Positions 1 through 64,000 of a DNA stretch of 64,000 bases are shown one piece after another. The position numbers and the translations under genes are program-made. Origin of the DNA: Macrostomum hystrix (lineage: Eukaryota > Animalia > Platyhelminthes); NCBI GenBank assembly GCA_950097015.1, contig CATNEN010000011.1, positions 5,146,001-5,210,000 of the forward strand, read 5' to 3'. The notes below the pieces were generated by a model. The model saw only the letters and a program-made list of their open reading frames with translations. It was not told where the DNA came from and searched no databases. Within the stretch, counting starts at the first letter, position 1; each line of letters begins with the position of its first letter.

Positions 1-3000
1 TATTCGATTGGAGCGCACGGTGACAGTTGGCGAGTCGGTTGTTCTGCCCTGCCCGGTTTTGCCAAGCTCTGCAGTTCTTCCTGGCGCCCCTGTAGCCAAG
101 TACCTGGAATGGTCGTTGCCTAGCAACGGATTAACGCCAGTCAAATGTCCGGTCTACCTGATGAAAGACGAGGACGAAGACCCCGGCTGTTCTAGAGAGC
201 TGGACGGTCGCGGGGTGTCTCTTTGGCGTCTCACTCAGCTGCGAGTGCAATCAGCCGAGTTGAGACATGACGGCCTGTACAACTGCTCAGCCTATTGGAA
301 TGAGACCGGAGCGAGTGGCAACGTGTGGCTGCGAGTGCGAGGTAAGGCCTGCAAATCCCCCACCTCCTAGGTGGCTGAACCCTTTTTAAATCCAATGTGG
401 CTGAACCCCTACCTCAAAAACCAAAACGGCTGAACCCCCTTACCCAAATCCAATGTGGCCGAATCCTCACCCTGAAATCCAAGGTAGTCGAACCCCCTTA
501 GACAAATCCAAGGTGGTCGAACCCCCTTACCCAAATCCAAGGTGGCCGAACCCCGTTACCCAAATCCAAGGTGGTCGAGCCCCCTAACCCAAATCCAATG
601 TGGCCGAATCCTCACCCTGAAATCCAAGGTAGTCGAACCCCTTTAGACAAATCCAAGGTGGTCGAAACCCCTTACCCAAATCCAAGGTGGCCGAACCCCG
701 TTACCCAAATCCAAGGTGGTCGAGCCCCCTTACCCAAATCCAAGGTGGCCGAATCCTCACCCTGAAATCCAAGGTAGTCAAACACCTTTTAACAAATCCA
801 AGGTGGTCGAAACCCCTTACCCAAATCAAAGGTGGCCGAACCCCTAGCCCGAAATTTAAAGTGGCCGAACCACCTTACCAAAATCCAAAATCCAAGGTGG
901 CCGAAACCTGACCCTAAAATCCCTAAAGAATGTTCAAGTAGGCGGAAAAACTAAAAAAACTAAAAAAAACTAAAAAACTAAAGAACACTTGGGCAGCTTT
1001 TGGGACCCCCGAAGGAAAAGTATTTTTGGTCATTGTTTAAAACTCAATTCATATCTGAGATAATAATGGACCATTTCTTTCCCTGCTGTTGAGCTACTCA
1101 GGTGATGAAAGATTAGGTACAACCATTGAAACAATGCCCTCCATCTGCGAAAGCTGACCTGTGATTACAGTAATGCCATGCATGCCTTATTCATGCCTTA
1201 TTCAAGCTGCAGCATTCGATTAATGGCAGACTAAAGCCGTATCCTAATCACAAGCCAGAAAATCAGCGAGTCCCGTTCGAGTGCACCTTTTGGCTGTTTC
1301 AATGAAACAGCTCTCAGATTTTAAAAGTTTAATGTTTAATTTCCAAAAAATGCCCCACTAAATTCATCTGCAGAATTGCATTGAGCCTTGACTGAGAGAT
1401 GACTTAACCTTAGCTGATCTTTCCCATTTCACCTCACTTCCTTTCCTTCCCGTTACCCTCCGTTTCTCTCGTCCTATTTCCATTTTCTCTCTTCGGCTTC
1501 CGATTTTCCTTTTTATGTTCCCCTTTCCATACTAATATTTTTCCCCTTTCCATTTTCCTCTTTTTATTCCACTTCCCATTTCCTATCTTTCTTCCCCTTT
1601 CCATTTCCTCTCTTTCTTCCCCTTCCCATTTCCTCTCTTTATTCCCCTTCCCATTTTCCAATTTACATTCCCCTTTCCATTTCCTCTCTTTCTTCCCCTT
1701 CCCATTTCTTCTCTTTCTTCCCCTTCCCATTTTCCACTTTATATTCCCCTTTCCATTTCCTGTCTTTCTTCCCCTTCCCGTTTTCCTAACTTTCTTTCCC
1801 TTCCCATTTCCTCTCTTTTTTTCCCCTTCCCATTTCTTCTTTTTCTTCACCTTCCTATTTTCCACTTTATATTCCCCTTTTCATTTCCTGTTTTTCTTCC
1901 CCTTCCCATTTTCCTAACTTTCTTTCCCTTTCCATTTCCTCTCTTTCTTCCCCTTTCCATTTCCTCTCTTTCTTCCCCTTCCCATTTCTTCTCTTTCTTC
2001 CCCTTCCTATTTCCTCTCTTTCTTCCCCTTACCATTTTCCTCTTTTTATTCCCCTTCCCATTTCTTCTCTTTCTTCCCCTTCCTAAATCCCCTATCTTTC
2101 TTCCCCTTCCTAGTTTATCATTTTCCTCCCTTTCTCTTTCTCCCTTTGCCGGCCTTCTTTAACAATCCCATTCCCTGAGCTCCAGATATTTCAAGCCCAA
2201 AGCTAAAAAGCGCAATTCCCAACTAGCAGACTGTAAAGTCCATCTTTCAAGTTGATCTCTCAAGCCTCCCCGTTTAAAATCACAGCCCCAGAGTGGGGCA
2301 GAGAGTGCCTGTGGGGTCGAATGTGTCAGTCAGCCTATGCCAGCTCTGAGATCTTCTACGGAAGGTTCGACTTTTAATTCCTAGCGTCGCCAGGGGAGTT
2401 GAAATAGGACAAGAAGATGAGGAGTTTCTAGTAGGAAAATTATTCTATAATTTACACGCTCTCGGTGTGTCGGGCGGGGGGGCAAGGGAAGCTGCTTATC
2501 GAGCCGCCCTTAAGCCGTCAAGTCCGGCTTAGTGAAAAAGCTGCACATTTTCCTATTTTTATTCAGTTGCAACGTGCCGACTGGGTAGGTGCCTGACACT
2601 AAAGGACCCGAGACCCAGTATATGTCCCAATATTCACTGACCCGGTGGGCTTAGAGAAGAGGGCTTAAGTAATGGATAAATTATATTGAGTTGATACACA
2701 CTCACACATACACAGGTGTGTACATCTGCCCCAACTCAAACTCAAACACATCAAAATTTATTTTCAGCTCCCCCGTCGGCCCCTCGTCAACTAAAAATCA
2801 CCATGCTGGAGTCGCACTGGCTGGACTTGTCCTGGCAACCGCCTAGCGACCTGAGACACCTGCCTCTGACTGGTTACGAATTAGCAGTAATTAACGGCGA
2901 CTCAACTCGACAATCGGATGAGCAGTTGTCCTGGCTGAATCTTGACCCCGATGCTGAGTCTCACCGGCTGACAGGACTGGCACCGTACACCGAGTACTGC

Positions 3001-6000
3001 CTGCGGCTGCGCGCCAGAAATCAGCTCGGGCCAGGCCGCAGCAGCGAGCTGTGCCGGCTGCGCACGCTGGAAGCTCCACCGAAACCGTCTGCTCTATCCG
3101 CCAGAATCAGCGAGGTCGAAGCCAACAGCGCCAAGCTCATCATCGGCGTTGTACCTTCGGGTCATCCGTCATTGGCTGGCCGGTTGAGACTAGTCCGAGC
3201 CCGATGGCGTCTAGTCAGGCACCTGGAGTCTGGTCTTATCGCCACTCAGGACGATGTCTGGATGGAGAAGAATATCTCAAGAGCGCAGTTTCGGAGCGGT
3301 CGCGGTGGCGGTGGCGAAAATCTGGAAGTTGAACTGGCACTGACAGACCTGCAGGCTTTCAGCGCCTACAGTGTTCACTGCAGCCTGCACAATGGGCGCT
3401 ATGTAGGACAAGAGGCTCTGCTCGCATTTGAAACTTTGGAGGGAGGTAAGTTGGCCCACTGTAGCTGGAGCTGACCCACTGTAGCTGGAGTTGACCCACT
3501 GTAGCTGGAGTTGACCCACTGTAGCTGGAGTTGACCCACTGTAGCTGGAGTTGACCCACTGTAGTAGGAGTTGACCCACTGTAGCTGGAGTTGACCCACT
3601 GTAGCTGGAGTTGACCCACTGTAGCTGGAGTTGACCCACTGTAGCTGGAGTTGACCCACTGTAGCTGGAGTTGACCCACTTTAGGTAGAGTTGACCCACT
3701 TCAGGTAGAGTTGACCCACTTCAGGTAGAGTTGACCCACTTCAGGTAGAGTTGACCCGCTTCAGGTTGAGTTGACTCGATCAGACTAGATGTGCAGCCGA
3801 CAGCACAGCCGCAGCTATTGCGCGGCGCATCTGAAGGCTGCGTACAGCTGTTCAGTCCATGGACTGACGCTAGACGTCACTGGGTGGGGCTGTGGAATTA
3901 TAAATATTGTTATCTGGTAAAGATTCAAACCAGCCTATTGCTACCTGACCTCGTGCATGTTAAAGAGAGTAAAGAAAAAACGCCGTCCCTTTAACAGAGG
4001 CTCCAGCGCCGACGCTGGCCCAGGACACGAACGCCCTATTCGACACCAACGTCAGCCTCTCCTGGACCCGCCTGGCCCGCGTTCCAGGCCACCTGGTCGG
4101 CTATCAGCTGACTGTCCGCGGACCGCACGCCTTCCACCGCGTGTTGAACGTGTCCAGCGAACTCACGCGGCACTGCGTGTCCGGCCTCCAAGCGGCGACC
4201 CGCTACTCCATCAGCGTTGCCGCCGTCACCAGCGGACGAGGCCCCGGACGTCTGTCAAATCGTCTCGATATCGAAACGGAGCCAAGCTGGCCCAGCCGTC
4301 CGTTGGATGTCAGCGTGGACGCGCTCAGCTACTCAGCCGGTGTTCTGGTGTCCTGGTCTGGCCGGCGATTCTCGGTGACTTCGGCCACGGTGGACAGAAC
4401 CTCCTTGGCCTATCCCATCAACCTGCTGCTATTTCGACTGGAGTGGAGGCAGGTTTTTCAGGAATTCGGTAGCTCAATTCAGCAGCGTCGATCGCACCAA
4501 GGCAGGCGGGAGACTCTGGTGCTGAGCCAGCTGGGTCAGTGTCAGCCCAGCTCCAAGTGGCTCGCCCGACCCACCGATGCAGCCGGCGGCAACTTGGAGA
4601 ATCGCGCGACGGAATTAAAGAGGCGAATATGCGTAAGCTTTTGGGCCATATTTCCAGTGTCCCGTAATCCTAGTGAAAAAGTAGATTAGCTGTCCTATCC
4701 TGTCAAAAGTAAAATCCTGTCATATAGCTGGATATTAATCCAGATCTTTTGTCCAGAAAATTAGTTTAAATCCGACCGATTTGTCAGGTTCTGGATTAAA
4801 GTTTAAAAGTTCTAATTACATTTTATAGAAGAGCCAACATATTTCTATTGCAATCGTTTTACATTTTTTTTCACCACGTAGAATTTCAAGATAATATCCA
4901 TGCTATTCCAATACCACGGCCCGCTACCTACCTACTACAGTACACTACTTCTATTACGTCCAACTATAACAAACCAAAAGAGGGTCGGTTGGCAGAGCGG
5001 TTATCGCGTTTGCCTTTTGCACCACGATCCCTGAGTTCGATTCCACGGCGAGGCCACACTTATTTGGGGCGCAGCCGCAGAGAGAAGGCTTGGGGGCTTG
5101 TCGTGCAGTTTACGCCCTTAAGGGCCAGCCTCCAGTGCACAGTGAAAGTGTACACTGCCTGACGATGAGAAATTGAGGGCAGATGTACACCCCTGTGAGA
5201 GCGTATGCCTGCTTACAGTATCTGTGTGCGTGTGTGCACAGGAGTCAGCGAAATGGGCAGAATTGCCTCCTCGCTGGCTGCGGGTCTGAACAAGAAAAGC
5301 ACTGCCATTTACCAACAATAGCTTTGTTAAAGGACTATATATGTAAAGGGTTATGTACTTTCGGCGCAGTGTAGCTCGAGTCTCAAATTTATTACACATA
5401 ACACACTCTCGAATTGCAGCAACATTCCATTGTCCATTGTCTCAATAGGTAGCTTTAGAATGGAGATGAGTAAATTCTGTGAATTCTGAGGCAATCCTTG
5501 AACAGCGGGAAATTATCGCTCTTGCACTTTTATCCGGCTTAGGGTGGGGCCCCGCGTCCTGAAACTATCCAGGAATTAAGAGATCAAGGCAGCCTGAATG
5601 ACAGGCACTGGCGCAAGCCACAATTGTTGTGGCATCTCTGCACGAAAACTGCAGCAGGTGATTGAACGAATGTTGAAGCTATTGAGGATTTGGGCCGGGT
5701 CGGGTGGCAGCAGAAATCGTACTCTCACCTCATGGCAAAGGATTCGAGCTCCTTTTATCTCAGCCTTTTGTGCACCGCCTCACGTTGCAATTCGCGTCTG
5801 TTGTCTGGCCGGCCTTACTAACCCGTGACTAAATATAGCTGGGCTTCTAGAATGCTTTCTGTTCTCAATCGAAATAGATTCATCGATAAGAGCTCGTTAT
5901 TTTCAAGTAATCTTGATTGTCATTAACCTTTAACTATATGCCACTGTTTAACAACAATGCAATCTAGAAATGTAATTTATTTTTATCCTCAATTTACCTG

Positions 6001-9000
6001 TGATTCTATTGATTAAATCTAGTTTTTTCTGCATTTTGCAATCCTTATTTGAACTCTAACTAAAACCTGTCAATCATCAGGAGTTCTTGCCTTGGTCAAC
6101 TGTGATCAGAGCGCTCGGCGTTGGTCCAAAGCTCGACTCCGCGGCGAACCTCAGCTTGGAGTTCTTCGTCACCAGCGTCGGCTTGTCACAATGGGACAGG
6201 GATCGGCGATATCCGGGTCACAGGTCTCTGCCGGTACGCGTCACCGTGCCGGTGTCCACTCTGGTTTTCAACGCGTCCGACTATGCCGACTACGAGAAAG
6301 ACTCTCTTGATGGCGACCCGGTTGTAGCGTCTGGCGATAAACGACGTCACCAAGTGACAACGCGTGTGAGCGTCGGCCTGGGCGTCGGCTGCCTTTTCGC
6401 CGCTTTAGGCATGGCCTCAGCTGGCCTGCTGGCCTGGCAGTGGCTGTGCGGTGACGCCAGGCGTCGAGGCGGTCGAAGCCGCGCTGGTCGGAGCAGGACG
6501 AGGGCTAGGCTCCTGCGAGCTGTGGGCAACCTGGAGCACGGCGGAGCTGAGCGGGCCGAATGTGGGAGTGCTGGTAGGGTAGTCTTTGTAGTTGCCGGTA
6601 GGGTAGTCTTTGTAGATTCTGGTAGGGTAGTATTTGTTTATGTTGGTAGGCTGCTTATTGTAGATGTTTGTAGCATGGTCTTTGTATATGTTTGTAGCAT
6701 GGTCTTTGTAGATTTTTGTAGAATGGTCTTTGTAGATGTTAGTAGGGCGGCCTTTGTAGATGTTGGTAGGGTGGTCAGTGCAGATGTTGATAGGTTAGTC
6801 ATTGTTGATAGTATTGTGGTCAGTGTTGATAGTAGGGTGGTCAGTGTTGATAGTAGGGTGGTCAGTGTTGATAGTAGGGTGGTCTGTGTTGATAGTAGGG
6901 TGGTCTGTGTTGATAGTAGGGTGATCGGTGTTGATAGTAGGGTGATCAGTGTAGATGCTGGTAGGTTGGTCAGTGTTGATAGTAGGGTGGCCAGTGTTGA
7001 TAGTAGGGTGGTCAGTGTTGATAGTAGGGTGGTCAGTGTTGATAGTAGGGTGGTCTGTGTTGATAGTAGGGTGATCGGTGTTGATAGTAGGGTGGTCTGT
7101 GTTGATAGTAGGGTGATCGGTGTTGATAGTAGGGTGATCAGTGTAGATGCTGGTAGGTTGGTCAGTGTTGATAGTATTGTGGTCAGTGTTGATAGTATTG
7201 TGGTCAGTGTTGATAGTAGGGTGGTCAGTGTTGATAGTAGGGTGGTCAGTGTTGATAGTAGGGTGGTCAGTGTTGATAGTATTGTGGTCAGTGTTGATAG
7301 TAGGGTGGTCAGTGTTGATAGTAGGGTGGTCAGTGTTGATAGTAGGGTGGTCAGTGTTGATAGTATTGTGGTCAGTGTTGATAGTAGGGTGGTCAGTGTT
7401 GATAGTATTGTGGTCAGTGTTGATAGTAGGGTGGTCAGTGTTGATAGTAGGGTGGTCAGTGTTGATAGTATTGTGGTCAGTGTTGATAGTATTGTGGTCA
7501 GTGTTGATAGTATTGTGGTCAGTGTTGATAGTATTGTGGTCAGTGTTGATAGTAGGGTGGTCTGTGCAAAATGCTTGTCGACGCAAACTGTGTTTAGACG
7601 AAACCAACACACAGACATCTTGAATCCTCAATCACCCAAAGAACACCAAGATCCTGAGCAGACCTCGGCTCTCCTCGTGAGCGACCCGGCAGCCATGGGC
7701 CTCGCCGACTTTCGAGATCACGTGATTGCCTGTCACGCCAACGATGACGAAGGATTCAGGACCGAGTTCGATGAGCTTCAGCGTTCCGACCCTGTTGTTG
7801 GAGAGACACTTGACAACAGAACACACACTGTCACAGCTGAGAATGAGTATTCTGTGGAAGGCCTTGATAAGGACAAGTCGGCAGTCTTGGCAGCCACTTT
7901 CTGGAGGCTGCCAGAAAACTTAATAAAAAATCGTCACCCAGATGTCTATCCGTGTATGTAAAGTTGGACTTCACATTTTTTATAATTTATGCGGCAATGA
8001 GACATGCTTTGACTGTAAATCTGCCGTTTTTTTAAAACAAATTTAGTCGATCACAGCAGAGTTGTCTTGCACTCAACTCCAACCATCGCAGTGAGCAAGC
8101 GACCGGGTGTTAGCGACTACATCAATGCCAGCTTTGTTCATGTAAGTGGACTAATAAAATAGTGATAATAATTGCAGGAGGGCTGCGGGCAATGGCACAT
8201 CATTTGGTTGACACTAGACCCAATCCCAGCGAGGAGGCAATTCTGCCCATTTCGCTGACTCCTGAGCACACACGCACACGGATACCGTACGCAGGCATAC
8301 GCCCACTCAGGGGTGTACATCTGCCCTCGATTTCTCATCGTCAGGCAGTGTACACTTTCACTGTGCCTTGGAGGTTGGTCCTTAAGGGCGTTAATTTTAG
8401 AACAAGCCCCAAAGACTTCTCTCCGCGGCTGCGACCCAAATGAATGTGGCCTCGCCGCATAACGTGCTAATAATTTAACGTTAATTAAAACAAGTTGAAC
8501 CATTTCATAGACAGTAGGATGTTTTGGCATAATATAGCAATACGATTAGAAAGAAAAATCGGACTTTGGACTCGGACCATGGACTTGCGTACTCCACAGC
8601 CTGCAAAACTTGTATCTATGTCAACTAATTTTGGTACCTATTGTACAGCTGCGTGAACTAAAGCGATCAATAATTAGCGTCTTGATTTTGAGAACAATTG
8701 ATCTCTCAAAGCTCCAACACTTCCCGACAACTCCAATCCTTTCGCAGGGCTATCAGGCGGAGCGAGCCTATATCGCCTGCCAGAGTCCGCTACCCGCCAC
8801 GTTTGACGACTTCTGGCTGATGGTGTGGGAGAACCGGTGCAGCACCATCGTGATGCTGTGCAACCTGGTGGAAGGCGGGCGGGTAATTCAGGGACAAATT
8901 AATCTATGATACTATAAACACTATAAACACATCGTGATTCCGTTATAATAGTATCAAACTAATGCTAATGCATGGTAATATATATCAATACTCAGTTTTT

Positions 9001-12000
9001 TCCGTAACATTACTGATCTCTTAAATTAACGGATCCTAAATTATCCTCTCTGGTTTCAAGCTAACCTCAAACGAGTCTAACCTATCTGATCCCATAACCT
9101 CAATGATCCCATAACCTCAAAGATCCCATAACCTTAAAGATCCAATAACCTCAATGATCCCGTAACCTCAAAGATCCCATAACCTCAATGATCCCATAAC
9201 CTCAAAGATCCCATAACCTTAAGGATCCAATAACCTCAATGATCCCGTAACCTCAAAGATCCCATTACCTCAGTGATCCCATTACCTCATTGATCCAAAA
9301 ACCTCAATAACCCCATAACCTCAAAGATCCCATAACCTCAATGATCCCATAATCTCAATGATCCCATAACCTCAATGATCCCATTACCTCAATGACCCCA
9401 TAATCTCAATGATCCCATAACCTCAAAGATCCCATTGCCTCAAAGATCCCATAACCTCAATGACCCCATAACCTCAAAGATCCCATAACCTCAATGACCC
9501 CATAACCTCAAAGATCCCATAACCTCAATGATCCCATAACCTCAATGATCCCATTACCTCAATGACCCCATAACCTCAAAGATTCCATAATCTCAATGAT
9601 CCCATAACCTCAATGATCCCATTACCTCAATGATCCCATTACCTCAATGATCCCAAGAACTCTCTGATCCCATAATCTCCTATTAATCCAGCGCAAATGC
9701 GACCAATATTGGCCCAGCGGGGGCAGTCGAATCTACGGTCACGTGACCGTGCGCCTAGTAGGCCAGGCCACTCGCTGGGATCACAGGGTGCGCATATTTG
9801 ATCTGGAGTCCAAGTGCCAGTCCGCACGCGGCAGGCACCGAGTGAAACAGTTTCAGTACTGCCAGTGGCCCGAGTGCGGCGTGCCCGCCTCCCCGCTGGC
9901 TCTGCTCAACTTCATCCAGCTGTCCGGAGGCATCGCCGACGAGGCCGACTGCAAGAATGTCGGCGTTGAACAATGCACCGGAGTTGAGAACAGCAATGCC
10001 CCATTGGGCCCGATTGTGGTGCACTGCAGGTGCGGATAAAAGTCAAAATGTTTCTTTGTCCTATGTGGCTTTTCAGATTTTTAGTGGGTCCTGAGTTTTG
10101 TCTTGTGAGTCAAGGCTTTGGTGTCAGAGGACTCAAGGATTCAGGGGTCAGGTGGGTCAAGAATTTAAGAGTCAGGTGAGGCAAGGATTCAAGAGTCAGA
10201 TGGGTCAAGGATTCAAGAGTCAGGTGGATCAAGGATTCAGGGGTCAGGTGGATCAAGGATTCAGGGGTCAGGTGGGTCAAGGATTCAGTGGTCAGTTGGG
10301 TCAAGGATTCAGGGGTCAGGTGGATCAAGGATTCAGGGGTCAGGTGGGTCAAGGATTCAAGAGTCAGGTGAGGCAAGGATTCAAGAGTCAGGTGGATCAA
10401 GGATTCAAGAGTCAGGTGGGTCAAGGATTCAAGAGTCAGGTGAGGCAAGGATTCAGGGGTCAGGTGGATCAAGGATTCAGGGGTCAGGTGGATCAAGGAT
10501 TCAGGGGTCAGGTGGGTCAAGGATTCAGTGGTCAGTTGGGTCAAGGATTCAGGGGTCAGGTGGATCAAGGATTCAGGGGTCAGGTGGGTCAAGGATTCAG
10601 TGGTCAGTTGGGTCAAGGATTCAGGGGTCAGGTGGATCAAGGATTCAGGGGTCAGGTGGGTCAAGGATTCAGGGGTCAGTTGAGTCAAGGATTCAGGGGT
10701 CAGGTGGGTCAAGGATTCAGGGGTCAGGTGGGTCAAGGATTCAGGGGTCAGGTGGGTCAAGGATTCAGGGGTCAGGTGGGTCAAGGATTCAGGGGTCAGG
10801 TGGATCAAGGATTCAGGGGTCAGGTGGATCAAGGATTCAGGGGTCAGGTGGATCAAGGATTCAGGGGTCAGGTGGATCAAGGATTCAGGGGTCAGGTGGG
10901 TCAAGGATTCAGCTAGGGGTCAGGTGGGTCAAGGATTCAGTGGTCAGGTGGGTCAAGGATTCAGCTAGGGGTCAGGTGGGTCAAGGATTCAGGGGTCAGG
11001 TGAGTCAAGGATTCAGGGGTCAGGTGGGTCAAGGATTCAGGGGTCAGGTGGGTCAAGGATTCAGGGGTCAGGTGGATCAAGGATTCAGGGGTCAGGTGGA
11101 TCAAGGATTCAGGGGTCAGGTGGATCAAGGATTCAGGGGTCAGGTGGATCAAGGATTCAGGGGTCAGGTGGATCAAGGATTCAGGGGTCAGGTGGATCAA
11201 GGATTCAGGGGTCAGGTGGATCAAGGATTCAGGGGTCAGGTGGGTCAAGGATTCAGTGGTCAGTTGGGTCAAGGATTCAGTGGTCAGTTGGGTCAAGGAT
11301 TCAAGAGTCAGGTGGGTCAAGGATTCAGGAGTCAGGTGGGTCAAGGATTCAGGTAGGGGTCAGGTGGGTCAAGGATTCAGCTAGGGGTCAGGTGGGTCAA
11401 GGATTCAGTGGTCAGGTGGGTCAAGGATTCAGGTAGGGGTCAGGTGGGTCAAGGATTCAGCTAGGGGTCAGGTGGGTCAAGGATTCAGTGGTCAGGTGGG
11501 TCAAGGATTCAGGTAGGGGTCAGGTGGGTCAAGGATTCAGCTAGGGGTCAGGTGGGTCAAGGATTCAGTGGTCAGGTGGGTCAAGGGTTCGGGTAGGGGT
11601 CAGATGGGTCAAGGGTTCGGGAGTGAAAATTCAAGTGAGTCAAGGATTCAGGGGTCAGGTGGGTCAAGGATTCAGGGGTCAGTTGGGTCAAGGATTCAGG
11701 GGTCAGTTGGGTCAAGGATTCAGGGGTCAGGTGGGTCAAGGATTCAGTGGTCAGGTGGGTCAAGGATTCAGGTAGGGGTCAGGTGGGTCAAGGATTCAGC
11801 TAGGGGTCAGGTGGGTCAAGGATTCAGTGGTCAGGTGGGTCAAGGATTCAGGTAGGGGTCAGGTGGGTCAAGGATTCAGCTAGGGGTCAGGTGGGTCAAG
11901 GATTCAGTGGTCAGGTGGGTCAAGGATTCAGGTAGGGGTCAGGTGGGTCAAGGATTCAGCTAGGGGTCAGGTGGGTCAAGGATTCAGTGGTCAGGTGGGT

Positions 12001-15000
12001 CAAGGATTCAGCTAGGGGTCAGGTGGGTCAAGGATTCAGTGGTCAGGTGGGTCAAGGATTCAGCTAGGGGTCAGGTGGGTCAAGGATTCAGTGGTCAGGT
12101 GGGTCAAGGATTCAGGTAGGGGTCAGGTGGGTCAAGGATTCAGGTAGGGGTCAGGTGGGTCAAGGATTCAGTGGTCAGGTGGGTCAAGGATTCAGGTAGG
12201 GGTCAGGTGGGTCAAGGATTCAGGTAGGGGTCAGGTGGGTCAAGGATTCAGGTAGGGGTCAGGTGGGTCAAGGGTGCGTGTTAGTTCATGATGTATTTAA
12301 CATGATCGCGATCTCAGAGCATGTACTCAAAGTGAACCGTCCGCTTTCAAATCAGTGCTGGCACGGGCCGAACCGGAGTGTTCATCGCCGTTGACTCTCA
12401 GATGCGCCGCATGCTTGCCAAACGCACCGTTGACGTGCGCGGATGTCTCGAGCGGTCACGACGTCAGCGAATGCGCTTGGTGCAGACTGCGGCCCAGTAC
12501 GCTCTGGTGCACGACGTCCTGCTAGAATTTCTGCTTTGCCCCGAGAGGCGAATTCAGCGACAACGGCTGACAGCCTGGGTTCGAGGCCTGGCCGACAGGG
12601 AGCCGTGCGGATGCAGCAGATTGGAGACCCAGTTCCAGGTGAGTTACCTCCGGCATGTGCTTGGCATTCCGTTAGATACATGTTACTGTTAGATACATCT
12701 GTTAGAGACATCTGTTAGATACATCTGTTAGAATCATCTGTTAGATACTTCTGTTAGATACATCTGTTAGATACATCTGTTAGATACATCTGTTAGATAC
12801 ATCTGTTAGATACATCTGTTAGATACATCTGTTAGATACATCTGTTAGATACATCTGTTAGATACATCTGTTAGATACATCTGTTAGATACATGTGTTAG
12901 ATACATCTGTTAGAAACCTGCCTAAAATTTAAGAGACAACTGTCAGACTCATACGAGTATTAAAACATTACTGTTTTGTATGTGTTTGTCTTACGAAATT
13001 AGTCAATGCTTTTAGTCAAATTTCAAGTGTCGAATTATTGCTTTCGTGGAAAACGACTAAACACATGCTCGGAATTGCTATTGTAAGTCTGGGTTATTAA
13101 TTAAATAGGTGGGCAAGTTAACGAGACACCTACTTACCGAATTGCCCGATTTCAAACACACGCGAGGAGGCGATTTGATGCGAAACTTCCGTAAAATTCT
13201 AAGAAGCCTCATTCTAAGAAGCCTCATTCTAAGAAACCTCATTCTAAGAAACCTCATTCTAAGAAACCTCATTTTAAGAAGCCTTATTCTAAGAAGCCTC
13301 ATTCTAAGAAGCCTCATTCTAAGAAACCTCATTCAAAGAAGCCTCATTCTAAGAAACATCATTCTAAAAAACCTCATTCTAAGAAGCCTCATTCTAAGAA
13401 ACCTCATTCTAAGAAGCCTCATTCTGGGACACCTCATTCTAAGAAACATCATTCTAAAAAACCTCATTCTAAGAAGCCTCATTCTAAGAAACCTCATTCT
13501 AAGAAGCCTCATTCTGGGACACCTCATTCATTTGGAGATACCTCATTCTAAGAAACCTCATTCTAAGAAGCCTCATTCTAAGAAACCTCATTCTAAGAAA
13601 CCTCATTCTAAGAAACCTCATTCTAAAAAAACTCATTCTAAGAAACCTCATTCTAAGTTAACGAGACACCTACTTACCGAATTACACGATTTCAAACACA
13701 CGCGAGGAGGCGATTTGATGCGAAACTTCCGTAAAATTCTAGGAAACCTCATTCTAAGAAACCTCATTCTAAGAAACCTCATTCTAAGAAACCTCATTCT
13801 AAGAAGCCTCATTCTAAGAAACCACATTCGAAGAAACCTCATTTTAAGAAGCCTTATTCTAAGAAGCCTCATTCTAAGAAACCTCATTCTAAGAAGCCTC
13901 ATTCTAAGAAACCTCATTCTAAGAAACCTCATTCTAAGAAGCCTCATTCTAAGAAACCTCATTATAAGAAGCCTCATTCTAAGAAACCTCATTCTAAGAA
14001 ACCTCATTATGAGACTCATCCTGAGACACCTCATTCATTCTAACACACCTCATTCTGCGATGAGGTGCCACATTCTGAGACACCTCATTCTGAGACACCT
14101 CATTCTGAGACACCTCTTTCTGAGACACCTCTTTCTGACTGCGCTAGGTTGTCTCTATTATATCGTAATTACTGCAAAATTAATTTCGCTTTCAGCATTA
14201 CGTTGTAGCGATTAGCTCAATGTTGAAATACTTCTAATAGAACCGAAATTACCACGTTGTCCGATTCCCAGTTTTTTGTTTCTGTAAACGATAATGTGTT
14301 TAAAGGAATTGTTAAAAAAGAAACTTTGCAGGTCGTTCGTGGTCGTCAAAGATTCAGGTTTTGTCTGCAGCGGGAAAAGTTTTAGTTTGGATTTCTTATA
14401 AAGCCCCTAGCTAACAACTGAAGTCATGGCTCAAAGTGCTCTCATCTCCGTAAACCGAGTCCATTAGCGGCATGCAGTCGCGGTACTTCAAACGCACTAT
14501 ACTGTCATTCTCTAACTTTCAGCTCTGCGTTGCGCACGAGTCAAGCGCCGCAGAGTTCGCGGCCGCCCTGAAGCCGTGCAATGCTGGCAAGAATCGAGCC
14601 GAACCGACACCCGAAGCTCCCGCCTATCTGCCCGCCGAGGCCGGCCGAGTGCGACTGACGCCTGAGCCGGGAGTTGAAGGCTCCGACTACATCAATGCCA
14701 CCTTTCTGCATGTAAGTCACCGATGTGCTAGTTAATATGCTTCTGTGAAGTGTGCCAATACCTACTAAGACCTGTATTTCGTCCTTTAGGGCTATCACTC
14801 TGCCACCGAGTTCATTGTGACACAACATCCAACAGTCGGCACTACTGGCGACTTTCTGCGCATGGTTTGGGAACAAAACTCGGCGACCATTGTGTGCCTT
14901 CAGCCTCCAGATGATCCATTGCCCTGCTGTCTGTGGCCGTCAGCTGGAGATACTGATGCAAACGCCAGACAACCTGAGCATCTTCAACTGAGATTTCGGT

Positions 15001-16829
15001 GAGTCATGTCGATAGCGACTAAAGAACCAAAGAACTGAACTCTGAAGGACATGTTAAACTAAAATATTTCTCATATAGAAAGACAAAGCTGAAATGGCTC
15101 TCCATGCGTGACTAATTTAAATTATAAACTTCAGGTTAGTACGCGACTGCTGCAGCAAGAAAAAAATATTATTCTTATCTCATAACTTGCTTTCTCTCCG
15201 CAATTATCCAACCGACCGGGAAAGCCACGAATGTAACTTTGTTTTAATTCAAGTACATACAAGAACATGTCGAGGGCAAGATCATTTCTGCACTATCGCA
15301 GCTCACAGGTAACTTTGCCCCGCAACATTTCCGATCCTTCAGCCGTCGCGAAGAGTTATCCTTCGCTGTGCGGCAAGAGTTCCAGCTAGTCACGCCTAGA
15401 GACGACTGCAGTTTGGCCACCGCAGCCTGGACACTTCGCCGATGGCCCCAAACGCTGGGTGAATCGCGCGAACTTATGCAGCTGGTGGCGGCGGTGGGAT
15501 GCGAGCAGAGGCGCGGACAGGCCGCGTCCGCGACGTCGCCAATTATCGTTGTTGACAAGTAAGACGCCCTAATGACTACTGCTAGTTTCATTTAAAAAAC
15601 TTTTCTAATCATTTTGTATCGTAATCGATCTACGTATTCGTGTCACCCAAATAAAGAATTTTTTAATTTCCTATCGATTTATTAACAACTTATTAAGTAA
15701 TCTATAAATAACAGCAATGCGCCACAACATGCGTGAATTTACGAGTACTTTGCACTTTTGTAACAATTGTAAAAAATCATTTTGTGACTAAGTAGATAGC
15801 TTTTATAGGCTTATTAGCTACTTTTGAAGGTTGATAAATATAATCAATAATTATTCACTTTCGCATTATTTAATGCGACTTGAAAAATACCGAAAGTAAT
15901 ATTTGTACTGAAAATACCGATCAATAAAGTCTATACGTAACTACTACTTTTCAACAACTGGTTATACGAGTAACTGTATCACCTATTTTATTTTATATTT
16001 ATTGTCCTATGATCTGCTTTGTCACTAGCCTGTTTGTCTAATCTAATCTAATCTAATCTAATCTAATCTCATCTAATCTAATCTAATCTAATCTAATCTA
16101 ATCTAATCTAATCTAATCTAATCTCATCTAATCTAATCTCATCTAATCTAATCTAATCTAATCTAATCTAATCTCTAATCTTCCTTCTTCAGCTTTGGTG
16201 GCAGCTACGCGGGAATTTTCTGCTGCTTGTACACCCTGCACCACCAGCTGGTTCTTGAAGACTGCGTTGATGCGTACTCGCTTTTTAAGATCTACCACTC
16301 GCTGCGACCAGGATTGTTCTACTCCCAGGTAACAGAAATTCATTAAGATTTAGCTTGTGCTCTGAAGAGGACCATAGTTCTGACAGCCTCTTCTTTTCAT
16401 TTTCAAAATCTTTCTTGATTTATAATTAATCTATGAAATGCCTACTGTGTAACAAAACTAAGTTTGGATGAGAAGATGCATGGAGTGACTTTTCACAGCA
16501 TATTTATTCCACCTGACACTTAGGCCGATCTTCAATTTACCTACGAAGTGATCGAGTATCATGCTAGACTAATAACTGCTGCCAGAACTTTGGCCCAGCA
16601 GGCACATTCAGCAGCGATGGTACCAGCATCTAGGCAGCAGCAGCAGCAGCAGCGACAGAGGCGAATACGACACCCAACCCTGGCCAGACTTCGACAAGCA
16701 TTCAGCTCGGTAAATCCTGCATCAGCAGCTCCTTCGGCCAGTTCAGCAGCAGCAACCCCATTGGTTAGGCTGGCTCTAGAACTGGCACCACGCCCTCTCG
16801 GTAGTGATTGCGGAGGCATTCTGCCTTGA
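1..16829 (+). CDS. Receptor-type protein tyrosine phosphatase (Ig + FN3 repeats, TM, tandem PTP D1/D2; D2 resembles PTP99A/R5-type), 5'-partial
   Basis: Manually spliced GT-AG exons with matching phases: <1-341, 2768-3445, 3998-4632, 6081-6573, 7615-7953, 8047-8141, 8748-8882, 9692-10029, 12356-12638, 14523-14711, 14790-14998, 15343-15558, 16193-16328, 16524-16829. Motifs: Ig (GESVVLPC...DGLYNC), FN3 ([10 protein letters not shown]; [10 protein letters not shown]), TM ([24 protein letters not shown]), D1 [52 protein letters not shown]; D2 DYINATF, PIIVVDNFGG. The 7615 and 15343 acceptors are the least certain. Confidence 0.92.
370..910. repeat. 29-nt minisatellite with a 5-unit (145-bp) higher-order period
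   Basis: Units like GGTGGTCGAACCCCCTTACCCAAATCCAA; the variant TGTGGCCGAATCCTCACCCTGAAATCCAA recurs at 454 and 599. Confidence 0.9.
1420..2150. repeat. Degenerate ~25-nt polypyrimidine minisatellite
   Basis: TTCCCCTTCCCATTTCCTCTCTTTC-like units; source of spurious K/R/G/E-rich minus-strand ORFs. Confidence 0.85.
3453..3775. repeat. 20-nt minisatellite
   Basis: GACCCACTGTAGCTGGAGTT units shifting to GACCCACTTCAGGTAGAGTT at the 3' end; starts just after the donor at 3446. Confidence 0.95.
3788..3870 (-). mobile_element. SINE family B, 3' fragment
   Basis: Reverse complement of CAGTCCATGGACTGAACAGCTGTACGCAGCCTTCAGATGCGCC...GCGGCTGTGCTGTCGGCTGCACATC, shared with copies at 20239, 26651, 47122 and 56701. 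Confidence 0.75.
4982..5288 (+). mobile_element. SINE family A (tRNA-derived head), 3'-truncated
   Basis: A-box-like TGGCAGAGCGG and B-box AGTTCGATTCC, followed by a body shared with at least 7 other loci. Confidence 0.85.
6574..7560. repeat. 21-nt minisatellite filling an RPTP intron
   Basis: GTGGTCAGTGTTGATAGTAGG units (VVSVDSR in frame), degenerate at the 5' edge. Confidence 0.95.
8172..8458 (-). mobile_element. SINE family A, 5'-truncated
   Basis: GCAGGAGGGCTGCGGGCAATGGCACATCATTTGG...GTGTACATCTGCCC... matches the 16991-17350 copy. Confidence 0.85.
9085..9680. repeat. 17-nt minisatellite
   Basis: GATCCCATAACCTCAA(T/A) units ending just before the acceptor at 9691. Confidence 0.95.
10100..12270. 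repeat. 24/28-nt G-rich minisatellite
   Basis: GGTCAGGTGGGTCAAGGATTCAGG units; mostly after ~11350 they alternate with 28-nt variants carrying GTAG/CTAG. Lies in the intron that splits the D1 HC|S active-site codon. Confidence 0.95.
12670..12915. repeat. 13-nt minisatellite (TGTTAGA-core group)
   Basis: TGTTAGATACATC tandem units. Confidence 0.95.
13115..14130. repeat. 15-nt minisatellite in two blocks, each headed by a duplicated ~85-nt unique segment
   Basis: CTCATTCTAAGAA(A/G)C units; the segment AAGTTAACGAGACACCTACTTACCGAATT...CTTCCGTAAAATTCT starts at 13115 and again at 13655 (540-bp offset). Confidence 0.93.
16038..16180. repeat. (ATCTA)n pentanucleotide microsatellite
   Basis: Directly visible; ends ~10 nt before the acceptor at 16192. 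Confidence 0.95.
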
Positions 16830-16990
16830 CTGGTTTAGCACTAGCGCCTCGATTAGTCCCGAATTAGTCTCATTTCACTTCACTAAACGTTTCACTTCAC
16901 AAAACCTTGTTCTAATGCTACAGCATTGTCTTATCTGGTACAACCGAACAGCATCAAAATGAGTCTTTGTGGTCCCCAGCATGTGTTAAA

Positions 16991-17350
16991 TACTACTAAT
17001 AATAGTAGTTGCAGGAGGGCTGCGGGCAATGGCACATCATTTGGTGACACTAGACCCGCAGCCTGTGAGGGGGTAATTCCGCCCATTTCGCTGACTCCTG
17101 AGCACACACGCACACATATAAGCAGGTACTCGCTCACACAGGTGTGTACATCTGCCCTGACTTTCTCATCGTTAGTCAGTGTACATTTCACTGTGCCTTG
17201 GAGGTTGGCCCTTAAGGGTGTAAATTGCACGACAAGCCCCCAAGCCTTCTCTCCGCGGCTGCGCCCAAATAAATGCGGCCTCACTGCGGAATCGAACTTA
17301 GGGACCGTGGTGCGAGAGGCAAACGCGTTAACCGCCCTGCCACCGACCCC
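16991..17350 (-). mobile_element. SINE family A, apparently full length
   Basis: Minus strand: GGGGTCGGTGGCAGGGCGGTTAACGCG...AGTTCGATTCC head, central GTACAC/CTGCC hairpin, 3' GGCTGCGGG/CCCGCAGCC stem and an (ACT/ATT)n tail. No target-site duplication recognised. Confidence 0.88.
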
Positions 17351-18308
17351 CAGCGTCTGTTTATTTATTATTAGACCGCAACATAGAACCACATGGGTGA
17401 CAAGCCATAAAATAGTCTTAGATTTAGCGATGCTACAGTTGTTAGAGTGTACGAATGATTAGCAACACCAGAATGGATGGTACAGAAGTTAGATCATGCA
17501 GTCCGAAAATTGCTTTTTGAACGACTTAATTCTGCTTGAAACATGAGCTAATTTCTCTTTTTATGTTAGTTATTCACTACTTATACGAGTAATATAGGTG
17601 AAACTTCGCAAACAAGCATTCGATTCGTAAATAAAGTCACAAGAAAGCAAGCAAACAAACAGAAACCTAATTTAATGCACGCGTTTTTATTTTTAGCTGT
17701 CAGCTTTTTTATAAGCGTGCTCAGAATCAAATGGGAACTAACGGCTTAAGTTTAAACGTCCGAATCCGTTTTAAGTGCAGGCGCACTTAGCAGAAAAAAA
17801 TGCTTTTTGAATTGCGCCGTAAGGAAAAAATATTAGTAGTAGTACTTAGTGGTATAGTAGTAATTTGAATTAGTATTGCTAGTAATAGTATAAGTAGTAG
17901 TAATAAGTAGTATTAGTAGTAGAGTACTTATGTTTATTCCAAATGCCCGCTAAAACGTGTTAGATGCAGACAGTTTGAGAACTATTAGGAATAATATTTT
18001 TAGAGAGCGAGAGACCCACTGAAATTATTTTATCAGAAGACAACACAGACTTAAAATGCCAAATTATCTGCGCCTACGAAAAATGCTGTGCTAAATGTAC
18101 TCATGGGCAAGACGGATAATTGTAAATATTTACGAGATGAAGATAAAAATACTCCACTAGAAAACATTATAATAGTAAGGGTCATTGTGTGGCAAGAGCT
18201 CTCTGATATCTAGTCCAAAAACAGCAGCTTTTGGCTGGTTATGACAGGAATAAAACGTCATTTGTTGCTATTAAGGCACTTTTTGGCACAAGAAATTTAA
18301 GCGACACA

Positions 18309-21300
18309 ATGGAGTATGCAGAAGAAGTTACAGACGACGAAATTATCAAGACAATCAAATCCAATGACGTACAAGCCTTTGAAAGTATCATTTCGAAAAG
18401 ACGAAACATGGAGAACTTCGTTTGTTATCTTGGCAAAGAGTACACACCGACAATGCTGGCGAGCGCGTTTGGACAAATTGACATCTTGAAGGTGTTAATT
18501 CGAGCAAATGTCAACTTGAATCGGCAAAACAAAGAAGGAGTATCAGCACTTTACATCGCCTCATTTCGAGGACATTATCAAGTGGTCGAGTTACTGATCA
18601 AGTCGCAAGCCGACATCGATATTCAGACAGACATTGGTAAATCGCCGTTGTACATAGCTGCGCAGCAAGGAAATAAAAAAGTGGTTGACTCTCTCTTAAA
18701 AGCACAAGCCAATGTTGATCTTCAACGAAACTACGCTTGTTCGCCCATCTACATCGCATCGCAGGAGGGGCAACACGAAGTGGTGGAGGCACTCATCAAG
18801 GCACAAGCCGACCTTAATCTTGTTTCACATATCGGCTCGACAGCTGTATATGTTGCATCGCTGAATAATAATTATCAGGTGGTGCACAGGCTAATCAATG
18901 CACAGGCCGACGTCAACCTTTCAGACTTCGACGGGTGCTCACCTCTTTACATGGCTTCTCAAGAAGGTCACCATCGCGTTGTGGATGCACTTATCAAAGG
19001 GCATGCCGACATTGATCTTCAGAACTCAAGCGGTTGCTCACCTCTTTATATTGCATCAGGGCAAAACCGTCACGTTGTTGTCGAGAAACTTATTAAGGCT
19101 CGCGCGGATATCAGCCTAACGAATTCCCTAGGCAAAACGGCCCTGGATATTGCGTCCCAAAACGGTCATCAATATGTCGTTGAGTTGCTCTTAAAGCACA
19201 TGTCCTCTGAGATGAAATCAAATGATTTATGTCGAAGTTCAATTGAACTTGCCCTGAACAGAGCGCGTGAGTTCGAGCATCACCGCGTCGTCGAAGTGCT
19301 TCGTCTCTTCCTGGATGCTGCTTCGTCACCAGTCACATTCGAGTCAATGACTGAGACGTAAGTTGTATTGCACATTAGTTTTGCATATAGGTCACGTTTT
19401 TAGGGGTTTAGGAATTGAACAATTTCAAAAAATTTCGTGGTGCATTGCTGTGACCAACTGACTTTTCGAGGGATGATACTTTGATGAAAAAATGCATACA
19501 ACGCAATTTCATTCGGTAACCACCCGCAGGTCGGACGAAGTTGAGCTGAGCCTGCAGCTGCACACTGCTCTATGTGAATCAGGATTCGTGCGTGCCAGGG
19601 CCTCCGTTCAGAGCGCTTTGGCTGATGTTCTGGAGGATATCTTCACGAGAAGGGAGAAAACTGACAAATGCTTCGTCGTTGGCAGCTACTCTGAGGGATG
19701 GGGCAACAGTCTGCTTACTCTGAACGGCACAACTAGTACGGATTCGGACATAGACGTGATGAAGCTGATTCCGGGAGAGCCTTTCCATTTAAAGGGCTTT
19801 TGCTGCTGCGTTGGGATCGAAGCTCCCAAAATGGACTACTGCAACGGACACATTCTTTGCAAAGGATTCGGTGAGTCTGTTGCCAAGGAAACACGAAGAA
19901 ACGGACTTGGAGATGAGAAAGGTATTGCTTGTTATCGAGGGGTAAGTGGCAGAGCAGTTAACGGGTTCTAAGGTCCCTGAGCTCAATTTCGAAAGGAGGC
20001 GACATTTGGCCCGCAGTCACGAAGAGAGGGAGTTTGTCGTGCAATTTACGCCTTTGTAAGGCTGACCTCCAAGGTAAAGTGAAGTGTATACTGCCTGACG
20101 ATAAGAAAGTCATGGTTGCCGTACACGCCTGTGTGTGTGTGTCTGTGTGTCTGTATTGACTAAATATTAATTTAGTCAATAAATTATTTGATTTATTCGA
20201 AGAGCAGTAATATATACATTTATTATTAGAATCATTTTAGCCACGATTTTAGAGCGTCGGAATCACGGCTGTAGGTCGCGAGTTCGATTACCGAATGTTG
20301 GGAGTTTGATTCTCGACTTCGATGGAACAATTTGCGCACTTAAGCAAGACACTTAAAATTTGTATTGCTTCAGTTCATCCAGCTGTTAAATGTGTACCAG
20401 CATCAGCTGCGGTAATTGAGGGTGGGTGTGGCGCCCCACCTGGGTCCAGGGTCTTGAACAGACGTATACGCAATCTTCGGATGCGGCTGCGGCTGTGCTG
20501 TCGGCTGCACATTCGGGCCGAATCGGGGCTGCAACTATAACAGACACTGGGATTCAGAAAGCTCCGTTCCCCCATTTCAGCCTCGAACCCAGCACGCACA
20601 TTTCCGGGTTTCCCGCCGAGGCCAACGATTGACGATGTCTCCGCCCGCCGCCTCTGCTGCTATCCAGCCATCGCTTCGCTGCAGCCTGAAAGAGTTACCC
20701 AGTCTCACATTCCCCAATGTGTGCTGCAGTCACTTCGAGACAAGCTAACCTCGGAGCTCTCGCCATGTCATGTTGTTCACGCAGCTGCACCCGGAATGAG
20801 GGGCCAGCAGCTGCGGGTGAGCACGAGCCTGCTAGAGAGGCAGCTGATGCGCAGTCTCAACACAGAGCAGGGCCAGTGCTTCACCGTGCTAAAGTGGTTG
20901 CTAAAGTTTGCTACTAAATTTGATGGTTTCAAGACTTATCACGCGAAGACCATTACGTTTCAAATGCTTGAAGAGACGCCAGTGGAGCAGTGGAAGCCAG
21001 AGAATCTTGTAAGTCTTGTGCGACGCTCGTTGCAAATGCTCCTAGATGGCATAGAGTGCGCTTCCAGTACATCCACTGACGGACGAATAATGAATCACTT
21101 CTTTTTAATGGACGCTCAGGTGTATTTAAAAGGTATTGAGCTCACATCAGCTGATTCACGGCAAGTTTTAATTAGCGCAGCGCTTGCATTGAGAGATGTG
21201 ACAGAGTATCTGCCTCGTTTGCTGATTCAATTCAAGCAAAATTTGCAACCTATCACCGATTCGGGTAGATTCTACTTTCATCCGCTTCTAACTGCATCAA

Positions 21301-22052
21301 TTGTTTCATTTTCTTACAACGCCATTAGCACAGGCACAGCGAAATGCGCCTACCATGAAATCCTTGACTTGGTGGCGAATGTGATGCGTCTCTTGCATGA
21401 CGAGGGCAGAGGCGCTCCATCCTTAGAGTCTCTAACAAAACTGATTGACCAACTGCCTGACAGTGCACGTTCTGCTCGAGAGTCTCTCAGAGCTCTTGCC
21501 TACCTGAAGTACAGCAATAAAGAGGCTGCTTTAAAAGTCGTCATCGACTCGAGAAGCTTCAGCGTGAACAGAGGCATTGATTTCCCCGCTGATGAATCGA
21601 TTTGCGAAGCAACCCTTGAGTCAGTCTGGAAAATCGTCGAAAACTCGGACTCGGCATGGAAGCTCTGTCTTTGGCTCAATAAAAAAGTTGAATTTCCGAT
21701 CAGACACAAACTCGTTGCGGACGTCTTCAGTCTGAGAGTGAAAAACTACATCGGATTCTTTTATATGAACTTCGACGCCCTCCTGCACGCCCTTCGTTTC
21801 GAGCTTGCCGGAGTACAAGATGCGCTCGACCAGGCCTGGATTCGGGATGTTGCGGTGCGACAGGACGCAGACGAGCAGGAGCTGGTGGTGGCTGCTACTA
21901 ACTGTGAGAATCTGGAACTGTTGCGGCTGCTGCGAAGAAGAAGTGCCAATGTTTTCGGCGACGTGCCGCCCTGGCTAGAGGAGAAGGTTGAGAACTTGCT
22001 TCGCACTGAGAGCGAACAAACATGCTTTAATATATATTTACTGAAACCTTGA
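18309..22052 (+). CDS. Ankyrin-repeat + Mab-21/cGAS-like nucleotidyltransferase (ANK-cGLR) fusion, 953 aa
   Basis: Exons 18309-19357 (AC|GTAAGT), 19530-19870 (CGCAG|G ... G|GTGAGT) and 20581-22052 (CCCATTTCAG|CC) total 2862 nt in frame. Eight canonical ANK repeats plus caps; NTase motif VVGSYSEG...DSDIDVM; third acidic position in RPTIDDVSA; Mab-21 C-lobe LRVSTSLLERQLM...FKTYHAKT...W...MNHFF. Confidence 0.85.
19998..20155 (+). mobile_element. SINE family A, degenerate internal fragment in cGLR intron 2
   Basis: TTGTCGTGCAATTTACGCC...GTGTATACTGCCTGACGATAAGAAAGTCA matches the family A body. Confidence 0.7.
20239..20514 (+). mobile_element. SINE family B in cGLR intron 2
   Basis: tRNA-like head (TAGAGCGTCGGAATCACGG...GAGTTCGATT), GCAAGACACTT...TTGCTTCAGTTCATCCAGCTGTTAAATG body, and GCGGCTGTGCTGTCGGCTGCACA 3' end. 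Confidence 0.78.
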
Positions 22053-22134
22053 AAACTATACCGTAGGATGTCAGTTTAGAATATATGGTTATAAGTTTTA
22101 CAGCCGTAGTTTTTTTAGTTTTTAGGATAGCTTG

Positions 22135-22290
22135 AAGCCCAGTGCAATGATGTTTGGATTTCTAACTGAGAGTTCGGGAGTTCGAATCTCAGTTGAAGGC
22201 AAACAGTATGTGTCCTTGCAGAGCAAGATACTTATCGTTGCTAGAGTTCAGCAAGCTTTAAAATGTAATTCAGCATTAGCTGAGGTAGAA
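22135..22290 (+). mobile_element. SINE family B-like, old and degenerate
   Basis: GGGAGTTCGAATCTC B-box followed by TGTGTCC...GCAAGATACTT...GTTCAGCAAGCT...CAGCATTAGCT. Confidence 0.5.
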
Positions 22291-23115
22291 ATTTTTGCTG
22301 GGTGTCCCAATCGACGTACTCAGCCATTGACTGGGCTAGATATTGTTAGAAGTATCAATCTATCCGTAGCCCTATTCGATGCCTAAGAAATAGAAAGCAA
22401 AGTTAAATCTCTTTGCTTTCTGTTGACATACATGATATATTTTGCGTTTAATTTTGTTACAAGTCCTGAATTAACATCAAATGAAGGTCTTAAACCAGGC
22501 ATGGCTCAAAAATCGCTAAGTAAGATGTCAGTAGTTCGTATCTCAATGGTCTATGGTCTATGGACTGAACAGCTAGCTGTACGCAGACTGGTGTACATTG
22601 CTGCGGCTGTGCCGATGGCTGTATACCTGGCCAAAATGATTTATGTTTCTGTGTTATGTTTCATATCGTCTTTAAAGTCTGAAATACTGAAAATAAATGA
22701 AAACAATATTTTTAAATCCTTATAGCAACTTATACTCGTACATTTTGTTACTGTTTTGCATTTGCAATTTAAGGAAAAAATATAATAATGTAGAGGGACG
22801 CATGCGTCAGGAGGACTATGCCTAGAAGTCTACATAGTTTGAAGAGCATTTGCAAGCCCACGTAGGGACATTGGTAAGAAAGTTAGCAAATAATGCGATG
22901 GATTTTGGCAATAGCTTCAAAAAATAAATAACATATTTTACGCTGCGGATACTTGAATACCAGTTGTCTGTAAAATTATGGCGTGAATGGCTTTCTAATA
23001 AAGGGATCAGTTTTGCCATGCCAATCTGACATTTTATAGCCAAGTGCAGCACGGTGAACTAGATGGAAGCATGTTATCATTGTGAAGGACTTCTCATCAG
23101 ATATTTGCATTTGGT

Positions 23116-25203
23116 TCATTGATATTGAGCAGCGTCAGCCGCCTCAGCAGTGCCAGTCGCCACTCCAATTCGCGGATGTTTCAGCCAGGCGTGTGGGATC
23201 GGTACTGGCAGCTGGCTGACAATACGAGATCCGCGACGTTTGTTTGAGTCTTTTTTCGATTGCATCGAGGGCTGGGCGAGGGGCGGCAGAATCAGCGGCA
23301 ACAGTTGGGATGGTGACGATTCTGATTGGTCCGGCAAGACTTCGGAAGTGAGCATGTACTTGCTTAAATCCTCCTCTACCAAATCATCGCTACTTGAACT
23401 ATTGCCGCTGCTTCGAATAGCCTCGATGTCACCCTTGTTACTCCTGTTGTACATCATTTCGTTCAATTTGTTACTCTCTTCGATGGTCGCGTCTTCTTCT
23501 GACGATTTTCCCTCACTGCCACCAGACTCCTCCGTGTTGGCTGCGTTGGTCATGACTGTCTTCATTGACTCCCTGGGGAACACCATCCGGTCCATGTAAT
23601 ATTTGTTAGTGGGATCGTCTCGACCTTCGCCTCGTTGTCGCTTGCCACCGATAATTGTGCCTACAGCCTTCAACTCTTCGCCTTTCTCCATAGTTACGTA
23701 TTTGGTGATGTTCTTATCGTTGCACATTAGCATTTGGGTGAGCACAGCTTGATCTTGCAGGTCATTCAGCGCCCGAATTTCTCGATCCAAGCGTTCCTCG
23801 GTGAAAAAGCTAGCTAGCTCGTGGCGCTGCTCTATGACAGTGATTCGGGCACATTCACGCACAAAGGCGAACACTTCGGGCTGAAAGCGGACTTTTTCAG
23901 CGTCATCCAGGCCAATAAAGTAGTCCTTGAACTCCAGGTCGCTGATGATATCAAAATAGTTTAGCCAGCCCGCGTCAGACAGCAGTTTGACAACAACGCG
24001 TATAACTACACCAAAAGTTTGCATTTTGGCCAGCCTGTAGCACTTGGCCAATAGACCCACCAGCAACGCTATGCAGCAGTCGGCATCGAATTCAAACAGC
24101 GCTTGTGGCCATTCTTCATTGATGGCTCGGCTTCGCTTCCGGTAAATAGGGATCGTCTCGAGCCGCTTGCGCCGCCCTGGACGCGCTTTGAACGGCATGG
24201 CCGGGTCGCCGATTAACTTGAAGATGCCCATGTTGATAAACTGAGCAGCAGAACGCACGAGGTTGGACGTGGACTTGAGCTTCTTGTCAGCGTAGAATGC
24301 GCAGCGAAGTAGCCGTCGAGGATAACTTTTGCAGTTGTTGATTATTCGCTCAGGATCTCGGAGTAGAGTCATACGGTTCGCTCGAGTGGGCTGGCACATG
24401 TAGTTGAAGCGGAAATGTTGAGTTGGACATTTGAGAACAGCTGAGCATAAGCTGGGAATGTCAAGGGAGCTGCGCTTATTAAACATCAGGTAAAAAGCGT
24501 ACTCCATGAAGTCGTCAAAGTTCAGGTAGGTTTCAACGAAGCGTTTTCGATATACTTGAACGAACGGCTCCATGGGAAACCAGTTTTCGTACTGAAGCAT
24601 TGTCCTCAGAATGTCGTAGGTCTCATTGAGCATGGCCAGGTTATGGTCGTACATGCACATTAGATCGCCAAATCGCTCGCTCATATGGCTGATAAACTGC
24701 GGCTGACGGGCCATGATGAGCTTTTTGTTTGTGTCGCGGTCGATACAACTCACTAAGATGGCCGCGGCTTTAGGCTTGCGCAGATAGATGGCAAGACCCA
24801 GGGGCGTCAAGTACATTACCGCGTGCCGGTTGAACAACGGATCTCGGTCCTCCGAATAGTATTCCGGCCTATCCAATACCTGGAAGTACTTTGATTTTGT
24901 GATGATAAACTCTTTCTTGCCTTCGATCACTGTCTGATTGGCTTGTATTGCTCGCTGGTCAGGCAGAAATCTTAGAAGACCTTTAGATTCTTTGCCAATC
25001 AGTGCGCGAGAAAGCTCTTTCTCGCTCTCAGACTTGATCACATTGACAAGCCATGTGGTTGTCGGATGATTGATATCAAAGAATCTAGGCACTTTGTAGT
25101 AGACGTTTTCTGACTTCTTCACATCTTTACCAAGCTTAAGGTTGGTGTACGCCTTCTGCCGGAAGAACATCGGATCCGGCACTCTTATGTTACCCCGCGT
25201 CAT
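23116..25203 (-). CDS. Uncharacterised intronless 695-aa protein (one ankyrin-like motif, basic cluster, acidic/Ser-rich tail)
   Basis: Long non-repetitive ORF with ATG start; TTTTTCTGTAG acceptor ~21 nt upstream of the ATG; LTPLGLAIYLRKPKAAAILV resembles one ANK unit; no family recognised. Confidence 0.8.
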   Translation of the reverse strand: MTRGNIRVPDPMFFRQKAYTNLKLGKDVKKSENVYYKVPRFFDINHPTTTWLVNVIKSESEKELSRALIGKESKGLLRFLPDQRAIQANQTVIEGKKEFIITKSKYFQVLDRPEYYSEDRDPLFNRHAVMYLTPLGLAIYLRKPKAAAILVSCIDRDTNKKLIMARQPQFISHMSERFGDLMCMYDHNLAMLNETYDILRTMLQYENWFPMEPFVQVYRKRFVETYLNFDDFMEYAFYLMFNKRSSLDIPSLCSAVLKCPTQHFRFNYMCQPTRANRMTLLRDPERIINNCKSYPRRLLRCAFYADKKLKSTSNLVRSAAQFINMGIFKLIGDPAMPFKARPGRRKRLETIPIYRKRSRAINEEWPQALFEFDADCCIALLVGLLAKCYRLAKMQTFGVVIRVVVKLLSDAGWLNYFDIISDLEFKDYFIGLDDAEKVRFQPEVFAFVRECARITVIEQRHELASFFTEERLDREIRALNDLQDQAVLTQMLMCNDKNITKYVTMEKGEELKAVGTIIGGKRQRGEGRDDPTNKYYMDRMVFPRESMKTVMTNAANTEESGGSEGKSSEEDATIEESNKLNEMMYNRSNKGDIEAIRSSGNSSSSDDLVEEDLSKYMLTSEVLPDQSESSPSQLLPLILPPLAQPSMQSKKDSNKRRGSRIVSQLPVPIPHAWLKHPRIGVATGTAEAADAAQYQ

Positions 25204-26270
25204 TTTTGCGCTTGAAGAATGAGGCTACAGAAAAATTTCCACCAACTTTTTTATGTTGGAGGTATATTTGATTTGGCCGGTCGCTGGCTCTTTTGCACCT
25301 TCAAGAATTCAATGATATGGCCGAAGCTTTAGGCTGATCGAATTAGGTGGCTTCACAAATCAAATCTGCGTTGAATTCTTAACTGTTGACAGTTCTTCAT
25401 TTGAGCCATAGACTATGAGTTTGACTCAAATGTGTTGTTTAGTTTTTAAAAGGAAAGATATTTAAGCTTTTGAGCAATATTCGCATCGTAATCGGTATGC
25501 TATGTCTTTTTGACCCAATGACAAATCACAGTACTTCTTATATATATATTGTACTTTTAAGATTTGACTTCATATTTCATACTTCACTAATAAGGACTTT
25601 CTAGGACTAAAAGTATACCTGCCTCTACTCTCCCTGCCTTGCCCCTTGAAATATTCCTTCTCAAGCTGTCTACATAAAAGATGCTCATATATTCCTTCTC
25701 AAGCTGTCTACATAAAAGATACTCATATATTCCTCCCGTTCGCGCTGATTATGACACTATCAGCAATTTGCCAGTGAATAAGTGCTATAATTTATGAAAT
25801 ATACATAATTTCATGAATTTTTTTTTATTTAACCCTGAGCCTGTGGAGCCAAAACGTCATGAACAAAACTCGTATGCAGGAGCCATAGCGAAAGCTAGTT
25901 GAGTCTTTATCATAAGCTACAGCAGCCGTAAAAAACTGGCCTAATGATGTGCTTTATCATTTTATTTTGTACACCATACATGCACGTAAAACTGCTTCAT
26001 ATAGTTTCGCTACCAGCGCTGTGGTCTGGATTCTGATCACTTAATCCTCTCAGACCATTATATTGTGTATCTCTTGTCGTCTGAATACAGCCTATCTCTT
26101 TACTAACTATAGCGTGCAAAAAAGTTTTTAAAAATAATTTTTCGACAAGGTACGTAGTGCTTAAGTGCCACCAGACTTATAGACTACATCATTTAATAAT
26201 TTCATAACTCATTTGTTATAACTACTAAAATCAGCAGGCTTTTAAAATAATCTACGACGTGCTTGATTAG

Positions 26271-26352
26271 CAAGGACCACTAGAAGAAGAAGGACGGGAC
26301 ACTTCGTTTCTTAGAAAATTTATTAAAGGACCACTTCTTCTAGTGGTCCTTG
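26271..26352. mobile_element. 82-bp element with perfect 19-bp terminal inverted repeats (mini-MITE-like)
   Basis: CAAGGACCACTAGAAGAAG (26271-26289) and CTTCTTCTAGTGGTCCTTG (26334-26352). Single copy here; no TSD seen. Confidence 0.45.
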
Positions 26353-26367
26353 GATAATAGATCCCAG

Positions 26368-26551
26368 TCACTTTGTCAACTGCAGTTTCGTCAAATGGTT
26401 GATGAAGTGACAAGAATTGCCTAGGCTAGAAATGTGTGGTTGACCAAGTGACCGAAGTTTGAGATGTCCCGATCGGTTAGTTGCCGAAGTGACCAAAAAC
26501 AGGGATTAGTCCAGTTGACAACAATTTCACGAAGTGCAGTTGACGAAGTGA
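26368..26551. mobile_element. ~185-bp MITE-like element with 17-bp TIRs and internal repeats
   Basis: TCACTTTGTCAACTGCA and TGCAGTTGACGAAGTGA are complementary at 16 of 17 positions; GTTGA(C/T)(G/C)AAGTG-like motifs recur inside. Confidence 0.5.
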
Positions 26552-26650
26552 ATAGCACCCATAATATATACGCGTATAAAGGTGTTTTTGTAATCATACA
26601 GTACAAGTGTAGAAAGCTTGAGCAAATATTAAAGTGCTCTGTTTAACACA

Positions 26651-26888
26651 GGTTGTAGCCAAGCCTAGTGGTTAGGGCGTCAGACTCATAACTTGAAGGC
26701 TGGGGGTTCAATTCCAGACTCTATTAGAAAAATATGTGTCTTTTAGCAGAACACTTAACTCTGCATTGCTTCAGTTCACCTAGCTGTTAAATGGATACCA
26801 GCATTAGCTAGGATAATTAAAGGTGGGTGTGGCATCCCCTGAGTCCATGGACTGAACAGTTGTAGGCCTACACAGCTTTCAGATGCCT
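26651..26888 (+). mobile_element. SINE family B, tRNA-Met-like head
   Basis: GGTTGTAGCC...TAGTGGTTAGGGCGTCAGACTCATAACTTGAAGGCTGGGGGTTCAATTCC, then the family B body with GTCCATGGACTG. Confidence 0.82.
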
Positions 26889-28734
26889 ACCTAATTGGGG
26901 GCAGGTGTAAGTAATTATTATGTTAACACAACTTAATAAGTAGGCCTACACTTTTAATTTTAACCATCCGTGGCAATGATTTTTATAGCTATACATGTTT
27001 GTCTAAGGCCCTACACATTTCAATTGACAAAGGAAAAATACTGGATTAGTGCATGTGTATCTTGTAGGCATAGACCTTATATTTTTACTTGAAAACTAGA
27101 GTTATTGGCCTTAGTAATGTTATTGACTAAACTTTAAAGCCTATTTCATTTAACTATAATTGGGTTTTTTACTCTAGGTCTATCTTTCTCTCTCTTGGTA
27201 GCCTATCACTTGGTACAAGCAGTTTATCCTTCTTAGACACTGGTCTCTTATTCTTGTGTCTTTGTTCTGTGTTTACTGTGGATCAGAGGGTCACAGCCTC
27301 AAATTACCAATTCAAGACTTTAATACTCTTCTTACTCAATTATATTTTATTTGCTTTCTACCACACTGGCATGTTGATATGTCTCTTGTTTATATATAAA
27401 CAATATTTAGTGCATTAAAACAAAGAGCATAGGTACAAATTTGAATTTCAAAAAAGAAAAATAAAAACATCTTTACTACATATAGGCATCTAAGTATATA
27501 TAATTATTGCACCCAGATCCAAAATAAGTTATGAGTCATAAAATGCACAATTTAATTATACATCCGAAAATATAAAAAGTTTCTTTTGTTTATTTTAAGT
27601 CGTAATTTAATAAATATTTAGAATCCTCATTTTGTTACTTTTTAAACACTTGTTAAGCTTAATAATGCCAAATATTGCATTTGCATGGTTGTATTTATAT
27701 CCCACCTTAGAAAAAAAACAGATAAGTATGGTTGTGTCCATTAAACTCAAATTTGCAAAAAATGTAAGTAAGCTGTACATTACAAATATCTAAACTTAAA
27801 TTCATTTATATTTATATCATTGCTCTGATGTAACATTGTCTATGGCCTAACTATACCAAACCCATTAGTGGTAGCATTTGAAGTTAGCAGAGCTTTAAGT
27901 AAATAATAAACTCTGTTTAATTCACATTCTGTGGTTAGAATGTCCGAGGTTGCGTTTAATGGTCTCAAGGCGAGCGTTGCAATCTGAGGACCATTGATTG
28001 TAGCCAAGGATATTCTAACCATAGACTATGATGACTTAAACGGCGTTTATCATATATGAAATTTGATTGCTTATTTTCGGGGGCATCCCAACTGATTGAT
28101 AGACAAATAGGTTTAGACCATTTGATTCCAACCATAGACAAAAAAAATAAATTTCTCACGAAGATACAGTCATGAAGCAGCCAGTCAGTCAGTGGTGGCA
28201 AAATGTAATAAGCCGAATTCAAAGTTCACTTCAATGTTCCATATAATGCTCCTTATTTCGGGGAGATTATATGATAGAATATCCTAGTTTTTGTCAAATA
28301 ATCTCACCAAAAATTACCATAGACAACACATACCCAGCTCAGAATAGTAATTTTTTTAACAATCAAATAAGCAATCATATTTTATCTTTCACACCAACTG
28401 TAAAGCTTCACCCCTGATTTCTCTTTCCATAATTTTCAAACATATTTGCAGGAATTTTTAGTACCTCAACAGCATGGTTCCTGTGCCCCTACTTCTGGCA
28501 TTTCCTGCGTTGCATCATCAAGCAGTACCCATGTAGTTCTATTTATATTTCTGACCTTTTTAATACAAGTTATCATTGTTACATCAGTTTTTGTTCCCAT
28601 GCAATTTGGAGTTACCAATATTCATGCCCATTAGCTTTTTAATAGTTTTTTATATGCATGGCAGTTAAATTTTCAATCTATGAGCTAAGGCAGCTTCCTA
28701 GTGCTAGATCAGAATATTGCTCAACAGGGATACC

Positions 28735-31478
28735 ATGTCACTTAACTACAATAGCAAACATTTTCATAAAAAATTGCAAAAAATTGCATTTTCAAATACA
28801 AAGTCTACGCGGCGTCTCGGCAACCTGCTGCTAGTCTGGTCAGGTGGTCTGGCCCTCGGCACTGTGGCTGCTGTTGTTAGCGGTAATGAGAAATTCTATC
28901 GCGAAGTTGTTATGCCAGCCACCCATCGGCTGCTTGAGCCGGAAACTGCTCACCGACTGGCCATATGGACTTTAGCTAGGATTCCTAGTTGGCTAACACC
29001 AAGGTGTGTGTGCGACCATTGACCACTTTAGTTGTGCCTTGTGCCATGATTATGTGGGCAGAATTACATTCTGTGCCCACTAGGTTTGTCTATGGTTCAT
29101 GTCTAGTAGCAACAAAGCTCTTTCTACGGATTCACAGACCTCAAATCCATAGACAAAACCATCAACCATAGACACTGGACCCGCAGCCAGCGAGAAGGCA
29201 ATTCTGCCCATTTCGCTGACTCCTGAGCACACTCGCACACAGGTTTTCTTTACAATTTGACATTATATCGTAATGGTCATATGCTCAAAAAATTTTACAA
29301 GGCCAGTGGAAACTTCCGTCAAATTGTCCACCGAAGCTTTTGGCCGCCAGTTCCCGCACCCGATCGGCTTGGCTGCCGGATTCGACAAAGACGCCGAAGC
29401 TGTGGACGGCCTGCTCAGATTTGGCTTCAGCTTTGTTGAGATTGGCAGCGTCACTCCGCAGCCGCAGTCTGGCAACGCTCGGCCTCGCGTGTTTCGCCTC
29501 ATAGAAGACTCGGCCATTATAAATCGATACGGATTTAACAGCTGCGGTCACGACCAGGCCTTTGAAAACCTGTCCAAATCTGAATGGATGACGTCATCAG
29601 CTGCCGGATCGAAAACTGGCTGGGTCGGAGTCAATTTGGGCGCCAATAAAACTAGTTTAAATCCCGTTGAGGATTACGCTAGCGGCGCTGCAAAGTTTGC
29701 TCCCATAGCAGACTATCTTGTGGTGAATGTTAGCAGCCCCAATACTGCTGGCCTGAGAGATTTGCAGAGAAGAAAACACTTGGAAGGCCTACTGGCTGCC
29801 GTCATTAAAGCGGCCAATGATTCAATGAGGAAGAATGGCAACAAACGGAGGCCACCTGTATTGCTGAAAGTGAGAAATGTCGTATGAAATTTTACTTCCC
29901 ACTTTATATGAACAAATTTCTTTGCTAAAATCGTAACAGGATCCGCAGCTAGAATCGAATCAGGATCAACAGCTAGAATCGTAGCAAGATTCACAGCTAA
30001 AATCGAATCGGGATCGACAGCTGGAATCGTAGCAGGATCCGCAGCTAGAATCGAAGTAGGATCGACAGCTGGAATTGTAGCAAGATCCGTAGCTAGAATC
30101 GTTGCAGGATCCACAGCGAGAACCGTAGCAGTATTTAGAATCGTAGCAGGATCCAAAGCGAGAACCGTAGCAGGATTCACAGCTGGAATCGTAGCAAGAT
30201 CCGTAGCTAGAACCATAACAGGATTCAGAATCGTAACAAGATTCAGAATCGAAGCAGGATCGACAGCTGGAATCGTTGCAGGATACGCAGCTAGAATCGT
30301 TGCAGGATCCACAGCGAGAACCGTAGCAGGATTTAGAATTGTAGCAGAATCCACAGAGAGAATCGAAGCAGGATCCGCAGCTAGAATCGTAGCCAGATCC
30401 GCAGCTAGAATCGTAGCCAAATCCGCAGCTAGAATCGTAGCAGGATCCGCAACTAGAATCGTAGCACGATATACAGCTAGAATCGTAGCAGAATCCGCAA
30501 ATAGAATCGTAGCAGGATTCACAGCTGGAATCGTTGCAGGATCCGCAGCTAGAACAAATGCAGGATTTAGAATTGTAGCAGAATCCACAGCAAGAATCGA
30601 AGCAGGATCCGCAGCTAGAATCGAAGCAGGATCCGCAGCTAGAATCGAAGCAGGATCCAAATCTAGAATTGTAGCAGAATCCGCAGCAAGAATCGAAGCA
30701 AGATCCGCAGCTAGAATCGTAGCCAGATCCGCAGCTAGAATCGAAGCAGGATCGAAATCTAGAATCGTAGCAAGATCCACAGCTAGAATCGAAGCAGGAT
30801 CCAAATCTAGAATCGGAGCAAGATCCGCAGCTAGAATCGTAGCCAGATCCGCAGCTAGAATCGAAGCAGGATCCAAATCTAGAATCGGAGCAAGATCCGC
30901 AGCTAGAATCGTAGCCAGATCCTCAGCTAGAATCGAAGCAGGATCCGCAGCTAGAATCGAAGCAGGATCCAAATCTAGAATCGGAGCAAGATCCGCAGCT
31001 AGAATCGGAGCAGCAGCCTAACTAAAAGCGCTAACAAAACTCGCAGATCTCGCCAGATTGTTCAGAAGAGGAATTGTCCGACATTTGCTCTGTCGCATTG
31101 GCCGGTGGCGTGGACGGCCTAATTGTGTCGAACACTACTGTTAGTAGGCCGGCCAGCATATTATCATCTTCGGCTAGCGAATCGGGCGGCCTCAGCGGTC
31201 GTCCGTTGGCTCCGCTTTCAACTAGAGCCATCGCAGCCGTGTACAAGTACACAGCTGGTCGCCTGCCAATCATTGGAGTTGGCGGCATTTCCAACGGTGC
31301 CGACGCCCTGGAGAAGCTGGAAGCCGGAGCCTCCCTACTTCAGGTGTACACCGTGCTGGCCTACGAGGGACCGCCTGTGCTGGCTAAGATCAATCGGCAA
31401 CTGGAGCAACTGCTCGTTGCCAAGGGTTACAATAGTGTCAAGGACGCAGTTGGTGCTGGGCATAGGAAATCAAAGTAA
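28735..31478 (+). CDS. DHODH: Dihydroorotate dehydrogenase (quinone), class 2, mitochondrial, 422 aa
   Basis: Exons 28735-29003, 29302-29869 and 31047-31478 (1269 nt, phases 2 and 0). N-terminal targeting/TM segment, PETAHRLA, AAGFDK, VEIGSVTP, INRYGFNS, NVSSPNT (catalytic Ser), LLK|ISPD, DGLIVSNTT, GGLSG, IIGVGGI. Confidence 0.97.
29171..29243 (-). mobile_element. SINE family A fragment in DHODH intron 1
   Basis: GACCCGCAGCCAGCGAGAAGGCAATTCTGCCCATTTCGCTGACTCCTGAGCACAC. Confidence 0.75.
29925..31020. repeat. Degenerate 24-nt minisatellite in DHODH intron 2
   Basis: AGCAGGATCCGCAGCTAGAATCGT-like units. Confidence 0.92.
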
Positions 31479-31740
31479 CTAAATCTGTGTCTAAACTCTG
31501 ATTTCGTAATCGTGAATGAACTTTGAAATTCTTATATTTTAGTCTTTTGTAGAATTATGCATTTTAATGATTATTTTTATAAGCAATAATATACTAGACA
31601 GACTACTAAAACAGCTTTCTCACGAATGTTATTTTGTAAGTGCAGTGTTATCTTTTGCAGAAGAAATATTGACTCCTGTTGTTACAACATTCTTTATTTT
31701 AATGAAAGAAATCGCTGCATGGGGCCTAGTGACATATATA

Positions 31741-33070
31741 GGAATCGTAGCTAGAATCGTAGCAGGATCTGCAGCTAGAATCGCAGCAAGGGTTGTAGAT
31801 AGCAAGGGCTGTAGATAATATCGCATCAATGAATGTAGATAGAATCGCAGCAAGGGATGTAGATAGAATCACACCAAGGGATGTAGATAGAATCGCACCA
31901 AGGGATGTAGATAGAATCGCAGCAAGGGATGTAGATAGAATCGCACCAAGGGATGTAGATGGAATCGCAGCAAGGGATGTAGATAGAATCGCACCAAGGG
32001 ATGTAGATAGAATCGCACCAAGGGATGTAGATAGAATCGCACCAAGGGATGTAGATAGAATCGCAGCAAGGGATGTAGATAGAATCGCAGCAAGGGATGT
32101 AGATAGAATCGCACCAAAGGATGTAGATAGAATCGCACCAAGGGATGTAGATAGAATCGCAGCAAGGGATGTAGATAGAATCGCACCAAAGGATGTAGAT
32201 AGAATCGCAGCAAGGGATGTAGATAGAATCGCAGCAAGGGATGTAGATAGAATCGCAGCAAGGGATGTAGATAGAATCGCACCAAGGGATGTAGATAGAA
32301 TCACACCAAGGGATGTAGATAGAATCACAGCAAGGGATGTAGATAGAATCGCAGCAAGGGATGTAGATAGAATCGCAGCAAGGGATGTAGATAGAATCGC
32401 AGCAAGGGATGTAGATAGAATCACACCAAGGGATGTAGATAGAATCACACCAAGGGATGTAGATAGAATCGCACCAAGGGATGTAGATAGAATCACACCA
32501 AGGGATGTAGATAGAATCGCACCAAGGGATGTAGATAGAATCGCAGCAAGGGATATAGATAGAATCGCACCAAGGGATGTAGATAGAATCGCAGCAAGGG
32601 ATGTAGATAGAATCGCAGCAAGGGATGTAGATAGAATCGCAGCAAGGGATGTAGATAGAATCACACCAAGGGATGTAGATAGAATCACACCAAGGGATGT
32701 AGATAGAATCGCAGCAAGGGATGTTGATAGAATCGCAGCAAGGGATGTAGATAGATTCGCAGCAAGGGATGTAGATAGAATCGCACCAAGGGATGTAGAT
32801 AGAATCACACCAAGGGATGTAGATAGAATCGCACCAAGGGATGTAGATAGAATCGCAGCAAGGGTTGTAGATAGAATCGCACCAAGGGATGTAGATAGAA
32901 TCGCACCAAGGGATGTGGATAGAATCGCACCAAGGGATGTAGATAGAATCGCACCAAGGGATGTAGATAGAATCACACCAAGGGATGTAGATAGAATCGC
33001 ACCAAAGGATGTAGATAGAATCGCACCAAGGGATGTAGATAGAATCGCAGCAAGGGTTGTAGATAGAATT
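31741..33070. repeat. Homogeneous 24-nt minisatellite downstream of DHODH
   Basis: GATGTAGATAGAATCGC(A/C)(G/C)CAAGG units, preceded at 31741-31790 by units of the intron-2 type. Confidence 0.95.
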
Positions 33071-34159
33071 CGTTGCTATGCAGACTGGAATCGCACCAGA
33101 AACAGCAGAATTAAGAACCATAGCAGTTGTCTATGTAGGCGAGCTCTTAACTACCTTTCCGCACTTTCTACACCCGAACTTGATACATATAAGATCTGGT
33201 GTGCAGTCTAGCTATTTAGGATTCACAATAGCAAATCTATTAAGTATTGTCTAATGCGCAAGACGACAAGTTATTGAAATGTAGAACACCAGGAATTATC
33301 TTTCTGTGGCTGATATATCTTAGCGCTTATGTAATGAAGGTATTTCTTGCGTGGTGTTAAAGGCGGGATGTACTTTTAAATGCTTCTTACATCTACCGAC
33401 GGACGTAACTTCTGTTGTAGTTGCTGCTGCTTGCCTGTCTTTTTGATGTCATTTTCACCCTTCTCATTGTGTGTTTGGTATCATTGTTCCCTCAACAACC
33501 GAGGTTTTGACTTTTCACCGGCATTCCACTCCATTCCTATCCGCAAGTCTTGAGAATCTCTCAACTATCACGAGGATCGCTCTTAACTCTTTAGAGTTTG
33601 TGGCATCATAGGATCGGTATTATAGATAGCCTTCTCACTTATAACAATCATCTAAGCCGACTGGCCTATAAAAGTGTAATAATTTATATTATTAATCTCT
33701 CTTATGGATGATATGATTTGGCCAGGCGGTAAATTAATGCGGTTGGCTATTCAAAATTTTCGAAAGTTTTCGAAGCTCATCTGTTGTAAGGCATGTGCAC
33801 ATTGCGATGGATTCGCAAACTTGAGCATAAACTTGAGCAGTTGGTTGGGCTCTGCTCTAGAGCTCTGGTTAAGAGGCTGGTTCTTGAAGAATTTCCCCTA
33901 TTTTTTGGCTTATTTCTCTGTGACCTCTAAATTAGGCGTTCACGGTTCACTAGACAGCTGGAGACCTCACCGGACCTTTAATTCTGGTTACTCTAAACTT
34001 TATTCTTTGTATTTTCCTTTCATCTTCTTCCGCCTGGATCGGGCTGATCAAGTCGCCCTTCTTATTTGACCTCACAATTCAAGCTGGCTGTCAAGGTCGC
34101 TGGAACTTTGTGAGCCACCGAATGTATTTGAAAATTTTCTTCATGAATTTGGGGATGAA

Positions 34160-35478
34160 GCTCCACCATGGATTTCAGGATGGAAGAGCCACCATGGATT
34201 TCAGGATGGAAGAGCCACCATGGATTTCAGGAAGGAAGAGCCACCATGGATTTCGGAGAGGAAGAGCCACCATGGATTTCGGAGAGGAAGAGCCACCATG
34301 GATTTCAGAAAGGAAGAGCCACCATGGATTTTAGAAAGGAAGAGCCACCATGGATTTCTGAAAGGAAGAGCCACCATGGATTTCTGAGAGGAAGAGCCAC
34401 CATGGATTTCGGAGAGGAAGAGCCACCATGGATTTCGGAGAGGAAGAGCCACCATGGATTTCAGGATGGAAGAGCCACCATGGATTTCAGGAAGGAAGAG
34501 CCACCATGGATTTCAGGATGGAAGAGCCACCATGGATTTCAGGATGGAAGAGCCACCATGGATTTCAGGAAGGAAGAGCCACCATGGATTTCAGGATGGA
34601 AGAGCCACCTTGGATTTCATGATGTAAGAGCCACCATGGATTTCAGAAAGGAAGAGCCACCATGGATTTCAGGATGGAAGAGCCACCATGGATTTCAGAA
34701 AGGAAGAGCCACCATGGATTTCAGAAAGGAAGAGCCACCATGGATTTCTGAAAGGAAGAGCCACCATGGATTTCAGGAAGGAAGAGCCACCATGGATTTC
34801 AGAAAGGAAGAGCCACCATGGATTTCTGAAAGGAAGAGCCACCATGGATTTCTGAAAGGAAGAGCCACCATGGATTTCTGAAAGGAAGAGCCACCATGGA
34901 TTTCAGGAAGGAAGAGCCACCATGGATTTCGGAGAGGAAGAGCCACCATGGATTTCTGAGAGGAAGAGCCACCATGGATTTCGGAAAGGAAGAGCCACAA
35001 TGGATTTCAGAAAGGAAGAGCCAACATGGATTTCTGAAAGGAAGAGCCACCATGGATTTCTGAAAGGAAGAGCCAACATGGATTTCTGAAAGGAAGAGCC
35101 ACCATGGATTTCTGAAAGGAAGAGCCACCATGGATTTCTGAAAGGAAGAGCCAACATGCATTTCTGAAAGGAAGAGCCACCATGGATTTCTGAAAGGAAG
35201 AGCCACCATGGATTTCTGAAAGGAAGAGCCACCATGGATTTCGGAAAGGAAGAGCCACCATGGATTTCTGAAAGGAAGAGCCAACATGGATTTCTGAAAG
35301 GAAGAGCCACCATGGATTTCAGAAAGGAAGAGCCACCATGGATTTCAGAAAGGAAGAGCCACCATAGATTTCGGAAAGGAAGAGCCACCATGGATTTCTG
35401 AAAGGAAGAGCCACCATGGATTTCTGAAAGTAAGAGCCACCATGGATTTCTGAAAGGAAGAGCCACCATGGATTTCGT
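34160..35478. repeat. 26-nt minisatellite
   Basis: GGAAGAGCCACCATGGATTTC(A/T)GAAA units, about 50 copies. Confidence 0.96.
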
Positions 35479-36404
35479 CGATAGTCTATGGCAAAAACCT
35501 CTGGACGAATCTGCGTAGAGTTTCTGAATGAACATCGGAGCCGAAATGTAGTGAAGAAAATTCGTGTAGCTTTACATCCTGTCTCTTCTTCCTAGCAGAA
35601 GAAATCCTTGTGGCATGATTGCTGAATTAATTAAACAGCATCCATTGAGCGGGGATATTTCTGCTCGGCTGCCCGCTGTACGGCCTCAGCCTAAATTGAA
35701 TAATTCCGTCTTTTTTCCATAGCGTGCCGAATAGCATCGGGGCAGAGGAGAGCCGAAAGGCGGAAATCCACAACTACGCTCTTAGAACAGCTTCGCAGCC
35801 TAGACGTGTGGGTTAGCGTTCAACCAAGTCCAACGTCTTCCATGATGGTCCAAGACTTTCCTGCGCTGCCTGCGAATTCCTTGGGGTGCTGGGGATCTCG
35901 CGAATGAAGTTTTAGTATCCTTAGCACATCCTTAGTAAACCAAGCAACTGCGGCGACACTAACAACGACTCGATTCCTAGTGTCCGGAAGAAAATTCAAT
36001 AACAGGCAGCGCGACTCACGCTAAAGTAATGCACTCAAGGACCTTCTAAATTACTTAATTTGTGCCATGATAAAACGTATTTTAAAGTAGATGTCAATTT
36101 TCATGAATATCAAACCGTAGCTTAGAAATGTGATTGGCTCAATTTCATTTGCGTTTTTTTAATTTCAATCACTGTTGAATGTAAAACATAAAATACTAGC
36201 TACTCATTTCTGTCACTTATTATTAGTCTGACATTTTCGTTGACTCATTCAAGAACGAGGTAAAAGGACATTGTGACTGCCCGATGGTCCAATCTTTTAA
36301 GCTCAATGACCTACAATGGATATCTAAGAAAGTACACGTGAGCTACAGTGCATTGTGGTTTACAACACATCAGATGAGCCAGGGCACCACCGACTCACTT
36401 AAAA

Positions 36405-37110
36405 ATCAGAGGAGGGTAACAGGAGGGTAACCACAAGACTCACTAAAGAATGAGTGGAGGGTAATCGGAGGGTAACCACGAGACTCACTAAAGAATGAGT
36501 GGAGGGTAATCGGAGGGTAACCACGAGACTCACTAAAGAATCAGAGGAGGGTAACAGGAGGGTAACCACAAGACTCACTAAAGAATCAGTGGAGGGTAAT
36601 CGGAGGGTAGCCACGAGACTCACTAAAGAATCAGTGGAGGGTAACAGGAGAGTAACCACAAGACTCACTAAAGAATCAAAGGAGGGTAACAGGAGGGTAA
36701 CCACGGGACTCACTAAAGAATCAAAGGAGGGTAACAGGAGAGTAACCACGGGACTCACTAAAGAATCAGAGGAGGGTAACAGGAGAGTAACCACAAGACT
36801 CACTAAAGAATCAAAGGAGGGTAACAGGAGAGTAACCACGGGACTCACTAAAGAATCAGAGGAGGGTAACAGGAGAGTAACCACAAGACTCACTAAAGAA
36901 TCAGAGGAGGGTAACAGGAGAGTAACCACAAAACTCACTAAAGAATCAGAGGAGGGTAACAGGAGAGTAACCACAAGACTCACTAAAGAATCAGAGGAGG
37001 GTAACAGGAGGGTAACCATGAGACTCACTAAAGAATCAAAGGAGGGTAACAGGAGGGTAACCACCGACTCACTAAAAATTAGAGGAGGGTAATTAACGAC
37101 TCACTAAAGA
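36405..37110. repeat. 45-nt minisatellite
   Basis: ACTCACTAAAGAATCAGAGGAGGGTAACAGGAGGGTAACCACAAG units. Confidence 0.95.
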
Positions 37111-37747
37111 GTTTTAATTAGTTAAAATTCAGAACTGAATTGAGTACGTGCAAGTGCACTTGTCATTGATAAGAAAGGAGTTTTGAGTTGCACTTTATGA
37201 CTATGCATACAATACTATTATGCGCGGATTTCGCGAAGCATTGTGCTGGAATGCATTTTCTGGCTTACACTCGACCCACCATTGTAATCTCATCTGTCTC
37301 TCTATTATCAGTTTCCTTGAGATTAAACTTCTAACTAGAAATCTTTGGACAGTGCGCCGGAAGCCAAGCGGATATTAATTCAAGAAAATTCTATACTCAC
37401 TAAAAGCAATGGCTTTGAGTAATAACAGAAGCGAGTGCATCTATGAAATTGTTTCTATTTTGTTGCAGACGTTTACCAAAGTTGGGATTTGCGTTGATTT
37501 TTTTTTGTGAATCGCCACCAATAACTGAATGCCAGGCTGAGGTGGGCTAAGGTTGAATGGGGAGCAGCTAGGGAGATGAAGGAATCGCTGATCGTCATCG
37601 GTTGGGAGAAGTTTTCCAGAGCTCGCCAGGACACACAGAGAGAGAGAGAGCGGATGGGGGGTAGGAGGTCTTATTGGTGGGCACTCTGTTCTGCACACAG
37701 AAAAGGAGAAGATTTGTTCAACTTGAAGGCCAAGTGCCGTCAGCTAC

Positions 37748-37748
37748 C

Positions 37749-37782
<34 letters not shown>
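37748..37782. repeat. (CAG)n microsatellite in a GC-richer island
   Basis: About 10 GCA/CAG units next to a GA-rich tract; no convincing coding context. Confidence 0.8.
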
Positions 37783-38249
37783 TTTTAGCTGGCTGCCGCA
37801 GAGGAACATTAGCCAGGAGAGAAAAACCAGACACAGACAGAGAAGAGAGCAGGTTTATAAGTCCCCAACAGGGTACAACATTTCTGTTTGTTAATCTTTT
37901 GCTTATCCTAATCAGTCGTCTAGTGCGCAACATCTCCTGCAGTTAAATAATCATAACGCTTGAAGGTGTGTTTCTTATTTAAAATTCTTTTTTTACTTAT
38001 CTGTCATTTGCTCGTCTTTTTGCCTCTCAGATAAATCATTTCAGCACTCAGATAAGTACCAATTTAGATTGTATCGATCATCTTTGAACGGTTTGTCAGA
38101 AGGACGTATTATTAATTCTAGTCGACTCTATAAAAAGAACCCTGTTGACCATTGGTAAAAGCTTCAGACTTCAGAATAAGTTGACGGGGGTTCGAATTTC
38201 GGGTAAAAAATTAGATTCCCTAGTGCTTCAGTTCACACAGAATCGAATT

Positions 38250-40140
38250 AAGCTATATAGCAGGAATCGAACTAAGCCATAGCAGGAATCGAACTAAGCC
38301 ATAGCAGAAATCGAACTAAGCCATAACAGGAATCGAACTAAGCCATAGCAGGAATCGAACTAAGCCATAGCAGAAATCGAACTAAGCCATAGCAGGAATC
38401 GAACTAAGCCATAGCAGGAATCGAACTAAGCCATTGCAGGAATCGAACTAAGCCATAGAAGGAATCGAACTAAGCCATAGCAGGAATCGAACTAAGCCAT
38501 AGCAGAAATCGAACTAAGCCATAGCAGAAATCGAACTAAGCAATAGCAGGAATCGAACTAAGCCATAGCAGAAATCGAACTAAGCCATAGCAGGAATCGA
38601 ACTAAGCCATAGAAGGAATCGAACTAAGCCATAGCAGGAATCGAACTAAGCCATAGCAGGAATCGAACTAAGCCATAGCAGAAATCGAACTAAGCCATAG
38701 CAGGAATCGAACTAAGCCATAGCAGGAATCGAACTAAGCCATAGCAGGAATCGAACTAAGCCATTGCAGGAATCGAACTAAGCCATAGCAGGAATCGAAC
38801 TAAGCCATAGCAGGAATCGAACTAAGCCATAGCAGGAATCGAACTAAGCCATAGCAGGAATCGAACTAAGCCATAGCAGGAATCGAACTAAGCCATTGCA
38901 GGAATCGAACTAAACCGTAGATGTAATAGAACAAAACCGTAGATGGAATCGAACTAAACCGTAGATGGAATAGAACTAAACCGTAGATGGAATCGAACTA
39001 AACCGTAGATGGAATCGAACTAAACCGTAGATGGAATCGAACTAAACCGTAGAAGGAATCGAACTAAACCGTAGAAGGAATCGAACTAAACCGTAGATGG
39101 AATCGAACTAAACCGTAGATGGAATCGAACTAAACCGTAGATGGAATCGAACTAAACCGTAGAAGGAATCGAACTAAACCGTAGATGGAATCGAACTAAA
39201 CCGTAGATGGAATCGAACTAAACCGTAGAAGGAATCGAACTAAACCGTAGAAGGAATCGAACTAAACCGTAGATGGAATCGAACTAAACCGTAGAAGGAA
39301 TCGAACTAAACCGTAGAAGGAATCGAACTAAACCGTAGAAGGAATCGAACTAAACCGTAGAAGGAATCGAACTAAACCGTAGAAGGAATCGAACTAAACC
39401 GTAGATGGAATCGAACTAAACCGTAGATGGAATCGAACTAAACCGTAGATGGAATCGAACTAAACCGTAGAAGGAATCGAACTAAACCGTAGAAGGAATC
39501 GAACTAAACCGTAGATGGAATCGAACTAAACCGTAGATGGAATAGAACTAAACCGTAGATGGAATCGAACTAAACCGTAGATGGAATCGAACTTAACCGT
39601 AGATGGAATCGAACTAAACCGTAGATGGAATCGAACTAAACCGTAGATGGAATCGAACTAAACCGTAGATGGAATCGAACTAAACCGTAGAAGGAATCGA
39701 ACTAAACCGTAGAAGGAATCGAAGTAAAACATAGCAGGAATCGAACTAAGCCATTGCAGGAATCGAACTAAGCCATAGCAGGAATCGAACTAAGCCATAG
39801 CAGGAATCGAACTAAGCCATAGCAGAAATCGAACTAAGCCATAGCAGGAATCGAACTAAGCCATAGCAGGAATCGAACTAAGCCATAGCAGGAATCGAAC
39901 TAAGCCATAGCAGGAATCGAACTAAGCCATAGCAGGAATCGAACTAAGCCGTAGCAGAAATCGAACTAAGCCATAGCAGGAATCGAACTAAGCCATAGCA
40001 GGAATCGAACTAAGCCATAGCAGGAATCGAACTAAGCCATAGCAGGAATCGAACTAAGCCATAGCAGGAATCGAACTAAGCCATAGCAGGAATCGAACTA
40101 AGCCATAGCAGGAATCGAACTAAGCCATAGCAGGAATCAT
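38250..40140. repeat. 22-nt satellite with A-B-A block structure
   Basis: Type A GCAGGAATCGAACTAAGCCATA (38250-38900 and 39730-40140); type B GA(T/A)GGAATCGAACTAAACCGTA (38905-39720). Confidence 0.96.
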
Positions 40141-40399
40141 AATTATAGTTTATACGGCAAAAAGTACATTTAAGTGCATGCCAGTGTTTAGATTCCAGCT
40201 AAGCAGTGATTGATTGTAGCGTATTGAAGACCTGACGAGTTTTGTGACTAAACATCTTGAATCGATGCATCATGTCGGGGAAATTTACAAAGTTTTCAGA
40301 AGTAAAGCCAAGATTTGAACTGTTAACTGCAACAAGAGAAGTACATTTTGACTACTTCTTCTGGCGTGCTTTTGTTAGTTGTAAAAAGGCCAATTTGGG

Positions 40400-40760
40400 A
40401 TCCAAGTAGATTGATTGGGATCTGAGTAGATTGATTGGGGATTTGAGTTGATTGATTGGAGATCTTAGTAGATTGATTGGGGATTTTAGTTGATTGATTG
40501 GGGATCTTAGTAGATTGATTGGGATCTGAGTAGATTGATTGAGATCTGAGTAGATTATTTGGATCTGAGTAGATTATTTGGATCTGAGTAGATTGATTGA
40601 GATCTGAGTAGATTGATTGGGGATTTTAGTTGATTGATTGGGGATCTTAGTAGATTGATTGGGATCTGAGTAGATTGATTGAGATCTGAGTAGATTATTT
40701 GGATCTGAGTAGATTATTGAGATCTGAGTAACTTGATTGGGATCTGAGTTTTCTGATTGG
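40400..40760. repeat. Degenerate ~20-22-nt minisatellite
   Basis: GGATCTGAGTAGATTGATTG-like units. Confidence 0.85.
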
Positions 40761-41249
40761 ATGTTTGTCACGTGCTTATATTAAGAATTTCCCGCTTTGT
40801 TTCTATAAATAGAAACATTCTTTTTTCTCTGCATAAAGACCAAGTGGATATTTCAAATACCTACTGCTTACTTCAGGCTAGCTCCCACGCTACTAACTTT
40901 CCACCAGACAAGTGGTAGACACCCCGGCGAGAATCGTTGAATGTCTCGACTATGCTGATGTTTCGTGATTATAGATTTTTTCATTGAATGAAGCCGAAAA
41001 TTTTAAGCCTGTTTTCTGAATTTTCATGGCAGTTGGTTGAATATTTAAATAGATAAAAAAAGAAAAACGTGTGTTTGAAATACCCTCTTTGGTCTTTCAA
41101 CTCCTAAGTGATTCTTGACATACCTTTCCTACTTCCTAGGCCTAAAAAGGAATACTTTGACGCTTAAATACACAAGTTTATAATGCTTCTCTGTTGACTG
41201 TTCAAGCTAAAAGTGCATTTGGAAAGCTTTCCATTTAAATTGGAAAGCT

Positions 41250-41650
41250 ACCTGTCTAACTACTTGTCTAACATGTCACTACCTGTCTAACACGTCACTA
41301 CCTGTCTAACACTTCACTACCTGTCTAACAGGTCACTACCTGTCTAACATTTCACTACCTGTCTAACATGTCACTACCTGTCTAACACGTCACTACCTGT
41401 CTAACACGTCACTACCTGTCTAACACTTCACTACCTGTCTAACACTTCACTACCTGTCTAACATGTCACTACCTGTCTAACACGTCACTACCTGTCTAAC
41501 ACTTCATTACCTGTCTAACAGGTCACTACCTGTCTAACAGGTCACTTACCTGCTGTCTAACATGTCACTACCTGTCTAACAGGTCACTACCAGTCTAATA
41601 GGTCACTACCTGTCTAATAGGTCACTACCTGTCTAACAGGTCACTACCCT
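41250..41650. repeat. 19-nt minisatellite (TGTTAGA core on minus strand)
   Basis: CTACCTGTCTAACACGTCA-like units. Confidence 0.93.
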
Positions 41651-42776
41651 GTTAGCCGATGCAACATTTTGTGTCTTAAAAAGGATTTTTTGACAAAGGC
41701 TCACAGCATTATTGGGGCCAAAACACGCAGCAGCTTTAGTTAGCAGAGAGGAGAGCGGAGAGAGGAGAGAGAGATATGGGATGAGGTCAGGAGAACTGGC
41801 AGCATTGTTAGATTAGCTTTAAGCCATGTATCACCGCAGCAACTTGTGCTTTAAACTTGCCATAGCCGCCTAACACACACACACACACACACTCACACAC
41901 CTGAGCTGAACACGTGAATTGCCAATACCGCACTTAGTGCCCAGCAAGGTATTGCTCCGTGACGCAGTCGTGCAAGAGAATGGAAAGTCAAAGTCAGCCC
42001 ATGGAGCGGGCTGCTGTTTAATAAAATGCAAGGACAGGAAATTGCTGGTAAAAGTGCTTTATAATTAGCCGCATGAATACGACTGCAGGCATTGCTAGCA
42101 GTGCAAAACACGTGCAACCCAACACAATCACCTGTTGGCTTAGGCTATTAATATTTTACGGCATATATTAATCTGAGAGCTGATCAGATAAGATATCCCA
42201 TGGTGGGACAGTTTTGCATCATCGTAGCCGCTCGAATTGTGAATATTTACATATTACGAGCTATTATTTTCCAACACTTCCCCAATCTTGACCGTTCGAT
42301 AAATTAAACTCAAGCAAAAGATAAGCATTCTTCTGATTAACTCCCTGTTACGAGTGTTTTTTCATCTGCAAAACACATAATACATGCATTTGCTACGCAT
42401 TCTAATACTTTTTAACCGGGTAAGTAGTATGCAATGAATACGAGCAAATTTTTCTTTAAACGTCGAAAAAAAGAAAAAAGTACAAGTAATTGCCGTATCC
42501 ACTGTAAAAAGGAACTACTGATAGCCCCAATTAGAACGTTTTAAAAACTTTTTTAGTAAAGTGCCTATGAGACTGGAAATAAGGTAATATATTTCAATGG
42601 AAACACTTTAGTGCGCGCAGCTCTTTATAAAACCTCCTTGCCAGCAGTGAAATTTTCCCAACCAATGGGAAAACATCTCGAAATTCACCCCCAGTACTGT
42701 CGAATTGATTCTTGCCAATCATGCTCAAACCGACCTCCCCACTCCGCTCCCTAAGCCTCAGACCGTCTCAGCCGAA

Positions 42777-44378
42777 ATGCTGTACGTTCCCTCGTACATG
42801 AGCCCAAGTTATGGCGGCGGCGGCGGCAGCGGAGGGCGACATCATCTGCTAGACGATGACCGATCCAACAGCATCCTCGGCGGTGGCACCGGGGTCGGTG
42901 GCATGATCGGCTGGCAGCAGGGGGCGCAGACCTCCTTTCTTAACCGCCCCGGGCTTCGGCACGGCTACTCAAAGAAGCGCAGGAAGAAGGGCATCATTGT
43001 TTCCTCAGCCGCTTCGTCGTCAGCGGGCCATCACCAGGTGCGCTTCGAGCCTCGAGTGTCTCACCTGCCCAGGCCGCATCGGCAGCGTCTACAAAATCGG
43101 CACAGCGGCGGCGACAAAGACTCCGAGGACAAAGACTCCGAGGACAATGACGCCGAAACTGAAGATGCCGACCACAACGACCGACTGCTTGCTTCGACTC
43201 CTTCGCGAGTGCGTCTTGCGTCTCCTGTTAGTGGGTTTCACGACTGCCACCTGCTGGGCTGCGAGCGGGTGCGCCTGAATGTGTCCGGGATGCACTTTGA
43301 AACGCGGCTGGGCGTCCTGAACCAGCACCCCAGGACTCTTCTGGGCAACCCGCAGAAGCGAGCTCGCTATTATGATCCGCGGCATCGCGAATACTTCCTT
43401 GACAGGCACCGGCCAACCTTTGAAGCCGTGTTCAATTACTACCTGTACGGTGGCAAGCTCAAACGGCCGCCAACAGTTACAGACGACATCTTCCTCTCCG
43501 AGCTGGAGTTCTACGAAATCGAGCGGGAAGTTATCGACGCCTACAAGAAGGACGAGGGCTACATCTCCGAGACAGTCGTGCTGCCCGAGCATCCGGTCAA
43601 GCGTCGGGTCTGGATGCTGTTCGAGTACCCCGAGACAAGCACACCAGCATTTTTCGTAGCCATCGTCTCCGTCCTGTTCACCGTCGTGTCCATCATTCTG
43701 TTCTGCGTTGAGACGCTGAAAGAGTTCAAAGACTCGCACTGCGTCAGCCATGAGCTGCCCAACTTCCTTGACCCGTTCTTCATCATTGAGAGCGCCTGCA
43801 CCGCTTGGTTCACCTTCGAGCTGCTGATTCGCTTCAGCGTCTGCCCATCCAAGCAGGTCTTCATCAAGGATATGAAGAACGCGGTGGATTTCTCAGCGAT
43901 CGTACCGTACTATGTGACCCTCACCAATGTGCTCATCACAATGAGCTGCGAGGGTGCCAAGTCGAGCGCCTCCCTAGCATTCCTGCGCGTGGTCCGTCTG
44001 ATCCGAGTGTTCAAACTCACCAAACACTTTGACGGCCTGCAAGTCCTGGTCCTGACCTTCCGAGCCAGCATCGAGGGCCTGGGCCTGTTCCTAGTAGCCC
44101 TGATAGTCTGCATCCTGCTGTTCTCGTCAACCATCTACTATGTGGAGAGCGAGGTTCGCGGCTCCCAGATTGAGAGCATCCCAGATGCGTTCTGGTGGGC
44201 GGTGATCACAATGTGCACCGTCGGGTATGGCGACAAGGTGCCGAAGGGTCCGCTGGGCAAGCTGGTTGGCTCTGTGTGCGCGGTGGCTGGAGTCCTGACC
44301 CTGGCCATTCCTGTGCCCATCATCACCGAGAACTTCAACAAATTCTACACACACAAGACTGGCCGCGGAAGGCACTGA
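42777..44378 (+). CDS. Shaker: Shaker-family (Kv1) voltage-gated potassium channel alpha subunit, single coding exon
   Basis: T1 domain (ERVRLNVSGMHFET...HPRTLLGN...EYFLDRHRPTF), VWMLFEYPE, S1-S6, S4 LRVVRLIRVFKLTKH, pore PDAFWWAVITMCTVGYGD, S6 LAIPVPII. First ATG of the ORF taken as start; a 5' exon cannot be excluded. Confidence 0.95.
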   Translation: MLYVPSYMSPSYGGGGGSGGRHHLLDDDRSNSILGGGTGVGGMIGWQQGAQTSFLNRPGLRHGYSKKRRKKGIIVSSAASSSAGHHQVRFEPRVSHLPRPHRQRLQNRHSGGDKDSEDKDSEDNDAETEDADHNDRLLASTPSRVRLASPVSGFHDCHLLGCERVRLNVSGMHFETRLGVLNQHPRTLLGNPQKRARYYDPRHREYFLDRHRPTFEAVFNYYLYGGKLKRPPTVTDDIFLSELEFYEIEREVIDAYKKDEGYISETVVLPEHPVKRRVWMLFEYPETSTPAFFVAIVSVLFTVVSIILFCVETLKEFKDSHCVSHELPNFLDPFFIIESACTAWFTFELLIRFSVCPSKQVFIKDMKNAVDFSAIVPYYVTLTNVLITMSCEGAKSSASLAFLRVVRLIRVFKLTKHFDGLQVLVLTFRASIEGLGLFLVALIVCILLFSSTIYYVESEVRGSQIESIPDAFWWAVITMCTVGYGDKVPKGPLGKLVGSVCAVAGVLTLAIPVPIITENFNKFYTHKTGRGRH

Positions 44379-44579
44379 TGCCGAAGTCTCTCTGCAATTC
44401 CCTTCAATCTGAGCTGGCTATATTGAAAAAGCTTCCCTTATTCTTGTTTCGATTTCCAGTTAATCTAGCATTATTCTCTGTTTAATCCCACCATATATCA
44501 CTATTTGCAAACCCGATAAATCACGTTTAAATCCGACCTGCAGCTCTGCATAGTTGCCAACTTCGACAATTTTCCTTTC

Positions 44580-45270
44580 CCCGACCTACCTGTCTCCCTA
44601 ATCTACCCCTCCTCTGTTTCTCCGCTATGTACCCCTCCTGTGTCTCCCTAATCTACCCCTCCTGTGTCTCCCCAATCTACCCCTCCTGTGTCTTCCTAAT
44701 CTACCCCTCCTGGGTCTCCCCAATCTACCCCTCCTGTGTCTCCCCTACCTACTTCTCCTCTGTTTCTCCCCTATCTACCCCTCATCTGTTTCTCCCCAAT
44801 CTACCCCTCCTGTGTCTCCCCAATCTACCCCTCCTGTGTCTCCCCAATCTACCCCTCCTGTGTCTCCCTAATCTACCCCTCATCTGTTTCTCCCCTATCT
44901 ACCCGTCCCCTGTTTCTCCCCTATCTACCCCTCCTCTGTTTCTCCCCTATCTACCCCTCCTCTGTTTCTCCCATATCTACCCCTCCTGTGTCTCCCTAAT
45001 CTACCCCTCCTGTGTCTCCCTAATCTACCCCTCCCCTGTTTCTCCCCTATCTACCCCTCCTCTGTTTCTCCCCTATCTAACCCTCATCTGTTTCTCCCCT
45101 GTCTAACCCTTATCTATTTCTCCCCTATCTACCCCTCATCTATTTCTCCCCTATCTACCCCTCATCTGTTTCTCCCCTGTCTAACCCTTATCTATTTCTC
45201 CCCTATCTACCCCTCATCTATTTCTCCCCTATCTACCCCTCATCTGTTTCTCCCATATCTACCCCTTCGT
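44580..45270. repeat. 24-nt C-rich minisatellite
   Basis: CTACCCCTCCTGTGTCTCCCCAAT-like units starting ~200 nt after the Kv stop codon. Confidence 0.93.
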
Positions 45271-45529
45271 GTGTATTATTTATAACTTTATTTTTCTTAC
45301 TAAAACTGATTGTTAGCATAGCAAACTTCTGTGATTAAGTATTAGCAAATTTGAAAACAAGAAAAACATTGATACATTTTTTCAACGTAAAATCTTGTGC
45401 ATAATCTTACAAAAATTCACAATTCGATTTTAATTATATGCGACAATAATTTTTTGCAAGAATACCCAGAAGTACAACAAGTTTTTGAGGAGTCACTTAA
45501 TGTACTTTGACAGCAAATAATATTTGAAG

Positions 45530-46300
45530 GTCAGTATCATTTGACAGTCAGTGTCATTTGACAGTCCAGTTTCATTTGACAGTCAGTGTCATTTGACAGT
45601 CAGTGTCATTTGACAGTCAGTGTCATTTGACAGTCAGTGTCATTTGACAAGTCAGTGTCATTTGACAGTCAGTGTCATTTGACAGTCAGTGTCATTTGAC
45701 AGTCAGTGTCATTTGACAGTCAGTGTCATTTGACAGTCAGTGTCATTTGACAGTCAGTGTCATTTGACAGTCAGTGTCATTTGACAAGTCAGTGTCATTT
45801 GACAGTCAGTGTCATTTGACAGTCAGTGTCATTTGACAGTCAGTGTCATTTGACAGTCAGTGTCATTTGACAGTCAGTGTCATTTGACAGTCAGTGTCAT
45901 TTGACAAGTCAGTGTCATTTGACAGTCAGTGTCATTTGACAGTCCAGTGTCATTTGACAGTCCAGTGTCATTTGACAGTCAGTGTCATTTGACAGTCCAG
46001 TGTCATTTGACAGTCAGTGTCATTTGACAGTCCAGTGTCATTTGACAGTCCAGTGTCATTTGACAGTCCAGTGTCATTTGACAGTCAGTGTCATTTGACA
46101 GTCAGTGTCATTTGACAGTCCAGTGTCATTTGACAGTCAGTGTCATTTGACAGTCCAGTGTCATTTGACAGTCAGTGTCATTTGACAGTCCAGTGTCATT
46201 TGACAGTCCAGTGTCATTTGACAGTCAGTGTCATTTGACAGTCCAGTGTCATTTGACAGTCCAGTGTCATTTGACAGTCAGTGTCATTTGACAGTCCAGC
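45530..46300. repeat. 17/18-nt quasi-palindromic minisatellite
   Basis: CAGTGTCATTTGACAGT(C) units containing TGTCA-TT-TGACA. Confidence 0.96.
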
Positions 46301-47121
46301 GTCAAAGTCAAAGACGGCATATATTCGTAAAATGGATCGTTGAAGATAAATTTATGATTTAGCGTCAATAATATTGGTGCAGGTTTATTTCTAGGCATCA
46401 AAAGATTAGCTTATTAATCTCAAGACTATTTTATCTGCGCTGAAGGATTAAAGTCTTCTATTATCCGCGCAGAGGGGATCATTGCGCGGAGCCTTAGATC
46501 TTGGTTGAGCTTTTACTAGGATTAAATTTAGTCCCGGGGATATTATATAGCATGGGATAAGTGGGACAACTACGAATGCAAATTTTCCTACTTGGTGCGT
46601 AGTCAATTTATTTTTGTGCCACCCTATCTTTCAAAACGGCTATCCTCTTTCCTGTAGCCCAACACAATGAACCGTCAAGCGGAGTGGATCCTGCGGATCA
46701 TGGGAAGCTGGCCTCGCATTGGGGAAGGGACTCCCTGGCAACTGATTTTTGCCGATTCAGGAAAATAGGAGAATTTAAGATCAGAAGGGAGAAAGATATA
46801 TTAAAAATGAGAGTAAAATTCTATATTACTATTCCTCTATGAATGGATCAACTGATCAGGCAGCGCAGGCATAAATATCCCAAATCCTTGTGGAGCCATC
46901 AAACAGTTCAAAGCCGTATTAATTGGAGTGCATCACAAAATTTAATAGTGTCTGTTGGCAAAGTACATTATAAAGTACTGACTATGAGTTAGTTTTGCTC
47001 TCTTAGTGATTCAAATTTATTTGAAAGATTTCACTAAAAAGAACAAATAATATAACTGTTACTAAACACTTAAAGTTCGCAGCTTAATATTAACTGTTAT
47101 CGTTAAATATTGAAAGGCAGT

Positions 47122-49026
47122 GGTTGTAGCCTTAGTTGTTAGAGCGTCGGACTCACGAAGGTCGGGGGTTCGATTCCCGACTCCACTGGAACAATTTGTA
47201 TCCTTTAGCAAGACACTTGAACTCTGCATGGCTTCAGTTCACCAAGCTGTGAAAAATGGGTACCAGCATAAGCTGGGGTAGTTAAGGTTGGGTTTGGCAT
47301 TCCCCCAGTCCATGGACTGAACAGCCGTACAGGAGGGGTAGATTGGGGAGACACTGGAGGGGTAGATTGGGGAGACACTGGAGGGGTAGATTGGGGAAAC
47401 ACAGGAGGGGTAGATTGGGGAGACACAGGAGGGGTAGATAGGGGAGAAATATATAAGGGTAGATTGGGGAGACACAGGAGGGGTAGATTGGGGAGAAATA
47501 GATGAGCGGTAGATTGGGGAGACACAGGAGGGGTAGATTGGGGAGAAATAGATGAGGGTAGATTCGGGAAACACAGGAGGGGTAGATTAGAGAGACACAG
47601 GAGGGGTAGATATGGGAGAAATAGATGAGCGGTAGATTGGGGAGACACAAGAGGGGTAGATTGGGGAAACACAGGAGGGGTAGATTGGGGAGACACAGGA
47701 GGGGTAGATTGGGGAGACACAGGAGGGGTAGATTGAGGAGACACTGGAGGGGTAGATTGGGGAAACACAGGAGGGGTAGATTGGGGAGACACAGGAGGGG
47801 TAGATTGGGGAGACACAGGAGGGGTAGATTGGGGAGACACAGGAGGGGTAGATTGGGGAGACACAGGAGGGGTAGATTGGGGAGACACAGGAGGGGTAGA
47901 TTGGGGAGACACAGGAGGGGTAGATTGGGGAGACACAGGAGGGTAGATTGGGGAGACACAGGAGGGGTAGATTGGGGAGACACAGGATGGGTAGATTGGG
48001 GAGACACAGGAGGGGTAGATAGGGGAGAAATAGATGAGCGGTAGATTGGGGAGACACAGGAGGGGTAGATTGGGGAGACACAGGAGGGGTAGATTGGGGA
48101 GACACAGGAGGGGTAGATTGGGGAGACACAGGAGGGTAGATTGGGGAGACACAGGAGGGGTAGATTGGGGAGACACAGGATGGGTAGATTGGGGAGACAC
48201 AGGAGGGGTAGATAGGGGAGAAATAGATGAGCGGTAGATTGGGGAGACACAAGAGGGGTAGATTGGGGAAACACAGGAGGGGTAGATTGGGGAGACACAG
48301 GAGGGGTAGATTGGGGAGACACAGGAGGGGTAGATTGAGGAGACACTGGAGGGGTAGATTGGGGAGACACAGGAGGGGTAGATTGGGGAGACACAGGAGG
48401 GGTAGATTGGGGAGACACAGGAGGGGTAGATTGGGGAGACACAGGAGGGGTAGATTGGGGAGACACAGGAGGGGTAGATTGGGGAGACACAGGAGGGGTA
48501 GATTGGGGAGACACAGGAGGGGTAGATTGGGGAGACACAGGAGGGTAGATTGGGGAGACACAGGAGGGGTAGATTGGGGAGACACAGGATGGGTAGATTG
48601 GGGAGACACAGGAGGGGTAGATAGGGGAGAAATAGATGAGCGGTAGATTGGGGAGACACAGGAGGGGTAGATTGGGGAGACACAGGAGGGGTAGATTGGG
48701 GAGACACAGGAGGGGTAGATTGGGGAGACACAGGAGGGTAGATTGGGGAGACACAGGAGGGGTTGATTGGGGAGACACAGGAGGGGTAGATTGGGGAGAC
48801 ACAGGAGGGGTAGATTGGGGAGACACAGGAGGGGTAGATTGGGGAGACACAGGAGGGGTAGATAGGGGAGAAATAGATGAGCGGTAGATTGGGGAGACAC
48901 AGGAGGGGTAGATTGGGGAGACACAGGAGGGGTAGATTGGGGAGACACAGGAGGGTAGATTGGGGAGACACAGGAGGGGTTGATTGGGGAAAGGAAAATT
49001 GCGGCTGTGCTGTCGGCTGCGCATCT
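47122..49026 (+). mobile_element. SINE family B split by a satellite (5' part 47122-47330, 3' end 48999-49026)
   Basis: Head and body through CAGTCCATGGACTGAACAGCCGTAC, then the array, then GCGGCTGTGCTGTCGGCTGCGCATCT. Confidence 0.82.
47329..48990. repeat. 24-nt G-rich satellite, reverse complement of the 44580-45270 array, with a 602-bp internal duplication
   Basis: ACAGGAGGGGTAGATTGGGGAGAC units; near-identical ORF pairs at 47625/48227 and 48034/48636. Confidence 0.95.
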
Positions 49027-49641
49027 GACCCAATTATAGTTATATTTTAGTTGAAAACTTGAGAGGCAACCAACAAAATCACGTATTACTTGCCGTAAAA
49101 GTTTTGTTTCATTATTTTTAGTGGTTTGTTAGACTCTTGGTTTAGATTTGAAATCGAGTTTAATTATTCAAATCTAAAGTCCCGTGAGGGAGTGCAAAAT
49201 GTCCCACGATTTTGCACCAGTCAAGATTTCTTGTCTGTTCCGCTCGAAATGCCGTTAAATTCATTCATTAAGCATGAGTGAGTTGCGATGGGATCCCGTA
49301 GCTGTGTTAATCCTAAAATCCCAAACTTTTTCACCCAAAAGAAAAGTTCTTTCAAAAAATTATAAACAATTCATAACTTGAATTCGTTAATTCGGTTAAA
49401 CCATTTTCATCATACAATTCAGCTTTTTACATTCAATTCGAATCTGAATGCTGAAATGATCAGTTCGTTTCTTTTAAACGGTAAATAAATGCGAAAGATT
49501 CATTGTTAGAAGCAACTGGCAGACGTCTAAAACAGAAATCAAATGCCAAGAAAGCAGAAAGGACAATAGAGAATTAGATAAAATTCAATATAAAAAATGC
49601 ACGCGATTGCAGAAAGGCTATGGGTCCTATAGAACAACATT

Positions 49642-49900
49642 TAGTGACACTAGACCCGCCGCCAGCGAGGAGGCAATTCTGCCCATTTCGCTGACTCCTG
49701 AGCACACACTCACACAGTTGTGCCCTGACCTTCTCATCGTCAGGCAGTGTACACTCTCACTGTGCCTCGGAGGTTGGCCCTCAAGGGCGTAAATTGCACG
49801 ACAAGCCCCCAAGCCTTCTCTCCGCGGCTGCAGCCCAAATGAATGTGGCCTCGCCGCGGAATCGAACTCAGGGACCTTGGTGCGAGAGGTAAATGCATCG
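49642..49900 (-). mobile_element. SINE family A
   Basis: GACACTAGACCCGCC...GCGGAATCGAACTCAGGGACCTTGGTGCGAGAGG matches the family A consensus. Confidence 0.85.
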
Positions 49901-50304
49901 GAAAATTTTATTTTCGAATAAATATAATTAAGCATAGGTACGTGTGTTAGCTAGTTAATAATTTCATCTTCGGCGAAATCAATTAACAAAATGAACGGCC
50001 TTAGACTAATCCTGCTAATCCAAATTCCTTTAAATAGAAATTTTGATCACCCCGAAAAAAGTTTGTTTAGCCTTCCGAATTAATTCAGGCTCAATTTTGC
50101 TAATGAGTTTTGTTTCTAAGAAAAAATTGAACTTTTTTTTCTGTCAAAAGCAGTTTGTCTCCTTCGACTGCTCCGATCAGATCCGATCAAAGTTGGCTGC
50201 GGCAAAGTCATGGCTCGGAGCTGCAAAGTAAAAGAAGAAAAATTTTACTAACGCTGCTTTCAAACGACGACTTAAATGAGACAGTTAACTGGAAATTAAT
50301 GTTT

Positions 50305-50590
50305 GAGAAATCTATGGTGGCGCGACCCCTAGAAAGGCATAGGGGCATGACCCATAAATCTATCTAGTGGCGCGACCCCTAAAAATCCGAGGCGGTTCAA
50401 CCCCAAAAAGTCTATGTTGCTGCGACCCTTAAAAATCGATGGCGGCGTGACCCCAAAAAATTTATGGTAGCACGACCCCTACAATTGCAAATGGCCCGAC
50501 CCCTAAAAATCTATGGTGGTGCGACCCCTAGAAAGGCAAAGGGCACCACCCCTTAAAATCAGTGGTGGCGCTATGTCCACAAATCTATGG
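50305..50590. repeat. Degenerate ~35-nt repeat
   Basis: TCTATGGTGGCGCGACCCCTA(G/A)AAA-like units; the core resembles that of the 370-910 array. Confidence 0.7.
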
Positions 50591-51259
50591 TGTCGGGAAC
50601 ATTTTTACGCCCAATAAAATAATTTTTTTCTTTCTATGCAACTTTACACAACAGGCAAATATAATTACCGAAAAATTTGTTTGTCGCATATATCCTCGAA
50701 GTTTTATCTGACCGAAATTCCGGTTGTCCGAGTTGTCGTAAATCTGCAAATAAATATTCGAAGAATGTAGCAAACGTAAAAATAAGACCGACTTTTTTTG
50801 CAGTGGTGCTTTGTTCTTAAATGTAAATATTTGTTCTTCCAACATATATTTTATACCTGCTGTATTATTATTATTATTATTATTATTATCTGAGCAGAAT
50901 ACAACAAATTTGTTTTTGTTAAAGTAAGGCTTCTGTAGGGTTACGAGAAAAAATGTACCTTGAAATTAGACACACTGTCATTTTCTTCCAAAATCGTTAC
51001 TTGTTACATAATGTGCACTGTGTGCGAAAATAAAATTAAAACAAATTGAAAGCCACAGTTTTTTTTTTGTTTTAATCTTGTTAATAAACAAAGCGATAAG
51101 CGACAGAGCTGTTTAAAACAAAAATTTTATATTAAAAGTTAAATAAAAAAATCTGGCATAGAACTGTGCCCACACATTTATTTGTAACTGGTTCAGAAAA
51201 AAACTAGTAAGTTTGTGAGTGTGTGTGTGTGTGTGTGTGTGTCTACATATTAAACTCAA

Positions 51260-52035
51260 TGCCTACCTGTTAGACACAATGCCTAACTGTTAGACACAAT
51301 GCCTACCTGTTAGACACAATGCCTAACTGTTAGACACAATGCCTACCTGTTAGACACAATGCCTAACTGTTAGACACAATGCCTACCTGTTAGACACAAT
51401 GCCTAACTGTTAGACACAATGCCTACCTGTTAGACACAATGCCTAACTGTTAGACACAATGCCTACCTGTTAGACACAATGCCTACCTGTTAGACCCAAT
51501 TCTCACCTATTAGACACAATGCCTTCATGTTAGACACAATGCCTTCGTGTTAGACACAATGCCTACCTGTTAGACACAATGCCTACCTTTTAGACACAAT
51601 GCCTACCTGATAGACACAGTGCTTTCCTGTTAGACACAATGCCTACCTGTTAGACACAGTGCCTACCTATTAGACACAATCCCTACCTATTAGACACAAT
51701 GCCTACCTGTTAGACCCAATTCTCACCTGTTAGACACAATCCCTACCTGTTAGACCCAATTCTCACCTGTTAGACACAATGCCTACCTATTAGACACAAT
51801 GCCTACCTGTTAGACCCAATTCTCACCTGTTAGACACAATCCCTACCTGTTAGACACAATGCCTACCTGTTAGACACAATGCCTACCTGTTAGACCCAAT
51901 TCTCACCTGTTAGACACAATGCATACCTGTTAGACACAATGCCTACCTGTTAGACACAATGCCTACCTGTTAGACACAATGCCTACCTGTTAGACACAAT
52001 GCCTACCTGTTAGACACATGAATCCTATGTTAGAC
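51260..52035. repeat. 20-nt minisatellite (TGTTAGA-core group)
   Basis: TGTTAGACACAATGCCTACC units, preceded by (GT)n at ~51217-51242. Confidence 0.95.
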
Positions 52036-52637
52036 ACGAAAAATAAGTTACCAATGTTATTGAAAAGTGTTATAATGCAAAGCGTCTGTGCAAAAAAAGC
52101 AAAATTAAAAGGACGGCCCTATAGGTTGCTCATGAGTTGTAGGAGGAGTAATAAAATAATAAATAAAAATATTGAGTAACAAAAGCAAAAATATGATTTT
52201 GAGTCATTTGCAAGTGCTCGGCATGCAGGTGTCTAGTGCAGTGGCAAGATATTCTATACTATACTACTTTGTCCGGGGTTTATAAGAGTTTTTTGTTTTA
52301 TTTTGTTAGCATTCGGGAATCAATTTCAACGTCGTTTGGCTGTTTTTAGTCGGTCTGCAACAGTGTCAAAATAATTTGTGAACAAAAAATTATCAACGTT
52401 GAATATCGAAGCATTGAAAAACTTAATTTGAATGAAGATTGTGAAATAAAATACGTTAGTAAAGGTTAATATTTATGTTTTCAATATCTAATATTAATTA
52501 TGTTAAGATTAGTGATAAGCTAGTGAAAAAAAGATGTGAAAATACTACTACAAGTAGTTTCGGTTATCAAATCCTAAGTAAAACTAATCTACAACAAAGA
52601 ACTAAAGAATACAATAACTTTTTTAGCATCGCGACAA

Positions 52638-52806
52638 GGTCAATTTACGCCCTTGAGGGCCAACCTCCAAGGCACAGTGAGAGTGTACACTGCCTGACAA
52701 TGAGAAAGTCAGGACCGATGTACACACCTGTGTGAGTGTGTGCTCAGGAGTCAGCAAAATGGGTAGAATGCCTCCTCGCATAGTTGCGGGTCCAGTGTCA
52801 TCAAAT
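52638..52806 (+). mobile_element. SINE family A, 3' half
   Basis: CAATTTACGCCCTTGAGGGCC...GTGTACACTGCCTGACAATGAGAAAGTCAGG...GCGGGTCCAGTGTCA. Confidence 0.85.
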
Positions 52807-52819
52807 TTTTAGCCATTAG

Positions 52820-55800
52820 TTATCTAGTATCCGGGATGGCGAAATGTTCAACAATTCTAACTGAAAATACACCTTTAACATAAGCGCCAATGGACAGGTA
52901 CAATCAGCAGAGCTATAGCGAACTTACTCGCAGCTGTTGTCGGTCGAAATGTCACGCCGCGCGGACGCGACCCACTCGGCGGTCGACTAAGCGGACTGCC
53001 TCCGCGACTGACGCCGCCCTCGACTCCGGTTCCGGTGGCACAGTTGACCAGCAGGACGGGACCGGGGGCGCATCGCTCGGCTCCAGTTGTCATGGCAACT
53101 AGTTGTAGCGACAATCTACCGCCAGCTGTTGACGGCGGATCTTCGACGCGAAACTGGCATCGACCTGGGGGAATCGGCTGACCGTAGGGCCGACCATCAC
53201 GAAGGATTTGATAGCCCTGCCGTGGTGGATTGGCAGCGTATTAAGGGGCTTTGATTTATTCCAGCAAGAAATTAATTTTTTTCAAGCTAATAAAGCACAT
53301 GCATTGGGACGTTTATTGCACGACAAGCCCCCGAGCCTTCTCTCCGTAGATATGCATGAATACACACAACACAACAGCCAATCAGATTACGGACAATTAT
53401 GGTCGTGTCTCACTGGGTTATAAGAATATCAAGCCAGCCAATCAGGCTTTCAGAAAGGGGAAGGGAATTTATAATATCGGCCAGCCAATCGAAGACGAGG
53501 AATTTGCGTCGGATGAAATTTTTATAACAGAAATGAGCCAACCAATGAAAACTGTCCATAGTATTGTACACAATGAAACACTTACGCTGACTAGTGCTGA
53601 TGGAGGCAGTGGTTCCCAGGCTACGGTGAGTCCTTCAGCGTCCAGAGCCTCCAGCGTGAGCTCCGGGCTCTGCGTGGCCGCGGCGCCCGTGACCCTGAGA
53701 GGAGGCTGGCTCAGGTCGCTCTCGCATAGGCAGGTCACGGTGTCCGAGTTCTGATCGACCTGGTTGTTTAATTTAAACAAAAGTTTTTTACAATTTTACC
53801 TTACAACTGAGGTTAGTCATCTTCGGAGCTATTACTAAATGCAGCTTTACCTCGTCACTGCCGGCGATGGCTTTGACTTGGACTTCGCACGGCTTGCCTG
53901 GCTGCAGATCGGACAGGTAGTAGTAGTAGGCGCTGCGACCGGGAGCCGCCTTCAAGTCGCCGTGCCACTGGCCGTCCACGTAGACCCTGGGTAATGATTT
54001 TTATTTACCTTTATTCTAGATTCGGGATTCTGCAACTTGGTGCGTTCATGGTTAAAAAGGTCCCGAGTTCGAATCTGCGCCGGCTCAGAGCTTAGCGGAA
54101 TGAGCAGAACTGTCTTGTCGCTAAATGATCAAACCACAGCTCTAAAACAGATTTGAAACTAGACAAAAGTTATACTATTTCCAAGTATAAAAGCTCTCTC
54201 ATAGCCCATTAACCTACTGATAGTAGGGTAATTGATTTTCATCATCTAAATCTTGGTGGACTTAAACAATTGATTTACGGGTTGAGCGGCAGAGCAGTCT
54301 TACGGTCCCTGGGCTCGATTCCGAGGCGAGACCACATTCATTTTGGGCGCAGCCGCGGACAGAAGGCTTTTTGTGCAATAATTACACCCTTTAGGGTCAA
54401 CCTATAAAGTACAGTTAAAAGTACACTGCCTGTACAATGCGAAAGTCAGGGCAGATGTACACACCTGTGAGTGTGCTTGTGTACGGCATCTGTGTGCGTG
54501 TGGCTCCTTGCTGGCTGTCTCCGAATCACGTGACATTGCTCACACAAATAATAATAAAGATAAGAAACCTGATCGAACTAACCGATAGCGGCTGACGTCA
54601 GCTTCTTTTGGCGCCCCCGCCCAGGACACGGTGGCCGCAGCTGAAGCGGCCCCGCCTGCCGCCGCCGCAGCCGGCGACACGGACGGCGACGGAGCTGGGG
54701 GTCGACGCGGGCAGACGACGCGAAGCGTCACCGAGGCCGGGCCGAGCCGGAAGTCGTCCTCCTGGCCGTCGCCCGTGATGCCATCGCCACCCTCGCCCTG
54801 ATTGACAAATGCGGCAGCTTGAACCGCTACACGAATGGTGCGGCCAGGCCGCAGCGGCTCCAGCGTCGTCTGTGACGTCTGCGATGGTAGAAGGCCGCCG
54901 CGGCGAGAGCCGTTGATCAGCAGCTGGTAGCCCGCGAGCTCCACCGACTGGGAGGACGACGCCAGCTGGCCTTCGTCGAATGTCCAACGAACTGCGACTC
55001 GGTTGACGCCCGATGAGACGGCGAAGAGGCGCGGCTGTGGAAGTGACGGCTGCTGCTGCTGCTGCTGCTGCTGCTTTGAAGACGTTGCTGAATTCTTAGC
55101 AGATTCGGCGCCAAGTTTTTCATCTTCAAAGCTGACCGCCTCGCCGCCAGCTGTGAAGGCCACAGCGGCGGAACGGGTGACGCGTTCCCCGGTCGCGGCC
55201 TCGTCGGGGTCTTGGACTGTGTCCGCGGACAGGGCGAAGGCCGAGATAACGTGAATGCTGGAAGGCAGGCAATGGAAGCAATATTGTAGACTGATCTCAT
55301 ATCAATTTGTCCCTCACGCCATTACCTCTCCGCCACCAATAAGCTCGTTAGTGGTGTACTTTTTCACATGCTCTCATGCTCCATCATTTAGCAGTCTATC
55401 GCCTAGGTTTTATGTTCCCGCATTACAAATTAATTTTATGACTCTAATTATTTTTTTTATTAGCCTATTTAGTGTTTAGTTTTAATCCATTTACTCTTAA
55501 CTGCTTTCAGTCAACAGTTTGCACAGTCTGCCCTAATATAGCAATTAGATAATTAGAACAGTCCTACGAGTGTTTTGCCTATGCTCTACATAGTTTTTCT
55601 TCTCTAAATACCTCTCTTTATAGAGTCAGTTTTCTGTACTATATTTCGTCGACATTCTCTCCACTTTCATCTCATCCCTATACATCTCATCTCTATTCCT
55701 CTCATCCCTATTCCTCTCATCCCTATTCCTCTCATCCCTATTCCTCTCATCCCTATTCCTCTCATCCCTATTCCTCTTATCTCTATTCCTCTCATCTCTA

Positions 55801-56594
55801 TTCATCTCGTCTCTATTATTCTCATCTTCTATTCCTCTCATCTCTATTCTTCTCATCCCTATTCCTCTTATCCCTATTCCTCTCATCTCTATTCATCTCA
55901 TCCCTATTCCTCTTATCTCTATTCCACTCATCCCTATTCCTCACATCCCTATTCCTCTCATCCCTATTCCTCTCATCCCTATTCCTCTCATCTCTATTCC
56001 TCTCATGCCTATTCCTCTTATCTCTATTCCTCTCATGCCTATTCCTCTTATCTCTATTCCTCTCATCTCTATTATTGTTATGTTTTATTCCTCTCATCTC
56101 TATTCCATTTCTCTTATCTCTATTCCTTTAATCTCTATTATTCTCATCTTCTATTCCTCTCACACGTATTCGCAGCCGGTGGCCAAGCCGCCGCAGACCA
56201 TCTCCCTGGCCGCAGGCCCGCAACTCCAGCTGTGCTGAATTCCGCTCTGCACAATGCGACCAGCCTCATCGTCGGGCACCCGGCCATCCTGACGAAATCT
56301 TCGGCCAGCCACGCTGACGGTGGATCGCAGTAGGCGCCAGTTCGATGCCTCGGCCGCGCCGAGCTTCGGGTTGAATCGCCAGACAACTCGCACTCGATCT
56401 GGCCCAGCCGAGGTAGCCAGGACGTCGGGTATCGGCGGCACGGGCTCCTGACTGACAGTCTGGGGTGTCGGCTCGCGCTCTGTCACCGGCAGCAGCAGCA
56501 CGGATGCGGCGCCAGGCAGCGGAAAATCGGTCTCCGGCTCCGTCGAGTCGATCGCCAGGCGGAATGCTTCTGGTTCTGATCCTGAACCTGCTGC

Positions 56595-56627
<33 letters not shown>

Positions 56628-59600
56628 CGAATTTGCCGATGCATTCAACTTCGATTTTGCACCTTTAGTTTTGTCGCCATCTGGAGGTGTTAAATTAAGC
56701 GGTGGGTCGTCGCCTAGTGATTAGAGCGTCGGACTCACGGCTTAAAGGTCGGGGGTTCGATTCCCGACTATAACTAGAAAAACTTGTTTACTTTAGCAAG
56801 GCAATTCAAGACAATGATTCTGCATTTTTTCAGTTTACTCAGCACTTAAATGAGTACCAACATTTGCTGTGATATTCGAAAGTGGGTGTGGCGTCCCCCC
56901 AGTCCATGGACTTAACAGCTGTACGCAGCCTTCAGATGCGCCTTTTAGTGACAACGAGCAAAAACGATTAAGACTAAACACAAGAGCGGCTGCTTCTTAG
57001 AAATTATAACCAAAATAATAACACTTGTGTCCTTAAGGCTGACACTTTATTCCTGCCCAGTCCATGGACTGTTTCATTAATTAAAAAAAATAATAATCTA
57101 GGAATTAAAAGTCAAGCTCACAGAAATTTTAAATATTTATTTATTCAGAGTTCAGAATTATAAATTTAAAACAACGCTACGAAAAAATGTCAGTGTAGTT
57201 TCTTAGAAATAGAAAAGAAAGAAATAGACAGAACACGCTGGAGGCATTTAGAAGTTCGATGAAAACAAATTAATTAAAAAATTAATCGCCAGATTTTCTA
57301 TTGCCATTGTTTACCATTTTCTCCATTCTCAGATTTTTCTGAAACCGACCAATTATCCTCATTAGCAACGTAACTAGCGTTGCCCTTAGCAACGGTTGCT
57401 ACGGTCGACTGGGGCGCGTCTTCTTCGAAATCTTCTTCGTAGGTGGAGGCTTTATTTGGCGAATCAGCCAAGCAGCCATGTTCCGCTGGTGCCCAATGGG
57501 TTTTTTGAGTCTATTAGATTTCAGGCTCATTTAACATTGTTCAACAGCTGATCAACGCTTAAATCATTTTTGAAGAAAGTATAAATACAATAATAAACTC
57601 ACCTTTGACATCTTCATTAGTGGCGTTACCATTCTCGATTTGACCCGTGTTGGCGTCATCGGGTCCATCGTCGAGCTTATTTGTCTTGCCTTTCTGCTGT
57701 CGCTTCTGCTTTTGCTTTGGCTGCTGCTGCTGCTTCTTCTTATCTTCTTTCTTTCCTGATTTGTTTTGTTTATCTTTGTCCATCTTTGCTTGCGTGTCAG
57801 CATCCTGTGGCTTGTCTTCGACTGTCTGGGTTTCAGCGGAAACTGGCATGGCTTCAGTTGCTTCAGCGGCAGCGGCGGCGGCGGCAACGGCTGCTTCTCG
57901 CTCGTGCTCGCACAGGCCCTCAACAAGGAGCAGGGCCTCTCGACTGCCGGCTGCTCCTGAGGAGACCATCGGCTGAGGCAGCGGCAGATGAAATTGGAGA
58001 CGGTTTGAAGGCAGTTCGAAGGTCTCGCCTGAAAAGTATAACAAAAACTAGTTGATAAAACTCAGGTGAAACTTCAGGGAAGTGAAACTTCAGGGAAAGC
58101 GAAGCTTCAGGAAGTGAAACTTCAGGGAAAGCGAAGCTTCAGGGAAGTGAAACTTCAGGGAAGTGAAACTTCAGGGAAAGCGAAGCTTCAGGGAAGTGAA
58201 ACTTCAGGGAATCGAAACTTCAGAGAAAGTGAAACTTCAGGGAAGTGAAACTTCCAACTCACCAGCTTGATCAGAGTACACCGCGTACACCATCAAGGTG
58301 TGTCGCCGCTCCAAATCGCAGCCGTCGATCACAACTCGACACCGCTGACCGTCAGCTTCGGGAATCACCAGCCGGCCGCACTGAAGGCCATTCAGGGCTA
58401 CTTTATACCCCAGCAAAGCCGAGCTTTGGGACAGTGGCAGCGCTGACCAGACCACGGCGACACTGTCCTGACTGTCAGCCAGCTCCAGGGAGATCAGCGG
58501 GCCGCGCTCAGCGCTATGGCTGGGACAGGTAAAGCGCTGCGAGCGAGGGGATAATCCAAGCCGATATGTATCGAAAAATGTGTATCCCAATCGCCTAGAC
58601 ACATTCCAGAGCGGGTTTCCACCTGTTAGACACCTGATATCCAACCTGTTAGACAACTGATATCCTACCTGTTAGACAACTGATATCCTACCTGTTGGAC
58701 AACTGATATCCTACCTGTTAGACACCTGATATCCTACCTGTTAGACAACAGATATCCTACCTGTTGGACAACTGATATCCTACCTGTTAGACACCTGATA
58801 TCCTACCTGTTAGACAACAGATATCCTACCTATTAGACAACTGATATCCTACCTGTTAGACAACTGATATCCTACCTATTAGACAACTGATATCCTACCT
58901 GTTAGACACCTGATATTCTACCTGTTAGACAACTGATATCCTACCTGTTAGACAACTGATATCCTACCTATTAGACACCTGATATCCTACCTATTAGACA
59001 CCTGATATCCTACCTATTAGACAACTGATATCATACCTATTAGACACCTGATATCCTACCTATTAGACAACTGATATTCTACCTATTAGACACCTGATAT
59101 CCTACCTATTAGACAACTGATATCCTACCTATTAGACACCTGATATCCTACCTATTAGACAACTGATATTCTACCTATTAGACACCTGATATCCTACCTA
59201 TTAGACAACTGATATCCTACCTATTAGACAACCGTATCAAGAATGTTCGACACAAGATAAAAAATTTCGGCTTACAATTTCATTTGATTCCAAATCAGGA
59301 TAAATGTCTGCCGAATTATTCCTGCCAACCAATTCGTCGCCCTTGACAACCGAAGCGTCTACGCGAATTAAGTACTCCACACCGGCGGATAATCCACCGA
59401 GTCGGTAGCAACCGTTGCTAGGCGAACCGATAGCCCACTGACTGCCGTTAACAAATAGGCGATATTTCACAGGTGCAGCAGTTCCGATCGATAATTGGAT
59501 TGTCGGCTGACGCCAGAAGATCTCGATGGTTCCTTCAGCGACTTGGACAAGTCGAATTGTTGGCGCACAGCTAAACCACAGCCAAGCATCAGTCTGCGAT

Positions 59601-62600
59601 GTTTCGTTTTAGATGAAGGAATTATCTTGGGGAAAATGTTTTTTAAGCTTACGTAAGATACAGAAACTTAGCAGACACTTTGGTGCGTGTGACTCCTAAC
59701 CCCAGTCCATGGACTGAAAAGCTGTACATAGCAAATTTCTAAGAAACACATGCTTACCAATGCACCGACTGGAGCAGTAACAGAAAACTCATTGTCCGGT
59801 TTAGTTGCATTACTTTCAGCGTAGTTGGAATTATTTTCTAGCTTAAAAAATGTGGTCATCAAATTGGAGGCCAGTCGATGACGACTCAGTGCAACAGCCC
59901 GAACGCAAACGGTCTGTTGATTGCCGGAAGTTGACGGAAGTGAAAGAGGCTGGCCCGGAGAACACACCTGGTTAAATAGTTGATTCATTCATGAATGGTA
60001 CTGTTAGACACTGTAAGAAACTTGTTAGACACTGTAAGAAACTGTTAGACACTGTAAGAAACTGTTAGACACTGTAAGAAACTTGTTAGACACTGTAAGA
60101 AACTGTTAGACACTGTAAGAAACTTGTTAGACACTGTAAGAAACTGTTAGACACGGTAAGGAACTGTTAGACACATTGGGAGTCTATTAGCCAGAAAAAG
60201 AATTATAGACTGTTAGGCACAGTGAAGACTGTTAGACAAAGTGAGGAACTGTTAGACAAAGTGAAAAACTGTTATATAAAGTGAGGAACTTTTAGACAAA
60301 GTGAGGAACTGTTAGACAAAGTGAGGAACTGTTAGACAAAGTGAGGAACTGTTAGATAAAGTGAGGAACTGTTATATAAAGTGAGGAACTTTTAGACAAA
60401 GTGAGGAACTGTTAGACAAAGTGAGGAACTGTTAGATAAAGAGAGGAACTGTTAGATAAAGAGAGGAACTTTTAGACAAAGTGAGGAACTGTTAGATAAA
60501 GAGAGGAACTGTTAGATAAAGTGAGGAACAGTTAGACAAAGTGGGGAACTGTTAGATAAGGTGAGGAACTGTTAGATTAAGTGAGGAACAGTTATACAAA
60601 GTGGGGAACTGTTAGACAAAGTGAAAAACTGTTATATAAAGTGAGGAACTTTTAGACAAAGTGAGGAACTGTTAGACAAAGTGAGGAACTGTTAGACAAA
60701 GTGAGGAACTGTTAGATAAAGAGAGGAACTGTTAGATAAAGAGAGGAACTGTTAGATAAAGTGAGGAACAGTTAGACAAAGTGGGGAACTGTTAGATAAG
60801 GTGAGGAACTGTTAGATAAAGAGAGGAACTGTTAGATTAAGTGAGGAACAGTTATACAAAGTGGGGAACTGTTAGATAAAGAGAGGAACTGTTAGATAAA
60901 GAGAGGAACTGTTAGATAAAGAGAGGAACTGTTAGATAAAGAGAGGAACTGTTAGACAAAGTGAGGAACTGTTAGACAAAGTGAGGAACTGTTAGATAAA
61001 GAGAGGAACTGTTAGATAAAGAGAGGAACTGTTAGATAAAGAGAGGAACTGTTAGATAAAGAGAGGAACTGTTAGATAAAGAGAGGAACTGTTAGATAAA
61101 GAGAGGAACTGTTAGATAAAGAGAGGAACTGTTAGATAAAGAGAGGAACTGTTAGACAAAGTGAGGAACTGTTAGACAAAGTGAGGAACTGTTAGATAAA
61201 GAGAGGAACTGTTAGATAAAGAGAGGAACTGTTAGATAAAGAGAGGAACTGTTAGATAAAGAGAGGAACTGTTAGATAAAGAGAGGAACTGTTAGATAAA
61301 GAGAGGAACTGTTAGATAAAGAGAGGAACTGTTAGATAAAGAGAGGAACTGTTAGACAAAGTGGGGAACTGTTAGATAAAGTGAGGAACTGTTAGATAAA
61401 GTAACGAACTGTTAGATAAAGTGAGGAACAGTTAGACAAAGTGGGGAACTGTTAGATAAAGTGAGGAACAGTTAGACAAAGTGGGGAACTGTTAGATAAA
61501 GTGAGGAACTGTTAGATAAAGTAACGAACTGTTAGATAAAGTGAGGAACAGTTAGACAAAGTGGGGAACTGTTAGATAAAGTGAGGAACTGTTTGATAAA
61601 GTGAGGAACAGTTAGACAAAGTGGGGAACTGTTAGATAAAGTGAGGAACAGTTAGACAAAGTGGGGAACTGTTAGATAAAGTGAGGAACAGTTAGACAAA
61701 GTGGGGAACTGTTAGATAAAGTGAGGAACTGTTAGATAAAGTAACGAACTGTTAGATAAAGTGAGGAACAGTTAGACAAAGTGGGGAACTGTTAGATAAA
61801 GTAACGAACTGTTAGATAAAGTGAGGAACAGTTAGACAAAGTGGGGAACTGTTAGATAAAGTGAGGAACTGTTAGATAAAGTGAGGAACAGTTAGACAAA
61901 GTGGGGAACTGTTAGATAAAGTGGGGAACTGTTAGACAAAGTGGGGAACTGTTAGATAAAGTGAGGAACAGTTAGACAAAGTGGGGAACTGTTAGATAAA
62001 GTGAGGAACTGTTAGATAAAGTGAGGAACAGTTAGACAAAGTGGGGAACTGTTAGACAAAGTGGGGAACTGTTAGATAATAGTGTGAGAATCTGTCTCTC
62101 ACCAGAACCCCGTCCAGATGTGGCCAAGGATAAGTGCCATCGGTGGTGTAGTACACATCAACAGGTCCTTGAGCGTCGTCATTCTCCTGACTACAGCGAA
62201 ATCTCTGTGAATTTTCCAGCCGCACTAGCTCAGGTTGCGCCGTCCGCTCCGGTCGCCACAGCACAATGACGCAACTGATTTCGCGCGAATTCAACTCGCC
62301 AATTTTCGAAGCCGTCGAACTAACTACGAAACGAAACAGGCCACATTGACGAAAGATGCAACGACACCTATCTGGATAATTGGGATTGATTTCAATTTTG
62401 ACGACACCTTCAAGCGGTTTTCCATCATTGTCAATTGGGGATAAAGCCAGGTTTGCCGACCCCAGATACCACAGAACAGATCCACCGCGGCAGATGGTGA
62501 CAACATTGGGTCGAAATTTTTCATCTTTGGTCCAACTGACTGCAGCGTCGAAATCGTTGACTTTCATGGTTAACTTTGCCGCACCACCAACGAATATGCT

Positions 62601-63143
62601 CGAGTTGCCATGCCTGATAATACCCGGCTGGTTGAGACTATGCTCAAAGACACGCGACTTGGCAGCCCCTCCGCTGTCGCAGTCGATTTCAGCGGCTGCT
62701 GCCTGAGCTTCAACGACACTGTTGAATATCCAGACAGCCAGGTCGCCAAGTTCAGCTAGAACTGTTGTCTGTGAGTCTGTTGCGCTAAGATCGATCAGTC
62801 GAATTCTTTGTGTACCAGTTGATTCACAACAATGAACCCGGAGTTGACTGCCACTGTCGCTGATTAAATCGAAACGACTTCTGCTGTGCCGTCGCTGCTG
62901 CTGCTGCTGCTGATCGTCGATCTCTAGTTCCGGCAGTCTGACCAATGCCGCGCACGGGCCATCAATTGGAGGGCCGAGTCTCTCAGAGACGATCGAAAAA
63001 TCGTCGACGTCGTCGATAACAGAATCGGCGAATCGCACAGTCCGCCTGCCGGATCGCCAGCGCCAGAGCAGAGTGTCGCCTGGGGCGGCCGTCACCTCCT
63101 GAGGCTCGAAACTGCCCGAGTCCGTCAGGACTATCGAGTGCGT
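52820..63143 (-). CDS. Large uncharacterised protein: cupredoxin-like repeats + CHB_HEX_C/Fn3-associated module + multiple FN3-like domains, 5'-partial
   Basis: Phase-consistent GT-AG exons in transcription order: 63143-62103, 59967-59758, 59593-59276, 58536-58263, 58028-57603, (57485-57315 optional), 56680-56164, 55257-54583, 53986-53851, 53759-53586, 53216-52928, 52860-52820. Total 4101 nt without the optional exon. Motifs: FEPQEVTAAPGDTLLW, FRPNVVTICRGGSVLW, VYYTTDG, repeated W...GY-x-(V/L/I)-x-x-(N/D)G FN3 strands. Confidence 0.8.
54280..54505 (+). mobile_element. SINE family A, diverged
   Basis: GGCAGAGC...GGCTCGATTCC head; GTACACTGCCTG...AAAGTCAGGGCAGATGTACAC hairpin. Confidence 0.75.
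55660..56160. repeat. 15-nt pyrimidine-rich minisatellite
   Basis: TATTCCTCTCATC(C/T)C units starting at the minus-strand donor at 56163. Confidence 0.93.
56701..56942 (+). mobile_element. SINE family B
   Basis: CCTAGTGATTAGAGCGTCGGACTCACGG...GGGGTTCGATTCCCGAC head; CAGTCCATGGACT...GCAGCCTTCAGATGCGCC. Confidence 0.8.
58065..58250. repeat. ~16-20-nt minisatellite
   Basis: GAAACTTCAGGGAAGT and GAAGCTTCAGGGAAAGC units. Confidence 0.88.
58618..59235. repeat. 23-nt minisatellite (TGTTAGA-core group)
   Basis: T(G/A)TTAGACA(A/C)CTGATATCCTACC units. Confidence 0.95.
60000..62080. repeat. Two adjacent 20-nt minisatellites (TGTTAGA-core group)
   Basis: CTGTTAGACACTGTAAGAAA (60000-60180) and GTTAGA(C/T)AAAG(T/A)GAGGAACT (60220-62080). 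Confidence 0.96.
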
Positions 63144-63189
63144 CTGAGGGGGATGATTGAGTGTTGTCGCGGTGGTGAGTGAGGGTGAA

Positions 63190-64000
63190 AGAGGGGGTCG
63201 GAGAGGGGGTGAGAGGGAGGGTAGAGGGAGGGTGAGAGGGAGGGTGAGAGGGAAGGTGAGAGGGAAGGTGAGAGGGAGGGTGAGAGGGAGGGTGAGAGGG
63301 AAGGTGAGAGGGAAGGTGAGAGGGAGGGTGAGAGGGAGGGTGAGAGGGAAGGTGAGAGGGAGGGTGAGAGGGAAGGTGAGAGGAAAGGTGAGAGGGAAGG
63401 TGAGAGGGAGGGTGAGAGGGAAGGTGAGAGGGAAGGTGAGAGGGAGGGTGAGAGGGAAGGTGAGAGGGAAGGTGAGAGGGAGGGTGAGAGGGAAGGTGAG
63501 AGGAAAGGTGAGAGGGAACATGAGAGGGAAGGTGAGAGGGAGGGTGAGAGGGAAGGTGAGAGGGAGGGTGAGAGGGAAGGTGAGAGGAAAGGTGAGAGGG
63601 AAGGTGAGAGGGAGGGTGAGAGGGAAGGTGAGAGGGAAGTTGAGAGGAAAGGTGAGAGGGAAGGTGAGAGGGAGGGTGAGAGGGAAGGTGAGAGGGAGGG
63701 TGAGTGTGAAGGTGAGAGGGAGGGTGAGAGGGAAGGTGAGAGGAAAGGTGAGAGGGAAGGTGAGAGGGAGGGTGAGAGGGAAGGTGAGAGGGAAGGTGAG
63801 AGGGAAGGTGAGAGGGAAGGTGAGAGGGAGGGTGAGAGGGAAGGTGAGAGGGAAGGTGAGAGGGAGGGTGAGAGGGAAGGTGAGAGGGAAGGTGAGAGGG
63901 AAGGTGAGAGGGAAGGTGAGAGGGAGGGTGAGAGGGAAGGTGAGAGGGAGGGTGAGAGGGAAGGTGAGAGGGAAGGTGAGAGGGAGGGTGAGAGGGAAGG
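63190..64000. repeat. 12-nt polypurine minisatellite running off the window
   Basis: GG(A/G)AGGTGAGAG-type units; source of the FPLT/LPLT N-terminus of ORF 62052-63521. Confidence 0.95.

Follow-up and report, generated by a model that had tools for sequence, protein, structure and literature searches.

A 64,000-nt stretch of a Macrostomum hystrix contig (hereafter the window) carries on its forward strand a gene of three coding exons, whose conceptual splicing gives a 2862-nt coding sequence that translates to 953 aa with no internal stops. The original prediction was made from the letters alone and described this gene as a hidden fusion of ankyrin (ANK) repeats to a cGAS-like receptor (cGLR), a member of the cGAS/Mab-21-type nucleotidyltransferases (NTases). 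The coordinates that it gave for both introns, the ATG and the motifs all agree with the sequence. Contigs X1 to X4 in the following list come from four public runs (X1-X4) of one study, for which the run type is not on record.

18213..18308, + strand: 5´ leader, transcribed, minimum extent; RNA-like contigs start at 18213 (X2) and 18225 (X4)
18309..19357, + strand: coding part of exon 1; N-terminus, ankyrin array, degenerate cap and short linker; residues 1-350
18438..19226, + strand: eight 33-residue ankyrin repeats; residues 44-306, borders read from the translation
19358..19529, + strand: intron 1; 172 nt, GT..AG, phase 2; a spliced X1 contig joins 19357 to 19530
19530..19870, + strand: exon 2; NTase spine helices, GS loop and DxD strand; residues 350-464; X1, X2 and X4 contigs over 19622-19870
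19681..19686, + strand: G401-S402, nucleotidyltransferase motif; G in 55/56 and S in 54/56 family cores
19747..19755, + strand: D423-I-D425, first two catalytic acids (D423 at 19747, D425 at 19753); D in 53/56 and 52/56 family cores
19871..20580, + strand: intron 2; 710 nt, GT..AG, phase 1; homologues span the junction
20581..22052, + strand: exon 3; remainder of the NTase core, Mab-21 C-lobe and tail; contigs over 20959-22106
20631..20633, + strand: D481 (in IDDV), third catalytic acid, family motif RPAxDxV; D in 51/56 family cores
20874..21077, + strand: Mab-21 HhH/H2TH-like C-lobe segment; residues 562-629, with invariant K568 and Y583-H-A-K586
21261..22049, + strand: family-specific C-terminal tail; approximately residues 691-953 (~260 aa), borders approximate; mostly helical with few short strands
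22053..22106, + strand: 3´ untranslated region, minimum extent; X2 contig over 21924-22106

Splicing and expression of the gene

Reading of the sequence placed the start codon at 18309 and the TGA stop codon at 22050-22052; alignment of the exon 1-encoded N-terminus with M. lignano relatives begins at residue 4. The 5´ leader contains an upstream ATG that, as read from the sequence, is short and out of frame. The intron 1 donor (GAGAC/GTAAGT, the slash marking the splice site after 19357) encloses the TAA of the ankyrin ORF (19359-19361), and its acceptor is CGCAG/G at 19530. The intron 2 donor (TTCG/GTGAGT, after 19870) is paired with the acceptor TTTCAG/CC, leading into 20581.

Exon-shaped contig coverage at 100% identity was present in all four runs, with zero coverage of the intron 1 interior in each (binned depths). 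One contig, from run X1 only, carries the predicted junction 19357/19530 exactly as expected, with GT..AG borders (depth 4.8; shorter side 55 letters). The second predicted junction, 19870/20581, was not seen spliced in any of the four runs; an X1 contig terminates precisely at 19870, and an X4 contig continues unspliced past 19870 to 19939, where a dispersed repeat starts. Homologues, for example P0006 ('...NGHIQCSGFASNPAS...'), cross this junction ungapped. An alternative donor near 19941, hinted at by the X4 contig, was rejected, since its use would shift the frame of exon 3 and lead to an early stop. Because this donor breaks the frame and the contig end coincides with the repeat start, the X4 contig is best read as unspliced RNA. 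The open frame over both junctions, the X1 joint and the collinearity with a long M. lignano protein (see below) uphold the reading as one spliced gene. We also noted a joint at 18725/19038 within the ankyrin repeats (CG..GC; shorter side 22 letters, with 15 foreign letters between), which we attribute to misplacement of a paralogue or repeat.

Intron 2 itself contains two dispersed repeats, at 19939-20142 and 20292-20488, with copies elsewhere in the window; a tRNA gene search of these repeats found none. A tblastn search of the 64-kb window with the gene model gave no paralogue.

The ankyrin array, the nucleotidyltransferase core and the tail

A Pfam scan bore out the predicted eight ankyrin repeats, with eight stretches matching PF00023 (E 1.9e-51) and a match to PF12796 (E 4.7e-53). 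The linker from the array to the N-terminal spine helices of the core is only ~12 residues, and in cGAS it is these helices that control the active site.

Two exons encode the core, and Pfam scans covered it in the corresponding pieces: the exon 2 piece alone (113 aa) gave no match at E <= 1, and PF03281 was not listed for exon 3. Exon 3 did match PF20266 (Mab-21_C), just above the cut-off (24.2 versus 24.1 bits; E 3.9e-5), and the predicted YHAKT motif is present at 20937-20951. All 28 near-invariant positions of the family are kept in the window protein, including G401, S402, D423, D425, D481, K568, Y583 and K586, and in the family profile K568 and YHAK align with the mouse cGAS segments LMKYL and SYHVKT. 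Searched against PDB sequences, the profile matched cGAS (E 5.8e-13), cGLR1 (1.2e-10), Mab21L1 (7.6e-6) and MB21D2 (5.5e-5), with MiD51 also among the matches. By these sequence criteria, the core is a cGAS/Mab-21-type NTase that keeps the full GS / DxD / D triad, as had been predicted, as well as the nucleotide-contacting Lys and Tyr positions.

The fold was examined using residues 519-806 of P0161, a relative whose core is 61% identical to that of the window protein, for which the model had a pLDDT of 90.1 and a pTM of 0.90. This model (residues 1-288) matched human cGAS with Z 16.1, Cv-cGLR1 with Z 16.0 and MB21D2 with Z 15.3, and Foldseek gave an E of 1.8e-8, so that the comparison with cGAS and cGLR1 proposed in the original prediction turned out positive for the closest relative's core. 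The best 50 fold matches were all cGAS, cGLR or MB21D2, and the residue equivalent to D481 lies on a strand (130-138 of the model). Human and mouse cGAS and Crassostrea virginica Cv-cGLR1 (PDB 7ftr, 4k9b, 8gjw) thus share the bilobal Pol-beta-type NTase fold with the modeled core (Z 16, 230-243 residues aligned, rmsd 3.7-3.8), together with the triad and the C-lobe Lys and Tyr-His-x-Lys. Identity to these enzymes is, however, just 15-24%, the insert from the DxD strand to the third Asp of the window protein is short (56 residues), and the window core is near-neutral rather than basic (computed pI 6.7). In addition, cGAS has neither the N-terminal ankyrin array nor the ~260-aa tail. Nucleic-acid sensing has been associated with basic cGLRs (Li et al., 2023; PMC9980059).

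The helical C-terminal extension that had been predicted is seen in the AlphaFold model of 21084-22049, which is mostly helical with a pLDDT of 79.8 (>85 for the greater part of its second half). The tail is conserved across 30 relatives, in which N and D positions are invariant. None of five comparisons gave a specific fold or sequence match: the best Foldseek hit in the PDB had an E of 0.33, VIA-align wide reached a Z of 8.1 at best, to a designed helical protein and to TPR/14-3-3-like repeats, which is the noise range for helical models, the ESM Atlas gave TM <= 0.42 by shape and recognition under threshold by features, and a PDB sequence profile search returned nothing at E <= 10. The possibility that the tail is a duplicated C-lobe was dismissed, as comparison of the tail and core profiles matched just nine deliberately overlapping residues.

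A Macrostomum family of ankyrin-cGLR proteins

Residues 46-936 of the gene model align collinearly with residues 212-1103 of P0161 (M. lignano PAA80291.1) at 49% identity (E 0), a match far beyond chance. Identity to the closest relatives is 57-61% in the core, 36-48% in the ankyrin array and 40-50% in the tail, a pattern that fits accessory parts changing faster than a conserved enzyme. The family is large, with 218 protein clusters matching at E <= 0.001 and 50 at E <= 1e-30. In a tree of the cores, the window protein is sister to a five-member M. lignano clade (94/93), within a well-supported subfamily of 19 rows. The M. lignano proteins have the same three-part build of ankyrin array, cGLR core and tail, and the same GS[FY]xEGWG...SDIDV and RPAxDxV motifs. 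N-terminal ankyrin repeats were detected in all eight of the long relatives scanned, and Mab-21_C in six of them (E <= 0.01). The relatives do differ widely in their N-terminal regions and in length (886-1378 aa), compared to the eight ankyrin repeats of the window protein, and no 1:1 orthologue was evident among them.

Ankyrin-cGLR fusions, including M. lignano members of this family, have already been listed (Li et al., 2023; bioRxiv 10.1101/2023.02.22.529553; PMC9980059). The architecture is therefore not new, as the original prediction had rightly cautioned, and the gene family was catalogued in Macrostomum in 2023. Table S2 of that study lists one relative, PAA45980.1 (P0176), as having Ank_2 domains, and Table S3 gives it the number #90. 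The biochemical screen included three cloned M. lignano cGLRs, #89, #90 and #93; all three are outside the 15 active enzymes, numbered 01-15, that were analysed in depth (Li et al., 2023; PMC9980059). Membership of the window protein's family is confirmed for #90 only. Because that set includes none of the three, activity in the Macrostomum ANK-cGLR family is only putative; the ankyrin array, the tail or some ligand may be required for activity of the screened proteins. By description only, the family can also be likened to the ankyrin- and death-domain-fused cGLRs of Stylophora pistillata, which likewise join a cGLR core to ankyrin repeats, though in another phylum. The ankyrin repeats of these proteins have been proposed to be ligand- or protein-interaction modules, with no function reported (Li et al., 2023, Fig. 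4C; PMC9980059).

Possible functions and alternative readings

We consider it probable that the locus is an intact, expressed three-exon gene whose 953-aa product belongs to the Macrostomum ankyrin-cGLR family and has a core that would make a nucleotide messenger. Three other readings were weighed against this. The locus could comprise two genes, the first for an ankyrin protein with TAA 19361 as its stop and the second for a cGLR with ATG 19492 as its start, the fusion being an artefact of how the splicing was read. Such an ATG is in frame with exon 2, and the joint was present in one contig only. That joint, however, is exact and canonical across an intron without coverage, the alignment with P0161 runs through it, all eight long relatives scanned carry ankyrin repeats N-terminal to the region homologous to exon 3, and the intergenic gap would measure just 130 nt. 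Two separate genes are therefore extremely improbable.

With a single gene, the protein could still be a catalytically silent Mab-21-like scaffold or adaptor, as are Mab21L1/2 or MiD51, the ankyrin array and tail serving as interaction platforms with no nucleotide signal. The absence of the screened M. lignano cGLRs from the 15 active enzymes would be consistent with this, as would the presence of Mab21L1 and MiD51 among the PDB matches of the profile. Yet the best matches in both sequence and fold are cGAS and cGLR1, which are active, rather than Mab21L1 or MiD51, and >=90% of the 56 family cores, like the window protein, retain the triad as well as the nucleotide-contacting Lys and Tyr. Were there no catalysis, such conservation would be difficult to account for, and we regard a silent scaffold as unlikely. 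It is also conceivable that the enzyme is OAS-like, making linear 2'-5' oligoadenylates that are bound by its own ankyrin array. OAS belongs to the same NTase superfamily, and RNase L, which acts with OAS in one antiviral pathway, binds 2-5A through its ankyrin repeats. There, however, the repeats are on the effector RNase L and not on the synthase, so that the likeness is a functional analogy, and product binding by the array of the window protein would be suggested by a shared domain type only. OAS chains are absent both from the 49 PDB sequences matched by the profile at E <= 1, which include cGAS, cGLR1, Mab21L1, MB21D2 and MiD51, and from the best 50 fold matches, all of which are cGAS, cGLR or MB21D2, and the Pfam scan gave no RNase or kinase-like domain. 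An OAS-like enzyme is thus highly improbable.

Returning to a catalytically active ankyrin-cGLR, it is reasonable to infer that the protein is an immune sensor-synthase. Once activated, the core would make a nucleotide second messenger, for which a cyclic di- or oligonucleotide is the likeliest identity. What the ankyrin array contributes is more speculative: it might sense a ligand, hold the enzyme in an autoinhibited state or, conceivably, bind the product, with a ligand-sensing or autoinhibitory module being the role that we would propose. Because the core is not basic, such a ligand would more probably be a protein or another non-nucleic-acid molecule. The tail could possibly mediate oligomerization or partner binding, and we can only conjecture that the signal would be read by soluble double-STING proteins. 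In line with the original prediction, no STING-like effector was found among the ten longest ORFs of the window. A tentative proposal, doubtful as a whole, joins these parts: a non-nucleic-acid ligand, such as a protein released by pathogens or stress, would be received by the ankyrin array and switch on the core via the attached spine helices, the tail would be a new oligomerization or partner-docking domain, and the product would be read by double-STING proteins.

If an ankyrin-receptor reading is correct, it would point to a cGLR pathway that senses proteins, and this in a phylum in which cGLR-STING signaling is regarded as largely lost, a loss to which Macrostomum-type worms, with their large ANK-cGLR expansion, are the exception. 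We know of no ankyrin-fused cGLR with a known ligand or product. The combination of a near-neutral core, a tightly tethered ankyrin array and a conserved tail without a recognizable fold makes the family a reasonable place to seek cGLRs with ligands other than nucleic acids. Taken as a single gene, the locus adds little to the published catalogue. It does show that the ANK-cGLR family with intact catalytic residues is common to a second species, different from M. lignano (the Shaker channel in the window is just 80% identical to that of M. lignano), and that the gene is expressed.

Splicing of the ankyrin-cGLR gene

Reading of the window sequence showed a frame that begins with the ATG at 18309 and is open until a TAA at 19359-19361, which sits within a consensus splice donor (GAGAC/GTAAGT, donor after 19357). 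Joining to the first acceptor (CGCAG/G at 19530) and removal of a second intron (donor TTCG/GTGAGT after 19870, acceptor TTTCAG/CC at 20581) give a frame of 2862 nt and 953 aa without internal stop that terminates with a TGA at 22050-22052, reproducing the junctions and stop of the original prediction for 18309-22052. The transcribed leader also contains an out-of-frame upstream ORF (18252-18311, +; ATG at ~18252, 19 codons), the terminal TAA of which overlaps the main ATG.

The 18309-22052 sequence is present at 100% identity in four public runs from one study (X1-X4; run type not on record). Contigs from these runs take in the exons and the 3´ end of the neighbouring gene, whereas the upstream spacer and unique intron parts have no contig cover in the four runs, and the contigs are thus RNA-like. 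The predicted 19357/19530 splice was seen, with GT..AG ends, in one X1 contig (depth 4.8; shorter side 55 letters). Exon sequence accounts for all of the binned depths near this joint, and intron 1 had no coverage in any of the four runs. The predicted 19870/20581 junction was not captured in the contigs of these runs; one X1 contig ends exactly at 19870, and an X4 contig continues unspliced up to 19939, the start of a dispersed repeat, which we read as unspliced RNA broken at the repeat. The second junction is, however, bridged in Macrostomum lignano proteins, for example in the relative P0006 ('...NGHIQCSGFASNPAS...' compared to '...NGHILCKGFASNPAR...' in the model), as is the first. In addition, the model is collinear with its closest relative, P0161 (PAA80291.1, 1117 aa), over residues 46-936 / 212-1103 (49% identity, E 0). 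The X1 joint, the uncovered intron 1 and the collinear, junction-bridging homologues make it very unlikely that the region instead holds two genes, the second starting at an in-frame ATG at 19492. The ankyrin array, cGLR core and tail are encoded by one expressed gene.

Domains of the encoded protein

Residues 44-306 form a regular array of eight ankyrin repeats of 33 residues (PF00023 with 8 stretches, E 1.9e-51), the number predicted; a degenerate capping repeat comes next and then a ~12-residue linker. Residues 351 to ~690 are a cGAS/Mab-21-type nucleotidyltransferase, for which the Pfam match is confined to the C-lobe and lies at threshold (PF20266, 24.2 bits vs 24.1). A profile built from 56 family cores and searched against solved-structure (PDB) sequences matched mouse and human cGAS (E down to 5.8e-13), cGLR1 (1.2e-10), Mab21L1 (7.6e-6) and MB21D2 (5.5e-5), with no match to OAS. 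The fold was tested on the nearest relative's core (P0161:519-806), which is 61% identical to the window core. Human cGAS (Z 16.1, 234 residues, rmsd 3.7), Cv-cGLR1 from oyster (Z 16.0) and MB21D2 (Z 15.3) were the best solved matches of the resulting structure model (pLDDT 90.1, pTM 0.90), each covering it in full, and Foldseek gave E 1.8e-8.

All 28 positions of at least 90% family conservation are kept in the window protein, including G401-S402, D423, D425, D481, K568, Y583 and K586. The GS, D-x-D and third-acid motif called intact in the original prediction is among these, and the motif positions given there were exact (GS at 19681-19686, D423 at 19747, D425 at 19753 and YHAKT at 20937-20951), with the third acidic position, IDDV at ~20631, corresponding to D481 at 20631. 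In the HMMER alignment, K568, Y583 and K586 fall on the cGAS segments LMKYL and SYHVKT, which we take to be home to the triphosphate- and base-contacting residues. The catalytic and nucleotide-contact positions are intact and under family-wide conservation.

The last ~260 residues form a family-specific tail conserved in 30 relatives. As anticipated for a helical extension, helices predominate in the tail model (pLDDT 79.8, >85 across most of the second half), which also has a few short strands. Foldseek, VIA-align, the Atlas shape search, Atlas features and a PDB sequence profile gave no convincing match for the tail. Comparison of tail and core ruled out that the tail is a repeat of the core's C-lobe.

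Family, published record and proposed function

An exhaustive search with exon 3 matched 218 protein clusters at E <= 0.001, and 50 of these also passed E <= 1e-30; the named clusters looked up were all from M. lignano, and a few unnamed clusters were metagenomic. Since N-terminal ankyrin repeats were found in 8/8 long representatives scanned, the ankyrin-cGLR architecture is the family norm; a Mab-21_C match at E <= 0.01 was found in six of the eight. Identity to the closest relatives is 57-61% for the core, 36-48% for the ankyrin array and 40-50% for the tail. In a maximum-likelihood core tree, five M. lignano members make up the sister clade of the window protein (94/93), and both are nested in a well-supported 19-row subfamily (98/97), a pattern that fits lineage-specific gene birth and loss. 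Two M. lignano relatives, P0072 (PAA59752.1) and P0183 (PAA80948.1), have core and tail followed by further ankyrin repeats and end in a caspase domain (PF00656, E ~2e-25). Provided that these gene models are right, such a cGLR-caspase fusion would tie the family to cell-death signalling.

Among ~3,000 animal cGLRs, 87% are single-domain, and TPR or ankyrin fusions exist (Li et al., 2023, bioRxiv 10.1101/2023.02.22.529553, PMC9980059), bearing out the earlier caution that the architecture may have precedent. Table S2 of that study lists M. lignano proteins with Ank_2, PAA45980.1, PAA86972.1, PAA68676.1, PAA67649.1, PAA58690.1 and PAA68216.1, and Table S3 gives PAA86972.1 (#89), PAA45980.1 (#90) and PAA68676.1 (#93) as cloned for the biochemical screen. 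PAA45980.1 corresponds to P0176, which belongs to the cluster of another relative, P0046. Numbers 01-15 are given to the 15 active enzymes that were characterised in detail (Li et al., 2023), and the M. lignano enzymes are therefore outside this set. Our literature search found no paper reporting a ligand or product for any ANK-fused cGLR. With the window gene, a family that had already been catalogued gains a new member in a second species.

The observation behind the original prediction is confirmed and the structural part of its interpretation supported, and the predicted function is plausible. The core may condense NTPs to form a second messenger. Only a short linker separates the ankyrin array from the spine helices of the core that follow it, and the array could be a sensor or autoinhibitor that relays to the active site via these helices, a role proposed here for the array but carried out in cGAS by DNA binding. 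With a pI of 6.7 the core is close to neutral, and nucleic-acid sensing is associated with basic cGLRs (Li et al., 2023), and so the ligand is probably not a nucleic acid. The tail may act in assembly or in the binding of partners. Product binding by the ankyrin array, on the model of RNase L, is without specific support.

Other features of the window

Intron 2 contains two old dispersed repeats, each 70-77% identical to its other copies.

19939-20142: dispersed repeat 1, intron 2; other copies at 5028-5197, 8304-8442, 17135-17350 and 49704-49878
20292-20488: dispersed repeat 2, intron 2; other copies at 26695-26859, 47156-47329 and 56745-56943

In the RNA-like contigs, the bins at 20218-20591, within which the second repeat lies, reach very high depth (about 360-1080x), and no tRNA-like gene was detected in the intron 2 repeats. 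Other ORFs of the window include the following.

2716-3471 (+): fibronectin type III ORF, E 7e-14
6087-7958 (+): 624-aa ORF, weak coiled-coil match alone
23116-25203 (-): 695-aa ORF adjoining the cGLR gene, no Pfam match
42705-44375 (+): Shaker-type voltage-gated K+ channel, intact single ORF with BTB_2 and Ion_trans

The ORFs at 2716-3471 and 6087-7958 are probably exons of other genes. Contigs of 2.5 kb from three of the four runs cover the 3´ end of the 695-aa ORF at ~70x, indicating a well-expressed orphan gene. The K+ channel, which places the source among flatworms of Macrostomum type but outside M. lignano itself, is 80% identical to its M. lignano orthologue and, among the matches listed, 62-75% identical to those of other flatworms, molluscs and annelids.
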